Source: a virus
Virus genome (UHGV): UHGV-0043900
Length of the DNA: 39,203 nucleotides
Strand: one strand, 5' to 3'
Numbering within the stretch: the first letter of the stretch is position 1; the number at the start of each line of letters is the position of its first letter. The notes under the pieces were generated by a model, which worked only from the letters and a program-made list of their open reading frames with translations, was not told the DNA's origin and ran no database searches. Of this stretch, positions 1 through 39,203 are shown piece by piece. Position numbers and translations under genes: made by a program.

Positions 1-49
1 ATCAGGCCCGCGATAAACCATCCTGTCTGCCGGAAAACGCGCAACCTGC

Positions 50-2344
50 TCATAAAACCGTTTCATCCTTTGTGACGGACTCGTCGTTCTGAGCATCTTC
101 CACGTCTGCCGTAAATGCGCCGTCCACTGCCGACAACCGAATCCGGGCAACCGCCGTATTCGCCGCCATTTTCTGCAACAGCAGCAGGGAGAGCGGCGGC
201 AGCATATTGCCGTCGATGACCGATTCCAGCATCCTCGCGCCGTTTTCCGCGCGGGTGACGCGGCTCATGATTTCGTCCGTCACTTCCGGTTCTATAATCA
301 CCTCCGCGCCAAAGCGGCTGCGCAGCACGTTATCCAGGCGGGCCAGTTTCCCGGCAATGATGGTGGCGAGCGTCTCTTTCGACAGCGGCAGGTACGGCAC
401 CACTTCCATACGCGCCAGCAGGGCAGGTTTGAAGAAGTCGGCCAGCACCGGATACAGTACTTCCTGCATGGTTTCCGGGTCATCGGCATGCTCGACTATT
501 ACCTGGTAGCCGAGGTTGGACGTCAGGAAGAAGACGATATTTTTGCAGTCAATCAGGCGGCCTTCACCGTCTGCCATTTCGCCCTTATCGAACGCCTGGT
601 AGAACAGGTTGAGCACATCCGGGTGCGCTTTTTCCACTTCATCGAGCAGTACTACCGAGTAGGGTTTCTGGCGAATCGCTTCGGTCAGTACGCCGCCTTC
701 ACCGTAGCCAACGTAGCCCGGAGGCGAACCAATCAGTCGCGAGACGGTATGTTTCTCCTGGAACTCGGACATATTGATGGTGGTCAGGTACTGGCGACCG
801 CCGTAGAGCAGCTCTGCCAGTTGCAGGACGGTTTCAGTTTTACCCACGCCGCTGGGGCCAGCCAGCAGGAACGCGCCCAGCGGGCGTCCCGGACGGCGCA
901 GGTCGGCGCGTGCGGTCAGCAGGTGTTTGTGCAGGCTGGCAATCGCCAGGTCCTGGCCTTTGATGGTGTCGCCGAGCCATTTTGGCAGGTCGGTGATGAC
1001 CGACATTTCATTCTGCGACAGGCGGTTAAGCGGCACGCCGGTCCATTCGGCAATCACCGCCGCAATCTGTTTTTTATCGACGTGCGGGGAAACCAGCAAC
1101 CGGTCGTTATGCAGGGCGTCCAGTTCGGCAGTGAGATGTGCCAGACGTTGTACCGGGGAAACTGTTTCAGCGGTCTCTTCCGGCTGTTCTCTGTCGGCCT
1201 CATCAGCCGGTACGGCACCGGTATTATCCTGTTCTGACTCTGACTCTGGCTGCGTATCCTCCACGGTATCTGCGTCCGGCAACGGCGCCGCATCGTCCTC
1301 TGCCACGCCCAGTAACTGCTGGCGCAGCGCAATAATCTCCCGGACCAGCGTCTGCTGCTGGTGCCAGGCCGCTTCCAGTTCATCCAGCGCCGTCAGCGTT
1401 TCATCATACTGCACCAGCACCTCGGTCATCCGTGATGTGTCGGTACGCAGTCCGATGCGAAGCTCGCGCTCAAGCTGGCGAATTTCCGCCTCCTGCTGGT
1501 GGCTCAGAGTGGTCAGCGCCGAGATTTGCTTCGGCGGCGACGACAGGTTGATGGCCACACGGGCGCAGGCGGTATCCAGCACATCAATCGCTTTGTCCGG
1601 TAACTGACGCCCGGAGAGATAACGCTCGCTTAATGTCGCAGCGGCCTGCAAGGCGTCATCATCAATCAGCACGCCGTGAGACTGTTCATAGACCGCCGAC
1701 AGACCGCGCAGAATAATGGTGGCTTCGGCAGCGTTGGGTTCGCTGACCTTCACCAACTGGAAGCGGCGCGACAGGGCGGCATCTTTTTCGAAGTATTTTT
1801 TGTACTCGCTCCAGGTGGTGGCGGCGATGGTTTTCAGCTCGCCGCGCGCCAGCGCCGGTTTGAGCAGGTTGGAGATATCCAGCCCGCCCTGCTGGTTGCC
1901 CGCGCCAATCAGGGTATGTGCTTCGTCGATAAACAGAATGACCGGCACCGGGGAGGAAATGACCTCCGCCATCAGCCCTTTGAAACGTTTTTCGAATTCA
2001 CCCTTCACCGACGCCCCGGCCTGCAATGCGCCCAGGTCAAGGGTCATGATATCGGTGTTTTTCAGCTTGTCCGGCACCTGGCCTGCCACGATGCGCAGCG
2101 CCAGCCCTTCAATCAGTGCGCTTTTGCCCACGCCCGCTTCGCCCACCACCACCGGGTTGTTTTTACGGCGGCGGCAGAGAATGTCGATCATCAGGTCGAT
2201 TTCGTGGTCGCGGCACAGTACCGGGTCAAGCCTGCCGTTACGGGCGTCTGCGGTCATGTTTTTGGCATAGCGGGCAAGCAGGGTGTCAGAGGCGTCCGTC
2301 ATTGTGCCTGCGCCTTTACCGTCTGCATCCGGCTGATCAGACAT
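50..2344 (-). pseudogene. tssH: T6SS AAA+ ATPase ClpV/TssH, C-terminal ~760 codons; gene split by prophage insertion (host sequence ends ~2333)
   Basis: 764-aa ORF with two AAA+ modules (Walker A GEAGVGKS and GPSGVGKT) and ClpV-type motif FYQAFDKGEMADGEGR. It lacks the Clp N-domain, which lies at 38666-39153 on the same strand. First codons ATG-TCT-GAT are supplied by the prophage left end, with no obvious RBS. Confidence 0.85.
2328..2333. repeat. Target-site duplication, left copy (TCCGGC; 5 or 6 bp, ambiguous by one base)
   Basis: TCCGGC immediately precedes the TG terminus and recurs immediately after the CA terminus at 38666-38671. Both copies sit in the same clpV codon phase (CCG GAT). 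Confidence 0.5.
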
Positions 2345-2379
2345 GAGATAAATGAAGGGGGATCCGTGAGATAAATAAC
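2334..2379 (+). repeat. Prophage left terminal sequence with two putative transposase-binding sites
   Basis: TGATCAGACAT followed by GAGATAAAT at 2345-2353 and GAGATAAATAAC at 2368-2379, 23 bp apart. The right end carries the same arrangement in inverted orientation. Confidence 0.6.
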
Positions 2380-2456
2380 GAATTGGAGTGGGTTAACATG
2401 GGTTCTGGTGAACAGAACTGAAATTCTTTTTCGCTATACGATAGATAAGTCGGACA

Positions 2457-2486
2457 TTGAAATCATCCTTTCTGGCAACTTAGAAT
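2457..2486 (+). promoter_or_regulatory. Candidate sigma70-type promoter reading inward from the left end
   Basis: TTGAAA, 18-bp spacer, TAGAAT, about 45 nt upstream of the 2530 ATG. By-eye match only. Confidence 0.3.
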
Positions 2487-2529
2487 CGAGTTTGCTGAAA
2501 CATGACCCGTAACAAAAAGGATGATTCCA

Positions 2530-2691
2530 ATGACTACTCAAAACAATAAGCATGACAGCCTTGATTACTCAGAAAGGCCCAAAAGCAAGCACATCGTGAC
2601 GTTCGAGCGCGATTCCGGTAGAAAAGGAGAATCGTCTTCCTCTGCCAATAAAACCACTATGCCGGCAGCCCCTGCTCCAGGGAAAAAATAA
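2530..2691 (+). CDS. Small hydrophilic protein (53 aa), unknown function; below the ORF-track size cut-off
   Basis: ATG at 2530 preceded by AAGGA at a 9-nt spacing and a candidate promoter. Ends 3 nt from the stop of the convergent 2695-3327 gene. No recognisable motif. Confidence 0.3.
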   Translation: MTTQNNKHDSLDYSERPKSKHIVTFERDSGRKGESSSSANKTTMPAAPAPGKK

Positions 2692-2694
2692 ACA

Positions 2695-3327
2695 TCATTC
2701 ATCGTTCGTTGCACGAACGCGCCTGATCTCCACTCTGGCAATCTGATCTGCTGGAATATAGGTTGCCAGAGCTCCCCAGTACTTATCAACCACGCCTTTA
2801 TACTCTTCCCATTCGTTACTGCCTGAAGGGCTGCTGTGCGTGACGTAAAGAACCATATCGCCTTTATTCCCCAGGGTAAACGGACCGTTAGGCCACTCTT
2901 CAAAGTTCCCTGGCAGTCGTGACATCATACCGGAACCATCGCGAAGAATCACTCTGACCTCGGTAACGCTGAAGCCTGTTTGATCAAACATTGCCTGCCA
3001 TGCTGAGCTGGTATCGTCAGACCATGAAATATCATTATTCCACAGTAATCTGTACATCCATTTGCGACCGTACCTGCGCCACCACGCACCGCATGTAACG
3101 GCACACAGAAGTGCTGGTGGTGTTGCCAGCCAGGCATTCAGACCTGCCCACATAACTGCCTGGTAAGCCATCATTGCTGTCAGGCCAAAAATCAGCGAAG
3201 AAAAAGTCACCTCAATGGGCTTGTGGTGATCCTTCAGTCCCACATTCGCAATAAAATACCCAATATAGCCACTGGTCAGGGTCACCAGTGTTGCCCATGG
3301 CAGATTTAACAACGAAACGTCAAACAT
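2695..3327 (-). CDS. Membrane protein (three predicted TM helices plus ~110-aa soluble C-terminal domain), unknown function; last gene of the early arm
   Basis: ORF 2695-3405 with start reassigned to the ATG at 3327 (MFDVSLL...), preceded by AGGGAG. Hydrophobic segments LPWATLVTLTSGYIGYFIANVGL, IEVTFSSLIFGLTAMMAYQAVMWAGL and WLATPPALLCAVTCGAWW. No family recognised. Confidence 0.6.
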   Translation of the reverse strand: MFDVSLLNLPWATLVTLTSGYIGYFIANVGLKDHHKPIEVTFSSLIFGLTAMMAYQAVMWAGLNAWLATPPALLCAVTCGAWWRRYGRKWMYRLLWNNDISWSDDTSSAWQAMFDQTGFSVTEVRVILRDGSGMMSRLPGNFEEWPNGPFTLGNKGDMVLYVTHSSPSGSNEWEEYKGVVDKYWGALATYIPADQIARVEIRRVRATNDE

Positions 3328-3441
3328 ATTTTCTCCCTGCATCCTGAATACTAAAGAAAGAGCATAAAAAAAGCACGGTAAGGGGTCTACCGTGCTTTTA
3401 TACAATAAAGAGATTTTTGAAAGGACTTTAACAAGCAGGAA

Positions 3442-3840
3442 TTATCTGGATTTGTTAACGTCTTTCGTCTCCTCTGGCAGATCTTCATCAAACAACCTGC
3501 CCTGCATCCGATCCAGTTCTTCTTTTCTGACCCGCTTAACCACGCTGTAGACCCACTGAAGCGAAACACCAAACTTGCGGGCCAGTTCGTGGTGGTTGCG
3601 TCCGTTAAACTCCCTGAAGATTTCCCGGTCGCGCTGACTGACCTTCCATACCATGCCCATCGGGAAATAAACGTTTTGCCCGCCCCAGACCTGCATCATT
3701 CGGTTCGCGACGGCCTGACCAATCTGGTCGGCAATTGCGGGCTCAATATCAATAATCTCGCGAACGGTCTCAGAGGTATGCTGTGCCAGTTCCACCAGGA
3801 GTTCCGGCCCTTTACTTCGAAACTGATTCAGGTCGCTCAT
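3442..3840 (-). CDS. mor: Mor/C-family transcriptional activator (middle/late gene activator)
   Basis: 132 aa; C-terminal HTH region REIFREFNGRNHHELARKFGVSLQWVYSVVKRVR matches the Mor pattern; sits directly after the GemA-like gene as in Mu. Confidence 0.7.
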   Translation of the reverse strand: MSDLNQFRSKGPELLVELAQHTSETVREIIDIEPAIADQIGQAVANRMMQVWGGQNVYFPMGMVWKVSQRDREIFREFNGRNHHELARKFGVSLQWVYSVVKRVRKEELDRMQGRLFDEDLPEETKDVNKSR

Positions 3841-4264
3841 GTTTTACTCCCGCAGCTCTGCGCTGCCACTTCTTCAGTTTCTCAATAACACTGCTTGCCT
3901 GTTCAGTACTGAGCCAGCGCAGGGCGCTGATGCCCGTTTCCCGCTTGATCCACCGCGCTAATGCATTTTCTGAACGGTCACGAACAATGCCGGCAGCAGC
4001 CATTTCAAGCCATAGCGCACGGATTTTCCTGGACTGCGGATGGTTATCCAGCTGTAAACCGGAGCTGGCTTTTCCGGCAGGCTTAACGCGAAAGCCTTTC
4101 CTTTTCATGGATTCCAGCACGCAGTTTAGTTGTGTGGTATCCATTCCTTTGGTTGAGGCTTTACCGGTCAGCCCCTCTAACATCTGGCGGTAGGTGTCTT
4201 CATCCATACCCAGTTCATTACGGGCAATATGAATGAGCTGGATAAGACGTTGTTTAGTCATCAT
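3812..4264 (-). CDS. gemA: GemA-like protein (Mu gp16 / DUF1018 family)
   Basis: Motifs LIQLIHIARNELGMDEDTYRQML, KIRALWLEMAAAGIVRD and ALRWL...IEKLKKW typical of Mu gp16. Start set at ATG-ATG 4264 with AAAGGAG RBS. Confidence 0.75.
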   Translation of the reverse strand: MMTKQRLIQLIHIARNELGMDEDTYRQMLEGLTGKASTKGMDTTQLNCVLESMKRKGFRVKPAGKASSGLQLDNHPQSRKIRALWLEMAAAGIVRDRSENALARWIKRETGISALRWLSTEQASSVIEKLKKWQRRAAGVKHERPESVSK

Positions 4265-4469
4265 CGTTGCTCCTTTTACCTGCGCCACCGATATAATCGA
4301 CATATAAAGGAAGCGCCACAGGCCAGCACAGGAACATCACCGACCAGCTAATCCAGTAGCCGGCACCACTGTAACGTGAATAAAACCCTGAACGGCGCTG
4401 CAGTTCAGCAGTACACCAACCGACAAAACAATACCAGAACAGGGCACATACAACAGATTCAGCCGTCAT
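4254..4469 (-). CDS. Small membrane protein (~71 aa), unknown function
   Basis: Internal start of ORF 4254-4625 (MTAESVVCALFWYCFVGW...); two hydrophobic segments; short overlap with the upstream gene. Confidence 0.4.
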   Translation of the reverse strand: MTAESVVCALFWYCFVGWCTAELQRRSGFYSRYSGAGYWISWSVMFLCWPVALPLYVDYIGGAGKRSNDDD

Positions 4470-4689
4470 TCTGAATATCCCCCCAACTGATATGAATATT
4501 ACGGGCAGCAATGACTGGGTCGTTATTCCACCATGCACCTGACATATATTTTTCAACCTGTTCGCGTCCGGCAATAACACCAATTGTGATCCCCGGCCTG
4601 ACGTTCTTAAAAAAGGCGCGGGCAAAAAGGTATCTGGCAGATATTCGGCAGGCTTTTAATTTCCGGCTGTTACCTGATAACGTCATCAT
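4459..4689 (-). CDS. Hypothetical early protein (76 aa)
   Basis: ORF in the early operon with start overlapping the stop of the upstream gene (ATGA at 4686-4689). Confidence 0.4.
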   Translation of the reverse strand: MMTLSGNSRKLKACRISARYLFARAFFKNVRPGITIGVIAGREQVEKYMSGAWWNNDPVIAARNIHISWGDIQNDG

Positions 4690-5369
4690 CTGGCCTCCAG
4701 TTTCTGCTGTTCCCGCCCACTGACCGGTCGGTGCAGTCTGACGTTCTGCCCTTCTCGAAACCCCGCATAGCGCGAGGTGTCGCCATTGCGACTTCTTCCC
4801 GGTTTACGCGCCCTGGTGGTTTGCGTCTGCGGGTATTTATGTTCCAGCCACTGCTGCATCAGTTCACGTTCGTCATCGGTCAGGGCGAAGGACTGTATTT
4901 CACTGATAACGGCCAGCACCCAGCCTTCAGCAAACTGGTCTCCACGGCTGGTGCGGGTGGCGGTTTTTATTCTTTTGTTCTGTGTACTGATATACTGCTG
5001 ACGCGCCTTTTTCAGCTGACGGGCCAGCACTTCCCAGGTGTACGCAGCCAGTGCGGCCCGTTCCCGGTTGCCGTAGAACCCCACACCCGGATATGTGCCG
5101 GGGTGAATGATGGAGTTAACACCAAATGCCTCGCGGATGATGTTCATCAGGCCCAGCATGTAGCGCGGCGGACGGAGGCTGCCTGTCGGCCAGTAGTGAC
5201 TGATGGTTTCATCAATATCACTCATGGCGATGTCGGAATGTGTGATGCCGTGAACATCCATCAGTTTACGGGCGCGGCGCAGTGCCAGAGCAGCCTCATG
5301 CGGGTTGCCGGATGCTGCCAGCGCCAGCAACTTTTTCAGTTTCTCAATGTGCTTATCCTGGTCTGTCAT
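4686..5369 (-). CDS. Early protein with DUF2786-like N-terminus
   Basis: 227 aa; N-terminus KHIEKLKKLLALAASGNPHEAALALRRARKLMDVHGIT resembles the DUF2786 helical motif common in phage early regions. Recalled family, not searched. Confidence 0.5.
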   Translation of the reverse strand: MTDQDKHIEKLKKLLALAASGNPHEAALALRRARKLMDVHGITHSDIAMSDIDETISHYWPTGSLRPPRYMLGLMNIIREAFGVNSIIHPGTYPGVGFYGNRERAALAAYTWEVLARQLKKARQQYISTQNKRIKTATRTSRGDQFAEGWVLAVISEIQSFALTDDERELMQQWLEHKYPQTQTTRARKPGRSRNGDTSRYAGFREGQNVRLHRPVSGREQQKLEAR

Positions 5370-5566
5370 TGTTCAGTATCTCCGGTATTTTTTTGCTGTT
5401 CCCATGCCCGAACAGCGTCGGACAGCTCTTTCAGGCTGTATGCTGCTTTAAGCTTTACCCACAACCACTGCGTCACCACGTGGGTCAGCAGGGCAACCAG
5501 GGCGAATCCGGCGCAGATGCACACGGCTATACCAGTAAGCAGGAAAGCCCATACCACAATTTCCAT
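5366..5566 (-). CDS. Small single-pass membrane protein (~66 aa)
   Basis: Internal start of ORF 5366-5803 (MEIVVWAFLLTGIAVCICAGFALVALL...); the long upstream extension of that ORF overlaps the neighbouring gene in another frame. Confidence 0.4.
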   Translation of the reverse strand: MEIVVWAFLLTGIAVCICAGFALVALLTHVVTQWLWVKLKAAYSLKELSDAVRAWEQQKNTGDTEQ

Positions 5567-5573
5567 AATGGTG

Positions 5574-5957
5574 TCAGTCACCGGTACCTCCTGTGGTGGT
5601 CTGGTCAGGTGCGGCGTGTGTCCTGTGGTATTTCCTGAACCAGTGGTACAGGGCAGCCAGTTTTCTGTCGATAACTTCAGTTTCCCTGTTGAAGTATTCC
5701 TGTGCCTCTTTCTCCTCTTGCGGCGGCAGTTCGCCCGGCCCACACAGGGTGTTGTAAATCCACGCCATGCCGTTCCTGGCATCACCGGTGGCCCGCCACT
5801 CAATCACTGCAGCTTTCATGACAACCAGATTGCGCCCGAAGTACAGGTCCACCTCTTCAAATCTCTTGCGCAGGTATTCGTTTTCGTCTTCCAGTACCCG
5901 AATACGCTGTGCAACATCTTCAGGCGTCAGTTGTGGCGTCTGTTCAGTGCAGTTCAT
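5574..5957 (-). CDS. Hypothetical early protein (127 aa), predicted helical
   Basis: ORF in early operon; start overlaps the stop of the upstream gene. Confidence 0.5.
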   Translation of the reverse strand: MNCTEQTPQLTPEDVAQRIRVLEDENEYLRKRFEEVDLYFGRNLVVMKAAVIEWRATGDARNGMAWIYNTLCGPGELPPQEEKEAQEYFNRETEVIDRKLAALYHWFRKYHRTHAAPDQTTTGGTGD

Positions 5958-6256
5958 ATGATTTCTCCGGTGTATGTGACGCCCAGCCGTGCGGCAAGGC
6001 GTTCCAGTTTTTTCTGTTTGTGGAAGTCAATCAGTCGGTCCATCCCCTGAAGGCGCAACTGCTCTGTCATGATTTCCACGTCTGCCAGTTCTGCCGCGAG
6101 GTCACTTTCGCTGCCCTGTCCGTTCAGGTTGCGGGCAGCACAGGCTGCCAGTTCAGCGGCCTCTTCTGTCAGTTTCAGTGACTGTGCATCCGGCCCGAAA
6201 CGCTGCAGGGCCAGACGATAGAGGGCGGTGCGTGTGCGTATGGTGTTACGTGTCAT
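5954..6256 (-). CDS. Possible MazG-like nucleotide pyrophosphohydrolase (small all-helical NTP-PPase fold)
   Basis: 100 aa with pattern LKLTEEAAELAACAARN...SDLAAELADVEIMTEQL resembling the EExxE...ExxD...D metal-binding helices of MazG-like proteins. Motif-level only. Confidence 0.45.
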   Translation of the reverse strand: MTRNTIRTRTALYRLALQRFGPDAQSLKLTEEAAELAACAARNLNGQGSESDLAAELADVEIMTEQLRLQGMDRLIDFHKQKKLERLAARLGVTYTGEII

Positions 6257-6265
6257 GCCGCGCCC

Positions 6266-6538
6266 TCAGTGCTTCCGATCGACGGTGATGTTCAGGTTGC
6301 CTTCTGCAGTGGTTTCCATCCGGTACGGCACTTCGTGCTGTGCCGTATGGGTGAGTGTGTTCACCAGTACCTGCAGGGCAGCCTCCTTTCCGTTGGTCGC
6401 CACAATGGCCTGAGCGGCCATGCTGATTAGCGCCGTCAGGACGTGCTTCACATCAGTGAGGTCGCGGCATTCACACTCGTTGACATAGTGTTCAACAAGG
6501 AGTCGGGTGCGCTGTCGTGCTTCCTGTGGGGTAATCAT
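6266..6538 (-). CDS. Hypothetical early protein (90 aa)
   Basis: ORF in early operon with 4-nt start/stop overlap with the upstream gene. Confidence 0.5.
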   Translation of the reverse strand: MITPQEARQRTRLLVEHYVNECECRDLTDVKHVLTALISMAAQAIVATNGKEAALQVLVNTLTHTAQHEVPYRMETTAEGNLNITVDRKH

Positions 6539-6729
6539 TGCGCGTCCTCCCTGTCAGGGCGGGAGAATTCCATGACGGGCACGTCCGCCGAAAAATGCTG
6601 GCTGCAGTACGGACAGACCAGGGTGACACGTACTGCAGGTACGTGGTACTTACCGGACATCACGGCGATGGCGCTGTGAAAACGCAGGGCTGTTATATCC
6701 CTCTCGCACTGAATACATTTAAATATCAT
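6535..6729 (-). CDS. Small zinc-ribbon protein (CxxC...CxxC)
   Basis: 64 aa with Cys pairs C5/C8 and C39/C42 (KCIQCERD ... CPYCSQHF). Confidence 0.45.
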   Translation of the reverse strand: MIFKCIQCERDITALRFHSAIAVMSGKYHVPAVRVTLVCPYCSQHFSADVPVMEFSRPDREDAQ

Positions 6730-6826
6730 GATTTAATTCTCCTCTGTTTCCGGCGTGCAGAAGCCCACGGCGCTGACGCCGGAATAAAAAAGAAAATGTT
6801 TTTATTAAATAATTAACGTGGTGTGT

Positions 6827-7357
6827 TTACTGCACATCCTGTTCAAAAGGAATTATTGAAAAATCCTCAATATCGCTTTTTATGGTAATACCGGGAATAT
6901 TTTTCACAGCCTCTTTTTCATTCAGGATAGCGTCTTTATTTATTTCCTCTTTTACACGAATAAAGCGCTCAAGCCCCAGACGTCTCAGTAGTTCAATAAC
7001 ATTATCCGCCCCGCGAATGCTGACTGACGGTGGACGGTTTCGCCACTGCACCTCGCCAGTGGTGAGGTTAGCGAACTTCACCTTCCCGTTGCCGGTCAGT
7101 TCGTCACGGTGCGCCTCACACCATGTCTGGATACCGGACTGCAGTTCGGCCATGCGTTTTTTCAGGCTCTCGGTGAGCGGGGCATAACGAGCGGTGATAT
7201 CGCCAATGGCGTCATTCATTTCTGTTTCAGCCCTGACCAGTTCACGTTGTGCGTCACCGAGCAGTCTGATTCCCTCAATGACCTCTTCACGTGTCCCCGG
7301 CACCCAGAGTGCTGCTGCGGCCTTGATACGTTTTGCCCCTTTTGTACTTTTTGCCAT
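6827..7357 (-). CDS. gam: Gam-like host-nuclease inhibitor (Mu Gam / Ku-like DNA-end-binding protein)
   Basis: 176 aa, near-colinear with Mu Gam: KRIKAAAALWVP, GKVKFANLTTGEVQWRNRPPSVSIRG, GLERFIRVKEEINKDAIL, DFSIIPFEQ. Strong RBS AGGAGG. Confidence 0.85.
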   Translation of the reverse strand: MAKSTKGAKRIKAAAALWVPGTREEVIEGIRLLGDAQRELVRAETEMNDAIGDITARYAPLTESLKKRMAELQSGIQTWCEAHRDELTGNGKVKFANLTTGEVQWRNRPPSVSIRGADNVIELLRRLGLERFIRVKEEINKDAILNEKEAVKNIPGITIKSDIEDFSIIPFEQDVQ

Positions 7358-7384
7358 ATTTTATGACTCCTCCTGTTGTGCTGA

Positions 7385-7654
7385 TTACCACAGAGATTCC
7401 GGCCACACGACGCGACAGCCGTGCAGTTCGAAAACGCCCTGACGGAAATGTCCCCTGTGGTCATGACCGGTATACAGATAACTGGCTTTCCCCTGCTCAA
7501 GCATGCGCATGCAATGCGCACTCCTGGAAACGCGAATGACAGGTTTGTTACCCCTGATGGTGATGCTTTGTACATCCGTGTTCGTCGCCTTAAGCGCCAT
7601 AATGGCTGACAGCACTTTGCTGATTTGCTGGTTGATACCTGTGGTGGATTTCAT
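7385..7654 (-). CDS. Hypothetical early protein (89 aa) directly downstream of B
   Basis: ORF with AAGGGG RBS; occupies the position of kil-type genes in Mu-like phages. No motif recognised. Confidence 0.5.
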   Translation of the reverse strand: MKSTTGINQQISKVLSAIMALKATNTDVQSITIRGNKPVIRVSRSAHCMRMLEQGKASYLYTGHDHRGHFRQGVFELHGCRVVWPESLW

Positions 7655-7656
7655 TA

Positions 7657-8823
7657 TTAAACCCCTTTGACAACGTCAGCGTTGACCTGTGGAACCCCGA
7701 TTTCAGCAGCCAGATTCATGGCGGCTATTACCAGGTTACTGACGGCCAGCGGATACAGCAGGCTGACCCTGTTTTTACGATGACTTCCCGGATTGCTCAG
7801 GCGGGCACGTATGGCATCCACTGCGCTGGCGTCCATAATGTCCGTCAGTTGTTTACCGGCCCGTTGCAGTTTGAACGTCAGAAACTCTTCAAGGTGATTG
7901 TCCAGAGGCAGAAGTTCGACCACCTCACAGCGCTGAACGACTTCACGGACTTCCATATTGCGTTCAGACAGTTTTGTCGCCAGTTCCGGCTGGCCAATCA
8001 GCACGATGGACAGCAGTTTTTTGAAACCGGACTCCAGCTCAAAAAAGCGTTTGAGGTGTTTCAGTGTCGGAATGGGCAGGCTGTGGGCCTCCTCAATCAC
8101 CAGAACGTGGCTGAACCCCGCCTGGCTGCTGTCTTTCAGGACGCGATGCAACTGGCGAAAGCGGGCGTCCTGACTGCGTCTGATGCTTTCCAGTGGTGCA
8201 ATGGTACTGATAATGGCTTCGGCAATCGCTGCTGCCTTCAGAGTTTTCCCTTTCACATCGTTGTCTTCCATAGCGATGACGTATGGCTCGATAACAATTA
8301 CCGGCGCATTCTCGCGGTTGATTCGTTCAGTCAGGTCGCGGCGCAGCGTGGATTTGCCCGCACCGGACTCACCGATGACGGCCATAAACCCACCATGACG
8401 GGCTGTCTGGTACAGCGCTTCACGCACATAGCGGATGTCCGGGGTGGTGAACACATCATCAGAACCCTGCATGGCTTCGTCGGCGAACGGGTCACGGAAA
8501 AGACCAAACGCTTTTTTGGTTGCTGGAAATAACACCTGTTTTTTGAGTAACATATTCTCTTCCTCACTGAGGCTCGTTTTATCTGTGGTACCCGCTGTAC
8601 GGGGCGTGGCCGCGCCCTGTACAGCATCAAAACTCTTCGTTGTATCAATCCCCTGACTTTCCAGCCAGGACGCAAGACGCCGGCGCACTTCTCCGGGGCG
8701 GGTGCGGGGCCACGCGTTATGATTCACAATCTGGGCCAGCGTGGCCTCAGAAACATCGACAGCTCTCGCCACCACCGCCTGTGGGATACGGGCCTCTTTC
8801 AGTTGCTGCTTCAGTACCAGCAT
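7657..8823 (-). CDS. DNA transposition protein B (AAA+ ATPase, MuB-like) with N-terminal HTH extension
   Basis: Walker A GESGAGKST and Walker B-like HVLVIEEAH; lies immediately downstream of the transposase. Start preferred at ATG 8823 (GAGGAGG RBS) over the GTG at 8862 used by the ORF track. Confidence 0.8.
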   Translation of the reverse strand: MLVLKQQLKEARIPQAVVARAVDVSEATLAQIVNHNAWPRTRPGEVRRRLASWLESQGIDTTKSFDAVQGAATPRTAGTTDKTSLSEEENMLLKKQVLFPATKKAFGLFRDPFADEAMQGSDDVFTTPDIRYVREALYQTARHGGFMAVIGESGAGKSTLRRDLTERINRENAPVIVIEPYVIAMEDNDVKGKTLKAAAIAEAIISTIAPLESIRRSQDARFRQLHRVLKDSSQAGFSHVLVIEEAHSLPIPTLKHLKRFFELESGFKKLLSIVLIGQPELATKLSERNMEVREVVQRCEVVELLPLDNHLEEFLTFKLQRAGKQLTDIMDASAVDAIRARLSNPGSHRKNRVSLLYPLAVSNLVIAAMNLAAEIGVPQVNADVVKGV

Positions 8824-8833
8824 GTTTTCCTCC

Positions 8834-10603
8834 TCAGTTGCCGTTAACAATGCTGATAACACTGCTGCGGACCGGCGTGGTCAGCGTGGCCATGACTTCA
8901 TCCAGTGCGGCTTCCGGTACGCCGTCCGGGTACTGTGCCGTTAACTGGCGGTAATGTTCCGGCGTCCAGGTAAGGCCGTTGGCGCTGAACTTATCGCGCA
9001 GGGCTTTCGCGGCCTCCACATGAGTCATGGGACGTTGTTCAGTGCGCGGCCCGCGTACGTCAGAGGCCTGACCACGCTTCGGCATATAGGCCGGAAGTGT
9101 GGCGTCATCAATATGTTTATACGGGTCAAGTCGTCCGCCGAACGGCAGTGCCTTCGCCTTGCGTGCGGCAGCTGCATCTGCGGCGTTGTCTGTACCGGTG
9201 ACCAGCGCTTCGGTTTCTTTTGCCGCCATCTGCGCCGGGGTTTCCGGCAGGGCTTTGTAACTTTCGCCAAATACCGCCGCGCCTTCAGCAAAGCCAAACT
9301 CGTTCTTTCTGACCTCTTCGACCAGGAAGAACGTCTCGTGGCCGTCCTCACCGGTCAGAACCACCTGTGCCACATCGCTGCGCCACGGGTTACGGGTAAT
9401 CATCAGTTTTTCACCGACCAGTACGCCCGGTACCGTTGATACGTCAAATTCAGTGCCCCGGAACGAGACACGAAGTTTTGGCGTGACTTTGCGGAGTTCT
9501 GGTGCCGCCACAGCCAGTTCACGACATACCTCAACGGAAGGCGCTTTTTTCAGCTGCTCAGCAGTAATCTTCAGCCAGATATCCGTGCGGGTTTTACCGT
9601 GGCGGCTGTGAACAGCCGTGGCGTTAAAGTGGCTGCGCCATTTCGCGGCCAGCGCGTTGAGTTCTTCCAGACTGTGAACCGGCCGGAACTTCAGACCCGG
9701 CTCCAGCTTGCGTTCGATAATGTCACGCGCCTTTTCCACCTGTCCGGTGGCGCGGGCGTTATGCGGCCTGTGCGCTATCAGGTCGATGCCCAGTGAGCGG
9801 CACATGTTTTTCGTCATACCCGCGGTGTTCGCCGAACCGGGGTCGAGATAGAGTATTTTCGGCACGCCGTGCAGCACGTCTGCGCCACCGCGCTCCTGCA
9901 TGGCGTTGATAAGCACAGAACACAGGTTCTCACCGGATTCCGCACCCGTCACATACTCAACGTAAATCCAGCCGCTGGCATGGTCGGTAATCTCGTAACT
10001 CCACACGCGGTCACTGGCGATACGGGCAAGGTTAGCGGGCTTGTTCTTGTAGAATTTCGCGCTGTCCATCACCTGCAGCCCTTTATGTCCATTGCTCAGG
10101 TAGTAAAGCGTGCATAGTGAGGCGTCAATCTGCCAGACATGATTGGGGTGCAGACTGGCCACTTCGGTATGCGGTGCAGGGGCATCCAGTTGTTCCGGGT
10201 GCAGGCCATAGTTACGCAGGGCACGACTGATGGCATCTTCGGACAACGGGAAAAACTCACCGGTGGTTTCATCTGTTCTGCCTGCGGAGATAAAGCCGTT
10301 AGCCCGCAGGGTTTCCACTGCATCCGCGATGGAATAAAGACGCTTACCGTTCTTGCGGGTGGCCTCACGCAGTGTGGCAGATATCAGCGCGGCTTCGTCG
10401 CGGGTCAGGGCGCTGCGCCCGGCATCGGCGCGTTTTTTGCGTTTATCAGTCACAGAGACCTCCTTCAGCCTGCGCAGCAGAGTGGCGCGGGACATGCCAA
10501 GTTCAGCACAGGCAGCGTCGTATATTGCACCGCGTTTACCATGCCCCGCGTCACGTGCCGCGCGGGCGACATAAACCAGTCGTTCAGTCAGGGCAGCATT
10601 CAT
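8834..10603 (-). CDS. DDE transposase A (rve/integrase-core superfamily, transposable-phage type)
   Basis: 589 aa; N-terminal HTH region and a central integrase-like catalytic core (HVWQIDASL ... YLDPGS ...). GGAGG RBS. Paired with the B ATPase. Confidence 0.85.
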   Translation of the reverse strand: MNAALTERLVYVARAARDAGHGKRGAIYDAACAELGMSRATLLRRLKEVSVTDKRKKRADAGRSALTRDEAALISATLREATRKNGKRLYSIADAVETLRANGFISAGRTDETTGEFFPLSEDAISRALRNYGLHPEQLDAPAPHTEVASLHPNHVWQIDASLCTLYYLSNGHKGLQVMDSAKFYKNKPANLARIASDRVWSYEITDHASGWIYVEYVTGAESGENLCSVLINAMQERGGADVLHGVPKILYLDPGSANTAGMTKNMCRSLGIDLIAHRPHNARATGQVEKARDIIERKLEPGLKFRPVHSLEELNALAAKWRSHFNATAVHSRHGKTRTDIWLKITAEQLKKAPSVEVCRELAVAAPELRKVTPKLRVSFRGTEFDVSTVPGVLVGEKLMITRNPWRSDVAQVVLTGEDGHETFFLVEEVRKNEFGFAEGAAVFGESYKALPETPAQMAAKETEALVTGTDNAADAAAARKAKALPFGGRLDPYKHIDDATLPAYMPKRGQASDVRGPRTEQRPMTHVEAAKALRDKFSANGLTWTPEHYRQLTAQYPDGVPEAALDEVMATLTTPVRSSVISIVNGN

Positions 10604-10606
10604 TGG

Positions 10607-11518
10607 TTATGCCTCCAGCCCGTTAATCTGTGGCGTCGGCTCAGTCAGCCATGAAGGCGCTGCATTGCCTGTTGGCTCGTCCGGCAGGTCAAATGTGGAG
10701 CGCAGGCTACGCGCTGTGCTTTCCAGTTGACAGACCAGGCCTGCCATGAAATCTCTGGGGGTATCAATCATGTTTTCAGCACAATATGCGCACAGTGTCT
10801 CAAAAGCGCTGGACAGTCGAACGGCGATAGCAGATTCCGCCTCAACCGCTAATGCTGTTACTTCCGCCCGCAGCTTCTTAACCTCCTCATCAGGCTCAGG
10901 CGGCTGAATACGGGATTTCTTCTCCAGTCTGGTGGAGAGTGAGTCTATTTTTTCATTTTTGTCGGCGAGTACGCGCTGTTGTGCTGCGTTGGTTTCGCGC
11001 GCTTCGCGCAGGGCCTGACGCAATTCACGTACTGACATGCGATCAACATCGTCAAGCGTCAGTCCTGCGACTGTGCCGCCGTCGGCCAGTTCAGCAAGGT
11101 CGTCGTCATCTTCAGCAACAAGTTCAAATAATTTTGCCTTACCTAAAAGCGACAACGTTGTCGCTTTTGGCTCTAGTTTTGGTGAAAGGTATTTCAAAGA
11201 TGCTTTCATCATTCGTTGTGCTGCGCGCACATGCAGACCAAGTTGTTCTTCTACAATTCCAACAAAGTCCCCGTGTGGTTCATTTTCTTTGAGAATAATA
11301 AGTCGTTTACCTGCTTCCAGCATGGCCTCAGCGCTCTGTGCCATATAAAACCGAGCCTCATGAACTATGCGATCACGCTCATAGGGCTGACCATCGCCAA
11401 ACTGCTGCATGATCTCCATGCGATGCTGTGTCATGGCGTTCAGACTGACATTGAGATCATCCGACAGCGGTACCTCGGCGTTCAGTTCAGTGTTAATCGG
11501 TGATTTGGTGCGTCCCAT
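10607..11518 (-). CDS. Conserved transposable-phage early protein (possibly DUF3102-like)
   Basis: 303 aa, helical and acidic; sits between the regulators and the transposase; AAGGAG RBS. Family name recalled, not verified. Confidence 0.55.
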   Translation of the reverse strand: MGRTKSPINTELNAEVPLSDDLNVSLNAMTQHRMEIMQQFGDGQPYERDRIVHEARFYMAQSAEAMLEAGKRLIILKENEPHGDFVGIVEEQLGLHVRAAQRMMKASLKYLSPKLEPKATTLSLLGKAKLFELVAEDDDDLAELADGGTVAGLTLDDVDRMSVRELRQALREARETNAAQQRVLADKNEKIDSLSTRLEKKSRIQPPEPDEEVKKLRAEVTALAVEAESAIAVRLSSAFETLCAYCAENMIDTPRDFMAGLVCQLESTARSLRSTFDLPDEPTGNAAPSWLTEPTPQINGLEA

Positions 11519-11528
11519 TTATTACTCC

Positions 11529-11837
11529 TTACAAACGACTACCTGAAATGACACGTTGGTTGATTTCGTTAATGCGATCCTGTGCACGTGCCATCTCGTT
11601 ACTGTGGGCCATAGCGATCTGCAGTAACTGGATGCCCGGCGCGAAACGCCCGTTTTCCAGTTTCAGGGCCAACCCTTCTTCAATGAGGGTGTTGAGTGCC
11701 CGGTTGATGTTTGCCGGTGACTCGTGCAGTGCTGCCGCCAGTTCACCGTTGGAAATACCGTTCAGGGCATGACCGCGCAGCGCTTTGAGTACCCGGAGGA
11801 TGCGACTGCCGGAGCTTGAAACATTCGTCTTACTCAT
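11529..11837 (-). CDS. Winged-helix DNA-binding protein (IclR-like HTH), putative early regulator
   Basis: Segment ILRVLKALRGHALNGISNGELAAALHESPANINRALNTLIEEGL resembles an IclR-type N-terminal HTH. Start set at the second ATG (11837), which has better RBS spacing. Confidence 0.5.
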   Translation of the reverse strand: MSKTNVSSSGSRILRVLKALRGHALNGISNGELAAALHESPANINRALNTLIEEGLALKLENGRFAPGIQLLQIAMAHSNEMARAQDRINEINQRVISGSRL

Positions 11838-11889
11838 CTGCATACCTCTTTTGCGATATGTGATAACCTTTTACAAAGACTCAAAATCT

Positions 11890-12078
11890 TCAGGCTGCCT
11901 GAGCTGTTGATTTCAGCCCCAACTTCACGGCGATTTCATGGGATTTACCGTAACGGGCTTTGGTCTGCCCATTGAGAACGCGGTATACCTCATTGCGGTT
12001 GTAGCCGTTTTCTTCTGCCCAGCGGGTGAAGGTGATCCCGCGCTGGCGGAAGAGAGCTTTGACTTGTTCTGCAGTCAT
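11890..12078 (-). CDS. Ner-like small DNA-binding protein (Ner/Nlp family); first gene of the early operon
   Basis: 62 aa with the Ner layout VKALFRQRGITFTRWAEENGY...GKSHEIAVKLGL. Divergent from the repressor gene. RBS AAAGGAGA. Confidence 0.6.
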   Translation of the reverse strand: MTAEQVKALFRQRGITFTRWAEENGYNRNEVYRVLNGQTKARYGKSHEIAVKLGLKSTAQAA

Positions 12079-12178
12079 CGTTGTCTCCTTTGTTGATGCA
12101 ATGATGTTTGCCTTATGTGTGATAGATTATGGTGCAGATTATCTCACCAGTCAACTTAAAGAGTGCAGAAAAACTCAC
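12079..12178. promoter_or_regulatory. Divergent early-promoter/operator region between the Ner-like gene and the repressor
   Basis: 100-bp AT-rich intergenic region between divergent regulators, with direct repeats of AGATTAT 12 bp apart within GTGATAGATTATGGTGCAGATTATCTCAC. Confidence 0.45.
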
Positions 12179-12517
12179 ATGATCGGGTTACGTATTAAAG
12201 AAGAAAGAGAGCGTCTATCTCTTACACAGCAAGGGTTGGCTGATGCTATAGGTGTGGCAAAGAGAACTTTCATTGATTGGGAAAAAGATCGCACTTCTCC
12301 TACTGCAGTGCAGTTATCTGCACTATCAGAAATCGGTGTAGATATTTTGTATGTAGTTACTGGGGTGCGGAGTCAGCCTGTTGTTGCACCTTATGTGTCA
12401 CAAGAAAAGAAAGAGTTAATGGATGCATTCGACGAAATGAGCCCCGAACAACGGAGGGCAATTCTTGAGGTCGGCAAAGTCTTCATTCAACCCAAACCAA
12501 GCAAACTCGCAGGCTGA
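12179..12517 (+). CDS. Putative prophage repressor (XRE-family HTH)
   Basis: Internal ATG of ORF 12026-12517; HTH LSLTQQGLADAIGVAKRTFIDWEKDRTSP; divergent from the early operon. GC-poor relative to neighbours. Confidence 0.65.
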   Translation: MIGLRIKEERERLSLTQQGLADAIGVAKRTFIDWEKDRTSPTAVQLSALSEIGVDILYVVTGVRSQPVVAPYVSQEKKELMDAFDEMSPEQRRAILEVGKVFIQPKPSKLAG

Positions 12518-12603
12518 TTTTGACCTGGACACAAAGGGCGCGTGGTTGATCTGGATGCTTTCAGAAAACATCGCCAGTGACATAGTGGAAGTTGTTTGGT
12601 TTA

Positions 12604-12637
12604 CCGGAAAGCATTGTGCTTTCCGGTTTTGTTTCAG
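12604..12637 (+). terminator. Rho-independent terminator between convergent repressor and Dam genes
   Basis: 10-bp perfect stem CCGGAAAGCA/TGCTTTCCGG with 3-nt loop, followed by TTTTGTTT. Confidence 0.5.
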
Positions 12638-13398
12638 AAGTTGCAGATTACCAGTTCACGGCGCGGCGTGGGTTTCCCCGCCAGACTGTAGTTGATATTC
12701 ACCGTCTGTATGTTCAGTTCAGTGAACACCCGACGCATCTGCGGAATGTCATTCACCGAGATAATCATCTTTCCTCTGATGCACCGTGCCAGTTCTGCGA
12801 GTAGTGTGTAGTTCTCTTCAGGAAAATCCACACCATAGCCTTCCGTCCCCAGATAGGGCGGATCACAGTAGAACAGCGTGTGCGGACGGTCATAACGCTT
12901 AATGCACTGGTGCCAGTCCATGTGTTCTATCACCGTTCTGGAAAGCCGCAGGTGTGCCGCTGACAGTTCTTCTTCAATCCGGAGCAGGTTGAAGCGTGGC
13001 GGGGAGGTGGTGGAGGTGCCGAAGCTGTGCTCTGCCACCTTGCCCCCAAACGCCTGCTTCTGGAGGTAGTAGAACCGTGCCGCACGCTGGATATCCGTCA
13101 GTGTTTCTTCCGGGGTGATCTGCTGCCATTTGTAGATCTGCCGGCTAACCAGCGCCCATTTGAATTGGCGGACAAATTCTTCCAGATGATGCTTTACTAC
13201 CCGATACAGATTTACCAGTTCACCGTTGATATCGTTAATGACTTCGATCTTGCTGGGAGTCTTGAGAAAATAAAGTGCTGCTGCGCCGCAGAATGGCTCC
13301 ACATAGCAGGTATGGAGTGGGAACTGGGGCAGAATGTGTTTGGCCAGACGACGTTTTCCCCCAATCCAGGGGACGATGGGTAAAGATTGTTCTTTCAT
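12634..13398 (-). CDS. Orphan DNA adenine methyltransferase (Dam/D12-class N6-adenine MTase)
   Basis: N-terminal IVPWIGGKRRLAKHIL, FCGAAAL AdoMet motif and catalytic DPPY (LFYCDPPYLGTEGYG). Start set at the internal ATG 13398 (MKEQSLPIVPW). No restriction partner evident. Confidence 0.8.
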   Translation of the reverse strand: MKEQSLPIVPWIGGKRRLAKHILPQFPLHTCYVEPFCGAAALYFLKTPSKIEVINDINGELVNLYRVVKHHLEEFVRQFKWALVSRQIYKWQQITPEETLTDIQRAARFYYLQKQAFGGKVAEHSFGTSTTSPPRFNLLRIEEELSAAHLRLSRTVIEHMDWHQCIKRYDRPHTLFYCDPPYLGTEGYGVDFPEENYTLLAELARCIRGKMIISVNDIPQMRRVFTELNIQTVNINYSLAGKPTPRRELVICNF

Positions 13399-13445
13399 TA
13401 TCTGTAAGCCTTTTTCATTAGATGAAAATGCGATAGGCTTCCCTT

Positions 13446-13457
13446 GTTCTCGAGAAC
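13446..13457. promoter_or_regulatory. Perfect 12-bp palindrome GTTCTCGAGAAC in the Dam / paralog-1 divergent intergenic region (candidate operator)
   Basis: The duplicated cassette carries a different perfect 12-bp palindrome at the equivalent position (14081-14092), so dyad symmetry is preserved despite sequence change. Confidence 0.35.
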
Positions 13458-13500
13458 GGAAGAGCCTCGGTTGACTCACAGCTCATACCTGTAAGTTGAT

Positions 13501-13550
13501 GACTCGCCTTGTGTTCGCTGCACAAGGTGAGTCGCTCTTTTCATGTTATT
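13501..13550 (+). terminator. Strong hairpin plus U-rich tract upstream of paralog 1 (terminator or attenuator-like element)
   Basis: 13-bp stem GACTCGCCTTGTG/CACAAGGTGAGTC (one G-U pair), 7-nt loop, then GCTCTTTTCATGTTATTTG. The cassette copy at 14138-14181 has a different stem with the same architecture. Confidence 0.45.
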
Positions 13551-13592
13551 TGCATATTTCATGGGCGACAATTAAAGGGAGTTACTAATACC

Positions 13593-13973
13593 ATGGCCCC
13601 AAAAAATATTGAGCGGTTTAATGAAATAGTTGGTGAGATATTTGGGAGACTCTACGAATCTTTCCCCGTCAAAATTGATATAAAGGCAGTTGATATCGTT
13701 AGACAGAATGAACTTACTTTTTTTCTTGATACCGTAGACTGGCTTAAAAACAGTGGCTATTTAATCGGGGCGCGTAGTTCTGGGGGGATCCACAACGCAG
13801 TGCTAACGGCTAAAGGTCTTGAGGTATTAAACGCTACGCCTGGAAGTCTGGAAAAACCGTTGGGGGCCAGAATATCTGACTCTATAAAAATTGAAGGGAA
13901 AGAAGCGTTGCGATCACTGGTTAGCCAGACTCTAGGAATAGGTCTGCAATATATGTCTCGTGGTCTTATGTAA
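13593..13973 (+). CDS. Small protein of unknown function (127 aa), paralog 1 of a duplicated pair
   Basis: Internal ATG of ORF 13509-13973 with RBS AAAGGGAG. Shares FxxIxGxIFxRL, DTxxWL and VLTxKxLxxLNATP blocks with the protein at 14439-14843. AT-rich codon usage. Confidence 0.6.
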   Translation: MAPKNIERFNEIVGEIFGRLYESFPVKIDIKAVDIVRQNELTFFLDTVDWLKNSGYLIGARSSGGIHNAVLTAKGLEVLNATPGSLEKPLGARISDSIKIEGKEALRSLVSQTLGIGLQYMSRGLM

Positions 13974-14033
13974 TATCGCAAGGCAGCGTTTGCCACCAAT
14001 CCATGGAACGATGGGTAATGTCTGCGTTTTCAT
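13932..14033 (-). pseudogene. Remnant 5' end of a second Dam methylase gene (about 20 conserved codons)
   Basis: Reverse strand encodes MKTQTLPIVPWIGGKR, homologous to the start of the intact Dam (MKEQSLPIVPWIGGKRR), then diverges into the 3' end of paralog 1 and stops after 33 codons. Confidence 0.55.
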
Positions 14034-14080
14034 AATCTGTAAACATTTTACAATTATTAAAAATATGGCAGGCTAGTCTG

Positions 14081-14092
14081 GTCTCGCGAGAC
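14081..14092. promoter_or_regulatory. Perfect 12-bp palindrome GTCTCGCGAGAC (candidate operator of the duplicated cassette)
   Basis: Positional equivalent of GTTCTCGAGAAC at 13446-13457, with the same flanking conserved block CCTCGGT-G-CTCACAGC. Confidence 0.35.
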
Positions 14093-14137
14093 TGACTGAA
14101 CCTCGGTCGGCTCACAGCCACTTCTGTGGGACGATGG

Positions 14138-14181
14138 CCAGCCCGGTGGGTCCGAAGCACCGGGCTGGTCGTTCTTTCATG
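14138..14181 (+). terminator. Hairpin plus U-rich tract, second copy of the cassette leader element
   Basis: 11-bp perfect stem CCAGCCCGGTG/CACCGGGCTGG, 9-nt loop, then TCGTTCTTTCATG. Confidence 0.45.
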
Positions 14182-14224
14182 ATGCGGCAGGGATGAAGTG
14201 ATTTCTGTTAATGTGGTTTAGGGA

Positions 14225-14440
14225 TTATCCGGGGCGATTTTCTGACCTTATCTGGTCCAGGGCATAAGTAATACCTTCTGCAAAAACAGAAGTATCAAAC
14301 TGCTTTTGTATTTCCTGAAAATGAACTGTGGCACGACAGACACTCAGTTCTCCGCGATGTAACCGGATAATATCTTCCAGAACATTGTTCACTGCTTCAG
14401 CACGGCGCTGATGTTCTGTTAACGTTAATCGGGGATTCAT
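14225..14440 (-). CDS. Hypothetical 71-aa helical protein
   Basis: ORF whose ATG overlaps head-to-head with the ATG of the 14439 gene (CATGATG). No recognisable motif. Confidence 0.4.
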   Translation of the reverse strand: MNPRLTLTEHQRRAEAVNNVLEDIIRLHRGELSVCRATVHFQEIQKQFDTSVFAEGITYALDQIRSENRPG

Positions 14441-14843
14441 GATGCACTCCTTAAATGATGATTTTTATGCACTCACCGGCAAAATATTCTGCCGATTACT
14501 GAACACGCATCCGGCACCTCAGGTTTTGATTTATTCTGGTTTTTTCGATATCCCGGACCAGGTTGATCACGACCAGAAAAAGTGCCGGTATTTTATTGAT
14601 ACGCTGATATGGCTTCGGGATAACAGCTATATTCGTTACTCTCAGTTGCTGGCTGTGGGAGCGGCTGATGTCGTCCTCACGGAAAAAACGCTCCGTCTGC
14701 TCAATGCCACGCCGACCCTTCTGCAGCCCCGGCCCGCACCATTTAAAGAGTCACTTCTGGATGCAGTAAAAACCGGTGAAAATGCAGTCATCGCTGAACG
14801 CGTATCCCGGATTATGAGTTACGTGTTTAATGAACGTAAGTGA
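14439..14843 (+). CDS. Small protein of unknown function (134 aa), paralog 2 of the duplicated pair
   Basis: RBS GGGGA then ATG-ATG. Roughly 25-30% identity by eye to paralog 1 over conserved blocks. 3' end overlaps the convergent P-loop gene by 25 nt. Confidence 0.6.
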   Translation: MMHSLNDDFYALTGKIFCRLLNTHPAPQVLIYSGFFDIPDQVDHDQKKCRYFIDTLIWLRDNSYIRYSQLLAVGAADVVLTEKTLRLLNATPTLLQPRPAPFKESLLDAVKTGENAVIAERVSRIMSYVFNERK

Positions 14844-15562
14844 GGTTTATCCGCTGTCTGCATAATCCCGATAGCCAGTGCGAGGGGAAGTAATTCCGGG
14901 GAAGTTCTTTCAAACAGCGATTCCCATTCTCCTCTCGCCATCACTCTGTCCAGCCCGCCCTCCAGTTGCATTTCAGCAATCTTCCTGATTTCCCGGAACA
15001 ACGCCTCTTTGATCACTTCATGCTCAGCTTTATTTTCCGGTGTCAGAATGTATTCGTCGAAGAACCGGGGAGGCTGGTTAACGGGGATTGTGTTCACCGG
15101 GATGTGTTCCTGCTTCCCGTACTTCGGGGCCGAAAAACATTCTGTTGGCTGACCAGTGAGTTTACGTAGCTCCTTCATGAGCAGCTCCTGATCGTAAACT
15201 GCCATCAGTGCCGCAATAGTGGCATGCAGTGCATCGGGCAGTGTCCATGGGTACTGGCCTGTGGGGCATATAACATCCAGCAGTGCATTCGTCCGGAGAA
15301 TGCATCCCTCGCTGTATGACATCGGAGTTTTTTCTGTGTATTCCTCCAGTCGGATAAGTGTGCCTGCCCGTGGTTTCTGCCATGTGCTCAGATCACCCCC
15401 ACTCATACGGCGCTCACCGTCCACGTCTGCGGCGTCGACAATGACGCTGTTTCCGAATTCCTGTTTCACCACTTCCTCTATCCGCGCCAATATGTAACTT
15501 TTACCGCTGCCCACAGGACCGGACACGGTGACAGTGATGACCGGATTCAGTGTCTGCGTCAT
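14819..15562 (-). CDS. Small P-loop NTPase/kinase-like protein (247 aa), unknown function
   Basis: N-terminal Walker A VTVSGPVGSGKSY, followed by hhhhD-like SVIVDAADVDG. Strong RBS GAGGAG. Resembles small nucleotide-kinase or zeta-toxin-like folds in layout only. Confidence 0.7.
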   Translation of the reverse strand: MTQTLNPVITVTVSGPVGSGKSYILARIEEVVKQEFGNSVIVDAADVDGERRMSGGDLSTWQKPRAGTLIRLEEYTEKTPMSYSEGCILRTNALLDVICPTGQYPWTLPDALHATIAALMAVYDQELLMKELRKLTGQPTECFSAPKYGKQEHIPVNTIPVNQPPRFFDEYILTPENKAEHEVIKEALFREIRKIAEMQLEGGLDRVMARGEWESLFERTSPELLPLALAIGIMQTADKPHLRSLNT

Positions 15563-15634
15563 ATCGTATTCTCCTCTGTGAATAATTCATCGTTTATCCT
15601 GCACATCCCGTATCCCCGGCTCTCTTAACGCGCT

Positions 15635-15673
15635 TTAAAATCCTTCGCGCCCTGTATTTGTGATGCTGTCTCC
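15635..15673 (+). promoter_or_regulatory. Candidate activator-dependent late promoter of the lysis operon
   Basis: TTAAAATC-N23-CTGTCTCC with inner CTGTATTT, about 20 nt upstream of the holin ATG. The same bipartite motif at identical spacing occurs at 23030-23068. Confidence 0.4.
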
Positions 15674-15692
15674 ACCAGATAAGGAGACACAC

Positions 15693-16043
15693 ATGAAAAA
15701 CCTGAAAACATTCATTCCCCCTGTTAAAAAACCTCGCCTCAGCGGCTGGCTGCTGACCTCAGTGCTGTTGCTGGGCACCATCGCTCTGGTCTCACCACAG
15801 CAACTGCCTGTTGTGATCTACAAGCTGGCACTCATCACGCTGGCAGCAGTGCTGGGTTACTGGCTTGACCGTTCGCTCTTCCCCAAAGCCCGTCCCGGTC
15901 AGTACCTGAAACATGACGACAGGCTGATGGCTGAAGGGCGTTTCCCGGTACAGACCGGCCTTCACCTGGTGTTTTCTGCTGCGTTAATCCGCCGTGCACT
16001 GATTGTTGCAGCGGTCTGCCTGGCTGTTGCGATGGGGCTTTAA
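15693..16043 (+). CDS. Putative holin (three predicted TM segments)
   Basis: Internal ATG of ORF 15660-16043 with RBS AAGGAGA; 116 aa, three hydrophobic helices; immediately upstream of the endolysin. Confidence 0.55.
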   Translation: MKNLKTFIPPVKKPRLSGWLLTSVLLLGTIALVSPQQLPVVIYKLALITLAAVLGYWLDRSLFPKARPGQYLKHDDRLMAEGRFPVQTGLHLVFSAALIRRALIVAAVCLAVAMGL

Positions 16044-16045
16044 TC

Positions 16046-16786
16046 ATGAACTGGCCGCAGATCACCTGGATTGTATGCATGTCCCTGAAACTGGCTTTCG
16101 AAGCCTTTCGGGTCTTCATCAGAACCGAACGCCTGTCAGTCCGCGCCGGGACCTTTCTGGTTCATATGGCATGGGTATTCTTTGTCGCAATATTGCTCTG
16201 GTGTGGCGGCTTTTTCAGCCAGGCATGCGCAGCACAACCTCCGCAGGCTGCGCTGCAGTATCGCGATGATGTGATCCGTAATGCCCGGCTTGAATGGGGA
16301 CTGTCTGCGCCGGTGGCCGACTTTGCCGCGCAACTGCATCAGGAAAGCGGCTGGCGACCTGATGCGGTCTCACCGGCTGGCGCTCAAGGACTGGCGCAGT
16401 TCATGCCTGCCACTGCCGACTGGATAAGCCAGTTGATACCGATGCTGAGCAGTCGTGAGCCGTTTAATCCTGCATGGGCTATCCGGGCGCTGGTCAGCTA
16501 TGACCGCTGGCTGTGGCAGCGCGTCAGCGCCGCCAACGACTGCGAGCGTATGGCCATGACACTGTCGGGCTATAACGGTGGTCTGGGCTGGGTACAACGG
16601 GACAGGCGGCTTGCATCACAGAAAGGTCTGGACAGCACCCGCTGGTTTGGTCATGTCGCCACGGTGAATGCCGGACGCAATGCGGCCAGCTGGCGGGAGA
16701 ACCGTCATTATCCGCAACGCATTCTGCGTGAGCTGGCACCGCGATATCTCACATGGGGAGGCAGCAGTTGTGTGGCATCTGGTTAA
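16046..16786 (+). CDS. Endolysin: lytic transglycosylase (SLT domain) with hydrophobic N-terminal signal or SAR-like segment
   Basis: SLT motifs EWGLSAPVADFAAQLHQESGWRPDAVSPAGAQGLAQFMPATADWI; N-terminal hydrophobic stretch MAWVFFVAILLWCGGFFSQACAA. Confidence 0.8.
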   Translation: MNWPQITWIVCMSLKLAFEAFRVFIRTERLSVRAGTFLVHMAWVFFVAILLWCGGFFSQACAAQPPQAALQYRDDVIRNARLEWGLSAPVADFAAQLHQESGWRPDAVSPAGAQGLAQFMPATADWISQLIPMLSSREPFNPAWAIRALVSYDRWLWQRVSAANDCERMAMTLSGYNGGLGWVQRDRRLASQKGLDSTRWFGHVATVNAGRNAASWRENRHYPQRILRELAPRYLTWGGSSCVASG

Positions 16787-17420
16787 AAAACTGCCATGGC
16801 GCGGCATTCTTCTGGCCATTCTTATCAATGCCTTTCTGATCGGCCTGTATGCCATGGGATACAGAAGTGGTCATGACTCTGCAAAGCGTGACGGTGATAC
16901 CGCGCTCAGTCAGTTGCAGTCAGCATTTGACGCGTACAAAACGGAGCAGGCAATGCTTGAGAACGCTGCGTTGCGAGCATGGGCAAAACGGTATCAGGAG
17001 CAGGTGGCCGCCGGGCAGCAGGCTGAAGCCAGTTACCTTGAGCAGATTGCTCAACTGGAGAGCCGGAACAAACAACTACAGGGGCAAATTAACGATGTCA
17101 CACAGCGCTGGATTGATGAAAAAGGTAAGAGCCATCCCATTGAGTGCGTGTTTACTCGCGGTTTCGTGCGCCAGTACAACGCCGCACTCGGATATGACAA
17201 CGCATCCGTCGACACCGGTCATTCAGACGCAACTGCCGCCGCTGGCACCGGCACTGGCGCAGCGACCGGGCAACCTGAAACCGCTGACGCCCGGTTACGC
17301 AATTCGGGTGTCTCCCAGCGTGACGTCCTCGCCAATATCATCGACAACGCAGGGCAATGTCGTCGCTGGCGGAACCAGATAAACGCGCTGCTGAATGAAC
17401 GGGAAGGATTACAGAAATGA
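16770..17420 (+). CDS. Rz-like i-spanin (type II membrane protein with periplasmic coiled coil)
   Basis: GTG start with GGGGAGG RBS inside ORF 16668-17420; N-terminal TM (WRGILLAILINAFLIGLYAMGY) then coiled-coil; overlaps the endolysin 3' end. Confidence 0.65.
   Translation: MWHLVKKLPWRGILLAILINAFLIGLYAMGYRSGHDSAKRDGDTALSQLQSAFDAYKTEQAMLENAALRAWAKRYQEQVAAGQQAEASYLEQIAQLESRNKQLQGQINDVTQRWIDEKGKSHPIECVFTRGFVRQYNAALGYDNASVDTGHSDATAAAGTGTGAATGQPETADARLRNSGVSQRDVLANIIDNAGQCRRWRNQINALLNEREGLQK
17116..17382 (+). CDS. Rz1-like o-spanin lipoprotein, embedded in the +1 frame of Rz
   Basis: Internal ATG of ORF 16849-17382 giving MKKVRAIPLSACLLAVSCAS... with a lipobox-like LAVSC and a Pro-rich mature region; entirely inside the Rz gene. 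Confidence 0.6.
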   Translation: MKKVRAIPLSACLLAVSCASTTPHSDMTTHPSTPVIQTQLPPLAPALAQRPGNLKPLTPGYAIRVSPSVTSSPISSTTQGNVVAGGTR

Positions 17421-17743
17421 CACTGCAGGTTGAATTCTGGACGGTGGTGAGTTTTCTGCTCACCTTCATGGGGTTTGTGGGAGGGCTCGCCAAATGGCTG
17501 TTCAGTAAAGCGGAAGAACGCCAGACTGCACGATTCGCCTCTCTTGAGCAGTCACTGCAGCAGTCCGCCTCCAACTGGGGCGAGCTGGAAAAAGAATTTA
17601 TGCGATTTAAGGCGGATTTACCGCTGAATTATGTCCGTCGCGAGGATTATATCCGTGGCCAGACAGTTATCGAGGCCAAACTGGACGCGCTTTACAACAA
17701 ACTGGAAGTGGTACAGCAGTACCGCAATACCGGAGGTCAATAA
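17417..17743 (+). CDS. Hypothetical protein with N-terminal TM helix (108 aa)
   Basis: ATG overlaps the Rz stop (ATGA); TM segment WTVVSFLLTFMGFVGGLAKWLF; lies between lysis and terminase genes. Confidence 0.5.
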   Translation: MTLQVEFWTVVSFLLTFMGFVGGLAKWLFSKAEERQTARFASLEQSLQQSASNWGELEKEFMRFKADLPLNYVRREDYIRGQTVIEAKLDALYNKLEVVQQYRNTGGQ

Positions 17744-18054
17744 TGGTCGATATTACCCGGGTACGCCGCGAATCCCTGCGCTGGAGTCTGCTGGTTGCCC
17801 TGAACAAAACCCGCCCTTACACCGCCAGCGAGACGTTGCTGCTGGAAGTGTCCCGCGCCATCTACCCGGACACCACGCAACTGGAGCTGCGCCGTGAGCT
17901 TGATTACCTGGCAGATCGCAAAATGGTGGAACTGGAGAGGAGACCGTCCGGTGACTGGTTTGCCGATCTGAGCCGCCTTGGGGTGGATATTGTGGAATAC
18001 ACCGTGGAATGCAGCCCCGGTATTGCCCGCCCGGAAAAATACTGGAGTGAGTGA
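17743..18054 (+). CDS. Hypothetical late protein (103 aa)
   Basis: Translationally coupled ORF between lysis and terminase genes. Confidence 0.5.
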   Translation: MVDITRVRRESLRWSLLVALNKTRPYTASETLLLEVSRAIYPDTTQLELRRELDYLADRKMVELERRPSGDWFADLSRLGVDIVEYTVECSPGIARPEKYWSE

Positions 18055-18056
18055 TT

Positions 18057-18599
18057 ATGGGACGTCGCAGCAGCATTGATTCTCTGCCGAAGGAGGTCCG
18101 TCGCTGGATTGAGCGGGCACTGACGGAGAATAATTTCACCGGCTATGCAGAGCTTGAAAGCCTGCTGAAGGAAAGGGGTTACAGCATCACCCGCTCTTCC
18201 CTGCAGCGGTTTGGCTACAAAATGGAGCAGCAACTGGCCCGTGTGCGGGCAGCAACCGAGGCGGCACGTCTGCTTGCTCGGGAGGCCGGAGACGATCCTG
18301 ATGACCGTTCAGCCGGGCTGATAACCCTCGTCCAGACCGAAATGACGGACATCCTGATGCGCCTGCAGGAGTCGCGGGAAAATGACGATCCCTTCGCCCG
18401 GGCAAAACTGCTGGCAACGGCTTCAAAAAATATCGCCACACTGACCCGCGCCTCGGTCACCCTCAAGCGCTATCAGGCAGAAGTCAGGGAGAGGGTTGAA
18501 CGTGCTGCCGCCGCTGCCGAGAAAATTGCCCGTAAGGGCGGGCTGTCTGCGGATGCTGTACAGGCACTGCGACGGGAAATTCTGGGAGTGGCATCATGA
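18057..18599 (+). CDS. Terminase small subunit (Mu gp27-like)
   Basis: N-terminus MGRRSSIDSLPKEVRRWIERALTENNFTGYAELESLLKERGY typical of Mu-like small terminase proteins; directly upstream of the large subunit. Confidence 0.65.
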   Translation: MGRRSSIDSLPKEVRRWIERALTENNFTGYAELESLLKERGYSITRSSLQRFGYKMEQQLARVRAATEAARLLAREAGDDPDDRSAGLITLVQTEMTDILMRLQESRENDDPFARAKLLATASKNIATLTRASVTLKRYQAEVRERVERAAAAAEKIARKGGLSADAVQALRREILGVAS

Positions 18600-20119
18600 T
18601 GAACATCCCTTCGCATATCCCGGACACAACAGCGTGTGCAGCCCCACCGGTGCTGCTGCCTTATCAGCAACGCTGGGTGGCAGATGCCTCTCCGCTTAAG
18701 GTGATGGAAAAGAGCCGTCGTACCGGTATTACATGGGCTGAGGCATCCGATAACGTACTGACCGCCGCCTCTTCTGCGCCAGCAGGCGGGATGAATGTGT
18801 ATTACATCGCCTATAACCAGGACATGACCGTCGAATACATTCAGGCGTGTGCGATGTGGGCACGGGCATTCAACTATGCGGCCAGTGAAATTGAAGAAGG
18901 ATTCTGGGAAGAGGACGACGACGACAAACACATCAAGACTTACACCATCAAATTTCCTGACTCCGGCTTTCGTATTGTTGCGCTCTCCAGCCGCCCGTCT
19001 AACCTGCGTGGCCGTCAGGGTATTATTGTTATCGACGAAGCGGCGTTCCATGAGCAACTGGACGAACTGCTGAAAGCGGCGCTGGCGATGCTTATCTGGG
19101 GGGGAAAGGTACGCGTTATCTCCACCCATAACGGTGACGACAATCCGTTCAATACGCTTATCGGGGATATCCGTACCGGACGTCAGGGAGGCAGCGTACA
19201 TCGCATCACTTTCCGGGAAGCCGTATCTGAGGGGCTGTTCCGGCGCGTCTGTCTGCGCACCGGGAAGGAATGGTCGGAGGCATCCGAGCAGGCCTGGATG
19301 GCATCGGTGTACAAATTCTACGGTGCCGGCGCATCCGAAGAGCTTGACTGTATTCCGGCCAACGGTGGCGGTGCCTGGCTGTCCCGTGCCCTGATAGAGT
19401 CCCGCATGTCCGCTGATACGCCGGTATTGCGTCTGACCTGTCAGGAAGGTTATGAACTGCTGTCTGATGAGGTTCGCTTCCGCGAGACGCAGGACTGGCT
19501 TGATGAGCATCTGAAACCATTGCTGGAGGCACTCCCCACTGATGCCCGCTCTTTCCTGGGGCGCGACTTTGGCCGCAGCGGTGATTTGTCGGTGGACTAT
19601 CCCCTGCTGCAGGAGAAGAACCTGGTACGACGCGTGCCATTTGTACTGGAGCTGCGTAACGTGCCGTTCAGACAGCAGGAGCAAATCACCTGGTATCTGA
19701 TGGATGGACTGCCCGGTCTGCTGGGTGCAGCGTTTGATGCCCGTGGTAATGGTGCCTATCTGGCTGAATACGCCATGCAGCGCTACGGCTCCAGCCGGGT
19801 TCAGCAGGTGATGCCAACCGAAGGCTGGTACCGGGAACATATGCCTCCGGTCAAAGCTGCACTGGAAGACGGTAACCTGGTGGACTTACCAAAAGATGAA
19901 GACACACTGGATGACCTGCGGGCCGTTCAGGTGGTGAACGGTGTCCCCCGCGTGCCGGAGCAACGCTCAAAAGCAAAGGCTGATGGTGGTAAACGCCACG
20001 GGGATTCAGCCATCGCACTGGCGCTGGCGTATTTCGCCAGCCGTGAAATTAACAAAGGGCCGGTGAAAGCAAGCTCACGACGACGTCGTCAGGCGGCCCG
20101 TATACTGGAGGGATTCTGA
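18596..20119 (+). CDS. Terminase large subunit (Mu gp28-like)
   Basis: 507 aa; position and size; ATPase-like region GRQGIIVIDEAAF; followed by the portal gene. Confidence 0.85.
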   Translation: MMNIPSHIPDTTACAAPPVLLPYQQRWVADASPLKVMEKSRRTGITWAEASDNVLTAASSAPAGGMNVYYIAYNQDMTVEYIQACAMWARAFNYAASEIEEGFWEEDDDDKHIKTYTIKFPDSGFRIVALSSRPSNLRGRQGIIVIDEAAFHEQLDELLKAALAMLIWGGKVRVISTHNGDDNPFNTLIGDIRTGRQGGSVHRITFREAVSEGLFRRVCLRTGKEWSEASEQAWMASVYKFYGAGASEELDCIPANGGGAWLSRALIESRMSADTPVLRLTCQEGYELLSDEVRFRETQDWLDEHLKPLLEALPTDARSFLGRDFGRSGDLSVDYPLLQEKNLVRRVPFVLELRNVPFRQQEQITWYLMDGLPGLLGAAFDARGNGAYLAEYAMQRYGSSRVQQVMPTEGWYREHMPPVKAALEDGNLVDLPKDEDTLDDLRAVQVVNGVPRVPEQRSKAKADGGKRHGDSAIALALAYFASREINKGPVKASSRRRRQAARILEGF

Positions 20120-21615
20120 TGGCGAGGGGTATCTGGGTTTCACCCGATGAATTTGTTGCTTTTTCTGAGTCTCAGAAATCACTGACCGCGCAGATTGCCT
20201 CGCGCAGCCGCTCCATCGACTTTTTCGGGCTGGGGATGTACCTGCCTAACCCTGACCCCATTCTGAAATCTCAGGGCCGGGATATACGTATCTATCGCGA
20301 GCTGCGTACCGACCCGCTGGTCGGCGGCTGCATCCGCAGGCGTAAAGCGGCGGTCAAATCACTGGAGCGCGGCCTTGAACGAGGTCATGCCCCGGCGCGG
20401 GTATTCAGTTTCATCCGGGATATGCTTGACGATCTGGATCTGTCCCGCATCATCGGCGAGATGACCGACGCCGTTCTCTACGGGTATCAACCTTGTGAGA
20501 TCATGTGGGGACGCTCTGTTAAATCCTGGGCCATTGCCGATATCGTGGGTAAACCCCCTGAGTGGTTCCAGTTCGACAACGACAACCTGTTGCGCTTTCG
20601 TGCTAAAGACGCCGGGCTGGAAGGTGAGCCGGTACCGCTGAACAAGTTCGTGGTACCGCGTCAGGATGCGACCTACGATAACCCATATGGCTTCCCTGAT
20701 CTGTCGATGTGTTTCTGGCCCGTGACATTCAAAAAAGGCGGCATGAAGTTCTGGGTACGTTTTGCCGAGAAATACGGCTCTCCGTGGGTTATCGGCAAGC
20801 ATCCGCGTGGTACCGCACAGGGCGAGATTGACCTGCTGCTGGACTCCATGGAGGCAATGGTGGAAGACGCGGTGGCCGCTATCCCTGACGATTCATCCAT
20901 TGAAATTAAGGAGGCCGCAGGCAAGGCCGACAGCAGCGATATTTATCAGAACCTGATCACGCTTGCCCGCAGTGAAATCTCCATCGCCCTGCTGGGGCAG
21001 AACCAGACCACCGAGGCCAACAGTAACCGCGCCTCCGCGCAGGCCGGACTGGAGGTCACCGATGATATCCGCGATGCGGATGCAGATATCGTGGAAAGTG
21101 CGGTGAATCAGGCCATCAGGATGGCGGTATCGATGAACTTTGGCGATGTGGCCAGCCCCGTCTGGAAGATGTGGGAACAGGGAACGGTCGACGATATCCA
21201 GGCAACCCGCGACGAGAAACTCAGCCGCGCTGGTGTGGTCTTCACCTCGCAATACTTCAAACGGGAGTACCAGCTGCAGGACGGCGATATTGACGAGACA
21301 CCACCGTCAGAACGCGAGAAGAACATGCTTCCGCTGTCATTTGCCGAGGCGATTGATGCCGATATTCAGGCTCAGCAGCAGCTTGACGACGCGCTGGACA
21401 TTCTGATGAACGGAGGCGTGTTAACTGGCACGCTGGAATCCGTCCTGGCAGCTCTGTTCAAGCGGGTCGAAAACGGGGTTAACCCGTCTGAGCTGCTGGG
21501 CGAACTGGCGGAGCTCTACCCTCAGATGAACACGGACGATCTGCAGGAACGGCTGGCCCGCATTCTCTTTGTGGCAAATATCTGGGGGCGTCTGCATGAG
21601 CATGACAACGGCTGA
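20119..21615 (+). CDS. Portal protein (Mu gp29-like)
   Basis: 498 aa; N-terminal region DIRIYRELRTDPLVGGCIRRRKAAV typical of Mu-like portals; terminase-portal-F gene order. Confidence 0.85.
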   Translation: MARGIWVSPDEFVAFSESQKSLTAQIASRSRSIDFFGLGMYLPNPDPILKSQGRDIRIYRELRTDPLVGGCIRRRKAAVKSLERGLERGHAPARVFSFIRDMLDDLDLSRIIGEMTDAVLYGYQPCEIMWGRSVKSWAIADIVGKPPEWFQFDNDNLLRFRAKDAGLEGEPVPLNKFVVPRQDATYDNPYGFPDLSMCFWPVTFKKGGMKFWVRFAEKYGSPWVIGKHPRGTAQGEIDLLLDSMEAMVEDAVAAIPDDSSIEIKEAAGKADSSDIYQNLITLARSEISIALLGQNQTTEANSNRASAQAGLEVTDDIRDADADIVESAVNQAIRMAVSMNFGDVASPVWKMWEQGTVDDIQATRDEKLSRAGVVFTSQYFKREYQLQDGDIDETPPSEREKNMLPLSFAEAIDADIQAQQQLDDALDILMNGGVLTGTLESVLAALFKRVENGVNPSELLGELAELYPQMNTDDLQERLARILFVANIWGRLHEHDNG

Positions 21616-22417
21616 ACTGGCGTACTGCATGACGCTTCCCCCGAAGCGGGCAGTCAGTTACCTGAAGTCCAAAGGGTATCAGATTACCTGGGACTGGGAA
21701 GAAATGTGGCAGGAAGCCCATGCCCGCGCCTTTACCGTCGCTAAAGTGACCCGCCTGGATATCCTGGAAGATATTCGTGGGGCACTGCAGCAGGCTGTCG
21801 ATGAAGGAAAAACCGATCGCTGGTTCCGGCAGGAGCTGGAGCCGGTGCTGAAGCGTAAGGGATGGTGGGGACCACGTGACACGACTGACCCGGTAACGGG
21901 TGAGCCGGTCACCATTCAGCAGGGCAGCACGTGGCGGCTCGACACCATCTTTCGCACCAATATGTCCGTACTCTACAGCGCCGGTCGTTGGGCGGAACAG
22001 ATGGAAAACGTCGACGACAGGCCGTACTGGATGTATACCGGCATCAACGACAGCCATACCCGCAGGAGCCATCTGGCGCTGCATGGTCTGGTGCTGAGCT
22101 GGGATGACCCGTTCTGGCAGGCATTTTACCCGCCGAACGGCTGGCGTTGCCGCTGTAGTGTGATTGCCCTGAGTGCGGCGGATGTCCGTGCCCGTGGACT
22201 GAAGGTTATCAGCTCCGGCTCTGCCATGGGCCAGGAACTGAAACTGGTCTCAGAGAAAACCGGCGAAATGCGGAACGTGGCCACCTTTAATACCGGCACC
22301 ACGAAGGTGACCACCGACGTCGGCTGGTCTTATGCACCGGGGGCAGCATACCGTCCCGACCTGGCCCGCTATCAGGGTACGCTTCAGCCACTGGCACAAC
22401 AGGAACTGAGAGGATAA
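21596..22417 (+). CDS. Head morphogenesis protein (Mu F-like, gp30)
   Basis: Follows the portal; ORF 21569-22417 trimmed to the ATG cluster near 21596. Start position uncertain. Confidence 0.7.
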   Translation: MSMTTAELAYCMTLPPKRAVSYLKSKGYQITWDWEEMWQEAHARAFTVAKVTRLDILEDIRGALQQAVDEGKTDRWFRQELEPVLKRKGWWGPRDTTDPVTGEPVTIQQGSTWRLDTIFRTNMSVLYSAGRWAEQMENVDDRPYWMYTGINDSHTRRSHLALHGLVLSWDDPFWQAFYPPNGWRCRCSVIALSAADVRARGLKVISSGSAMGQELKLVSEKTGEMRNVATFNTGTTKVTTDVGWSYAPGAAYRPDLARYQGTLQPLAQQELRG

Positions 22418-22419
22418 CA

Positions 22420-22878
22420 ATGGCTTCCGATAACCTGGTCAGTATCACCATTAACGATAAATCCCTGCGCCGGAGCCTCCGTGCGCTGGATCTTGCTGCC
22501 ACAGACCTGGAGCCCGCGATGCGCAAAATCGCCGGAACCTTGCTGGCGGAAACACAGTTTAACTTTCTTGATGAGGGGCGTCCGGGGTGGATACCCTCGC
22601 TGGCAGCAGAAGAACGTGACGGACAGACACTGCAGGATACCGGGCGTCTGATGGGGTCAGTATCAACCGACCATGACGACCGGCAGGCTGTTGTGGGGAC
22701 CAACGTTGTTTACGGTGCCATTCACCAGTTCGGGGGTAAAACGGGGCGTAATGAGTCTGTTGAACTTCCGGCCCGCCCGTTCCTGCCGGTGACGGGGGAT
22801 GGAGAACTACAGCCTGAAGTGGTAATCCCCATCCTCGATACCATTGTCCGCCATCTTGAATCAGCGGCCCGTCGCTGA
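22420..22878 (+). CDS. Virion morphogenesis protein (Mu G-like)
   Basis: 152 aa in the conserved position after F, with a terminator downstream. Confidence 0.6.
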   Translation: MASDNLVSITINDKSLRRSLRALDLAATDLEPAMRKIAGTLLAETQFNFLDEGRPGWIPSLAAEERDGQTLQDTGRLMGSVSTDHDDRQAVVGTNVVYGAIHQFGGKTGRNESVELPARPFLPVTGDGELQPEVVIPILDTIVRHLESAARR

Positions 22879-22924
22879 GGTTTCTCTCTTCAGGCGGGTG
22901 ATTTATCATTGCCAGCGAATGAGG

Positions 22925-22966
22925 GGCTGTATTACCTTTATAAAGGCTTTACAGCCTCTGTTTTAT
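22925..22966 (+). terminator. Rho-independent terminator after gene G
   Basis: Near-perfect 32-bp palindrome GGCTGTATTACCTTTATAAAGGCTTTACAGCC followed by TCTGTTTTAT. Confidence 0.45.
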
Positions 22967-23029
22967 AACCGCCTCCGGTTCACCGCATTGCTTTCCCTGT
23001 CCTTCACTCCTGATGTTTTCTAAAGCAGA

Positions 23030-23068
23030 TTAAAATCGCCGGGCCTGCATTTCTCACAAACTGTCTCC
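23030..23068 (+). promoter_or_regulatory. Candidate activator-dependent late promoter of the head operon
   Basis: TTAAAATC-N23-CTGTCTCC with inner CTGCATTT; same motif pair and 31-bp offset as at 15635-15673. Confidence 0.4.
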
Positions 23069-23092
23069 GACAACATAACGCGGGACAGCAAA

Positions 23093-24208
23093 ATGCCAGC
23101 CATTCACATTTTTAAAGCCGGTACTCATACCGATATGCACGGCAAAAAACTGCCGTTCACGCCAGACGATCTTGCCGCCTGCGTGAAAGCCTATGACCCG
23201 TCCGTCCATGAAGCTCCACTCGTGATTGGTCATCCCAGAACGGAAGACCCGGCGTGGGGCTGGGTGAAAGCCCTGTCGCTCAGCGGCGCCGATCTGATGG
23301 CAGAGCCTGCCCAGCTGGACCCGCAGTTTGCTGAGATGGTCACCGACGGGCGATTCAAAAAGGTATCCGCCTCTTTCTACCTCCCGGATTCACCGTCCAA
23401 TCCGAAGCCCGGCGTGCTCTACCTTCGCCATGTGGGCTTTCTCGGGGCACAGCCACCTTCCGTCAAAGGGCTGAAACAGGTGTCCTTCAGTGAGCAGGAA
23501 GAAGGTGTGGTGGAGTTCGCCGACTGGCAGGCCATCACGAATGCCTCCCTGTGGGGAAAGCTGCGCGATTTTCTGATCGCCCGCTTCAGTCTGGACGAGG
23601 CAGAAAAAGTCCTGCCGGAATGGCAGCTCAACAGTCTGCGCGAAGAGGCGTACCGCGACACACCGTCGCAGGATGCAGCAGGTGCGCAATTCAGTGAGAC
23701 AGGCCAGGTGCTGTCTTCCAAAAGTAACGAGGAATCATCGATGACAAAAGAAGAGATTGAAGCCCTTCAGGAGGAGAACCGCCGCCTGAAGCAGCAGGCT
23801 GCTGATCGCGATGCGCGTGATGCACAGGTCAGACAGGATCAACTGCATAAGGACAATGTGGCCTTTGCAGAAAAACTGGTCGCAGAGGGTCGTCTGGCTC
23901 CCCGCGCCTCCTCCGTGGTGGTTGCCCTGCTGGATGCCGTCGCCGGTGGCGACAAGCCGGTGGAGTTTGCTGAGGGGGAAAGCCGCACACCGCTGGCCAC
24001 CGCCTTCCGTTCATTGCTCTCCGACGGGGAGCCGGTGATGAACTTCGCCGAACAGGCCACAAAGGATCGTGTCGGCGACGCGGTGAAGGTGGATGTGGCG
24101 GAGTTTGCAGAAGCCGATCCTGAGCGTCTGGCCCTGCATCAGAAAGCAGTGGCCCTGTCCAAAAAAGAAGGCATCAGCTATGAGGCTGCTGTCGCACGCT
24201 GCCTGTAA
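23093..24208 (+). CDS. Prohead protease / scaffold protein (Mu I-like)
   Basis: 371 aa; N-terminal protease-like region and charged coiled-coil C-terminal half (EEIEALQEENRRLKQQAADRDARDAQ); located before the major capsid gene. Confidence 0.7.
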   Translation: MPAIHIFKAGTHTDMHGKKLPFTPDDLAACVKAYDPSVHEAPLVIGHPRTEDPAWGWVKALSLSGADLMAEPAQLDPQFAEMVTDGRFKKVSASFYLPDSPSNPKPGVLYLRHVGFLGAQPPSVKGLKQVSFSEQEEGVVEFADWQAITNASLWGKLRDFLIARFSLDEAEKVLPEWQLNSLREEAYRDTPSQDAAGAQFSETGQVLSSKSNEESSMTKEEIEALQEENRRLKQQAADRDARDAQVRQDQLHKDNVAFAEKLVAEGRLAPRASSVVVALLDAVAGGDKPVEFAEGESRTPLATAFRSLLSDGEPVMNFAEQATKDRVGDAVKVDVAEFAEADPERLALHQKAVALSKKEGISYEAAVARCL

Positions 24209-24222
24209 TTTAAGGAGAGAGC

Positions 24223-25176
24223 ATGTCTGATTACTTAAAAGGTAAACGTGTCGTTGATCCGGTACTGACCAGTATCGCCCGAGGCTATAAAAATGCCGCA
24301 TTCATTGGCGAACGTATTTTCCCCGTCGTGCTGACGGACAAGGAAGGCGTGCGTGTGCCGACCTTCGGGAAAACCGCCTTTGTGGAATATGACACCGAGC
24401 GTGCCGTCGGGGCGGACAGCAATGTTCTGGTCCGTGAGAAAACCGGCACGCTTGATCTGGTGCTGGGTGAGCACGATCTGGCTGCGCCAGTGGACTATCG
24501 CGAACAGGCGGAGTCCATGTTTAACGAGGAGAGCAAGGCCATCCGTCGCGCCACGAATGGCGTGAATCTGCGCCGTGAACTTATCGCCGCCCGTCTGGCT
24601 CAGGATGAAAAGGTCTACCGTACCGGGCACGTTAAAAAACTGACAGCCGGCGACCGCTGGGCCGGTGGTAAGGGGGACCCCATCGGGGTGATTGAAGCCG
24701 GTATGGAAGCGGTCCGTACGGCCACGGGGCTGCGTCCTAACCTGATGACCATGGGGGCCGGCGTGATGGCGCTGCTGAAGTTCCACCCGGCAATTCAGGC
24801 AGCCATCGGAGCCAACGAACGCAAGCGCATCACCACGGAGATCCTGCAGGACCTCTTTCAGATCGAAGAGATCGTCATCGGTGCTCCTGTCTCCCTGCCG
24901 TCCATGAAAGCGGCAATGGATAAGGACAGCGTGCCGACGGATATCTGGGGAGACAATCTGATGCTGCACTACGTCGGCAAGCCGCAGCCGGGGGCGGACA
25001 GCGCGGACGAGAACGAGCCGTCCTTCGGCTACACCCTGCGCCGTAAGGGGATGCCTGTTGCCGACAAGTACGACGGAGCCGGCGGCAAGGTGAAGTACTG
25101 CCGTTATACCGATATCTACAAAGTCGCCGTGGTTGGTGGCGATGCCGGGTATCTCATTACCGGTATCAGTAAATAA
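24223..25176 (+). CDS. Major capsid protein (Mu T-like)
   Basis: 317 aa; immediately follows protease/scaffold. Strong RBS AAGGAGAG. Confidence 0.65.
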   Translation: MSDYLKGKRVVDPVLTSIARGYKNAAFIGERIFPVVLTDKEGVRVPTFGKTAFVEYDTERAVGADSNVLVREKTGTLDLVLGEHDLAAPVDYREQAESMFNEESKAIRRATNGVNLRRELIAARLAQDEKVYRTGHVKKLTAGDRWAGGKGDPIGVIEAGMEAVRTATGLRPNLMTMGAGVMALLKFHPAIQAAIGANERKRITTEILQDLFQIEEIVIGAPVSLPSMKAAMDKDSVPTDIWGDNLMLHYVGKPQPGADSADENEPSFGYTLRRKGMPVADKYDGAGGKVKYCRYTDIYKVAVVGGDAGYLITGISK

Positions 25177-25185
25177 GGAGGCGTT

Positions 25186-25524
25186 ATGGGAACCACTCAG
25201 CAGGTCATTCTGATCACAACCGTAACGGCAGGGGCCGCACTGGCACAGCAGCGTTTTGTCGGGGCAGATAATACCCCCTGTAAAGCCGGTGCCGCAGCGC
25301 TCGGGGTTGCCGAAGTGGATGCTGTTACCGGCGACAGCACGCCGGTGAGCGTTCTGGGCATTATTGCTGTCGAGGCCGGGGCCGCTGTCAGCCGTGGTGT
25401 GGCTGTTCAGTCAGATGCTCAGGCCAGAGCCGTGCCGCAGTCCGGCGACGGTAAATCCTGTGGTATTGCACTTGATGAAGCCGGGGGTGAAGGCGACGTC
25501 ATTCGTATCCTGCGCGGGGTGTGA
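25186..25524 (+). CDS. Ala/Gly-rich small head-associated protein (possible decoration/cement protein)
   Basis: 112 aa, low complexity, directly after the capsid gene. Confidence 0.4.
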   Translation: MGTTQQVILITTVTAGAALAQQRFVGADNTPCKAGAAALGVAEVDAVTGDSTPVSVLGIIAVEAGAAVSRGVAVQSDAQARAVPQSGDGKSCGIALDEAGGEGDVIRILRGV

Positions 25525-25525
25525 C

Positions 25526-25972
25526 ATGTACTGCACCCTGGAGGATTTGCTTGCGCAGGTGCCGGAACGAACGCTGATCGAGCTCACCAGTGAAGAGATG
25601 GACTTCGACTCGCCTGCAACAGTGAATACCCGTGTGGTGGACAGCTGTATCCGCTATGCCGACGAGCTGATTGATGCCCATCTGCGCGGACGCTATATCC
25701 TGCCACTGGCAGAGATACCGACTGTTCTGCGGGACATTGCCATCACGCTGGTCCGTTACCGGCTCTACGCCCGCCGCCCGGAAGGTGACCTCCCGGATAC
25801 GGTGAAGGATGACCACAAAGAAGCGCTGCGGCAACTCAGGGAGTTACGTGATAACAGGCTCACGCTGGGGCTGCCGTCCACTCAGAAAGATGTGCCTGAG
25901 CCTGGCGAGTTTCGTGTACGCAGCCGTCCGGCCACTTTCGGCGGTCGTGACGGCTTACTGGAGAAATACTGA
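25526..25972 (+). CDS. Head-tail joining protein (Mu gp36-like)
   Basis: Internal ATG of ORF 25364-25972 (MYCTLEDLLAQVPERTL...); conserved position between capsid and tail genes. Confidence 0.55.
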   Translation: MYCTLEDLLAQVPERTLIELTSEEMDFDSPATVNTRVVDSCIRYADELIDAHLRGRYILPLAEIPTVLRDIAITLVRYRLYARRPEGDLPDTVKDDHKEALRQLRELRDNRLTLGLPSTQKDVPEPGEFRVRSRPATFGGRDGLLEKY

Positions 25973-26436
25973 TGAACGTTCTGCCCGTCCTTGATGCGGT
26001 GCTGGCCCGGTTGCGCGAGAAGCTGCCTCAGCTGCAGGTTGAGTACTTCCCGGAAAAGCCGTCCGAATATCGCCTCAATCATTCTGTCGGCGCGTTGCTG
26101 CTGAGCTATGCCGGTTCGCGCTTTGACAGGCCGGATGATACCGGTGCGGTGATCCAGCCTCAGACTATCCAGCTCTGCGTCACGGTGGTCTTCCGCCAGC
26201 TCAACGGTAAAAAAGGGGCGATTAATGTCCTGGATGCTGTCCGCCGCATTCTCGGTGGCTACACCCCGCCCGGGTGCCGCCGCCGTATCTGGCTGACCCG
26301 CGAGGTGTTTATCGGTGAAGTCAGGGGGCTGTGGCAATACGCCCTCGACTTCGCGACTGAAAGCGTCTTTATCGAAGACAGCGATTTACCGTCCGGCCCG
26401 CTGTTAACCGAAGTGAACTATGAGGAAAGCGAGTGA
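25972..26436 (+). CDS. Tail completion / head-tail connector protein (Mu gp37-like)
   Basis: 154 aa; ATG overlaps the upstream stop (ATGA). Confidence 0.55.
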   Translation: MNVLPVLDAVLARLREKLPQLQVEYFPEKPSEYRLNHSVGALLLSYAGSRFDRPDDTGAVIQPQTIQLCVTVVFRQLNGKKGAINVLDAVRRILGGYTPPGCRRRIWLTREVFIGEVRGLWQYALDFATESVFIEDSDLPSGPLLTEVNYEESE

Positions 26437-26687
26437 TGAAAGCATACCGCTATTCCGGCCCGGCCAGCGGCGTCACGCTGTCGGACGGAACCGAAGTCCT
26501 GCTCTGGCCGGGGAAAACTGTTTCCCTGCCGGAGGAGCATGACTACGTGAAGGTACTGGTGGCGCTGAAGCATCTGACGCCGGTATCTGAAGAGACAAAA
26601 CCCGCCGGCACACCGGCTGTGCAGTCACCAAAGCGCAGAAGCAGCAGTGACAGCGAAGTGAAAACGGAGGACTCCCATGGCAGCTAA
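26433..26687 (+). CDS. Small structural-module protein (Mu gp38-like position)
   Basis: 84 aa ORF immediately upstream of the sheath gene. Confidence 0.45.
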   Translation: MMKAYRYSGPASGVTLSDGTEVLLWPGKTVSLPEEHDYVKVLVALKHLTPVSEETKPAGTPAVQSPKRRSSSDSEVKTEDSHGS

Positions 26688-28104
26688 CTATCTGCATGGC
26701 GTCGAAACCATTGAAGTGGAAAACGGTGCCCGCCCGGTTAAAACGGTGAAATCTGCCGTTATTGGCCTGATTGGTACCGCACCAATGGGGGACGTCAATA
26801 CGCTGGTACAGTGCCTGTCTGAGAAAGACGCGGCGGCATTTGGCAGCCAGTTCACCGGCTTTACCATTCCGCAGGCGCTGGATGCGATTTATGACCATGG
26901 TGCAGGCACCGTTCTGGTCATTAACGTCCTCGATCCGTCTGTGCATAAAACCGCTGTGGTCAGTGAGAATGTGTCGTTCGACAAGGCGACAGGCAGAGCC
27001 CGGCTGGCTAATCCGGTGGTCGCGCAGCTGGTACTGAAACCGGACAGCGACGGTCAGCCTTATGTTGAAGGTCAGGACTACTCGCTTGATGCACAGACCG
27101 GGGTGATTACTAACCTGGGTAAAAGCATTGCTGCAGATGCAACGGTGAAGGCCAGCTATAACTATGCTGATCCGACCAAAGTCACCCCGGCTGATATCAT
27201 CGGTACCGTTAACGCTGCAGGCAACCGTACCGGCATGAAGCTGCTTAACGACAGTTTTAACCTGTTTGGCTACTTCGCCAAAATCCTGATTGCTCCGGTA
27301 TTCTGCACCCAGAACAGCGTCTCGGTTGAGCTTATCGCCATGGCTGAGAAACTGGGAGCAGTAACCTATATTGATGCGCCGGTTGGTACCACTTTTGCGC
27401 AGGCTCTGGCGGGACGTGGCCCGGAAGGCAACATTAACTTTAATACCAGCTCTGACCGTGTCCGCCTGTGCTACCCGCATGTGAAGGTATATGACCCGGT
27501 GACGAACACGGAGCGTCTGGAGCCACTGAGCCAGCGTGCTGCGGGCCTGCGTGCCAAAGTCGACCTGGATAAAGGGTACTGGTGGTCATCCTCCAATCAG
27601 GAAATTCTGGGGATCACCGGCGTGGAGCGCCAGCTGTCGGCAATGATTGACGATCCGCAGAGCGAGGTGAACCTGCTTAACGAACAGGGGATCACCACGG
27701 TATTCAGCAGTTACGGCAGCGGCCTTCGTCTGTGGGGGAACCGGATGGCAGCATGGCCAACGGTCACCCATATGCGCAACTTTGAGAACGTTCGTCGCAC
27801 CGGTGATGTGATCAACGAGTCCATTCGTTACTTCAGTCAGCAGTACATCGACATGCCGATTACTCAGGCGCTGATTGATGCACTGACGGAGTCGGTCAAC
27901 GCCTACGGTCGAAAGATGATTAGTGATGGTGCCCTGCTGGGCTTCAACTGCTGGTTTGATCCGGCCCGCAATCCGGAGACGGAACTGGCCGCCGGTCACC
28001 TGCTGCTGAGCTACAAATACACGCCACCACCGCCGCTGGAACGACTGACGTTTGAGACTGAGATCACCTCGGAATACCTGTTAACCCTGAAAGGGGGCAA
28101 CTGA
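26677..28104 (+). CDS. Tail sheath protein (Mu L-like)
   Basis: 475 aa; size and position directly upstream of the tube gene. Confidence 0.85.
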   Translation: MAANYLHGVETIEVENGARPVKTVKSAVIGLIGTAPMGDVNTLVQCLSEKDAAAFGSQFTGFTIPQALDAIYDHGAGTVLVINVLDPSVHKTAVVSENVSFDKATGRARLANPVVAQLVLKPDSDGQPYVEGQDYSLDAQTGVITNLGKSIAADATVKASYNYADPTKVTPADIIGTVNAAGNRTGMKLLNDSFNLFGYFAKILIAPVFCTQNSVSVELIAMAEKLGAVTYIDAPVGTTFAQALAGRGPEGNINFNTSSDRVRLCYPHVKVYDPVTNTERLEPLSQRAAGLRAKVDLDKGYWWSSSNQEILGITGVERQLSAMIDDPQSEVNLLNEQGITTVFSSYGSGLRLWGNRMAAWPTVTHMRNFENVRRTGDVINESIRYFSQQYIDMPITQALIDALTESVNAYGRKMISDGALLGFNCWFDPARNPETELAAGHLLLSYKYTPPPPLERLTFETEITSEYLLTLKGGN

Positions 28105-28625
28105 TGTCAAAGATTGAGATAAACCGAATCACGAATGCCAACATCTATCTGGATGGTACTAACCTGCTGGGACGGGCTGAGGAGGTTAAACTCCCCGATG
28201 TCTCCATGATTATGCAGGAACACAAGGCACTGGGGATGGTGGGTAAGGTGGAACTCCCGGCTGGTTTTGACAAACTGGAAGGCGAAATCAAATGGAACAG
28301 CTTTTACCGCGATGCGATGCTGTCTGCCGCGAACCCGTACAGGTCGCTGGCGCTGCAGTGTCGCTCCAGCGTCCAGCGCTACAGCTCGCAGGGGCTGATT
28401 GACGAAATCCCGCTGGTCACCTTCCTGACAATTATGTTCAAGAAGAACCCGCTGGGGACGTTCAAACAGCACGAGAACGCCGAGTTCTCCAGCAGCTTCA
28501 CCTGCACGTATATCAGACAGGTACTGGATGGTGAAGAGCTGCTGATGCTGGACTACCTGGCCAACATCTTCCGCGTCGGTGGCGTTGATCAACTGACCGA
28601 CTACCGCATCAATATCGGAGGCTGA
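28104..28625 (+). CDS. Tail tube protein (Mu M-like)
   Basis: 173 aa immediately after the sheath with ATGA overlap. Confidence 0.75.
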   Translation: MSKIEINRITNANIYLDGTNLLGRAEEVKLPDVSMIMQEHKALGMVGKVELPAGFDKLEGEIKWNSFYRDAMLSAANPYRSLALQCRSSVQRYSSQGLIDEIPLVTFLTIMFKKNPLGTFKQHENAEFSSSFTCTYIRQVLDGEELLMLDYLANIFRVGGVDQLTDYRINIGG

Positions 28626-28627
28626 CG

Positions 28628-28909
28628 GTGAGTGTTGAACTGACGGATAAAGGAGGACGATGTGCGGCACTGGGCATGTCAAATGGTACGTGGTTTACCC
28701 TCCTTGATATTCCGGGGGTGGAAACCCTTTTTAATACCCGTAAAACCAATGACCCGATTGACTGCTCGCGTTCAAAGGCCCGCAAACTGGCGGATTTGAT
28801 TGAAGCATGGGAGCCACCCGATCACTGGTTCTCCGGCATCGACAAATCTGAGGGAAAGGCGCTTCTCATCGCTTTCCTGCGTAACTGCAAGGGGTTTCGC
28901 ACTTGCTGA
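28628..28909 (+). CDS. Hypothetical tail-module protein (93 aa, GTG start)
   Basis: GTG start 5 nt after GGAGG; followed by a terminator. No motif recognised. Confidence 0.45.
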   Translation: MSVELTDKGGRCAALGMSNGTWFTLLDIPGVETLFNTRKTNDPIDCSRSKARKLADLIEAWEPPDHWFSGIDKSEGKALLIAFLRNCKGFRTC

Positions 28910-28916
28910 TATCACA

Positions 28917-28940
28917 GGGGCTCCGGCCCCTTTCTTCTTA
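28917..28940 (+). terminator. Rho-independent terminator (GC stem plus T-tract) within the tail gene cluster
   Basis: GGGGCTCCGGCCCC stem-loop followed by TTTCTTCTT. Confidence 0.5.
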
Positions 28941-29007
28941 ATCTCCTTTAATATCCGTCACGTCCACCGCCAGACATACTGCCCTGAACTTACACAGGAG
29001 CACGATC

Positions 29008-29343
29008 ATGTCACAGACCCAGCCAGATACTTTTACGCTGTCTTATCCTTTCACCACTGCTGCCGGCACCAGAATTGAGCAGATTGAACTGAAACGCCTG
29101 ACGGTAAAAGACCTGAAGCAGGTGCGCAAAATCAACAAAGACCCGGCAGACTGGGACGAACCGCTGATTGCCCGTAGCACTGGTATCCTCCCGGAGGACC
29201 TCGATAACATGGATCTTGCCGACTATATGGAGCTGCAGAAACGATTTCAGAAAATCACTGGGCTGGACAAGAGCGACAAAAACGCTGACGCAGGCGCAGG
29301 GGCTGCTGGCAAGGTGGTTCAGGTTTCAGCCGGGGGAGATTGA
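29008..29343 (+). CDS. Tail assembly chaperone (Mu gp41 / P2 E / lambda G analogue)
   Basis: 111 aa acidic protein directly upstream of the tape measure gene; its 3' half is overlapped by a long open +1 frame. Confidence 0.6.
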   Translation: MSQTQPDTFTLSYPFTTAAGTRIEQIELKRLTVKDLKQVRKINKDPADWDEPLIARSTGILPEDLDNMDLADYMELQKRFQKITGLDKSDKNADAGAGAAGKVVQVSAGGD

Positions 29344-29425
29344 TGCCCTCGATACTGACGATCTGGAGATGTGGCTGGAGCAGGCTGAAGAGCAAATCAA
29401 AAGCGAGTTCGGCGACAATCAGTAA
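29332..29425 (+). other. Putative programmed frameshift extension of the tail chaperone (+1 or -2 at a G5 run)
   Basis: The +1 frame (ORF 29168-29425) is open across the chaperone 3' region and continues 82 nt past its stop as an acidic tail EIDALDTDDLEMWLEQAEEQIKSEFGDNQ. The GGGGG run at 29332-29336 lies just before the frame-0 stop. Confidence 0.4.
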
Positions 29426-29518
29426 CAACGTATCACTTAACAGCCGTCAGTCGCGGCTGTTCTACATGGGTTTCAGATACTTCCCTTCCGTTTTTTTTGC
29501 TTTCAGAGGATAGCCACC

Positions 29519-31984
29519 GTGGCCAGTGAATTTTCAGTCGGCGTCATTATTGGCGGCATTGTCGGGAGCAGCTTCCGCTCAGCCGTCAGTGGCACCCGAC
29601 GCGCCCTTGATTCCCTTGGTGATACCTCCCGCCGTCTGCAGGAACGTCAGAATGCCTTAACCCGGGCAACAGAACGTTATGGTCAGTTGGGTTCTTCCCG
29701 GATGCAGCGTCTCAACAGCGAGTTGCTGCGGGTAAGCCGCACCATGGAGCAAATTGAACGTCAGCAGCGCCGTCTGTCAGCAGTATCAGCCACCGATGAT
29801 GCGTTGAAGGCTAACCGCATGGCGCTCTATGGTCAGGGTGCAGAAACCTATGCTATTGGCAGAACGCTGGGCGCACCGGTCATAGCCTCGGTTAAACAAT
29901 ATGCCTCGTTTGAATCACAGTTGCGGGATATCAGTGTCACAGGAGACCTGGATGCAAAACAGGAACGTGCAATTGGCTTGGCTATCAGACAGGCCGCACT
30001 GAAGGTTAACCAACTGCAGGAGTCTCTGTTAGGGGGAGTCGGACAATTAGTTGCTGATGGTATGGCCCCTGAACGGGCAGCAACGTTTGCAGAGATGCTT
30101 GGAAAGACCGCTACAGCAACCAAAGCCGATATGACCGACCTTGCCAAAATGACTTATGCCTTCAGCGATGCGCTCAGAATCACCGATGCGAAAGAACTGG
30201 AACAGGCGTTTGGTATTGCGGCAACAGGAGCCAAACTTGGGTCATTTGAGCTGAAGGATATGGCAAAAGCATTACCCGGTATGGCTAAAGCCTTCGCTGC
30301 TCGTGGCATTTATGGAAAAGATGCAATTACCCAGATTGTTGCCAGTCTGGAGGTCGGTAAAGGTAGTGGCTCTGCAGAGGAAGCGGTCACCAATATGTCC
30401 AACTGGCTGGCAGCGATGGGCCGCGGAGATACCATCCAGAAATATGCTAAAGCCGGGGTAGATTACCAGGGGTCAATGCAGAATTACGTCGCTCAGGGTT
30501 TTTCGCAGTACGAAGCTTCACTGATGATTGCCAACCGTTTTATCGACAGTAAAGGCAAAGCGTTTTTGCAGCAATGGAAAGTCGCAGGAGCAAGAGGCGA
30601 TCAGGAAGGTCAGCAGAAACTCATGGAGTCATTTGGTCTGGCTGAGGTCTTTACCGATATTCAGACTGTCAACCATTTACTGTCAATGCGACAGGGCTGG
30701 GATAAATACCTTTCCAGTAAGCAGGAAATGAATGCTCCGGCTGCAATGTCTACCCTGGATAAGGATGCTGCAAAGCAGAATGATACGCTTGAAGGTCGCT
30801 GGCGCAGAATGCAGATCGGCTTTAATGATTCTGCTATCAGCATCGGGCAATCCTTGCGTCCGGCTTTGCTCCAGTTGGGTGAAACATTTATTCCTTTAAT
30901 GGACAGCGTTGGCAAATGGATAGCGGCAAATCCGCAGCTCGTCAGCAGCACCATAAAGGTTGTGGGCGCATTACTCGCTTTCAGGATGGCCACTATCGGT
31001 CTCAAGCTTGGGCTGAATCTCCTTATTTCCCCCTTTGTAAGCGTCTGGAAAAATGCTGTTTTGCTTCGGGCCAACTGGCTTCGTCTGACGCTTGCACTGG
31101 GGGAAGGCGGTAAGCTCCGCTGGCTGGTGACAGGTTTTGGTGCCGTCGCCAGAGGAGCCAGAACACTGGGTAGTGTGCTCTCAGGGGGGCTGGTTCGCGG
31201 CATTATGATCGCCGGGCGTGCCGTTCTCTGGATTGGCCGGGCGCTGCTGATGAATCCCATCGGTCTCGCTATCACCGCCGTTGCGGCAGCAGCTTACCTT
31301 ATCTACCGTAACTGGGGCGCAGTCAGTAGCTGGTTTAAACAGCGCTGGGCTGACATTAAAGAAGCCTTTAACGGCGGTATAGTGGGAATTGGTAAACTGC
31401 TGGTTAACTGGTCTCCTGCGGGGCTGCTTTATAAAGCCTTTGCAGCTGCGCTGAAATATCTCGGCGTTGATTTGCCGACGAAGTTCACCGACTTCGGTGG
31501 TCATCTTATCGACGGGCTGATAAATGGCATCAGAAACAAATGGGAGTCGCTCAAAACCAGCATAACCGAAATGAGTGACAGCATCAGTGGCTGGTTCAGC
31601 GAAAAGCTGGGCATCCATTCACCGAGTCGAGTATTTATGGGATTTGGTGACAATATCGCACAGGGGGCCGCCATTGGCCTGCAACGAACCACTCCGCTTG
31701 CAGCTCTGGCCGGGCAGCGTCTGGCCGCTGAAATGACACCGGATGTTCCCCGTATCCCGTCGCCGGAAATTATGACTGCCGGATATTCAGGCCGTGGAGC
31801 AACTGCCACTGGCGGTGGAACGTCTGGCAGTATCCAGATCAGCTTTAATCCTCAGTTTTTCCTCAATGGTAAGGAAACCGCAGCGCCTGCCGGGCTGACT
31901 GGTGCCCTGAATATGAGCCTGCATGAGCTGGAAAAAATGCTGGAGCGTCTGCTGATTCAGAAACAACGTAAGGAGTACAGCTGA
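29519..31984 (+). CDS. Tail tape measure protein
   Basis: 821 aa, GTG start with GAGGA RBS, helical with central hydrophobic segments; located between the chaperone and baseplate genes. Confidence 0.85.
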   Translation: MASEFSVGVIIGGIVGSSFRSAVSGTRRALDSLGDTSRRLQERQNALTRATERYGQLGSSRMQRLNSELLRVSRTMEQIERQQRRLSAVSATDDALKANRMALYGQGAETYAIGRTLGAPVIASVKQYASFESQLRDISVTGDLDAKQERAIGLAIRQAALKVNQLQESLLGGVGQLVADGMAPERAATFAEMLGKTATATKADMTDLAKMTYAFSDALRITDAKELEQAFGIAATGAKLGSFELKDMAKALPGMAKAFAARGIYGKDAITQIVASLEVGKGSGSAEEAVTNMSNWLAAMGRGDTIQKYAKAGVDYQGSMQNYVAQGFSQYEASLMIANRFIDSKGKAFLQQWKVAGARGDQEGQQKLMESFGLAEVFTDIQTVNHLLSMRQGWDKYLSSKQEMNAPAAMSTLDKDAAKQNDTLEGRWRRMQIGFNDSAISIGQSLRPALLQLGETFIPLMDSVGKWIAANPQLVSSTIKVVGALLAFRMATIGLKLGLNLLISPFVSVWKNAVLLRANWLRLTLALGEGGKLRWLVTGFGAVARGARTLGSVLSGGLVRGIMIAGRAVLWIGRALLMNPIGLAITAVAAAAYLIYRNWGAVSSWFKQRWADIKEAFNGGIVGIGKLLVNWSPAGLLYKAFAAALKYLGVDLPTKFTDFGGHLIDGLINGIRNKWESLKTSITEMSDSISGWFSEKLGIHSPSRVFMGFGDNIAQGAAIGLQRTTPLAALAGQRLAAEMTPDVPRIPSPEIMTAGYSGRGATATGGGTSGSIQISFNPQFFLNGKETAAPAGLTGALNMSLHELEKMLERLLIQKQRKEYS

Positions 31985-32868
31985 TGTTTGCCGTACTGGG
32001 TGATATTGAGTTTGAACTGATTACCTACTGGGACGGCTTCGAGGCCACGTTCGGCGTCGATTATGCGGAGCATGCCCGCATCGAGGGTAAACCCGGCCTG
32101 CAGTTCGTCGGCGACAGGCTGGACGAAATCCAGATAAGTCTGATCTTCCATCAGCATTATTGTGTGCCCGACGTGGAGCTGGCGAGACTGCGAACAGCCA
32201 TGAAGGCCCATCAGGCACTGGCGCTGGTTTTCGGCAACGGTGACTATCGCGGCTGGTTCGTGATTACCGATGTGACCGCAACCAGCGAGCAGACAGACAG
32301 CACCGGTAACGTGCTGGCTGTCAGTGCCACCGTGTCTCTCCGGGAATACACCGGTGACCCCAAAAATCCTCTGCAACCGCCGGCAATACGCAGGCAGGTT
32401 CCCGGAGCCGGGGCCGTATCTGGTGCTGTTCCATCGCCTTCCGGGGTGGCTCAGTTCGTCCGTAACGGTGTCAACTATGCGAAACAGGCGCAGTCTGTAC
32501 TCCAGACTACCATCAGTGCCGTTCGGGTGGCGCAGAAAATGAAAGGTAACCCCGTTGTCGCGCTGACCCGTGTGCCGGGACTGATGAGCGGACTGGGTAA
32601 TATATCCGGATCTCTGGGGAAAAGTATTCCGGCATTTAATGCTCTCTCTGAATCCATGCCCGATGCCATCAGTCTGGCCAGAACAGCCAGCGAAGCAGTC
32701 ATGTGTGTACAGCAGGCGCAGTCGGCGCTGAGTGGTGTGGACAAAAGAAATATTGCAGGTGCTCTGGATACCGTTTCCGGGCAGCTTAACGCTGCCGGCA
32801 CCGCATTCAACCGCATGTCTCCGGGATTAAGTGCAATGGCCGCCAGAATACTGACGAGGAGTGTGTGA
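31984..32868 (+). CDS. Tail/baseplate protein (Mu N 'DNA circulation' / P2 gpU-like position)
   Basis: 294 aa immediately after the tape measure with ATGA overlap. Confidence 0.55.
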   Translation: MFAVLGDIEFELITYWDGFEATFGVDYAEHARIEGKPGLQFVGDRLDEIQISLIFHQHYCVPDVELARLRTAMKAHQALALVFGNGDYRGWFVITDVTATSEQTDSTGNVLAVSATVSLREYTGDPKNPLQPPAIRRQVPGAGAVSGAVPSPSGVAQFVRNGVNYAKQAQSVLQTTISAVRVAQKMKGNPVVALTRVPGLMSGLGNISGSLGKSIPAFNALSESMPDAISLARTASEAVMCVQQAQSALSGVDKRNIAGALDTVSGQLNAAGTAFNRMSPGLSAMAARILTRSV

Positions 32869-33080
32869 TGTTTCTTGAACATATTACCTGTGACGGAGAG
32901 CGCTGGGATTCGCTGGCATGGCAGTACTACGGTGACCCGTTGGGCTATCCCCGGATTATTGCCGCCAATCCGCACGTGGCCATTACGCCAGTGCTGCCCT
33001 CCGGGTTGTTGTTACTGATCCCGGTTATTGAGGCTGAAGATGCCCGTACAGAAGAGGATATTGCCCCATGGCTGAGATAA
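32865..33080 (+). CDS. Tail protein X-like (LysM-like small tail protein)
   Basis: 71 aa; DSLAWQYYGDPLGYPRIIAANP resembles the P2 gpX motif. Confidence 0.6.
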   Translation: MMFLEHITCDGERWDSLAWQYYGDPLGYPRIIAANPHVAITPVLPSGLLLLIPVIEAEDARTEEDIAPWLR

Positions 33081-34222
33081 AGAGCACTTCGCAAGGCGCA
33101 TCAGCGTTAACCGGCGTCAGTGATGTGCTGACACCGGTATTCACTCTGTGGTATCTGCAGAAAAACATCACCTCAGATATCGCGCCTTATGTTACCCGTG
33201 TGACCTGGAGCGATAACATCAAAAATGAGTCCGATACCATCGAGGTGGAGCTGGACGATACCGATGGTCGCTGGCTGGATAAGTGGTATCCGGGTAAGGG
33301 TGATACTCTGACGCTGAAAATGGGCTATCAGGGCGAGAAACTGCTGTCCTGCGGTACATTTTCAATAGACGAGATCGAAGTGAGTTCGCCCGCGTCCGTT
33401 GTCGCTATCCGTGGGGTGGCCACCTCGGTTAACAGTGCTCTGCGGACTAAATCCAGCCGTGGTTTTGAGAACACCACGCTGGCGGCTGTTGCGGGGCGGA
33501 TTGCCAGAAAGCACCGGCTGAAACTGGTGGGCAGCATTGAGTCCATCAAAATCGACCGGGTGACCCAGTATGCTGAAACCGACGTGGGTTTTCTGCGCCG
33601 GCTGGCCAGCGAGTATGGTTATGCAGTGAAAGTTGTCAGTGACCAGCTGATTTTTTCTCATCTGGCCACACTGCGCAGTCAGGAGCCGGTCAGGCAGTTA
33701 AAACCGCAGGATGTGGCCCGCTTTTCCCTGCGTGACACCATCAACCGGGTCTATAAATCTGCAAAGGTAAAACACCAGAAAAGCAGCAGTAAAAAACTGA
33801 TCGTCTACGAAGCTGATGGTGGTACCCGTGAAAGCGACAAAAAGCTCAAAGGTGGTAAGGTTACCAGCGCTGACTCACTTAAAGTTAACAGCCGTGTCAG
33901 CGACCCGGACAGTGCCCGGATTAAAGCGGATTCAGCACTGGCCAGATATAACGAATACCAGCAGAACGGCTCCCTGACGCTGACGGGAACGCCTCAACTG
34001 ACAGCAGGCAACAAAATTGAACTGGTGGGCTTTGGACAGTTATCCGGTCCATGGCTGATAATTACTGCCCGCCATGCGTTTGAGCGTAACAGCGGCTACA
34101 CCACAGAGCTGGAAGTGGCACGGGGGCCAGTCACAAGAGGGAAAAAACAAAAAACTCAGAAACTCACGGTTTATCACCCGGATGGCAGTACATCGACGGT
34201 GATTAAGGAGAAGAAAAAATGA
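33068..34222 (+). CDS. Baseplate hub protein (Mu P / P2 gpD 'late control D' family)
   Basis: 384 aa, size and position after X; basic Lys-rich C-terminal tail. Confidence 0.8.
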   Translation: MAEIKSTSQGASALTGVSDVLTPVFTLWYLQKNITSDIAPYVTRVTWSDNIKNESDTIEVELDDTDGRWLDKWYPGKGDTLTLKMGYQGEKLLSCGTFSIDEIEVSSPASVVAIRGVATSVNSALRTKSSRGFENTTLAAVAGRIARKHRLKLVGSIESIKIDRVTQYAETDVGFLRRLASEYGYAVKVVSDQLIFSHLATLRSQEPVRQLKPQDVARFSLRDTINRVYKSAKVKHQKSSSKKLIVYEADGGTRESDKKLKGGKVTSADSLKVNSRVSDPDSARIKADSALARYNEYQQNGSLTLTGTPQLTAGNKIELVGFGQLSGPWLIITARHAFERNSGYTTELEVARGPVTRGKKQKTQKLTVYHPDGSTSTVIKEKKK

Positions 34223-34731
34223 CTGGTGTCACCCGTCAGGTCGGTACGGTCAGTGCCGTTGATGCAGACAGGGTTCAGGCCCGCGTGCGTCTGCCTGAAT
34301 GCGATAACCTGCGCACAAACTGGCTTAACGTGCTGCAGCACAATACCCAGGATAATAAGGATTACTGGCTCCCTGACGTGGGGGAACAAGTTGAGGTGTT
34401 GCTCGATGCTAACGGCGAGGATGGTGTTATACTGGGCGCGGTGTACTCAGACGTCGATAAACCACCGTTCAGTGATAAAAACGTCCGGGGCACGAAATAC
34501 GCTGATGGCGCGGAGTTCAGTTATAACCGCGCGACCCATACGCTGACAGTCAAAGGCGGTATTGAGCATGTGGTGATCGAGGTTGCAGTGGATATCAGCC
34601 TGAAAGGGAAAACTATTGTTCTGACCGCTGACACCACCACTGTAAATGGCAACCTTGAAATTAACGGCAATGCCCACTCGACAGGCAGTATGTTGTCAGA
34701 TGGCCAGAACTCTAATCATCACTCGCACTGA
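34219..34731 (+). CDS. Baseplate spike / assembly protein V-like (Mu gp45)
   Basis: 170 aa; N-terminal OB-like region (GTVSAVDADRVQARVRL...QVEVLLDANGEDGVILGAVYS) typical of gpV spikes. Confidence 0.7.
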   Translation: MTGVTRQVGTVSAVDADRVQARVRLPECDNLRTNWLNVLQHNTQDNKDYWLPDVGEQVEVLLDANGEDGVILGAVYSDVDKPPFSDKNVRGTKYADGAEFSYNRATHTLTVKGGIEHVVIEVAVDISLKGKTIVLTADTTTVNGNLEINGNAHSTGSMLSDGQNSNHHSH

Positions 34732-34786
34732 AGTTTCTTAAACGCCTTTAATATCGGCGTTCCCTTCCGGGGGCAATACTGCTCCT

Positions 34787-35134
34787 ATGAAAACGACCTC
34801 AGTATTCTGGCAACCAGCTCTGCAGGCTCCCGGCGAAATCGTCCGGGGGCTGGATGATATCCGGCAGTCCATCCAGATCATCCTGCGGACTCCCCGCGGC
34901 AGCGACCCGCATCGCCCGGAGTTCGGCAGCAATCTGCACCTTTATATCGACTGGCCTGTCGACCGGGCCATTCCGCATGTGGTTCGCGAATCCGTCGATG
35001 CCATCAGGCGCTGGGAACCCCGCTGCCAGCTTATGTCGGTTAAACCCGCCGTCGACGGCGAACATCTTACGCTCCGGGTGAGCTGGAAAGGCTCAGACGG
35101 ACAACCCCGTACTCAGGAACTGCTATGGCGCTGA
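34787..35134 (+). CDS. Baseplate wedge protein (gpW / T4 gp25-like, lysozyme-like fold)
   Basis: 115 aa with the GPW/gp25 motif GSDPHRPEFGSNLHLYIDWPVD. Confidence 0.7.
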   Translation: MKTTSVFWQPALQAPGEIVRGLDDIRQSIQIILRTPRGSDPHRPEFGSNLHLYIDWPVDRAIPHVVRESVDAIRRWEPRCQLMSVKPAVDGEHLTLRVSWKGSDGQPRTQELLWR

Positions 35135-36228
35135 CAGAACCCGATTTTATTGAACGCGATGCCGATAAAATCACGGCAGAAATGATTGCGAAATATGAGG
35201 CAGATACCGGAAAAAAGCTGTATCCGGCGCAGGCAGAACGTCTGTTGATCGACCTGTGGGCCTATCGTGAAACCCTGGTCAGGGTGGCGGTACAGGAAGC
35301 GGCGAAGCTGAATCTGGTCGCCTTTTCCCGCGAGCCGATGATTGACTACCTCGGTGAACTGGTTGGTGTGTACCGCCTTGCCGCGCAGCCTGCCACCACC
35401 ACACTTCAGTTTTCCTTGGATGAGGCACTGGCCATTGATGTGCTGATCCCGGCAGGCACCCGTGTCAGCGCTTCCGACAGTGTTATTTTTGCCACCAATA
35501 CAGATGTGGTGCTGAAGGCCGGATTGCAACTGGTCAATGCCCCGGCCACCTGTACCGAGCCGGGTACCTCTGGCAACGGCTGGCAACCTGCGCAGGTCAG
35601 TCAGTTGCTTGATGAGATTGATAATGTTGACCTGCTGGTGACCAATCTGACGGCCAGTTCTGGTGGTTCAGAGCAGGAAGACAATGACCGACTCCGGGAG
35701 CGTATCAGGCTGGCCCCGGAGTCCTTCACCAATGCCGGAAGCCGTGGTGCATACCGTTTTCATGCTATGGGCGCGCATCCCAGCATTGTCGACGTCGCCG
35801 TGCTATCCCCGGTTCCTGGCACTGTCGAGCTGTATCCGCTGCTCAGTACTGGTCTGCCAGACAGCAGTATCCTCACTCTGGTAGAGAGTTTCTGTTCTGA
35901 CGAAAAAGTCAGGCCGCTCACTGATACCGTGCGGGCGAAAACACCTGTTCAAGTGGATTACACTATTGAAGCCAGGATTACGATCTATCGTGATCAGGAT
36001 GCCAACTCGGTAAAGGATAACGCTAACAGTGCCATACAGAACTGGGTGGCTTCTCGTACTGCCACGCTGGGGCGCGATATTGTTCCCAGCCAGATTATCA
36101 GTGTGCTGTCCGTTTCCGGGGTGTACCAGGTTGAACTGGTGACACCGACACTACGGGTGCTGGCAGAAAACGAATGGGCAAACTGTACGGCGATCACTCT
36201 TAACATGACCGGAGTGTCCGATGACTGA
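35125..36228 (+). CDS. Baseplate J-like protein (Mu gp47)
   Basis: 367 aa following gpW with overlapping start. Confidence 0.8.
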   Translation: MALTEPDFIERDADKITAEMIAKYEADTGKKLYPAQAERLLIDLWAYRETLVRVAVQEAAKLNLVAFSREPMIDYLGELVGVYRLAAQPATTTLQFSLDEALAIDVLIPAGTRVSASDSVIFATNTDVVLKAGLQLVNAPATCTEPGTSGNGWQPAQVSQLLDEIDNVDLLVTNLTASSGGSEQEDNDRLRERIRLAPESFTNAGSRGAYRFHAMGAHPSIVDVAVLSPVPGTVELYPLLSTGLPDSSILTLVESFCSDEKVRPLTDTVRAKTPVQVDYTIEARITIYRDQDANSVKDNANSAIQNWVASRTATLGRDIVPSQIISVLSVSGVYQVELVTPTLRVLAENEWANCTAITLNMTGVSDD

Positions 36229-36802
36229 GCCGTTACAACTCCCGCCACCGCTTGAGGGTGATATCAGTCTCAGAACACTGGGAAGACTGGCCGGGCGGCT
36301 GGATAACATTGACCTGAGCGTACTGATGGTCTGTCTCGTCGATATCGTCGACAGTTCCGCGCTGCCATGGTTGGGCGAGCAGTTCTCACTGTTCGGTGAT
36401 GGCTGGGAGCTTGCTGAATCGGACGATGTTCGTCGCATGCTTATCAAATCTGCTATCGAGCTGCACCGCTACAAAGGAACGCCGTGGTCAGTCAGAGAGA
36501 TTATTCGGCGTTTCGGTTTTGGGGAGGTAGACATAATCGAAGGCCTGGGGGGATTACATTATAACGGCCAAAGACAGTTCAATGGGTATTGCCTTTATGG
36601 TGACGAAAGTTCCTGGGCTATATACAGAGTAATATTACAGAGGCCAATAACTAATGACCAGGCAACATTATTACGCCGTGTACTTTCATTTTTTGCCCCC
36701 GCGCGATGCCATCTTATTAGCCTTGATTATCAGTCTGTACCCGTTCGTTATAACGCAGAAGCCTGTTATGACAGTAATTATAATTATGGGAGTCATCAGT
36801 AA
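36221..36802 (+). CDS. Tail protein I-like (Mu gp48 / P2 gpI)
   Basis: 193 aa; between baseplate J and the tail fibre gene. Confidence 0.65.
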   Translation: MTEPLQLPPPLEGDISLRTLGRLAGRLDNIDLSVLMVCLVDIVDSSALPWLGEQFSLFGDGWELAESDDVRRMLIKSAIELHRYKGTPWSVREIIRRFGFGEVDIIEGLGGLHYNGQRQFNGYCLYGDESSWAIYRVILQRPITNDQATLLRRVLSFFAPARCHLISLDYQSVPVRYNAEACYDSNYNYGSHQ

Positions 36803-37794
36803 TGGCGAAACTAAATGAATCTGCTGTCTGGGAAGACGGCATTTACCAGCTTGAAGTTTCTGATCCAGTTTTGGGTGGTCCAGGGGGGATTGCAAACCGA
36901 CAGGCTGAACAACTGGCAAACAGAACAGCATATTTAAAAAAGAAAGCTGAACGTCAGGATAAGGGACTGGAGGACCATCAAAAAGCATCTGATCCACATA
37001 CCCAGTATGCCCACAAAGAATCTCCGGCGTTTAGCGGCACCCCGACTGCACCAACTGCGGATAAAGCGGATAACAGCAATAAGCTGGCCACGACAAAATT
37101 TGTAAAAGGGGCAATCGCTGATCTGCAGTCAAAATTAGATAATAACCAGCCCGTTGACTGCTATACAAAAGCCGAATCAGATACCAGGTATCCGGATTCA
37201 GGAAGTGTTGCATACCTGACGAAAAGTACAATTCAGCGTTTTCAGGGAAGTATTGAAGTCAGGGATATTTTCAGTATCTACACATTAAATGATGTAAACG
37301 GTCTCAGGCTCGAACCGGGACTAAAAAATAACATTGGACTGAAACGCAGGGGAAAATGGACTTATTACAGCTTCCCGGATAAGGATGGGGAACTGGCATT
37401 AAAATCTGATTTAACTTCGCTTCTGGACGGTCTGGACATATATCCTGTGGGAGCACCACTTCCCTGGCCATTAGCCACACCGCCATCGGGTTACTTAATC
37501 TGTAACGGACAACGATTTAACCCGTCCACCTACCCCGGGCTGGCTTCTGCCTATCCAGGTGGTGTCCTGCCGGATTTGCGCGGTGAATTTATTCGTGGCT
37601 GGGATAATGGTCGTGGTGTGGATACAGGAAGACGCATCCTCAGTCAGCAATTCGGCAATACCCCAGTTATGGATTATGAATATCCAGTAGGCAGTGGTTT
37701 TTCGGTAACGATTCGCACTGTAGGAAATGATGAAGGTGCAAATGAAACGCGTCCGCGAAATATCGCTTTTTTATATATCGTGAGGGCTAAATAA
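36802..37794 (+). CDS. Tail fibre protein with C-terminal phage 'tail collar' domain
   Basis: 330 aa; C-terminal motif YLICNGQRFNPSTYPGLASAYPGGVLPDLRGEFIRGWDNGRGVDTGR matches the Tail_Collar consensus. Lower GC than the core tail genes. Confidence 0.75.
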   Translation: MAKLNESAVWEDGIYQLEVSDPVLGGPGGIANRQAEQLANRTAYLKKKAERQDKGLEDHQKASDPHTQYAHKESPAFSGTPTAPTADKADNSNKLATTKFVKGAIADLQSKLDNNQPVDCYTKAESDTRYPDSGSVAYLTKSTIQRFQGSIEVRDIFSIYTLNDVNGLRLEPGLKNNIGLKRRGKWTYYSFPDKDGELALKSDLTSLLDGLDIYPVGAPLPWPLATPPSGYLICNGQRFNPSTYPGLASAYPGGVLPDLRGEFIRGWDNGRGVDTGRRILSQQFGNTPVMDYEYPVGSGFSVTIRTVGNDEGANETRPRNIAFLYIVRAK

Positions 37795-38414
37795 TGCAAA
37801 AATATAACGTCAATATTCAGGAAGGAAAAATTGGTGAGAACGGTCTGGCCAGCGTGGCCGGATGGGTTAAGTGCTACCTTGCTAATCCTGTAACACGCGA
37901 ATACATGGGGTCCACCATGGAATATGTCATGTTCGATGTGTCCCTGTCAGAAGGTGCATATCTGGATGAACCTCAGTTACCAGTAAAAGCCAGTCAGGCG
38001 GTTCGACGCACGGAAGATGGAACAGCCTGGGAAATTGTCGACGATTATCGTGGGATGGAAGCCTTTAATACACAAACCAGAGAGTCCGTAACCATTAATT
38101 TTATTGGTCCGTTGCCCGAAATATTAACAATGCACAAACCCACAAGCGAATTTGACAGATGGGATGGCCATCGCTGGGTGGAGGACAAAGAAGCAGCCAG
38201 AAAAGCCAGGATTGATGCTGTCAGAAAACACAAAGCAGTGTTATCAGAAGAAGCGGAAACACGCATCGCTCAGCTTGAGCGAAAAGTTCGTCTGGAACTT
38301 GCATCAGATGAAGAAAAAGAACTGCTTAAAGCGTGGGAGATCTACACAATAAGACTTAGTGACGTTAATCCAGAAATAAACCAGGACATCGAATTCCCTC
38401 AGAAACCTGAATAG
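37794..38414 (+). CDS. Tail fibre assembly chaperone (Tfa-like)
   Basis: 206 aa immediately downstream of the tail fibre; C-terminus (KAWEIYTIRLSDVNPEINQDIEFPQKP) typical of Tfa proteins. Confidence 0.75.
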   Translation: MQKYNVNIQEGKIGENGLASVAGWVKCYLANPVTREYMGSTMEYVMFDVSLSEGAYLDEPQLPVKASQAVRRTEDGTAWEIVDDYRGMEAFNTQTRESVTINFIGPLPEILTMHKPTSEFDRWDGHRWVEDKEAARKARIDAVRKHKAVLSEEAETRIAQLERKVRLELASDEEKELLKAWEIYTIRLSDVNPEINQDIEFPQKPE

Positions 38415-38428
38415 TTATCTACAATTAC

Positions 38429-38480
38429 GGCCTGTACTCATGATGGCGGTAAAATCCATGAGTACAGGCTGGTGTATGTC
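38429..38480 (+). terminator. Hairpin terminator at the end of the late operon
   Basis: 13-bp perfect stem GGCCTGTACTCAT/ATGAGTACAGGCC with ~15-nt loop, followed by a moderately T-rich tract. Confidence 0.4.
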
Positions 38481-38623
38481 TGAATATATGCATTTCTGTT
38501 ACAGGTTAGTTGATACAAAAGAATAACATGGATATTTACAAGTGATGAGGCCAGGGTTAAGGTTTGAAGCTATTGTGTAAAATTGCAATTCTTTTTCAAT
38601 ATCCGTAACGTAAAGCTTGTTCC

Positions 38624-38665
38624 ATTTATCTCGCTTTTTTGTGTTATTTATCTCGCGCCGCATCA
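38624..38665 (-). repeat. Prophage right terminal sequence with two putative transposase-binding sites (inverted relative to left end)
   Basis: Reverse complement reads TGATGCGGCGC-GAGATAAATAAC-N10-GAGATAAATGG. First site is 11 bp from the terminus, as at the left end; sites are 22 bp apart. Confidence 0.6.
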
Positions 38666-39153
38666 TCCGGCACGACTGATTCCGCCGACTCCTGTGTCCA
38701 CTGCACAAAGTCCTGTTGCAGACGGTCACGGTTAATGCCGGTCAACAGCCGGGCGGCAGCAGGCGGTATATAACGCAGCGGCGAATGCAGCAGGGCCAGC
38801 AGCAACACGCCGCCGCGCAGTTCGCTGTGCTGCATCTCAGCCGACGCCAGCAGCCAGCCCTCTTTAAGCCACTCAACCAGCATCGGGGAAAACGCCGGGT
38901 AGCTGTCCGCAGAACGGGCGGTTGTGTAGTTCTCTACCGTCAGCGCCTGGCGCAACTCTTCCATGCCAATATCGCCCTGGCGGGTAATAACCCGCAGGTC
39001 ACTGCGTGGCATGGCGAGCATCTGAATGAGCACATGGCTGACGGTAATTTCCGCTGCCTGCTGACTCATACATTCAGAGGCGGCCATCTCCAGCGCCTGG
39101 CGGGAGAACAGGTTCAGCCGTTTTACCAGCGTGGGAAGATCAATCTGGATCAT
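38644..39153 (-). pseudogene. tssH: ClpV/TssH N-terminal fragment (Clp N-domain); host part 38666-39153, ORF runs ~22 nt into the prophage right end before a stop
   Basis: 169-aa ORF with strong RBS (AAGGA) and a Clp_N-like sequence (LNLFSRQALEMAASECMSQQAAEITVSHVLIQML...GGVLLLALL). Joining 39153..38672 to 2333..50 in silico gives one continuous frame (...ESAESVVPDADGKGAG...). Confidence 0.8.
38666..38671. repeat. Target-site duplication, right copy (TCCGGC)
   Basis: Direct repeat of 2328-2333 abutting the prophage CA-3' terminus. Confidence 0.5.
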
Positions 39154-39203
39154 AAACGTCCTTATCGAAGTAATTTGTTTAGCTGGTGCAGGATGTCCTG
39201 CGT

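Follow-up and report, generated by a model that had tools for sequence, protein, structure and literature searches.

What are the two small genes lying between the methylase and lysis genes of this prophage, and why are there two of them? The window, that is, the whole stretch of 39,203 nucleotides that was analysed (UHGV virus genome UHGV-0043900), is a BcepMu-like transposable prophage, and its positions 13978-15000 are 95% identical to the E. coli phage PhiKM (Bcepmuvirus). To the left of the locus lie genes for a transposase, a Ner-like protein, an XRE-type repressor and a Dam methylase, and to its right those for a holin, an SLT lysin, terminase and portal. The interval between dam and the holin gene contains four genes, ORF A, ORF71, ORF B and the gene of a 247-aa P-loop protein. 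The products of ORF A and ORF B are assigned here to one family, W, and that of ORF71 to a second family, S:

12634-13398, minus strand: Dam-type N6-adenine methyltransferase (PF02086, E 2.9e-27), left boundary of the cargo slot
13593-13973, plus strand: ORF A, W protein of 126 aa, a solo copy with no partner gene
14225-14440, minus strand: ORF71, S protein of 71 aa, helical (phrog_4490), divergent from ORF B
14439-14843, plus strand: ORF B, W protein of 134 aa (phrog_2266), the majority copy among E. coli carriers of the prophage
14819-15562, minus strand: P-loop protein of 247 aa (phrog_3787, E 1.6e-148)

At the protein level, ORF A and ORF B share 27% identity over 121 columns (BLASTP, E 2e-12), so that the blocks in which the earlier note had seen a resemblance of 25-30% (F..xG.IF.RL, DT..WL and VLT.K.L..LNATP..L.P) are real. 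Profile comparison agrees with the pairwise alignment: phrog_2266 is matched over its full length by ORF A (E 9.6e-36, residues 3-122 on profile positions 2-143 of 144) and by ORF B (E 4.2e-43, residues 2-133 on positions 1-142 of 144), and an HMM of the W family recovers each of them at E ~1e-47. It can be said with high confidence that the two proteins are homologous and deeply diverged, their similarity being far beyond chance. Their earlier description as proteins of no recognisable family holds for Pfam, NCBIfam and PADLOC, which yielded no informative hit for ORF A, ORF B or ORF71 (none of the three matched a defence model of PADLOC-DB 2.0), but not for phage protein families, since phrog_2266, a PHROG without annotation, covers both, and an exhaustive profile search at E<=0.001 retrieved 1,810 cluster-50 representatives of W, distributed over the Proteobacteria. 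Nearly all of these 1,810 are stand-alone proteins of 135-155 aa. Their hosts include Escherichia, Salmonella, Serratia, Brenneria, Pectobacterium, Pantoea, many Pseudomonas, Vibrio, Aeromonas, Kushneria, a betaproteobacterium and Bilophila, and further members come from a Desulfobacteraceae MAG and a Helicobacter pullorum phage. Homologues 93-95% identical to ORF B form a 460-member cluster; in one of the loci compared (L021), ORF B carries the RefSeq annotation WP_000972292. No paper on the W family was found in the literature on DUF2513 and on morons, winged-helix proteins and BcepMu. GiPD474 of Gifsy-1 proved to be an unrelated ParA-like ATPase.

At the structural level, the AlphaFold model of W built from a 19-sequence alignment (pLDDT 91, pTM 0.87) predicts a long helix at the N-terminus, then one strand and a helix of 16 residues, followed by a beta-hairpin wing and three helices; a winged-helix fold with a C-terminal helical extension is assigned to the family with high confidence. 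No member is shorter than ORF A, in which the variable segment found in most of the family between strand 1 and the long helix is absent. W proteins are small (~15 kDa) and mostly acidic, with a median pI of 5.0 and a pI below 6.5 in 89% of members. In an alignment of 164 sequences, conservation falls on core hydrophobics, glycines, prolines, K74 and K99. Acidic residues are over-represented in the canonical recognition helix, the wing sequence is hypervariable, and no conserved basic residue was seen on helix 38-53 or on the wing (58-68). These properties of charge, recognition helix and wing make it more likely that W binds protein rather than DNA. Some W members bear the UniRef label 'DUF2513 domain-containing' (PF10711). 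The likeness of W to DUF2513 and to PadR/MarR-like proteins consists of the winged-helix core and an 'LT.KG.E.L' motif after the wing, whereas W is set apart by its acidity and by showing no conserved DNA-reading residues in the alignment. When searched with PF10711 itself, ORF A and ORF B were unmatched at E<=1, and the best of 19 W members (1/19) reached E 0.073, far under the gathering score. Profile searches of the PDB with W and S returned only noise at E>0.03, faint resemblances of W to winged helices (AspA, F-93) being the sole exception. Among the viral structures of BFVD, Foldseek matched nothing at E<=0.001.

Concerning the distribution of the family, Pfam annotation of neighbours together with ORF maps places W, or W with S, in several distinct settings: between terL (gpA) and gpW/portal in lambda-like heads, between tail tube and tail chaperone in myovirus tails, between Q and holin in lambdoid phages, in the dam-holin slot of BcepMu-like phages, in the gpA-gpQ hotspot of P2-like phages (Midge, ST147-VIM1phi7.1) and among the head genes of one Mu-like phage. 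The P2 gpA-gpQ interval is a defence hotspot, where old and tin are found in P2 (10.1101/2021.01.21.427644). Of 67 loci, 39 have W antisense to both flanking genes and only 4 have it running in the direction of both, flanks being taken as ORFs of at least 100 aa. Among the BcepMu-like phages of the collection, tblastn finds W in PhiKM and in none of the others, and W is therefore not a core gene of this group, in line with the earlier description of ORF A and ORF B as cargo. W is best explained as a mobile accessory ('moron') gene family that is represented in the window by two alleles, ORF A and ORF B.

What tells most about the locus, and what the earlier note had missed, is ORF71 and the overlap of its start with that of ORF B. 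ORF71 matches phrog_4490 (E 5.8e-50) and an HMM of the S family (E 6e-22), a family of basic proteins of ~8 kDa with a median pI of 8.2. Across 16 loci S genes vary with a period of three, which denotes coding constraint, and on this sequence evidence ORF71 is a real gene and not a shadow ORF. With the HMMs built in this analysis, an adjacent divergent S was detected at 62 of 105 W loci, and at 11 of 25 in species-representative genomes, so that head-to-head pairing concerns about half to 60% of W loci. The homologous ORFs found head-to-head with W are 64-90 aa long. Such pairs are present in Serratia marcescens BcepMu-like prophages and in most of 80 IMG/VR loci, and in the P2-like phages Midge and ST147-VIM1phi7.1 the head-to-head partner of W is phrog_2454. 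In the reverse direction, W was present at 38 of the 39 loci retrieved through S, a set drawn from a single S subfamily and partly shared with the W set; S without W is almost never seen. There is high confidence, as judged from sequence, that ORF71 and ORF B constitute a complete, conserved two-gene S-W module, and the geometry of their shared start is equally well supported.

The two genes of this module meet in an unusual way:

14431-14452, strand not applicable: translation-initiation junction with both ribosome-binding sites (RBSs) and the shared CATG, placed from sequence

The start codons of ORF71 and ORF B overlap by 2 nt in the CATG at 14438-14441. The RBS of ORF B (GGGGA, 14431-14435) lies within codons 2-3 of ORF71, and that of ORF71 (AAGGAG, complement of 14447-14452) within codons 3-5 of ORF B. 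This arrangement is general, as a 5'-CATG-3' common to the W and S starts occurs in 45 of 49 distinct junctions, and for W as for S a Shine-Dalgarno-like motif stands ahead of the start in 39 of these 45. With each RBS located inside the partner gene, the 5' leader of either mRNA is antisense to the initiation region of the other, and transcribing either gene would be expected to hinder expression of its partner. On both strands the RNA of the junction has less structure than shuffled controls, and no palindrome conserved across subfamilies was seen there. No promoter for W came to light within S or beyond it, and a search inside S for a consensus sigma-70 site was negative both in the window and in 16 Pseudomonas-type loci.

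A second S-like sequence lies at the other end of ORF B. The P-loop gene is convergent with ORF B, overlapping it by 25 nt, and residues 185-239 at the C-terminus of its product (window 14846-15010) match the S HMM with 23 bits and E 2.7e-5, a value calculated among all ORFs of the loci. It is held with high confidence that the P-loop protein carries an S-like C-terminal domain, and ORF B would in consequence have S as its neighbour on the 5' side and a P-loop::S fusion on the 3' side. In S. marcescens a free-standing S-like ORF of 89 aa occupies the position of the P-loop gene. The fusion suggests that S is a modular domain. For the 247-aa P-loop protein, PADLOC-DB 2.0 has no model and gave only marginal P-loop matches, and an AlphaFold prediction of the P-loop::S protein from a shallow alignment was uninformative (pLDDT 45). 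Read along the minus strand, the window presents P-loop::S, the antisense ORF B, ORF71, a hairpin and dam, and the succession of P-loop::S, antisense ORF B, ORF71 and dam is a non-contiguous operon layout.

A layout of this kind is known from Tai/Ati, one of three recently described prophage systems that combine defence with self-immunity. In the E. coli phage phi80, taiEcA (204 aa) lies antisense to the Q-dependent late operon, as part of a non-contiguous operon, and head-to-head with atiEcA (76 aa); Tai is produced in the lysogen, Ati accompanies the late genes, and transcription of the latter reduces Tai (PMC11364771). S-W resembles Tai/Ati in having an antisense gene, the defence gene in Tai/Ati, with a small head-to-head gene, there the counter-defence gene, co-directional with the flanking operon. 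The 5' ends overlap in both, both occupy moron or hotspot locations in prophages, P2/P4 hotspots included, and in both many homologues lack a recognisable small partner gene. The window follows the same non-contiguous operon layout with the P-loop gene, antisense ORF B, ORF71 and dam. The overlap differs, however, as PHI80_63 and PHI80_64 share 20 nt, whereas S and W share a CATG with reciprocal RBSs. The proteins differ as well: Tai has an RNDLAH motif that looks HEPN-like by eye and Ati appears beta-rich by eye, whereas W is a predicted winged helix of 126-150 aa and S is helical. When TaiEcA and AtiEcA were searched with the profiles of W and S (hmmsearch), no score exceeded 0.2 bits, and there is thus no sequence similarity. 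A second of these systems is that of the Pseudomonas phage JBD26, whose prophage makes Tab, a small non-enzymatic protein encoded on the opposite strand in the late region under its own promoter; the adjacent small antagonist, anti-Tab, is transcribed with the late operon and binds Tab (PMC10884400). The likeness to the proposed role of S-W lies in a small prophage protein next to a small antagonist. Unlike S and W, tab and atab are convergent, with a 3' overlap, and both encode 83 aa, and Tab homologues do not extend beyond the near kin of JBD26, in contrast to the wide distribution of W. No similarity of W or S to Tab or anti-Tab was detected (best score 3.9 bits). By sequence comparison W and S are not members of the Tai, Ati, Tab or anti-Tab families; it is the architecture that matches.

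By analogy with Tai/Ati, our leading interpretation, held tentatively and at somewhat short of an even chance, is that W may be a defence-type binding protein expressed in the lysogen and S its cognate antagonist. According to this proposal, W would bind rather than catalyse and would act as a defence or exclusion factor made by the lysogen, blocking a developmental step of incoming phages. S would antagonize its cognate W when transcribed with the flanking operon, here the P-loop gene, antisense ORF B, ORF71 and dam, during the prophage's own development, and transcription in the S direction would also silence W through the antisense overlap of the initiation regions. Experiments have demonstrated a logic of this kind for Tai/Ati, for Tab/anti-Tab and for TerI/anti-TerI of Listeria phages. 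Expression of W in the lysogen is assumed here, and the suggestion that W and S bind each other comes only from their linkage and opposite charge. The conjecture of the earlier note that ORF A and ORF B are specificity or immunity components was a reasonable guess, which the present results sharpen without proving it. Several points count against the defence interpretation, among them the negative promoter search for W and the lack of a PADLOC model for W, S or the P-loop protein. The winged helix is mostly a DNA-binding fold, and acidic transcription factors exist. Some 40-55% of W genes, ORF A included, have no detectable S, and under a defence role such solo W proteins would have to be harmless to the phage that encodes them. 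Moreover, in BcepMu-like phages S runs in the direction of dam and the P-loop gene and not in that of the late structural operon. The more specific version of the proposal must be regarded as doubtful: that S-W would be a prophage system not described before and very widely spread, with about 1,800 diverged W lineages in the Proteobacteria, in which the non-enzymatic W would block a late step of competing phages, the small basic S would confer self-immunity, the shared start with its reciprocal RBSs would work as a minimal RNA-level toggle, and S would be a portable domain that binds W and lends itself to fusion with other effectors, the P-loop protein being one example. If the proposal is true, S-W would add a common and compact member to the prophage pairs of defence plus self-immunity (Tab, Tai, TerI), each of which comes from one narrow phage group, whereas S-W spans lambda-like, P2-like, Mu-like and BcepMu-like prophages from numerous genera, and the shared-CATG junction would be an unusually economical way of making two proteins mutually exclusive. 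Even if the defence role is wrong, two orphan ORFs have become a defined two-component module for which there is now a clear predicted structure, a partner gene, a fused domain and a conserved slot of leader plus cargo, all tractable in E. coli.

The main rival explanation takes the winged helix at face value, W being a conventional transcription factor and S-W a small genetic switch, in which a repressor is paired with a small antagonist or co-regulator and the promoters converge and overlap, as they do in P2 C/Cox or 186 CI/Apl; it would act on neighbouring cargo (such as dam and the P-loop gene) or on when lysis and late genes are expressed. We consider this rather unlikely. The acidity of W (median pI 5.0, 89% below 6.5) and the lack of conserved basic or polar residues on its recognition helix or wing speak against DNA reading, and ORF A is without the segment that would form a second HTH helix. 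Furthermore, the module is found in five unrelated phage architectures, at differing positions and with no constant neighbour as a target, and so cannot regulate one conserved operon, and the junction has no palindrome conserved across subfamilies. An alternative of lower probability, which we judge unlikely, is that W modulates a host factor during lysogeny, as a lysogenic conversion gene, with S as its regulator. It might, for instance, bind a nucleoid or transcription protein, as T7 gp5.5 binds H-NS. W is small, acidic and non-enzymatic and sits in moron positions typical of conversion genes, and the record of phage Midge cites an HHpred match (91%) to a T7 5.5/5.7 fusion protein. It has also to be considered whether S-W is a toxin-antitoxin-like addiction module that stabilizes the prophage, given that it is a mobile two-gene module of small, oppositely charged proteins. 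This appears quite improbable: the partners of type II toxin-antitoxin pairs are co-transcribed and made together, whereas W and S are divergent with overlapping initiation regions that oppose co-expression, searches of Pfam, NCBIfam and PADLOC linked neither of them to a family of toxins or antitoxins, and W often occurs alone but S hardly ever. Finally, a role of W as the late-gene activator of BcepMu-like phages, analogous to Mu C and redundantly encoded in two copies, would suit its size, similar to that of Mu C, and its position just upstream of the holin gene and late operon, with which it is co-directional in Serratia quinivorans, but it is very improbable and largely refuted by distribution, since W is absent by tblastn from the BcepMu-like phages of the collection other than PhiKM, an unrelated gene fills the slot in KP12, W occurs elsewhere in P2-like, lambda-like and Mu-like phages, and no Mor/C Pfam match exists.

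There remains the question of why two W genes stand in tandem, and here the sequence preceding each of them is instructive:

13343-13545, plus strand: leader copy 1, 56 nt from the start of the live dam gene, followed by the intergenic region between dam and the cargo
13978-14180, plus strand: leader copy 2, the remnant of a dead dam start plus the same intergenic region, with a hairpin at 14126-14180

The live dam gene likely starts at the ATG at 13398, with the N-terminus MKEQSLPIVPWIGGKRR. The remnant in leader 2 retains an ATG at 14031-14033 on the minus strand and amounts to 16 codons (MKTQTLPIVPWIGGKR). The two copies are ~72% identical and share a conserved hairpin, which in leader 1 spans 13498-13537 and precedes a T-run on the plus strand, forming a terminator-like site. 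Leader 1 folds with -26 kcal/mol (z -5.7) and leader 2 with -36.6 kcal/mol (z -5.1) and four compensatory pairs, leader 2 having been compared by alignment with loci L021, L012 and L015 and by blastn boundaries. An Rfam scan of 11500-16200 matched no family. ORF A starts 48 nt past the end of leader 1, and leader 2 begins 5 nt after the ORF A stop codon. In the dam-holin slot, then, variable cargo is preceded by a conserved leader of ~200 nt that is duplicated in the window: Klebsiella phage KP12 has the same leader followed by an unrelated gene of 188 aa (phrog_5663), and common E. coli prophages have only a leader of the copy-2 type, followed by ORF71 and ORF B. The slot, made of a conserved leader and variable cargo, is recognized with high confidence. 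What had been called a cassette leader is accordingly a genuine repeat, now refined to the beginning of dam together with the intergenic stretch between dam and the cargo; the statement that each W gene sits behind its own copy stands, with ORF71 lying between leader and gene in the case of ORF B. In Listeria comK prophages the TerI/anti-TerI locus similarly has a conserved promoter followed by small, mutually unrelated cargo genes that alternate between prophages (10.1101/2025.02.27.640495). The dam-proximal leader, preceding ORF A, S-W or phrog_5663, is comparable to that locus by description, not by sequence; the host of TerI is Gram-positive and its 65-aa ORF overlaps an opposite-strand gene.

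The frequency of the two W genes differs widely. The prophage region is present in 635 of 5,426 complete E. coli genomes (~12%, ST131 among them) and ORF A in 6 of the 5,426, while at least 456 of the 635 genomes carry ORF B without ORF A, matching the window in two pieces that skip ORF A. The dead 16-codon dam start in leader 2 marks recombination at the leader. Together with the rarity of ORF A, it speaks against the idea of old paralogs kept as two copies, and the tandem looks like two cargo-slot alleles stacked by recombination rather than a duplication maintained over a long time. Other relatives of ORF A, in Serratia, Brenneria and Limnobaculum, are solo W genes. ORF A itself starts at a CATG after GGGAGT, where the minus-strand ORF stops after 11 codons, which points to the loss of its S partner. 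A Salmonella relative consists of dam, ORF A, leader 2 and a truncated P-loop gene, and equals the window minus 14235-15096. This form appears to derive from the tandem, and its 'ORF A only' layout was rejected as the parent of the tandem on the same grounds. Among close homologues, ORF A shows one synonymous and six non-synonymous substitutions and ORF B none and two, respectively, numbers too small for dN/dS. Between the window and L021, synonymous divergence is 0.49 in dam, 0.20 in the P-loop gene and ~0 in ORF71 and ORF B, an unevenness that indicates mosaicism.

At the level of genome organization, the interval between dam and the holin gene behaves as a slot for cargo exchange in BcepMu-like phages, because in Klebsiella phage KP12 (L169) the leader and its hairpin precede an unrelated gene:

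L169 3791-4357: 188-aa gene (phrog_5663), unrelated to the winged-helix cargo family (W), located 3' of the same dam-proximal leader and hairpin

The same slot has a different layout, lacking dam, in a Serratia quinivorans prophage (L003/L004, 3915-6441), where genes for a repressor, for proteins of 327 aa and 206 aa and for an ORF A-type solo W share one orientation and run on into the holin gene. The 327-aa protein belongs to phrog_10002, and its anti-repressor-like matches are weak. Comparison of our prophage with its common E. coli form (L021) revealed that synonymous divergence is highly uneven among genes. Across window positions 12634-15562 it amounts to 0.49 in dam, 0.20 in the P-loop gene, 0.02 in ORF71 (the small basic helical partner, S, of ORF B) and 0 in ORF B, a W copy. 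A recent exchange of the S-W segment, independent of its neighbouring genes, seems to have taken place. ORF71 is also exactly bracketed by a 24-nt direct repeat (14203-14226 and 14414-14437; 18/24 identical; TTCTGTTAA.GT...GGGATT), with one copy at its stop and the other directly before the ORF B start. This repeat could be a mark of S gain or loss between leader and W, with about one such match estimated to be expected by chance in the region.

The duplicated leader carries two strong hairpins (folding z of about -5 to -6), each followed by a T-run:

13498-13537, plus strand: leader hairpin 1, -26 kcal/mol
14126-14180, plus strand: leader hairpin 2, -36.6 kcal/mol

The sequence of the stems varies among variants while pairing is retained, three compared sequences showing 4 compensatory pairs; an Rfam scan of 11500-16200, which covers both hairpins, gave no match. 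Read on the plus strand, both resemble intrinsic terminators or attenuators, with a weak promoter-like site (14027-14054) on one side and the cargo gene on the other; read on the minus strand, both fall within the dam 5' leader. A further GC-rich hairpin with T-runs (12603-12627) lies between the convergent repressor (plus) and dam (minus) genes, and is likely a terminator common to both.

The P-loop protein displays a modular build:

14819-15562, minus strand: P-loop protein (phrog_3787), S-like part at 14846-15010

A very small Walker-A domain (GPVGSGKS) is joined to an S-like C-terminal domain through an optional middle segment, deleted in some homologues. The N-terminal fragment of the protein is recorded as 'ABC transporter ATPase' in some E. 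coli entries, and in Salmonella the protein is reduced to the N-terminal 158 aa.

A solo W was also found in the Pseudomonas tohonis chromosome:

L009-L011 5001-5468: solo W

It is flanked by a divergent 328-aa gene and by a 767-aa gene, neither with a match in Pfam or PHROG, and a Bro-N protein adjoins; the locus may represent a different, larger W-using system. Among the S proteins, members of the subgroup whose genes are inserted into myovirus tail modules (L057, L067, L068, L078, L085, L087, L089, L091, L095 and L098-L100; S genes adjoining position 6001) bear Cys-rich C-terminal tails such as CRCCRHRG, CQCCRHF and CRCRGCPQC, which are absent from the other S proteins, including ORF71, and may constitute a metal-binding extension.

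Follow-up and report, generated by a model that had tools for sequence, protein, structure and literature searches.

The analysed window (the whole stretch of 39,203 nucleotides) is a BcepMu-like transposable prophage of E. coli. Its minus-strand gene at 14819..15562 is best explained as coding for a protein that is accessory, dispensable and without a structural role in this kind of enterobacterial prophage, and its first 75 residues define a rare, uncharacterised and phage-restricted protein family. The product is not a full-size NTPase, nor is it a normal kinase or toxin: a preliminary description had presented the entire 247-residue protein as a small NTPase, but the P-loop-like unit comprises only the N-terminal mini P-loop domain (residues 1–75; 15338..15562, minus strand), which is the sole part conserved family-wide. 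Our preferred interpretation, held with a little less than even confidence, is that of an accessory phage mini P-loop module, probably oligomeric, which would exert nucleotide-dependent control over variable, partner-binding helical modules and for which a target in phage-host conflict is suggested.

The open reading frame starts with ATG and terminates with TAA. It represents a real gene, since (i) it corresponds to a RefSeq CDS (WP_061892595, ‘hypothetical protein’) in an identical E. coli chromosome, (ii) its product matches phrog_3787 end to end (E 3.2e-149, residues 1–247 on profile positions 1–242 of 242), and (iii) relative to the E. coli SK1144 allele, which differs by ~8 % in nucleotide sequence and encodes a ~88 % identical protein, dN/dS amounts to 0.285, indicating purifying selection; for the N-domain (first 80 codons) the value is 0.2 with the same allele pair. 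Several features recognized in the preliminary description were borne out, namely the strong ribosome-binding site (GAGGAG at 15571–15576, minus strand, 8 nt ahead of the ATG), the convergent 3′ overlap of 25 nt (14819..14843) with the second of two paralogous plus-strand genes (14439..14843, phrog_2266), and transcription opposite to the late operon, the holin/lysis genes of which begin divergently at 15693. Convergent overlap with a phrog_2266 homologue recurs at the P-loop gene region of locus L014, in this case by 45 nt. The 130-bp divergent control region that separates the P-loop gene from the holin gene (15563..15692) carries, in an alignment of six BcepMu-like loci, a conserved motif (TTTAAAGCGCGTTA at 15626–15639) and a conserved hairpin spanning the holin Shine-Dalgarno sequence. 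A sigma-70 consensus promoter was not found upstream of the P-loop gene in this region, and an Rfam search of the window gave no match. Elsewhere in the window, the loose matches to TTTAAAGCGCGTTA are for the most part ribosome-binding sites and thus uninformative.

The nearest deposited phage to the window is PhiKM, classified as Bcepmuvirus. The early operon is located on the minus strand and encodes a transposase, Gam (6827..7357), GemA (3812..4303) and a Mor-family activator (3442..3840). A repressor-like HTH gene (about 12060..12517, plus strand) is followed by a variable region that comprises a gene for a Dam-type DNA adenine methylase (dam; 12634..13398, minus strand), the two phrog_2266 paralogs (plus strand), a 71-aa gene (minus strand) and the P-loop gene (minus strand), with dam lying downstream of and co-directional with the latter. 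The plus-strand lysis/late operon comes after this region, headed by the holin gene (PF13272, E 1.5e-41).

Relatives of the window protein are scarce. A word-indexed protein search retrieved almost only E. coli copies, and an exhaustive profile search (hmmsearch, E ≤ 1e-3) across 1.84 billion representative proteins returned only 69 matches, the part common to these being profile positions ~1–76. A second search seeded with 31 diverse N-domains yielded 142 proteins with a complete domain, reduced to 85 at 80 % identity, 84 of these from databases. Since 47 of the 84 database members are standalone-sized (69–90 aa), the mini P-loop domain can be regarded as an autonomous unit. Accordingly sized homologues match only the first ~75 positions of phrog_3787, which corresponds to the E. 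coli-type fused protein, leaves mini-domain and tail undivided and carries no functional annotation. The gene was encountered in 3 of 50,697 deposited phage records, at 26 loci among 2.9 million viral contigs (two pattern scans) and in 2 of 72,556 plasmid records; a scan of genome contigs with one genome per species detected no relative, and querying the literature with the family identifiers gave no result. Wherever the genomic context was examined, it was phage or prophage: prophages of Mu-like and siphoviral type, contigs from IMG/VR and one Vibrio phage of 130 kb.

The domain is laid out as strand β1, Walker A, helix α1, strand β2, an ER loop and strand β3 with Glu74 at its end. The Walker A motif GPVGSGKS had been correctly placed at residues 15–22 (15497..15520, minus strand). 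Within the non-redundant set, Gly20 and Lys21 are invariant (85/85), Ser/Thr22 is present in 83 of the 85 members and the canonical GxxxxGK[ST] in 81, even though overall identity among family members amounts to only ~30 %. The Walker B assignment had to be revised: VIVDAADVD (residues 40–48; 15419..15445, minus strand), previously proposed for this role, covers strand β2 and a loop without forming a conserved acidic motif, its Asp43 being found in merely 18 of 85 members as opposed to 83 of 85 for Glu74. The latter is thus the conserved acidic residue of the family, and it terminates the Walker-B-like strand β3 (TLIRLEE, residues 68–74; 15341..15361, minus strand). A further conserved pair, Glu50-Arg51 (15410..15415, minus strand), resides in the loop or helix past β2 (Glu50 in 71/85 members, Arg or Lys51 in 63/85). 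One sub-clade (P0020, P0027, P0032) has a degenerate Walker A of the form SGAESSGKN, and SGAEDAGKN is also seen; catalysis therefore cannot be universal in the family. The idea that the N-domain acts as a DNA mimic was rejected on the basis of its pI (~5) and median charge (−3).

Assignment to the P-loop class rests on very strong motif conservation and weak fold evidence. The minimal P-loop domain consists of five β-loop-α elements, and in the simplest topology Walker B is situated at the tip of β3 (PMC7758060). The order β1, P-loop, α1, β2, β3-Glu corresponds to the first three elements of this topology, which means that the phosphate- and Mg-binding motifs are kept and the rest of the core is lacking. 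The superfamily's GxxxxGK[ST] signature between strand and helix is present, but the three-layer α/β/α core of at least five β-loop-α elements is absent from a domain of ~70–75 aa with three predicted strands. An AF2 model of residues 1–81 (31 sequences; pLDDT 88, pTM 0.73) contains helices at residues 21–39, immediately after Walker A, and 45–54, and DSSP assigns no sheet to this monomer. Full-length AF2 (six sequences, pLDDT 37) places low-confidence strands at residues 10–13 and 69–72; it is only in this low-confidence model that β3 is seen adjoining β1, and the tail is predicted, with equally low confidence, to be all-helical. The lack of a closed sheet in the confident monomer model would fit a unit needing partners.

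Profile HMM and structure-based searches, recommended in the preliminary description, delimited an uncharacterised family, but produced neither a Pfam or NCBIfam family above threshold nor a fold match in the PDB (Foldseek with the mini-domain model). The single Foldseek match in BFVD, an 82-aa phage protein with 28 % identity, is probably a family member. At the sequence level, the family profile matched natural proteins of the PDB only in the strand-P-loop-helix segments of ABC proteins (spanning just 20–35 residues) and kinases. It also matched two engineered proteins, 9jix (‘De Novo Designed ATPase PL2x4_2’; positions 7–72, E 4e-5) and 6c2u (an engineered ‘phosphate-loop protein’; E 4.5e-4). 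Compared with classical P-loop NTPases of the kinase/GTPase class (2-3-1-4-5 topology; nucleotide kinases and SIMIBI GTPases), which have at least five elements, the domain has three strands in ~70 residues and no segment for base recognition, nor a LID, switch or signature segment. Engineered P-loop prototypes and de novo ATPases, in contrast, share its similar size and β-(P-loop)-α build.

That Lys21 of Walker A, Ser22 as the Mg ligand and Glu74 are near-universal at ~30 % identity speaks for binding of a nucleotide or another phosphate ligand by the mini-domain, which may perhaps also hydrolyse it. Having three strands and no closed core, it would act as a homo-oligomer or together with a partner, so that ligand handling would take place in the assembled state; nucleotide-dependent assembly may then control what the variable helical modules bind. 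Engineered β-(P-loop)-α polypeptides, 40–110 residues long, function in oligomeric form and bind both NTPs and nucleic acids (Vyas et al., bioRxiv 10.1101/2020.07.30.228619), which by analogy is the behaviour proposed here for the mini-domain. However, these prototypes are laboratory constructs, whereas the mini P-loop family consists of natural, selected phage genes, and the sequence likeness is confined to the generic motif. A further-reaching proposal, which we regard as rather unlikely, is that the 70–75-residue unit constitutes an autonomous natural NTPase or nucleotide-gated switch with an active site completed by self-assembly, serving phages as a portable, nucleotide-controlled handle for interchangeable counter-defence modules directed at the host. 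If true, no smaller natural protein with Walker A and Walker B would be known than this self-assembling NTPase of 70–75 aa, which would give the laboratory ‘P-loop prototypes’ a living counterpart. P-loops with fewer than five elements have so far come from protein engineering as models for enzyme origins; the present family would offer a natural test of what a sub-minimal P-loop is capable of.

The most serious rival explanation considers Walker A a relic and the mini-domain a non-catalytic scaffold for structure or oligomerisation, which operates without nucleotide and leaves function to the variable tail or to protein contacts. It would account for three strands falling short of the five-element minimal core (PMC7758060), for the degenerate Walker A of the above sub-clade, for the AF2 monomer without a sheet and for nearly empty fold searches. 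On the other hand, the retention of GxxxxGK[ST], of Ser/Thr22 and of Glu74 across so divergent a family is hard to explain without a ligand, and the low dN/dS of the N-domain likewise argues against a relic. On balance, the scaffold is a minority possibility to be taken seriously.

Residues 76–247 consist of lineage-specific helical modules, and within the BcepMu-like group the C-termini are mosaic beyond ~residue 75, with short modules reappearing in varying combinations. Two modules can be delineated in the window protein, (i) module C (residues 106–136, LPDALHATIAALMAVYDQELLMKELRKL; 15155..15247, minus strand), which is found C-terminally in other family members as well as in the P-loop-less proteins P0058 and P0060, and (ii) module D (residues 190–235; 14858..14995, minus strand), to which segments of P0029, P0035 and P0038 are similar. 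At locus L014 three genes that overlap or abut one another take the place of the fused one, coding for 88 aa (mini P-loop), 161 aa and 76 aa: the 161-aa gene overlaps the P-loop gene by 4 nt and ends in module C, and the 76-aa gene is a separate carrier of module D (pairwise E 1e-6). This fission/fusion pattern between L014 and the window suggests that the mini-domain and modules C and D work together. Beyond the BcepMu-like group, the N-domain is fused to other, unrelated C-terminal domains. No Pfam family was matched by the tails. Eighteen module C matches in the 2018-aa P0048 were dismissed as spurious, since this is an Ig-repeat protein, and a 161-aa gene past the P-loop gene in Acinetobacter prophages (weakly NinB-like) proved unrelated to the 161-aa partner of L014.

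In all 15 BcepMu-like loci compared, the P-loop gene starts ~110–180 bp from the holin gene in divergent orientation. Of the 14 loci with sufficient sequence on that side, 13 have dam downstream of the gene, at varying distances, the exception being L041; in most other phages the P-loop gene occurs without dam. BcepMu and Klebsiella phage KP12 (holin 94 % identical) lack the P-loop gene and carry other genes in the slot, the one in KP12 bearing no relation to phrog_2266; the P-loop gene is thus an accessory one. Relatives with holins of 64–74 % and Dam proteins of 68–81 % identity have N-domains that are only 43–58 % identical.

The location of homologues in other phages provides the basis for a second, quite improbable alternative, namely that the protein assists DNA packaging or late morphogenesis in concert with the small terminase subunit, e.g., as a nucleotide-binding helper at packaging start. 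Siphoviral prophages (Yersinia, Acinetobacter) and IMG/VR contigs have a 70–75-aa gene positioned 0–2 kb upstream of TerS/TerL (abutting TerS directly in L019 and L020), often with an HNH gene adjacent, and in BcepMu-like phages the gene borders the late operon that holds TerS and TerL. Yet in the latter it is transcribed away from this operon, toward dam, BcepMu and KP12 have the same packaging module without the gene, and no terminase neighbours it in Vibrio phage 1.101.O or in the large viral contigs. Moreover, the stretch immediately upstream of the terminase genes is a common site for accessory genes. The vicinity of terminase genes in siphoviral prophages could point to a different role of the gene. 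An inert relic or a minor packaging helper would be of modest importance.

Pfam, NCBIfam and PADLOC provided nothing above threshold for the window protein, the family or the tail modules, and the below-threshold matches of the window protein reflect generic strand-Walker A-helix likeness at residues ~3–50. Apart from the toxin and kinase models considered below, this concerned (i) ABC-type, AAA_21 and OLD-family ATPases, whose ABC signature, Q-loop and H-loop past Walker A are lacking here, with ABC_tran covered only at positions ~5–52 of 137 and under the 25-bit cut-off, (ii) the KAP NTPases (PF07693; 13.4–15.8 bits versus a cut-off of 20), and (iii) the defence proteins of PADLOC-DB v2, where the best match was Csx3-AAA (E 2.9e-4, residues 7–50) and 31 family members matched generic ATPase heads only. 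The names ‘KAP family NTPase’ and ‘ABC transporter ATPase’ do occur as automatic designations, on truncated alleles only. That this is a genuine P-loop-bearing accessory prophage gene which no annotation places had already been recognized from the sequence, and this view holds.

A small nucleotide or deoxynucleotide kinase, i.e., a phage metabolic enzyme with its kinase fold completed by oligomerisation, is a still weaker candidate. In the 130-kb Vibrio phage 1.101.O, an 82-aa homologue is encoded between thymidylate synthase and dihydrofolate reductase and near ribonucleotide reductase, one metagenomic record bears the label ‘thymidylate/uridylate kinase’, and weak matches relate 26 residues to cytidylate kinase in the PDB; also, the order β1-β2-β3 with an acidic residue on β3 is that of the kinase/GTPase class (PMC7758060). 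However, the confident dNMP kinase assignment that the preliminary description had named as evidence against its view was sought and did not emerge: no kinase family reached threshold in Pfam or NCBIfam, Cytidylate_kin matched only 4 of 31 family members, and weakly, guanylate kinase scored 11.1 bits against a cut-off of 263, and models of the phosphoribulokinase/uridine kinase type remained far under threshold. Besides, 70 aa leave no room for NMP-binding and LID segments, the metabolic context is limited to one phage, and variable, non-enzymatic tails as well as the accessory distribution are unfit for a housekeeping enzyme.

Least probable is the initially suggested idea that the prophage carries a toxic or defensive cargo gene, for a zeta-type toxin or for an abortive-infection or defence effector that modifies nucleotides, with a small adjacent gene neutralising it: the near-N-terminal Walker A and carriage on a mobile element resemble Zeta/PezT toxins (PF06414), the gene sits in the variable cargo region between repressor and lysis genes with a convergent small-gene overlap that is repeated in L014, and generic Zeta_toxin, KAP and AAA_21 matches exist, but all of these are below threshold (the full protein reaches 11.6 bits with Zeta_toxin and the N-domain 14.2 bits, versus a Pfam cut-off of 22.3, over positions 15–53 of 199 and thus only the strand-P-loop-helix segment), PADLOC recognized nothing beyond a generic Walker A in the protein and 31 family members, there is no room for the zeta substrate-binding fold, no epsilon-like partner and no neighbour retained throughout the family (L004, L013 and L039–L042 keep the P-loop gene but have neither paralog 2 nor the 71-aa gene), homologues in the Vibrio phage isolate and in large viral contigs are not prophage cargo, and the gene follows the direction of the early lytic operon rather than that of the repressor.

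Returning to the accessory mini P-loop module, its orientation with the early operon and opposite to the repressor strand, together with its place at the head of a leftward unit usually ending in dam, suggests that the gene is probably expressed during lytic growth. Fast evolution, dispensability and swappable tails may hint that the protein has its target in the conflict between phage and host (counter-defence, host takeover) and not in metabolism; fast evolution combined with swappable tails is the pattern expected of phage-host conflict genes. Neither the protein nor the neighbouring cargo matches any known family of defence or anti-defence proteins, so this low-confidence suggestion derives only from variability and location. 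PADLOC analysis of the cargo neighbouring the gene in relatives gave no match except a marginal one (LmuB, E 3.3e-4).

In phage Mu, the late DNA-modification unit com-mom consists of a small first gene followed by a DNA-modification gene, Com being a zinc-finger translational activator. The P-loop gene, small and first in its unit, and the subsequent dam may represent a candidate parallel, again within a transposable phage that has a Mor/C-family activator; the P-loop unit starts beside the late lysis promoter region. Unlike Com, however, the window protein is a P-loop protein and not a zinc-finger protein.

Of 5426 complete E. coli genomes, 636 contain the lysis module, and the P-loop gene is detectable in 583 of these 636 (over at least 80 % of its length in 483). 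The family thereby holds a conserved slot in a prophage of about one in nine complete E. coli genomes. In the same genomes, DNA identity of the P-loop gene is ~91 % versus ~98 % for the lysis genes, and alternative or shortened tails occur among the alleles (141-aa, 158-aa and others). The E. coli carriers of the prophage include ST131 strains.

The slot between the repressor gene (or dam, encoding a Dam-type DNA adenine methylase) and the holin gene is a cargo hotspot of BcepMu-like phages, since its contents are unrelated in both close and distant relatives: Klebsiella phage KP12 (L043, 3559-4500) and BcepMu (gp18-gp20; L044, 2504-4353) each carry unrelated genes at this position. Screening of ten cargo proteins from relatives against the PADLOC models of anti-phage defence yielded a convincing match in none of them (0/10). 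Comparison of window positions 14225-15562 with the common E. coli allele (L003) revealed mosaic divergence across the region, with dS values of 0.35 for the N-domain of the P-loop protein (mini P-loop), 0.08 for its C-terminal third, 0 for the overlapping gene 14439..14843 (+) and 0.49 for dam (12634..13398, -). This unevenness implies recombination breakpoints inside and around the P-loop gene (14819..15562, -).

In a relative (L014, 6001-7531), the P-loop locus is split into three separate co-directional genes coding for 88, 161 and 76 aa. A phrog_2266 homologue (188 aa) comes next in convergent orientation and overlaps the last of the three by 45 nt; thus, the convergent 3' overlap between the P-loop gene and 14439..14843 in the window recurs in a distant relative. 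Vibrio phage 1.101.O encodes an 82-aa mini P-loop homologue (NVP1101O_043; L016, 3983-4231) with thymidylate synthase and dihydrofolate reductase on either side; a DNA N6-adenine methyltransferase gene lies 2.3 kb upstream of it, and ribonucleotide reductase is encoded downstream.

The two phrog_2266 paralogs (13593-13973 and 14439-14843, both +) share 27 % identity (E 2e-12) and are encoded on the repressor strand amid a run of minus-strand genes. The second copy occurs alone in most E. coli carriers, and a Serratia relative (52 % identity) bears the UniRef name "DUF2513 domain-containing protein". The start codon of 14439..14843 overlaps by 2 nt (14438-14441) with that of a divergent 71-aa gene (phrog_4490, -), from which arrangement it follows that the promoter of each gene must be located within the other. 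The dN/dS ratio of the 71-aa gene is ~1.2, resting on only five substitutions.

A conserved motif, TTTAAAG(C/G)G..TTA (15626-15639), occurs in the 130 bp that separate the divergent P-loop and holin genes. It is kept in all six aligned loci and may mark the late promoter or the site of the Mor activator; looking for additional copies across the window was uninformative. A hairpin (GTCTCC...GGAGAC; 15657-15695, +) encloses the Shine-Dalgarno sequence (AAGGAGAC) and the start codon of the holin gene. Both arms are invariant in 6/6 aligned BcepMu-like loci with the spacer being variable elsewhere, which suggests that the holin is controlled at the level of translation. The hairpin has a fold z-score of only -1.6.

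Between the start of dam and the first phrog_2266 paralog, a 15-bp perfect stem with a T-rich tail (13500-13534, +) is terminator-like on the plus strand and would halt transcripts antisense to dam. A second terminator-like site (12603-12627, +) is located 3' of the repressor gene. The early operon carries, at its far end, genes for a Mor-family activator (3442-3840, -), GemA (3812-4303, -) and a Gam-like protein (6827-7357, -); among the early genes scanned, a single Mor/C-type activator was found.

Follow-up and report, generated by a model that had tools for sequence, protein, structure and literature searches.

The late genes of the prophage analysed here are preceded by four promoters that are, in our analysis, probably switched on by a single Mor-family protein binding a shared dyad, with a possible additional hairpin step acting on read-through transcripts at the first two promoters. 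The sequence under study (UHGV virus genome UHGV-0043900, 39,203 nucleotides, hereafter the window) is a BcepMu-type (Bcepmuvirus-like) Mu-like transposable prophage of Escherichia coli. The four sites share the arrangement (T/C)TAA-N6(GC-rich)-TTAAWATC-N19-nAWRCT-G and lie ahead of the holin (P_lys), head protease/scaffold (P_I), tail chaperone gpE-like (P_E) and baseplate gpW-like (P_W) genes. The first-pass annotation had recognized two late promoters of this kind, P_lys and P_I, from a bipartite motif TTAAAATC-N23-CTGTCTCC; that count has to be raised to four.

Each promoter is built from a 16-bp dyad, (T/C)TAA-N6(GC-rich)-TTAA, the bases WATC directly downstream, a spacer of fixed length and free sequence, and a -10 hexamer nAWRCT followed by G. 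The N6 spacers of the dyad read cgcgct, agcaga, tctcct and acgcct at the four sites. The corresponding -10 hexamers are GATGCT, CAAACT, CATACT and AATACT, with A2 and T6 present in 4/4. No -35 element accompanies them: only 0-2 of 6 positions match a -35 hexamer at 16-18 bp spacing across the four sites, and a consensus scan found no sigma-70 consensus promoter at the late sites.

At P_lys, the dyad TTAA-cgcgct-TTAA (15625..15638, no strand assigned) is the proposed Mor site and is kept before holin genes in relatives; TTAAAATC occupies 15635-15642. The -10 hexamer GATGCT and its conserved G follow at 15662..15668 (+ strand; -35 match 1/6 at 16-18 bp), placing the predicted +1 at about 15674 (A). 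The downstream operon encodes holin, endolysin, spanins, terminase, portal, F and G. A terminator-like hairpin with a T-run (22944..22957, + strand) lies after the G-like gene and upstream of P_I, whose dyad CTAA-agcaga-TTAA spans 23020..23033 (no strand assigned), with TTAAAATC at 23030-23037. The P_I -10 hexamer CAAACT plus G (23057..23063, + strand) is identical to the Mu PI -10 region CAAACTG, and its predicted +1 falls at about 23069. Ahead of I homologs, CTAAagcagaTTAA recurs unchanged from Escherichia-type through Photorhabdus/Xenorhabdus prophages, and the P_I operon encodes protease/scaffold, capsid, and tail sheath and tube. The distal half-site of P_I is imperfect, as is also the case in Mu sites: it reads CTAA in the window and ATAA or GTAA in some relatives.

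The third promoter, P_E, has the sequence TTAA-tctcct-TTAATATC-N19-CATACT-G (28938..28981, + strand), with a predicted +1 at about 28987 and the ATG of the gpE-like tail chaperone gene, so identified from PhiKM and BcepMu annotation, at 29008. A matrix for which the window was left out of training gives this promoter 39.9 bits, and it is kept in relatives and in BcepMu. A terminator-like GC hairpin (28916..28931, + strand) precedes it, the T-run of which extends into the P_E distal half-site. The fourth promoter, P_W, reads TTAA-acgcct-TTAATATC-N19-AATACT-G (site 34738-34781; 34738..34789 including the ATG, + strand) and scores 40.8 bits. Its gene begins in an unusual place: the gpW-like ATG at 34787 is exactly the predicted +1, at offset 39 from the proximal TTAA and 7 nt past the -10 hexamer, and no Shine-Dalgarno sequence was found within 12 nt of it. 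This ATG stands at offset 39-40 in all relatives (12 unique) and in BcepMu gp49, also with no Shine-Dalgarno sequence. The arrangement suggests a leaderless gpW-like mRNA beginning with the ATG at the predicted +1. The cI transcript of phage lambda from PRM is a leaderless mRNA. P_W resembles it in having an ATG at its predicted +1 and no Shine-Dalgarno sequence, a layout seen from E. coli to Burkholderia phages; it differs in that the gene is a late structural gene rather than a repressor gene, and in that the P_W +1 is a prediction.

A candidate fifth, weaker site, CTAA-accaca-TTAACAGA-N19-CATCAT-G, lies on the minus strand at 14178..14221, upstream of a dam-methylase remnant. Its score is 23.2 bits, whereas the highest value in 60 null simulations was 12.7. 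The phage PhiKM equivalent scores 21.7 bits at 30849(-), directly before an intact dam gene, and the site is absent in the KP12/E. coli 571 variant.

Folding of the promoter regions revealed hairpins over the Shine-Dalgarno regions of the first genes. The P_lys hairpin (15667..15689, + strand) pairs TGTCTCC at 15667-15673, inside CTGTCTCC, with GGAGACA at 15683-15689, the 3' arm being the holin Shine-Dalgarno region. It folds with a dG of -10.5 (z -2.9) when the RNA begins at the -10 hexamer and of -0.5 when it begins at the predicted +1. In 17 relatives the arms pair in 90% of cells, whereas slid controls give 35-49%; covariation was uninformative for this stem. The P_I hairpin (23061..23088, + strand) pairs CTGTCTCCG at 23061-23069 with CG(C)GGGACAG at 23079-23088, and its 3' arm covers the gene I Shine-Dalgarno region. 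Compensatory changes affect both sides in 4 of its 9 pairs, paired cells make up 95.7% against 31-50% in slid controls, and 0/500 shuffles reach the observed values, as expected of a stem kept by selection; the fold gives a dG of -10.7 versus -2.2 from the predicted +1. Overall, the hairpins reach -10 to -19 kcal/mol when folded from the -10 hexamer and about 0 to -5 when folded from the predicted +1. The P_E hairpin is weak (z -1.9).

At P_lys and P_I, the 5' arm ends at the predicted +1. The octamer CTGTCTCC, complementary to the first gene's Shine-Dalgarno region, may have a second role at these two promoters. Given its position upstream of the predicted +1, the hairpin could form, and hide the ribosome site, only in RNAs reading in from upstream, and transcripts started at the promoter would stay open. 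The Mu Plys and PI promoters carry the same promoter-straddling hairpin, and there it is cut by the +1 mapped by S1 nuclease (primer design in PMC4461284).

These hairpins could instead belong to the promoter's own mRNA if the true start site lay upstream of the predicted one, serving as a translational operator or 5' stabiliser opened by a factor, comparable to Com acting on mom mRNA. Their conservation, their position over the Shine-Dalgarno region and the predicted nature of the start sites here would all suit such an arrangement. We nevertheless consider it unlikely: no conserved -10-like signal occurs upstream of offset 27 in 80 unique homologous sites, the mapped late start sites of Mu cut the homologous hairpins, and the proteins scanned included none resembling Com.

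A tentative generalization is that, in Mu-type phages from Mu to the BcepMu group, the design of Mor/C late promoters ties translation of the first gene to the point at which the RNA begins. Its parts, proposed jointly and just as tentatively, are an anti-Shine-Dalgarno arm between the -10 hexamer and +1 at P_lys and P_I, a weaker one at P_E, and a leaderless start at P_W. Read-through RNAs would then be translationally silent for the first cistron and promoter-initiated RNAs open, and the lysogen would be protected from leaky holin expression. A start-dependent translation layer of late-gene control was not found described in the searchable literature.

The gene content of the window points to the activator. 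A Mor/C-family gene (3442..3840, - strand; product 132 aa; Pfam Mor PF08765, E=1e-43) comes immediately after gemA and ends the conserved part of the leftward early operon, and a six-frame search identified exactly one Mor-like ORF in the window. Among known structures, the protein is homologous to those of Mu Mor (1rr7, E=1e-9) and of Mu C (9l0x, E=4e-9). BcepMu, a phage whose late promoters likewise have TTAA half-sites, encodes a counterpart, gp01, that shares 56% identity with it and has exactly the same helix-turn-helix stretch, ELARKFGVSLQW. If it acts as its Mu homologs Mor and C do, this product of the early-operon end would bind the dyad, the centre of which lies some 42.5-43.5 bp before the predicted start. 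The bound protein may recruit sigma-70 RNA polymerase via the alpha-CTD, sigma region 4 and the beta flap, and all late operons would be turned on in one step. The TTAA half-site is unlike the Mu C half-sites (ATAA/TTAT), so it is promoter architecture and gene content, not an established recognition code, on which the Mor assignment rests. In the searchable literature, we found no experimentally determined start sites, footprints or expression data for the BcepMu-type phage family.

The dyad might alternatively be bound by another regulator, either a variable-region phage protein encoded between the repressor and holin genes or a host factor, with Mor acting elsewhere. Uncharacterised genes do adjoin P_lys, namely two phrog_2266 paralogs (13509-13973 and 14439-14843), a phrog_4490 gene and a gene for a 247-aa phrog_3787 protein. 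These neighbours are not conserved in the family, BcepMu, KP12 and E. coli variants carrying others there, whereas the dyads and the Mor gene are conserved. Furthermore, Mor/C promoters are specifically marked by a 16-bp dyad with a GC-rich 6-bp spacer, a fixed distance to the -10 hexamer and no -35 (PMC4390567, PMC2582627). The early operator region contains no dyad, which excludes a role as repressor or Ner operator. A regulator other than Mor is therefore improbable.

The first-pass annotation had proposed that the octamers mark a shared activator site for the Mor-type protein. The activator part of this proposal agrees with the late-operon location, the lack of a -35, the Mor/C geometry and the single Mor-family protein encoded, but the likely Mor site is the dyad and not the bipartite motif as such: P_E and P_W keep the dyad and -10 hexamer and lack CTGTCTCC. 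The exact string TTAAAATC-N23-CTGTCTCC does occur twice in the window with identical spacing, at 15635-15673 and 23030-23068, both on the + strand, as had been described; with up to 3 mismatches permitted there are still 2 matches, against 0.16 expected from shuffles. The sites precede the lysis/packaging and head late operons, and they end 20 nt before the holin ATG (15693) and 25 nt before the ATG of the Mu I-like protease/scaffold gene (23093), within the 20-30 nt originally noted. The statement that no other copies exist holds for this exact string and fails for the site family, as 28938-28981 and 34738-34781 carry TTAATATC in place of TTAAAATC. A second (T/C)TAA lies 6 bp upstream of the left octamer (15625-15628 and 23020-23023). 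The left octamer is accordingly only the right half of the dyad, that is, the promoter-proximal half-site plus four downstream bases, and CTGTCTCC consists of the last two -10 hexamer bases, the conserved G and the discriminator.

It is very improbable that the entire bipartite motif, including CTGTCTCC and an inner element, is a protein recognition site specific to two promoters. Both octamers and their spacing are indeed identical, and an extra 10-bp match is likewise common to the Mu lys and I promoters (PMC4461284). Against this, GTCTCC is replaced by GCCCTG at P_E and by GCTCCT at P_W, both of which keep the dyad and -10 hexamer. Across relatives, changes in the CTGTCTCC region go along with changes in its downstream partner, at varying loop lengths, a pattern that indicates paired RNA and not a site for protein. 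Nor is the inner element CTG(T/C)ATTT of the earlier description conserved, being displaced by 2 bp (offset 17 versus 15) between the two sites, and offsets 8-26 carry no more than about 0.5 bit per position in the 80 unique homologous sites. Information returns at offsets 27-33 of the same set, with A28 in 78/80, A30 in 66/80, C31 in 74/80, T32 in 78/80 and G33 in 77/80.

Motif statistics and comparative data support the dyad and -10 hexamer as the conserved unit. In the window, TTAA-N6-TTAA occurs only 3 times (15625, 28938 and 34738; 0.42 expected), TAA-N6-TTAAWATC 4 times (0.01 expected) and TTAAWATC-N20-nAWRCT 4 times (0 in 300 simulations). With a matrix trained on relatives only, the four sites score 35-41 bits, compared with 14.8 for the best shuffle. 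Comparison with 37 related prophages (Enterobacterales, Jeongeupia, Chromobacterium and Oxalobacteraceae) showed the dyad and -10 hexamer ahead of the same set of four genes; the half-sites and -10 positions 2 (A) and 6 (T) are invariant there, the spacer is fixed in length and free in sequence, and the dyad is conserved across the 80 unique homologous sites. Frequent occurrence inside coding regions had been named beforehand as grounds for refutation; across 727 kb of related prophage DNA, the weight matrix gave 101 matches at the four expected intergenic positions, 7 at positional equivalents and 0 elsewhere. In BcepMu, the four best plus-strand matches precede gp21 (holin), gp32 (Mu I equivalent), gp41 and gp49 (gpW). 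Chance resemblance or a recent local duplication lacking function, in favour of which only the small copy number speaks, can practically be dismissed: the statistics argue against chance, only 6/23 spacer bases are identical between P_lys and P_I, which argues against duplication, and the comparative data effectively refute both, as the sites precede corresponding genes in phages of E. coli through to those of Burkholderia.

Regulation by Mor appears to be a switch of a known kind, that of phage Mu, with another recognition sequence and some fresh details. In Mu, the site for C is a dyad of 16 bp with its centre at -43.5; the late promoters concerned have a -10 and no -35, and the bases adjoining the dyad downstream are required (PMC2582627). 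The site for Mu Mor covers 16 bp, from -51 to -36, in which a GC-rich spacer of 6 bp separates two 5-bp inverted repeats (PMC4390567, PMC4287176). Like the C-dependent late promoters of Mu (Plys, PI, PP and Pmom), the prophage promoters number about four, and each combines a -10 with an imperfect 16-bp dyad and has no -35; the dyad overlaps the -35 region in Mu and, centred at -42.5 to -43.5 depending on the predicted +1, would do so in the prophage. In both phages, the first two precede a lysis gene and the I protease/scaffold gene and share extra similarity, the bases just downstream of the dyad matter, and a hairpin straddles the start site (a predicted one in the prophage). The Mu -10 regions TAGACTG and CAAACTG resemble nAWRCT-G. 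The half-sites differ (TTAA versus ATAA(C)/TTAT in Mu), as do the spacing between proximal half-site and -10 (23 bp versus 24 bp from ATAA in 4/4 Mu late promoters) and that between dyad centre and -10 hexamer (30.5 bp versus 31.5 bp in the four late promoters). The later prophage promoters precede P2-type tail genes (gpE-like and gpW-like), whereas those of Mu precede P and mom.

The prophage also resembles Mu Pm and Mor: its dyad has two short inverted repeats around a GC-rich 6-bp spacer, 16 bp in total, and the activator gene follows gemA at the early-operon end. In Mu, Pm drives the C gene in a cascade and has another recognition sequence; the prophage sites drive the structural and lysis operons directly. 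With a single Mor/C-family protein, equally similar to Mu Mor and Mu C, the prophage would have no separate middle stage, unlike Mu.

The hairpin layout also recalls IS10/Tn10, in which read-through transcripts are subject to fold-back inhibition (Davis, Simons & Kleckner 1985, as cited in PMC13181058). In IS10, one arm lies upstream of the element's own start site and the other covers the translation start signals, so that only externally initiated RNAs can hide the ribosome site; with the predicted start sites, the prophage hairpins would be laid out alike. There the protected gene encodes a transposase; here the genes head phage late operons, and the layout is drawn from sequence, covariation and predicted start sites.

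The window is a transposable prophage of the BcepMu type. Its early operon runs leftward from ~12078 down to ~3400 and encodes a Ner-like helix-turn-helix protein, transposase, Gam, GemA and a Mor-family protein, and its late genes lie on the plus strand from 15693 on. The phage records nearest to it are Escherichia phage PhiKM, which is classified in Bcepmuvirus, Klebsiella phage KP12 and Phi06_2974 B. Of 5426 complete E. coli genomes, 610 (about 11%) carry related prophages, and in the lysogen E. coli IGC_RcoliRes_1.1 (NZ_CP054662) the P_lys region matches the window (15400-15900) with 100% identity. A 764-aa ClpB/ClpV-like double AAA+ ATPase (50-2344, minus strand), just past the left end of the prophage region, is probably encoded by a host or cargo gene.

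Two octamers singled out in the first-pass annotation, TTAAAATC-N23-CTGTCTCC, lie at 15635-15673 and 23030-23068 on the plus strand. As that annotation had it, they stand shortly before the first ATG: site 1 ends 20 nt before that of the holin gene and site 2 25 nt before that of a 371-aa gene. Their resemblance is real and non-random, and they remain the sole matches in the window even when three mismatches are allowed (0.16 expected). The claim that no other copies exist holds for this form of the motif and fails for the family to which it belongs. Once the left octamer was relaxed by one base, TTAATATC was found at 28948 and 34748, both in intergenic gaps, revealing two further members. The resulting set comprises P_lys (dyad 15625-15638), before the holin gene (15693-16043, plus strand; Pfam Holin_2-3, E=1e-41) with an SLT endolysin gene after it; P_I (dyad 23020-23033), before the 371-aa gene (23093-24208, plus strand), the counterpart of the Mu I and BcepMu gp32 head protease/scaffold; P_E (28938-28981, plus strand), before a gpE-like tail chaperone gene; and P_W (34738-34789 including the gpW ATG, plus strand), before a gpW-like baseplate gene.

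The four sites give the gap-free alignment (T/C)TAA-N6-TTAAWATC-N19-nAWRCT-G. The dyad TTAA-N6-TTAA occurs three times in 39 kb against 0.42 expected, each time at a family site; the remaining site reads CTAA. TAA-N6-TTAAWATC has four copies in the window (0.01 expected), and TTAAWATC-N20-nAWRCT likewise has four, where 300 simulations gave none. The spacers between the half-sites (cgcgct, agcaga, tctcct, acgcct) are rich in GC, and A2 and T6 are retained in every -10 hexamer (GATGCT, CAAACT, CATACT, AATACT). P_I and P_E are each immediately preceded by a terminator-like hairpin with a T-run (22944-22957 and 28916-28931, plus strand), the second T-run merging into the distal half-site, the one farther from the -10, so the late region looks like four promoter-to-terminator units.

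No -35 hexamer stands at 16-18 bp spacing (0-2 of 6 matches), and a sigma-70 consensus scan returned no promoter at any of the four. TTAAAA fails as a -35 hexamer, as it lies 21 bp from the -10, and the alternative downstream -10 elements GATAAG and CATAAC are unconserved and would destroy the Shine-Dalgarno sequence. The alignment also redistributes the parts of the original motif. TTAAAATC corresponds to the promoter-proximal half-site TTAA plus four adjoining bases, and CTGTCTCC to the final two -10 bases (CT), a conserved G and the discriminator TCTCC. Since P_E and P_W read GCCCTG and GCTCCT at the latter position, CTGTCTCC falls outside the activator site common to the set. A functional role for the inner element CTG(T/C)ATTT was considered and discarded, as it sits at different offsets in the two sites and is not conserved in relatives.

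Conservation was assessed in 37 related prophage loci retrieved by their major capsid protein, from Enterobacterales (Mixta, Pantoea, Erwinia, Photorhabdus, Xenorhabdus, Brenneria, Pectobacterium and others) and Betaproteobacteria (including Jeongeupia, Chromobacterium and an Oxalobacteraceae MAG). TTAA-N6-TTAA recurs in them at the same four map positions, and the dyad and -10 keep a constant spacing upstream of the homologs of the four genes. Across 80 unique sites, numbered from the proximal TTAA, the conserved positions are two T's (offsets -13 and -12), both half-sites, A5, T/G6 and C7; nothing is conserved from there to A28 (78/80), after which come A30 in 66, C31 in 74, T32 in 78 and G33 in 77 of the 80. 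An A at offset 39, found in 51/80 sites, is likely to be the +1; in the window the predicted +1 positions are about 15674 (P_lys), 23069 (P_I), 28987 (P_E) and 34787 (P_W). A weight matrix trained without the window sequence gave the four window sites 35-41 bits, against 14.8 for the top shuffle. The motif scan suggested in the first-pass annotation was run with it over 727 kb of related DNA on both strands; matches of at least 18 bits fell 101 times at the four expected positions, 7 times at positional equivalents and nowhere else, and thus none lay inside a gene. In the Burkholderia phage BcepMu, the top four plus-strand matches precede gp21 (holin), gp32 (the Mu I equivalent), gp41 and gp49 (gpW).

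The variable region holds two weaker matches, both on the minus strand: the first, at 14221-14178, scores 23.2 bits and the second, at 13585-13542, 14.2 bits, against a null maximum of 12.7 in 60 simulations. The first precedes a dam-methylase remnant (33 aa, 13932-14033, minus strand; MKTQTLPIVPWIGGKR...), the second an intact dam (12634-13479, minus strand), and each match is followed by a strong leader hairpin. In PhiKM, the equivalent of the 14178-14221 site stands directly before an intact dam methylase. The arrangement recalls Mu's C-dependent mom promoter (Pmom), of which the dam-side site is a possible analogue. This site is absent from the KP12/E. coli 571 variant and is therefore treated as a candidate only, not as a general feature. 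The region also carries a local duplication (13509-14843) with two plus-strand phrog_2266 paralogs, 13509-13973 and 14439-14843, each facing a dam start, one that of the intact gene and the other that of the N-terminal remnant. The second paralog (134 aa) is convergent with a 247-aa phrog_3787 gene (14819-15562, minus strand), overlapping it by 25 bp at 14819-14843. On the strand opposite P_lys, the latter gene begins 63 bp away from the dyad and lacks a good late-type -10; the idea that the palindromic dyad also drives this divergent gene was not supported (matrix score 6.1 bits).

At P_W, the gpW ATG (34787) lies 7 nt after the -10, coincides with the predicted +1 and has no Shine-Dalgarno sequence. 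The same placement is seen in Photorhabdus-type relatives and in BcepMu gp49, which suggests that the mRNA of the gpW-like gene is leaderless. In the betaproteobacterial members (loci L030-L033, L036 and L040), the ATG of the I (protease/scaffold) gene stands at offset 39-42, and this gene may be leaderless as well. The annotated start of BcepMu gp32 is 12 nt further upstream, within the -10.

P_lys and P_I share a second feature. In P_lys, TGTCTCC (15667-15673) is complementary to GGAGACA (15683-15689), and in P_I, CTGTCTCCG (23061-23069) is complementary to CG(C)GGGACAG (23079-23088), in each case the Shine-Dalgarno region of the first gene; this complementarity would explain why CTGTCTCC is common to the two. 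RNA folded from the -10 reaches -10.5 (P_lys) and -10.7 (P_I) kcal/mol (z about -2.9), and RNA folded from the predicted +1 -0.5 and -2.2 kcal/mol; the hairpin of P_E is weak (z -1.9). Leaders of relatives fold in like manner. The P_I stem is 95.7% paired over 13 distinct sequences (31-50% in slid controls), and four of its nine pairs have changed on both sides, as in Photorhabdus (ACTGCCTCTATTA-acg-TAATAGAGGCAGT), which none of 500 shuffles equalled. The P_lys stem is 90% paired, against 35-49% in slid controls, and varies too little for informative covariation. No Rfam family matched the window. The 5' arm spans about -8 to the predicted +1, so the promoter's own transcript would be unable to form the hairpin, which would be open only to RNAs arriving from upstream. 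That the fold-back acts on such RNAs is a tentative proposal, which we regard as possible and somewhat short of probable.

The window contains exactly one Mor-family ORF (3442-3840, Pfam E=1e-43), and a phmmer search of all six-frame window ORFs found no second Mor/C paralog. Its product resembles Mu Mor (E=1e-9) and Mu C (E=4e-9) to about the same degree, and its gene occupies the position of Mu's Mor, after gemA. The BcepMu homolog gp01 is 56% identical to it, with an identical helix-turn-helix stretch, ELARKFGVSLQW. This identity fits the common TTAA half-sites, which the helix may recognise. Both the Mor and C helices of Mu and the half-sites of its late promoters differ from those of the window. 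The four sites are thus most likely late promoters activated by the Mor-type protein. The first-pass annotation had read its motif as a shared Mor activator site, and the activator survives in this interpretation; the parts were mis-assigned, and half of the set was missed. Directly beyond the mor stop, 3373-3431 (minus strand) holds TTAA-N6-TTCA, then TATAAA and then a hairpin (AAAGCACGGTA...TACCGTGCTTT) that is probably the early-operon terminator. A Mor-type middle promoter at this degenerate dyad (3431-3418, minus strand) was rejected, with 4 bits and a wrong -10 distance. The listed 236-aa ORF nearby (2695-3405) probably starts further downstream.

In kind, the four-promoter set is the late-regulatory design to be expected of a Mu-like phage, mildly surprising only in its anti-Shine-Dalgarno hairpins and its leaderless start. 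The recognition sequence was not found described, and the literature that could be searched returned no published description of late promoters in BcepMu-type phages. For a Bcepmuvirus-type Mor homolog, the analysis provides a concrete, testable regulon together with a recognition sequence, TTAA-N6-TTAA set at a constant distance from an nATACT-G -10, and Bcepmuvirus-type prophages also occur in many other Enterobacterales and Betaproteobacteria.

The hairpin layout has a counterpart in phage Mu (L041), whose start sites are known from S1 mapping and were read from the primer design in PMC4461284, set 20 nt downstream of them. Plys (2445-2492) is straddled by a stem of -13.9 kcal/mol (z -3.0) and PI (10019-10065) by one of -14.7 kcal/mol (z -5.3). 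Both stems start at the CUG closing the -10 and have a 5' arm extending as far as the mapped start; the 3' arm lies over the lys AUG in Plys and abuts the I ribosome site in PI. The stems vanish if folding begins at the start site. Our literature search found no published description of Mu lys or I leader hairpins. The arrangement in the window recalls the way in which IS10 is shielded from external promoters (Davis et al. 1985, as cited in PMC13181058). Together with the leaderless gpW, the straddling hairpins, also present at Mu's mapped Plys and PI, suggest a simple coupling of translation to the correct start.

The promoters themselves match a design published for Mu. The Mu Mor site consists of two 5-bp inverted repeats around a GC-rich hexanucleotide; together they make up 16 bp, from -51 to -36, and with Mor bound they take the place of the -35 (PMC4390567, PMC4287176). 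The C site, present in four late promoters with a -10 hexamer and no -35, is an imperfect dyad of 16 bp with its centre at -43.5, and bases directly 3' of the dyad are also needed (PMC2582627). Cryo-EM places Mor/C tetramers in contact with alpha-CTD, sigma region 4 and the beta flap (bioRxiv 10.1101/2025.05.02.651988). In all four Mu late promoters, the proximal half-site reads ATAA and lies 24 bp from the -10 hexamer, compared with 23 bp in the window family, and the -10 regions of Mu Plys and PI (TAGACTG and CAAACTG) resemble the nAWRCT-G of the family. Mu Pm and Plys have an annotated terminator/promoter overlap much like the merging of terminator and half-site at P_E. The promoter set, with one Mor/C protein to serve it, suggests that BcepMu-type phages run their program in two steps, early and late, where Mu uses three.

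Follow-up and report, generated by a model that had tools for sequence, protein, structure and literature searches.

The tail assembly chaperone gene of the prophage analysed here very probably undergoes a programmed shift into the +1 reading frame that would yield a longer second product, and the slip itself probably takes place at a UUU_C tetramer at positions 29245-29248. The evidence for the predicted extension is its conservation across related phages and the purifying selection acting on the +1 frame, not the length of the open reading frame.

The chaperone locus and its overlapping frames

The window, the whole stretch of 39,203 nucleotides that was analysed, carries an entire BcepMu-like transposable prophage that is integrated in adeP and has a contractile tail module of the P2 type. 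Positions 28100-30100 are 100% identical to E. coli strain IGC_RcoliRes_1.1, and the prophage type matches 642 of the 5,426 complete E. coli genomes. On the + strand the module runs in the order sheath, tube, chaperone, tape measure, gpU, gpX and gpD (Table 1), with the chaperone gene (29008-29343) between the tube and tape measure genes, the position given by the lambda paradigm. The chaperone ORF is 111 codons long and, as the first-pass annotation had described, ends in GCC GGG GGA GAT TGA. Its product matches PF10109 over aa 8-82 (E 1.4e-22; 80 bits, the cut-off being 25), and this N-terminal domain was matched by all 20 of the 20 aligned family members.

Table 1. Coordinates of the tail genes and of the features bearing on the proposed frameshift, as positions of the window.
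Feature	Position	Strand	Basis or remark
Sheath gene	26677-28104	+	
Tail tube gene, P2 FII-like (upstream neighbour)	28104-28625	+	PF04985 Phage_tube, E 4e-53; PGAP 'phage major tail tube protein'
Small DUF7739 ORF	28628-28909	+	
Tail assembly chaperone ORF, 0 frame, 111 aa	29008-29343	+	PF10109 Phage_TAC_7; PGAP 'phage tail assembly protein'
Interval that would confine the shift, if its position is conserved family-wide	29237-29265	+	Stops in L112, L113, L114, L117 and L118
Candidate +1 cassette CGA_UUU_C	29242-29248	+	UUU (F80, 29245-29247) in the P site, C at 29248, rare Arg codon CGA in the E site
Ala/Gly-rich C-terminal tail of the 0 frame, overlapping E'	29248-29343	+	Without 0-frame constraint
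Predicted E'-type extension after the shift, 58 aa (RKSLGWTR...GDNQ), with TAA stop	29249-29425	+	Translation; same length class as P2 E' (57 aa)
AAA_A tetramer, two codons 3' of UUU_C (possible secondary +1 site)	29251-29254	+	'TTT CAG AAA ATC' sublineage only
GpE-like conserved core LARWFRFQPGEIDALDTDDLEMWLEQAEEQIKS	29306-29404	+	PF06528; hhalign; PGAP name in sister prophage
G5 run (slip site proposed in the first-pass annotation)	29332-29336	+	Not conserved as a shift site
Tape measure gene (downstream neighbour)	29519-31984	+	PF10145, E 1e-15; PGAP annotation
gpU gene	31984-32868	+	
gpX gene	32865-33080	+	
gpD gene	33068-34222	+	

The description of the off-frames in the same annotation also held. 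The +1 frame is open from 29168 to 29425, where it ends in TAA (29423-29425), and continues for 82 nt past the 0-frame stop as an acidic, protein-like tail; the -1 frame, open between 29289 and 29513, crosses an intergenic hairpin and a T-run and reads as junk. Because two off-frames are open at the 3' end of the chaperone gene, ORF length alone is uninformative. Recoding into the -1 frame was considered and discarded. A -1 shift at C_AAA_AAC (29277-29283) would meet a -1-frame TGA at 29286-29288 almost immediately, and the -1 frame beyond 29289 reads on into the intergenic region. No X_XXY_YYZ heptamer leading into E', which lies in the +1 frame, was found in the window.

Conservation and ancestry of the +1-frame extension

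To see how the overlap behaves in related phages, a comparison that the first-pass annotation had proposed, 189 loci were gathered from GTDB genomes, IMG/VR and GenBank, and 182 of these had both the chaperone N-domain and an E'-like match. The open overlapping frame recurs in the relatives: the E'-like peptide lies in the +1 frame at 180 of the 182 loci, and the remaining two (L018 and L092) are fusions by a 1-nt deletion. Site comparisons were made on 118 distinct +1-type sequences, and the analysis of selection on a gap-free alignment of 55 close relatives. The +1 frame keeps the pattern ...LLARWFRFxPxEIDAL..DD...W... in Klebsiella and Escherichia phages, a Salmonella prophage, the Pseudomonas phage Komp_PAO1_1 and BcepMu. 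This conserved peptide, TLTQAQGLLARWFRFQP..., starts some 50 nt before the G5 run.

The extension resembles E' of phage P2. With the PF06528 (Phage_P2_GpE) model, the predicted fusion product of the window scored 17.4 bits (E 0.0031), below the Pfam cut-off of 23, and 10 of 20 predicted fusion products were matched. When the alignment of the +1-type extensions was compared by hhalign with a profile of -1-type E' sequences (P2, Wolbachia WO, Vibrio Valp1 and Pasteurella AFS-2018a), the probability was 96.9% with an E value of 1.8e-10, and the full-length predicted fusion products of the two types aligned collinearly, with their junctions within about 5 columns of one another. The extension had no match in NCBIfam, and a PDB sequence search gave no match. 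PGAP leaves the +1 ORF of this genome unannotated; in a sister E. coli prophage it calls the same ORF a 45-aa 'GpE family phage tail protein', translated from an internal ATG that is missing from the window.

The PGAP annotation of sister prophages amounts to a different explanation, that E' is a separate small protein made from a start of its own. The in-frame ATG that PGAP uses (the M of ...TLMQAQG...) is present in many relatives, but the window has ACG at that position. Ahead of the E' core its +1 ORF is devoid of ATG and GTG, and such TTG codons as occur lie upstream of the shift site and have no Shine-Dalgarno sequence. A start codon for E' is not conserved among the relatives either: L004 and L110 lack any start codon, and an ATG together with a Shine-Dalgarno-like sequence was found in 5 of the 118 sequences. 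Conservation of the +1 frame also reaches upstream of the relatives' ATG (GW...), and the homologous E' of P2 arises by frameshift fusion. We regard independent translation of E' as highly improbable. Given the homology to E', the want of a usable start and the location of the peptide in the +1 frame at 180 of 182 loci, a programmed +1 shift is therefore well supported.

The pattern of substitution points the same way. In the 55 close relatives, the 90 nt before the conserved TTT (-90 to 0) carried 42 synonymous and 19 non-synonymous changes when read in the 0 frame and 8 and 53, respectively, in the +1 frame, whereas from +54 to +98 nt the corresponding values were 1 and 16 in the 0 frame and 16 and 1 in the +1 frame. 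The latter stretch approaches and spans the G5 run, which is located at +87 to +91. Between +6 and +27 the substitution pattern was mixed, and thus selection alone does not fix the exact codon. These counts also bear on the idea that no recoding takes place and that the +1 ORF is either a relic in decay or a side effect of constraint on the 0 frame. Such an idea could draw on the empty PGAP annotation of this genome and on the openness of the -1 frame, which makes chance off-frame ORFs possible; against it, the +1 frame is under purifying selection where the 0 frame is free to vary, the extension is conserved at a protein identity of 30-40% over a range that takes in E. coli and phages of Burkholderia and Pseudomonas, and its profile is homologous to that of P2 E'. 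We give the absence of recoding the same very low probability as a separate start.

Position of the putative slip

The first-pass annotation had placed a programmed +1 (or -2) shift on the G5 run, which would mean a slip at GGG_G or at G_GGG_GGA and give ...VSAG(G)EIDALD.... The shift into the +1 frame is upheld by the comparisons above, but its location on G5 is opposed by the sequences of the relatives. In the window the run does lie in the 0 frame, with the TGA two codons later; the verified -2 site of phage Mu is similar (CGG_GGG_CGA), and GGG is a shift-prone P-site codon (bioRxiv 10.1101/2025.10.02.679949). Nevertheless, the run falls within the 0-frame ORF, where it could be used, in only 21 of 118 relatives (the window included); in 28 it comes after the stop, usually a TAG at the position of 29320-29322 of the window, and in 69 it is absent. 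Upstream of G5 the +1 frame is already under strong purifying selection (synonymous to non-synonymous changes 16:1, against 1:16 in the 0 frame), and the GpE-like core starts at 29306, so that a shift on G5 would lose the LLARWFRFQP part of the domain. A slip on the G5 run is therefore very unlikely to be the programmed event, and in place of the junction ...VSAG/EIDALD... proposed for mass spectrometry the comparative data predict ...ELQKRF/RKSLGWTRATK....

Natural single-ORF fusions were tried as a guide to the junction and set aside; their junctions are scattered over an A-run, a G4 run and G5, and they resemble indels or sequencing errors. Public assemblies P0003-P0005 and P0009 carry single-base deletions at G5 with the appearance expected of a homopolymer indel, and the fusions of L018 and L092 are similar to these. 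Two further sites were rejected. The G4 run at 29297-29300 (GCA GGG GCT) is missing in L003, L014 and L018 and lies downstream of the onset of +1-frame selection. Most relatives end the 0 frame at GTT_TAG, right after a Shine-Dalgarno-like GAGGTGG, an arrangement that recalls the +1 shift of RF2; a shift there was dismissed because the position of the stop is not conserved, the 0-frame stop varying from +21 to +108 nt after the conserved TTT, and because +1-frame selection already acts on LLARWF, which precedes it.

The five relatives listed in Table 1 bound the site more closely. Each has a +1-frame TGA 11 nt upstream of the TTT and a 0-frame stop 21 nt downstream, which leaves a permitted interval of ACC GAC ACC TTT CGC AGC ATG GTG GAC AAC TGA; if its position is conserved across the family, the shift would be confined to the equivalent of 29237-29265 in the window. 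Inside this interval TTT_C is the sole site at which a P-site tRNA could re-pair in the +1 frame, and it lies about 87 bases upstream of the G5 run. TTT_C is present in 116 of the 118 distinct relatives, high-GC phages included, and in 11 of the 12 clusters formed at 70% identity. Phe occupies the F80 position in 116 of the 118 +1-type sequences and is encoded by TTC in none of them, against a background share of TTT among Phe codons of 0.31 for the high-GC and 0.48 for the enteric loci. The context differs between groups, being [UCC/GCC/ACC/GUG]_UUU_CG[C/G/U] in high-GC members, in which the E-site codon is variable, and CGA_UUU_CA[G/A/U] in enteric ones (CAT once); the more distantly related +1-type Pseudomonas phage Bise carries GCA_TTT_CAA. 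Where an Arg codon precedes TTT it is CGA in 88 of 89 members, CGA making up 6.3% of the Arg codons in the late genes of the window. Within the 55-sequence set CGA TTT CAG is invariant and positions -3 to +5 are unchanged. These observations argue that the slip probably occurs at UUU_C in the +1 direction; a -2 shift at the same place is implausible because tRNA-Phe would need to pair with GAU.

In the +1 frame the last T of TTT becomes the middle base of a TTC codon; were the shift to lie a few codons further upstream, coding in that frame could partly explain the conservation of this T. In L004 and L112 a +1-frame stop at -11 leaves only three upstream codons, none of which allows re-pairing.

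A +1 shift could instead take place inside the bounded interval without slippage of tRNA-Phe, either at the AAA_A tetramer or by out-of-frame binding in the A site as in Ty3. AAA_A falls within the permitted interval and is listed as an efficient +1 tetramer (bioRxiv 10.1101/2025.10.02.679949). In addition, two related high-GC sequences (L125 and L133) have GTG TTG CGG at the TTT position, with no obvious alternative slip site seen in either, and keep the +1 arrangement with TTG in place of TTT; a route other than UUU_C may therefore operate in at least that clade. However, AAA_A is restricted to the 'CAG AAA ATC' sublineage, and it leaves unexplained both the family-wide TTT_C and the synonymous-site conservation of CGA. 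As the general explanation this route is unlikely, if less so than a slip on G5. In the sublineage of the window, AAA_A (29251-29254) and the G5 run could each yield minor products beside those of the preferred UUU_C site.

What might stimulate slippage at UUU_C was also examined. The enteric A-site codons CAG and CAA are not rare, and thus the usual 'hungry codon' stimulator is not evident. No Shine-Dalgarno-like element was found near UUU_C at the spacing known from prfB. For a 3' RNA structure the RNAalifold consensus reached only -2.9 kcal/mol with 6 weak pairs; a single-sequence z-score of -2.7 for the RNA 3' of the site was not conserved.

Proposed mechanism and comparison with known systems

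In the mechanism that we propose, most ribosomes would stay in frame and make the 111-aa protein, presumably the abundant short product, whose last ~30 residues form an unconstrained Ala/Gly-rich tail. A minority would slip by +1 when peptidyl-tRNA-Phe (anticodon GAA) moves from UUU (29245-29247) to UUC (29246-29248), the latter being its Watson-Crick cognate, and decoding would resume in the +1 frame at AGA (29249-29251) and continue to the TAA at 29423-29425. The long product would have 138 aa (80 + 58), MSQT...ELQKRF/RKSLGWTRATKTLTQAQGLLARWFRFQPGEIDALDTDDLEMWLEQAEEQIKSEFGDNQ, with the junction ...ELQKRF/RKSLGWTRATKTLTQAQGLLARWFRFQPGEIDAL...GDNQ, the Phe-then-Arg step of which would lie in the predicted Glu-C peptide LQKRFRKSLGWTRATKTLTQAQGLLARWFRFQPGE. 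Such a protein would combine the PF10109 chaperone domain with a domain resembling gpE' of P2. If lambda G/GT and P2 E/E+E' are a guide, the N-domain common to both forms may coat the tape measure protein and the rare E' domain may recruit the tube protein; with such distinct roles for the short and long forms, the frequency of the shift would set the product ratio. The sequences themselves establish the geometry of the ORFs, the homology of the two domains, the +1 relationship throughout the family, the change of the frame under selection and the stop-bounded interval; we infer the re-pairing of tRNA-Phe, the exact codon, a stimulation by the E-site CGA, the shift efficiency and what each product does.

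UUU-pyrimidine sites are reportedly shift-prone in E. coli, a finding attributed to Schwartz and Curran in 1997. Slippage by +1 at a P-site UUU_C has been shown for influenza PA-X, where tRNA-Phe has a higher affinity for UUC than for UUU, and the authors of that work predicted a wider UUU_C class with restricted A- and E-site codons (PMC3498833). TTT_C also ranked with the most efficient +1 tetramers of a reporter library for frameshifting, which measured the prokaryotic dnaX, RF2 and phage Mu sites as well (bioRxiv 10.1101/2025.10.02.679949). Influenza A PA-X (UCC_UUU_CGU), the UUU_CGN sites of amalgavirus and bee viruses and the UUU-pyrimidine sites of E. coli share with the present cassette the same tetramer and the same proposed re-pairing. 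High-GC members of the family even have UCC_UUU_CGC or GCC_UUU_CGC, and where the E-site codon encodes Arg it is conserved beyond the needs of the protein, as has been described for PA-X (PMC3498833). Unlike these cases, which concern eukaryotic RNA viruses or unselected errors in E. coli, the gene studied here is a structural gene of a dsDNA phage read by bacterial ribosomes, and in its enteric members the A-site codon is CAG or CAA rather than CGN and the E-site codon is CGA.

The closest parallel among phages is P2. Its gpE and gpE+E' are said to be produced by a -1 frameshift at T_TTT_TTG, as described by Christie et al. in 2002. The P2 gene (GenBank AF063097) has the same neighbours, the tube gene FII and the tape measure gene T; both phages pair a PF10109-type N-domain with a PF06528-like extension, the parts are of similar size (85 + 57 aa in P2, 80 + 58 aa here), and the predicted junction falls in the same linker, within ~5 alignment columns. 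The two differ in the shift, which in P2 is -1 on a classical heptamer, 6 codons before the E stop, and here would be +1 with no heptamer, 32 codons before the 0-frame stop. Pairwise identity is also very low, BLASTP aligning the E' core only (E 0.025). More distant -1-type members carry classical heptamers in the same linker, only some codons removed from the UUU_C position, T_TTT_TTG in P2 and WO, G_GGT_TTT in Valp1 and A_AAG_GGA in AFS-2018a. Judged from sequence comparison, the gene is homologous to P2 E/E+E' and would work like it.

Phage Mu gp41/Mu_56, with a -2 shift at CGG_GGG_CGA (Xu, Hendrix and Duda 2004), likewise has its chaperone between tube and tape measure genes and its extension in the +1 (= -2) frame; PF10109 covers gp41-type proteins, judged by the family name, and the window has a look-alike G5 run. 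In Mu, however, the -2 shift uses a G5 run near the end of the ORF, whereas the G5 of the window is unconserved and downstream of the onset of +1 coding, and inspection of the translations revealed no GpE similarity in the Mu extension. Lambda gpG/gpGT (Xu et al. 2004, 2013, 2014) resembles the system proposed here in its shared N-terminus, fixed ratio and overlapping ORFs upstream of the tape measure gene, and differs in that it has no detectable sequence similarity and uses a -1 shift on G_GGA_AAG. For chaperones of the lambda type, both products are absent from the virion (PMC5009743).

Novelty and implications

Frameshifting tail chaperones are textbook phage biology. The first-pass annotation was right that they usually shift by -1, which is the case in most phages, with -2 in Mu and +1 in some phages and archaeal viruses; its view that a +1 shift would be atypical does not fit the -2 (Mu) and +1 chaperone frameshifts already published (PMC5009743; PMC10885494). 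The kind of system is thus known, and the UUU_C type of site is apparently undescribed: the literature searched, the coverage of which was incomplete, did not describe a +1 shift at UUU_C for any phage tail chaperone. Nor did the GenBank and RefSeq records inspected for the clade contain a joined chaperone CDS. PGAP gives either the chaperone alone or the chaperone plus a separate 'GpE family' mini-ORF, and the GenBank record of BcepMu assigns a G/T-type slippage to a different pair of ORFs, gp42 and gp43. The Atkins review remarks, with respect to PA-X, on the notorious difficulty of detecting +1 sites that are internal and involve no stop codon; according to PRFect, a general motif for +1 shifts has yet to be identified.

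For the clade in view, the BcepMu-like phages of Escherichia, Salmonella, Burkholderia, Pseudomonas and others, we lean towards the reading that a P2-gpE-type lineage swapped its ancestral -1 heptamer for a dedicated bacterial +1 signal, [E-site codon]_UUU_C[G/A]N, as a counterpart of the PA-X and amalgavirus sites, with CGA in the E site as a selected stimulator in the enteric members. If this is true, the cassette would be a naturally occurring bacterial +1 site with neither a stop codon nor an obviously rare A-site codon, and for which no Shine-Dalgarno-like or RNA-structure stimulator was detected. The family would then provide homologous genes in which the direction of recoding, -1 or +1, changes at almost the same place. 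A family-wide UUU_C with conserved flanks would, if borne out, offer a motif usable by frameshift predictors and a bacterial model for the PA-X type of mechanism.

Surroundings of the chaperone gene

The window contains a complete BcepMu-like transposable prophage. In E. coli IGC_RcoliRes_1.1 it has inserted into adeP, the gene for adenine permease, and split that gene in two (see table). The prophage encodes Gam, Mor, a DDE transposase and an ATPase of ExeA/MuB-like type; its head module is Mu-like and its tail module P2-like. Among 5,426 complete E. coli genomes, 642 contain matches to related prophage DNA.

The small ORF upstream of the tail assembly chaperone gene is conserved among the close enteric relatives L001, L002 and L019, and P2 has no counterpart of it at the same position. 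Within the tail operon, the stretch that separates this ORF from the chaperone gene holds a GC-rich terminator-like hairpin followed by a T-rich tail. A second hairpin (stem ACAGCCG, loop TCAGTCG, stem CGGCTGT) begins 15 nt past the stop codon of E', the +1-frame extension homologous to P2 gpE'. In the alignment, the majority of enteric relatives have a hairpin here too, with differing stem and loop sequences; the one in the window has no T-run directly 3' of it. RefSeq locus tags skip from HUR93_RS25535, that of the chaperone, to RS25545, that of the tape measure gene, and a feature lying in the interval, possibly a GpE-family mini-ORF, may have been dropped at re-annotation.

Features of the prophage and its tail region
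Feature	Window position	Location	Remarks
adeP, interrupted	1260-2333 and 38666-38935	flanks of prophage	insertion target
Prophage	roughly 2334-38665		complete
93-aa ORF	28628-28909	between tube and chaperone genes	weak DUF7739 match, E 3.9e-5, below cut-off
Upstream hairpin	28916-28931	between DUF7739 ORF and chaperone gene
Locus-tag gap	29344-29518	between chaperone and tape measure	record 5232260-5232434
Downstream hairpin	29440-29460	between chaperone and tape measure genes
T8 run	29491-29498

Variants at the proposed shift site and single-ORF fusions

Two related, high-GC IMG/VR contigs, L125 and L133, read GTG TTG CGG rather than GTG TTT CGG, the altered codon being homologous to window 29245-29247, the TTT of the proposed UUU_C shift site. 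In both, E' is conserved and still lies in the +1 frame. At neither locus is another re-pairing site evident; these could be decaying copies, or users of a different mechanism.

In other assemblies the chaperone appears 'fused' into a single ORF (P0001-P0010, from public assemblies, and the related loci L018 and L092). The fusion junctions fall at various homopolymer runs, and several independent clusters (P0003, P0004, P0005 and P0009) are missing one G of the G5 run at 29332-29336. The single-ORF fusions are probably sequencing or replication indels.

Annotation of putative frameshifted pairs in other phages

The more distant PF10109 chaperones of Pasteurella AFS-2018a (L185), Vibrio Valp1 (L186) and Wolbachia WO (L187) carry unannotated -1 frameshift configurations, in which classical heptamers (A_AAG_GGA, G_GGT_TTT and T_TTT_TTG, respectively) lead to GpE-like extensions. 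In their records the chaperone and extension pieces are given as separate hypothetical proteins, or omitted.

The +1 ORF homologous to E' in BcepMu is gp42 (GenBank and RefSeq records; AY539836, our locus L023, with gp42/gp43 at 4859-5364; and L188). These records label gp42 the 'lambda G' equivalent and a further ORF, gp43, its slippage product. Because sequence homology indicates gp41 and gp42 as the E/E' pair of BcepMu, the gp42/gp43 slippage annotation is probably wrong.
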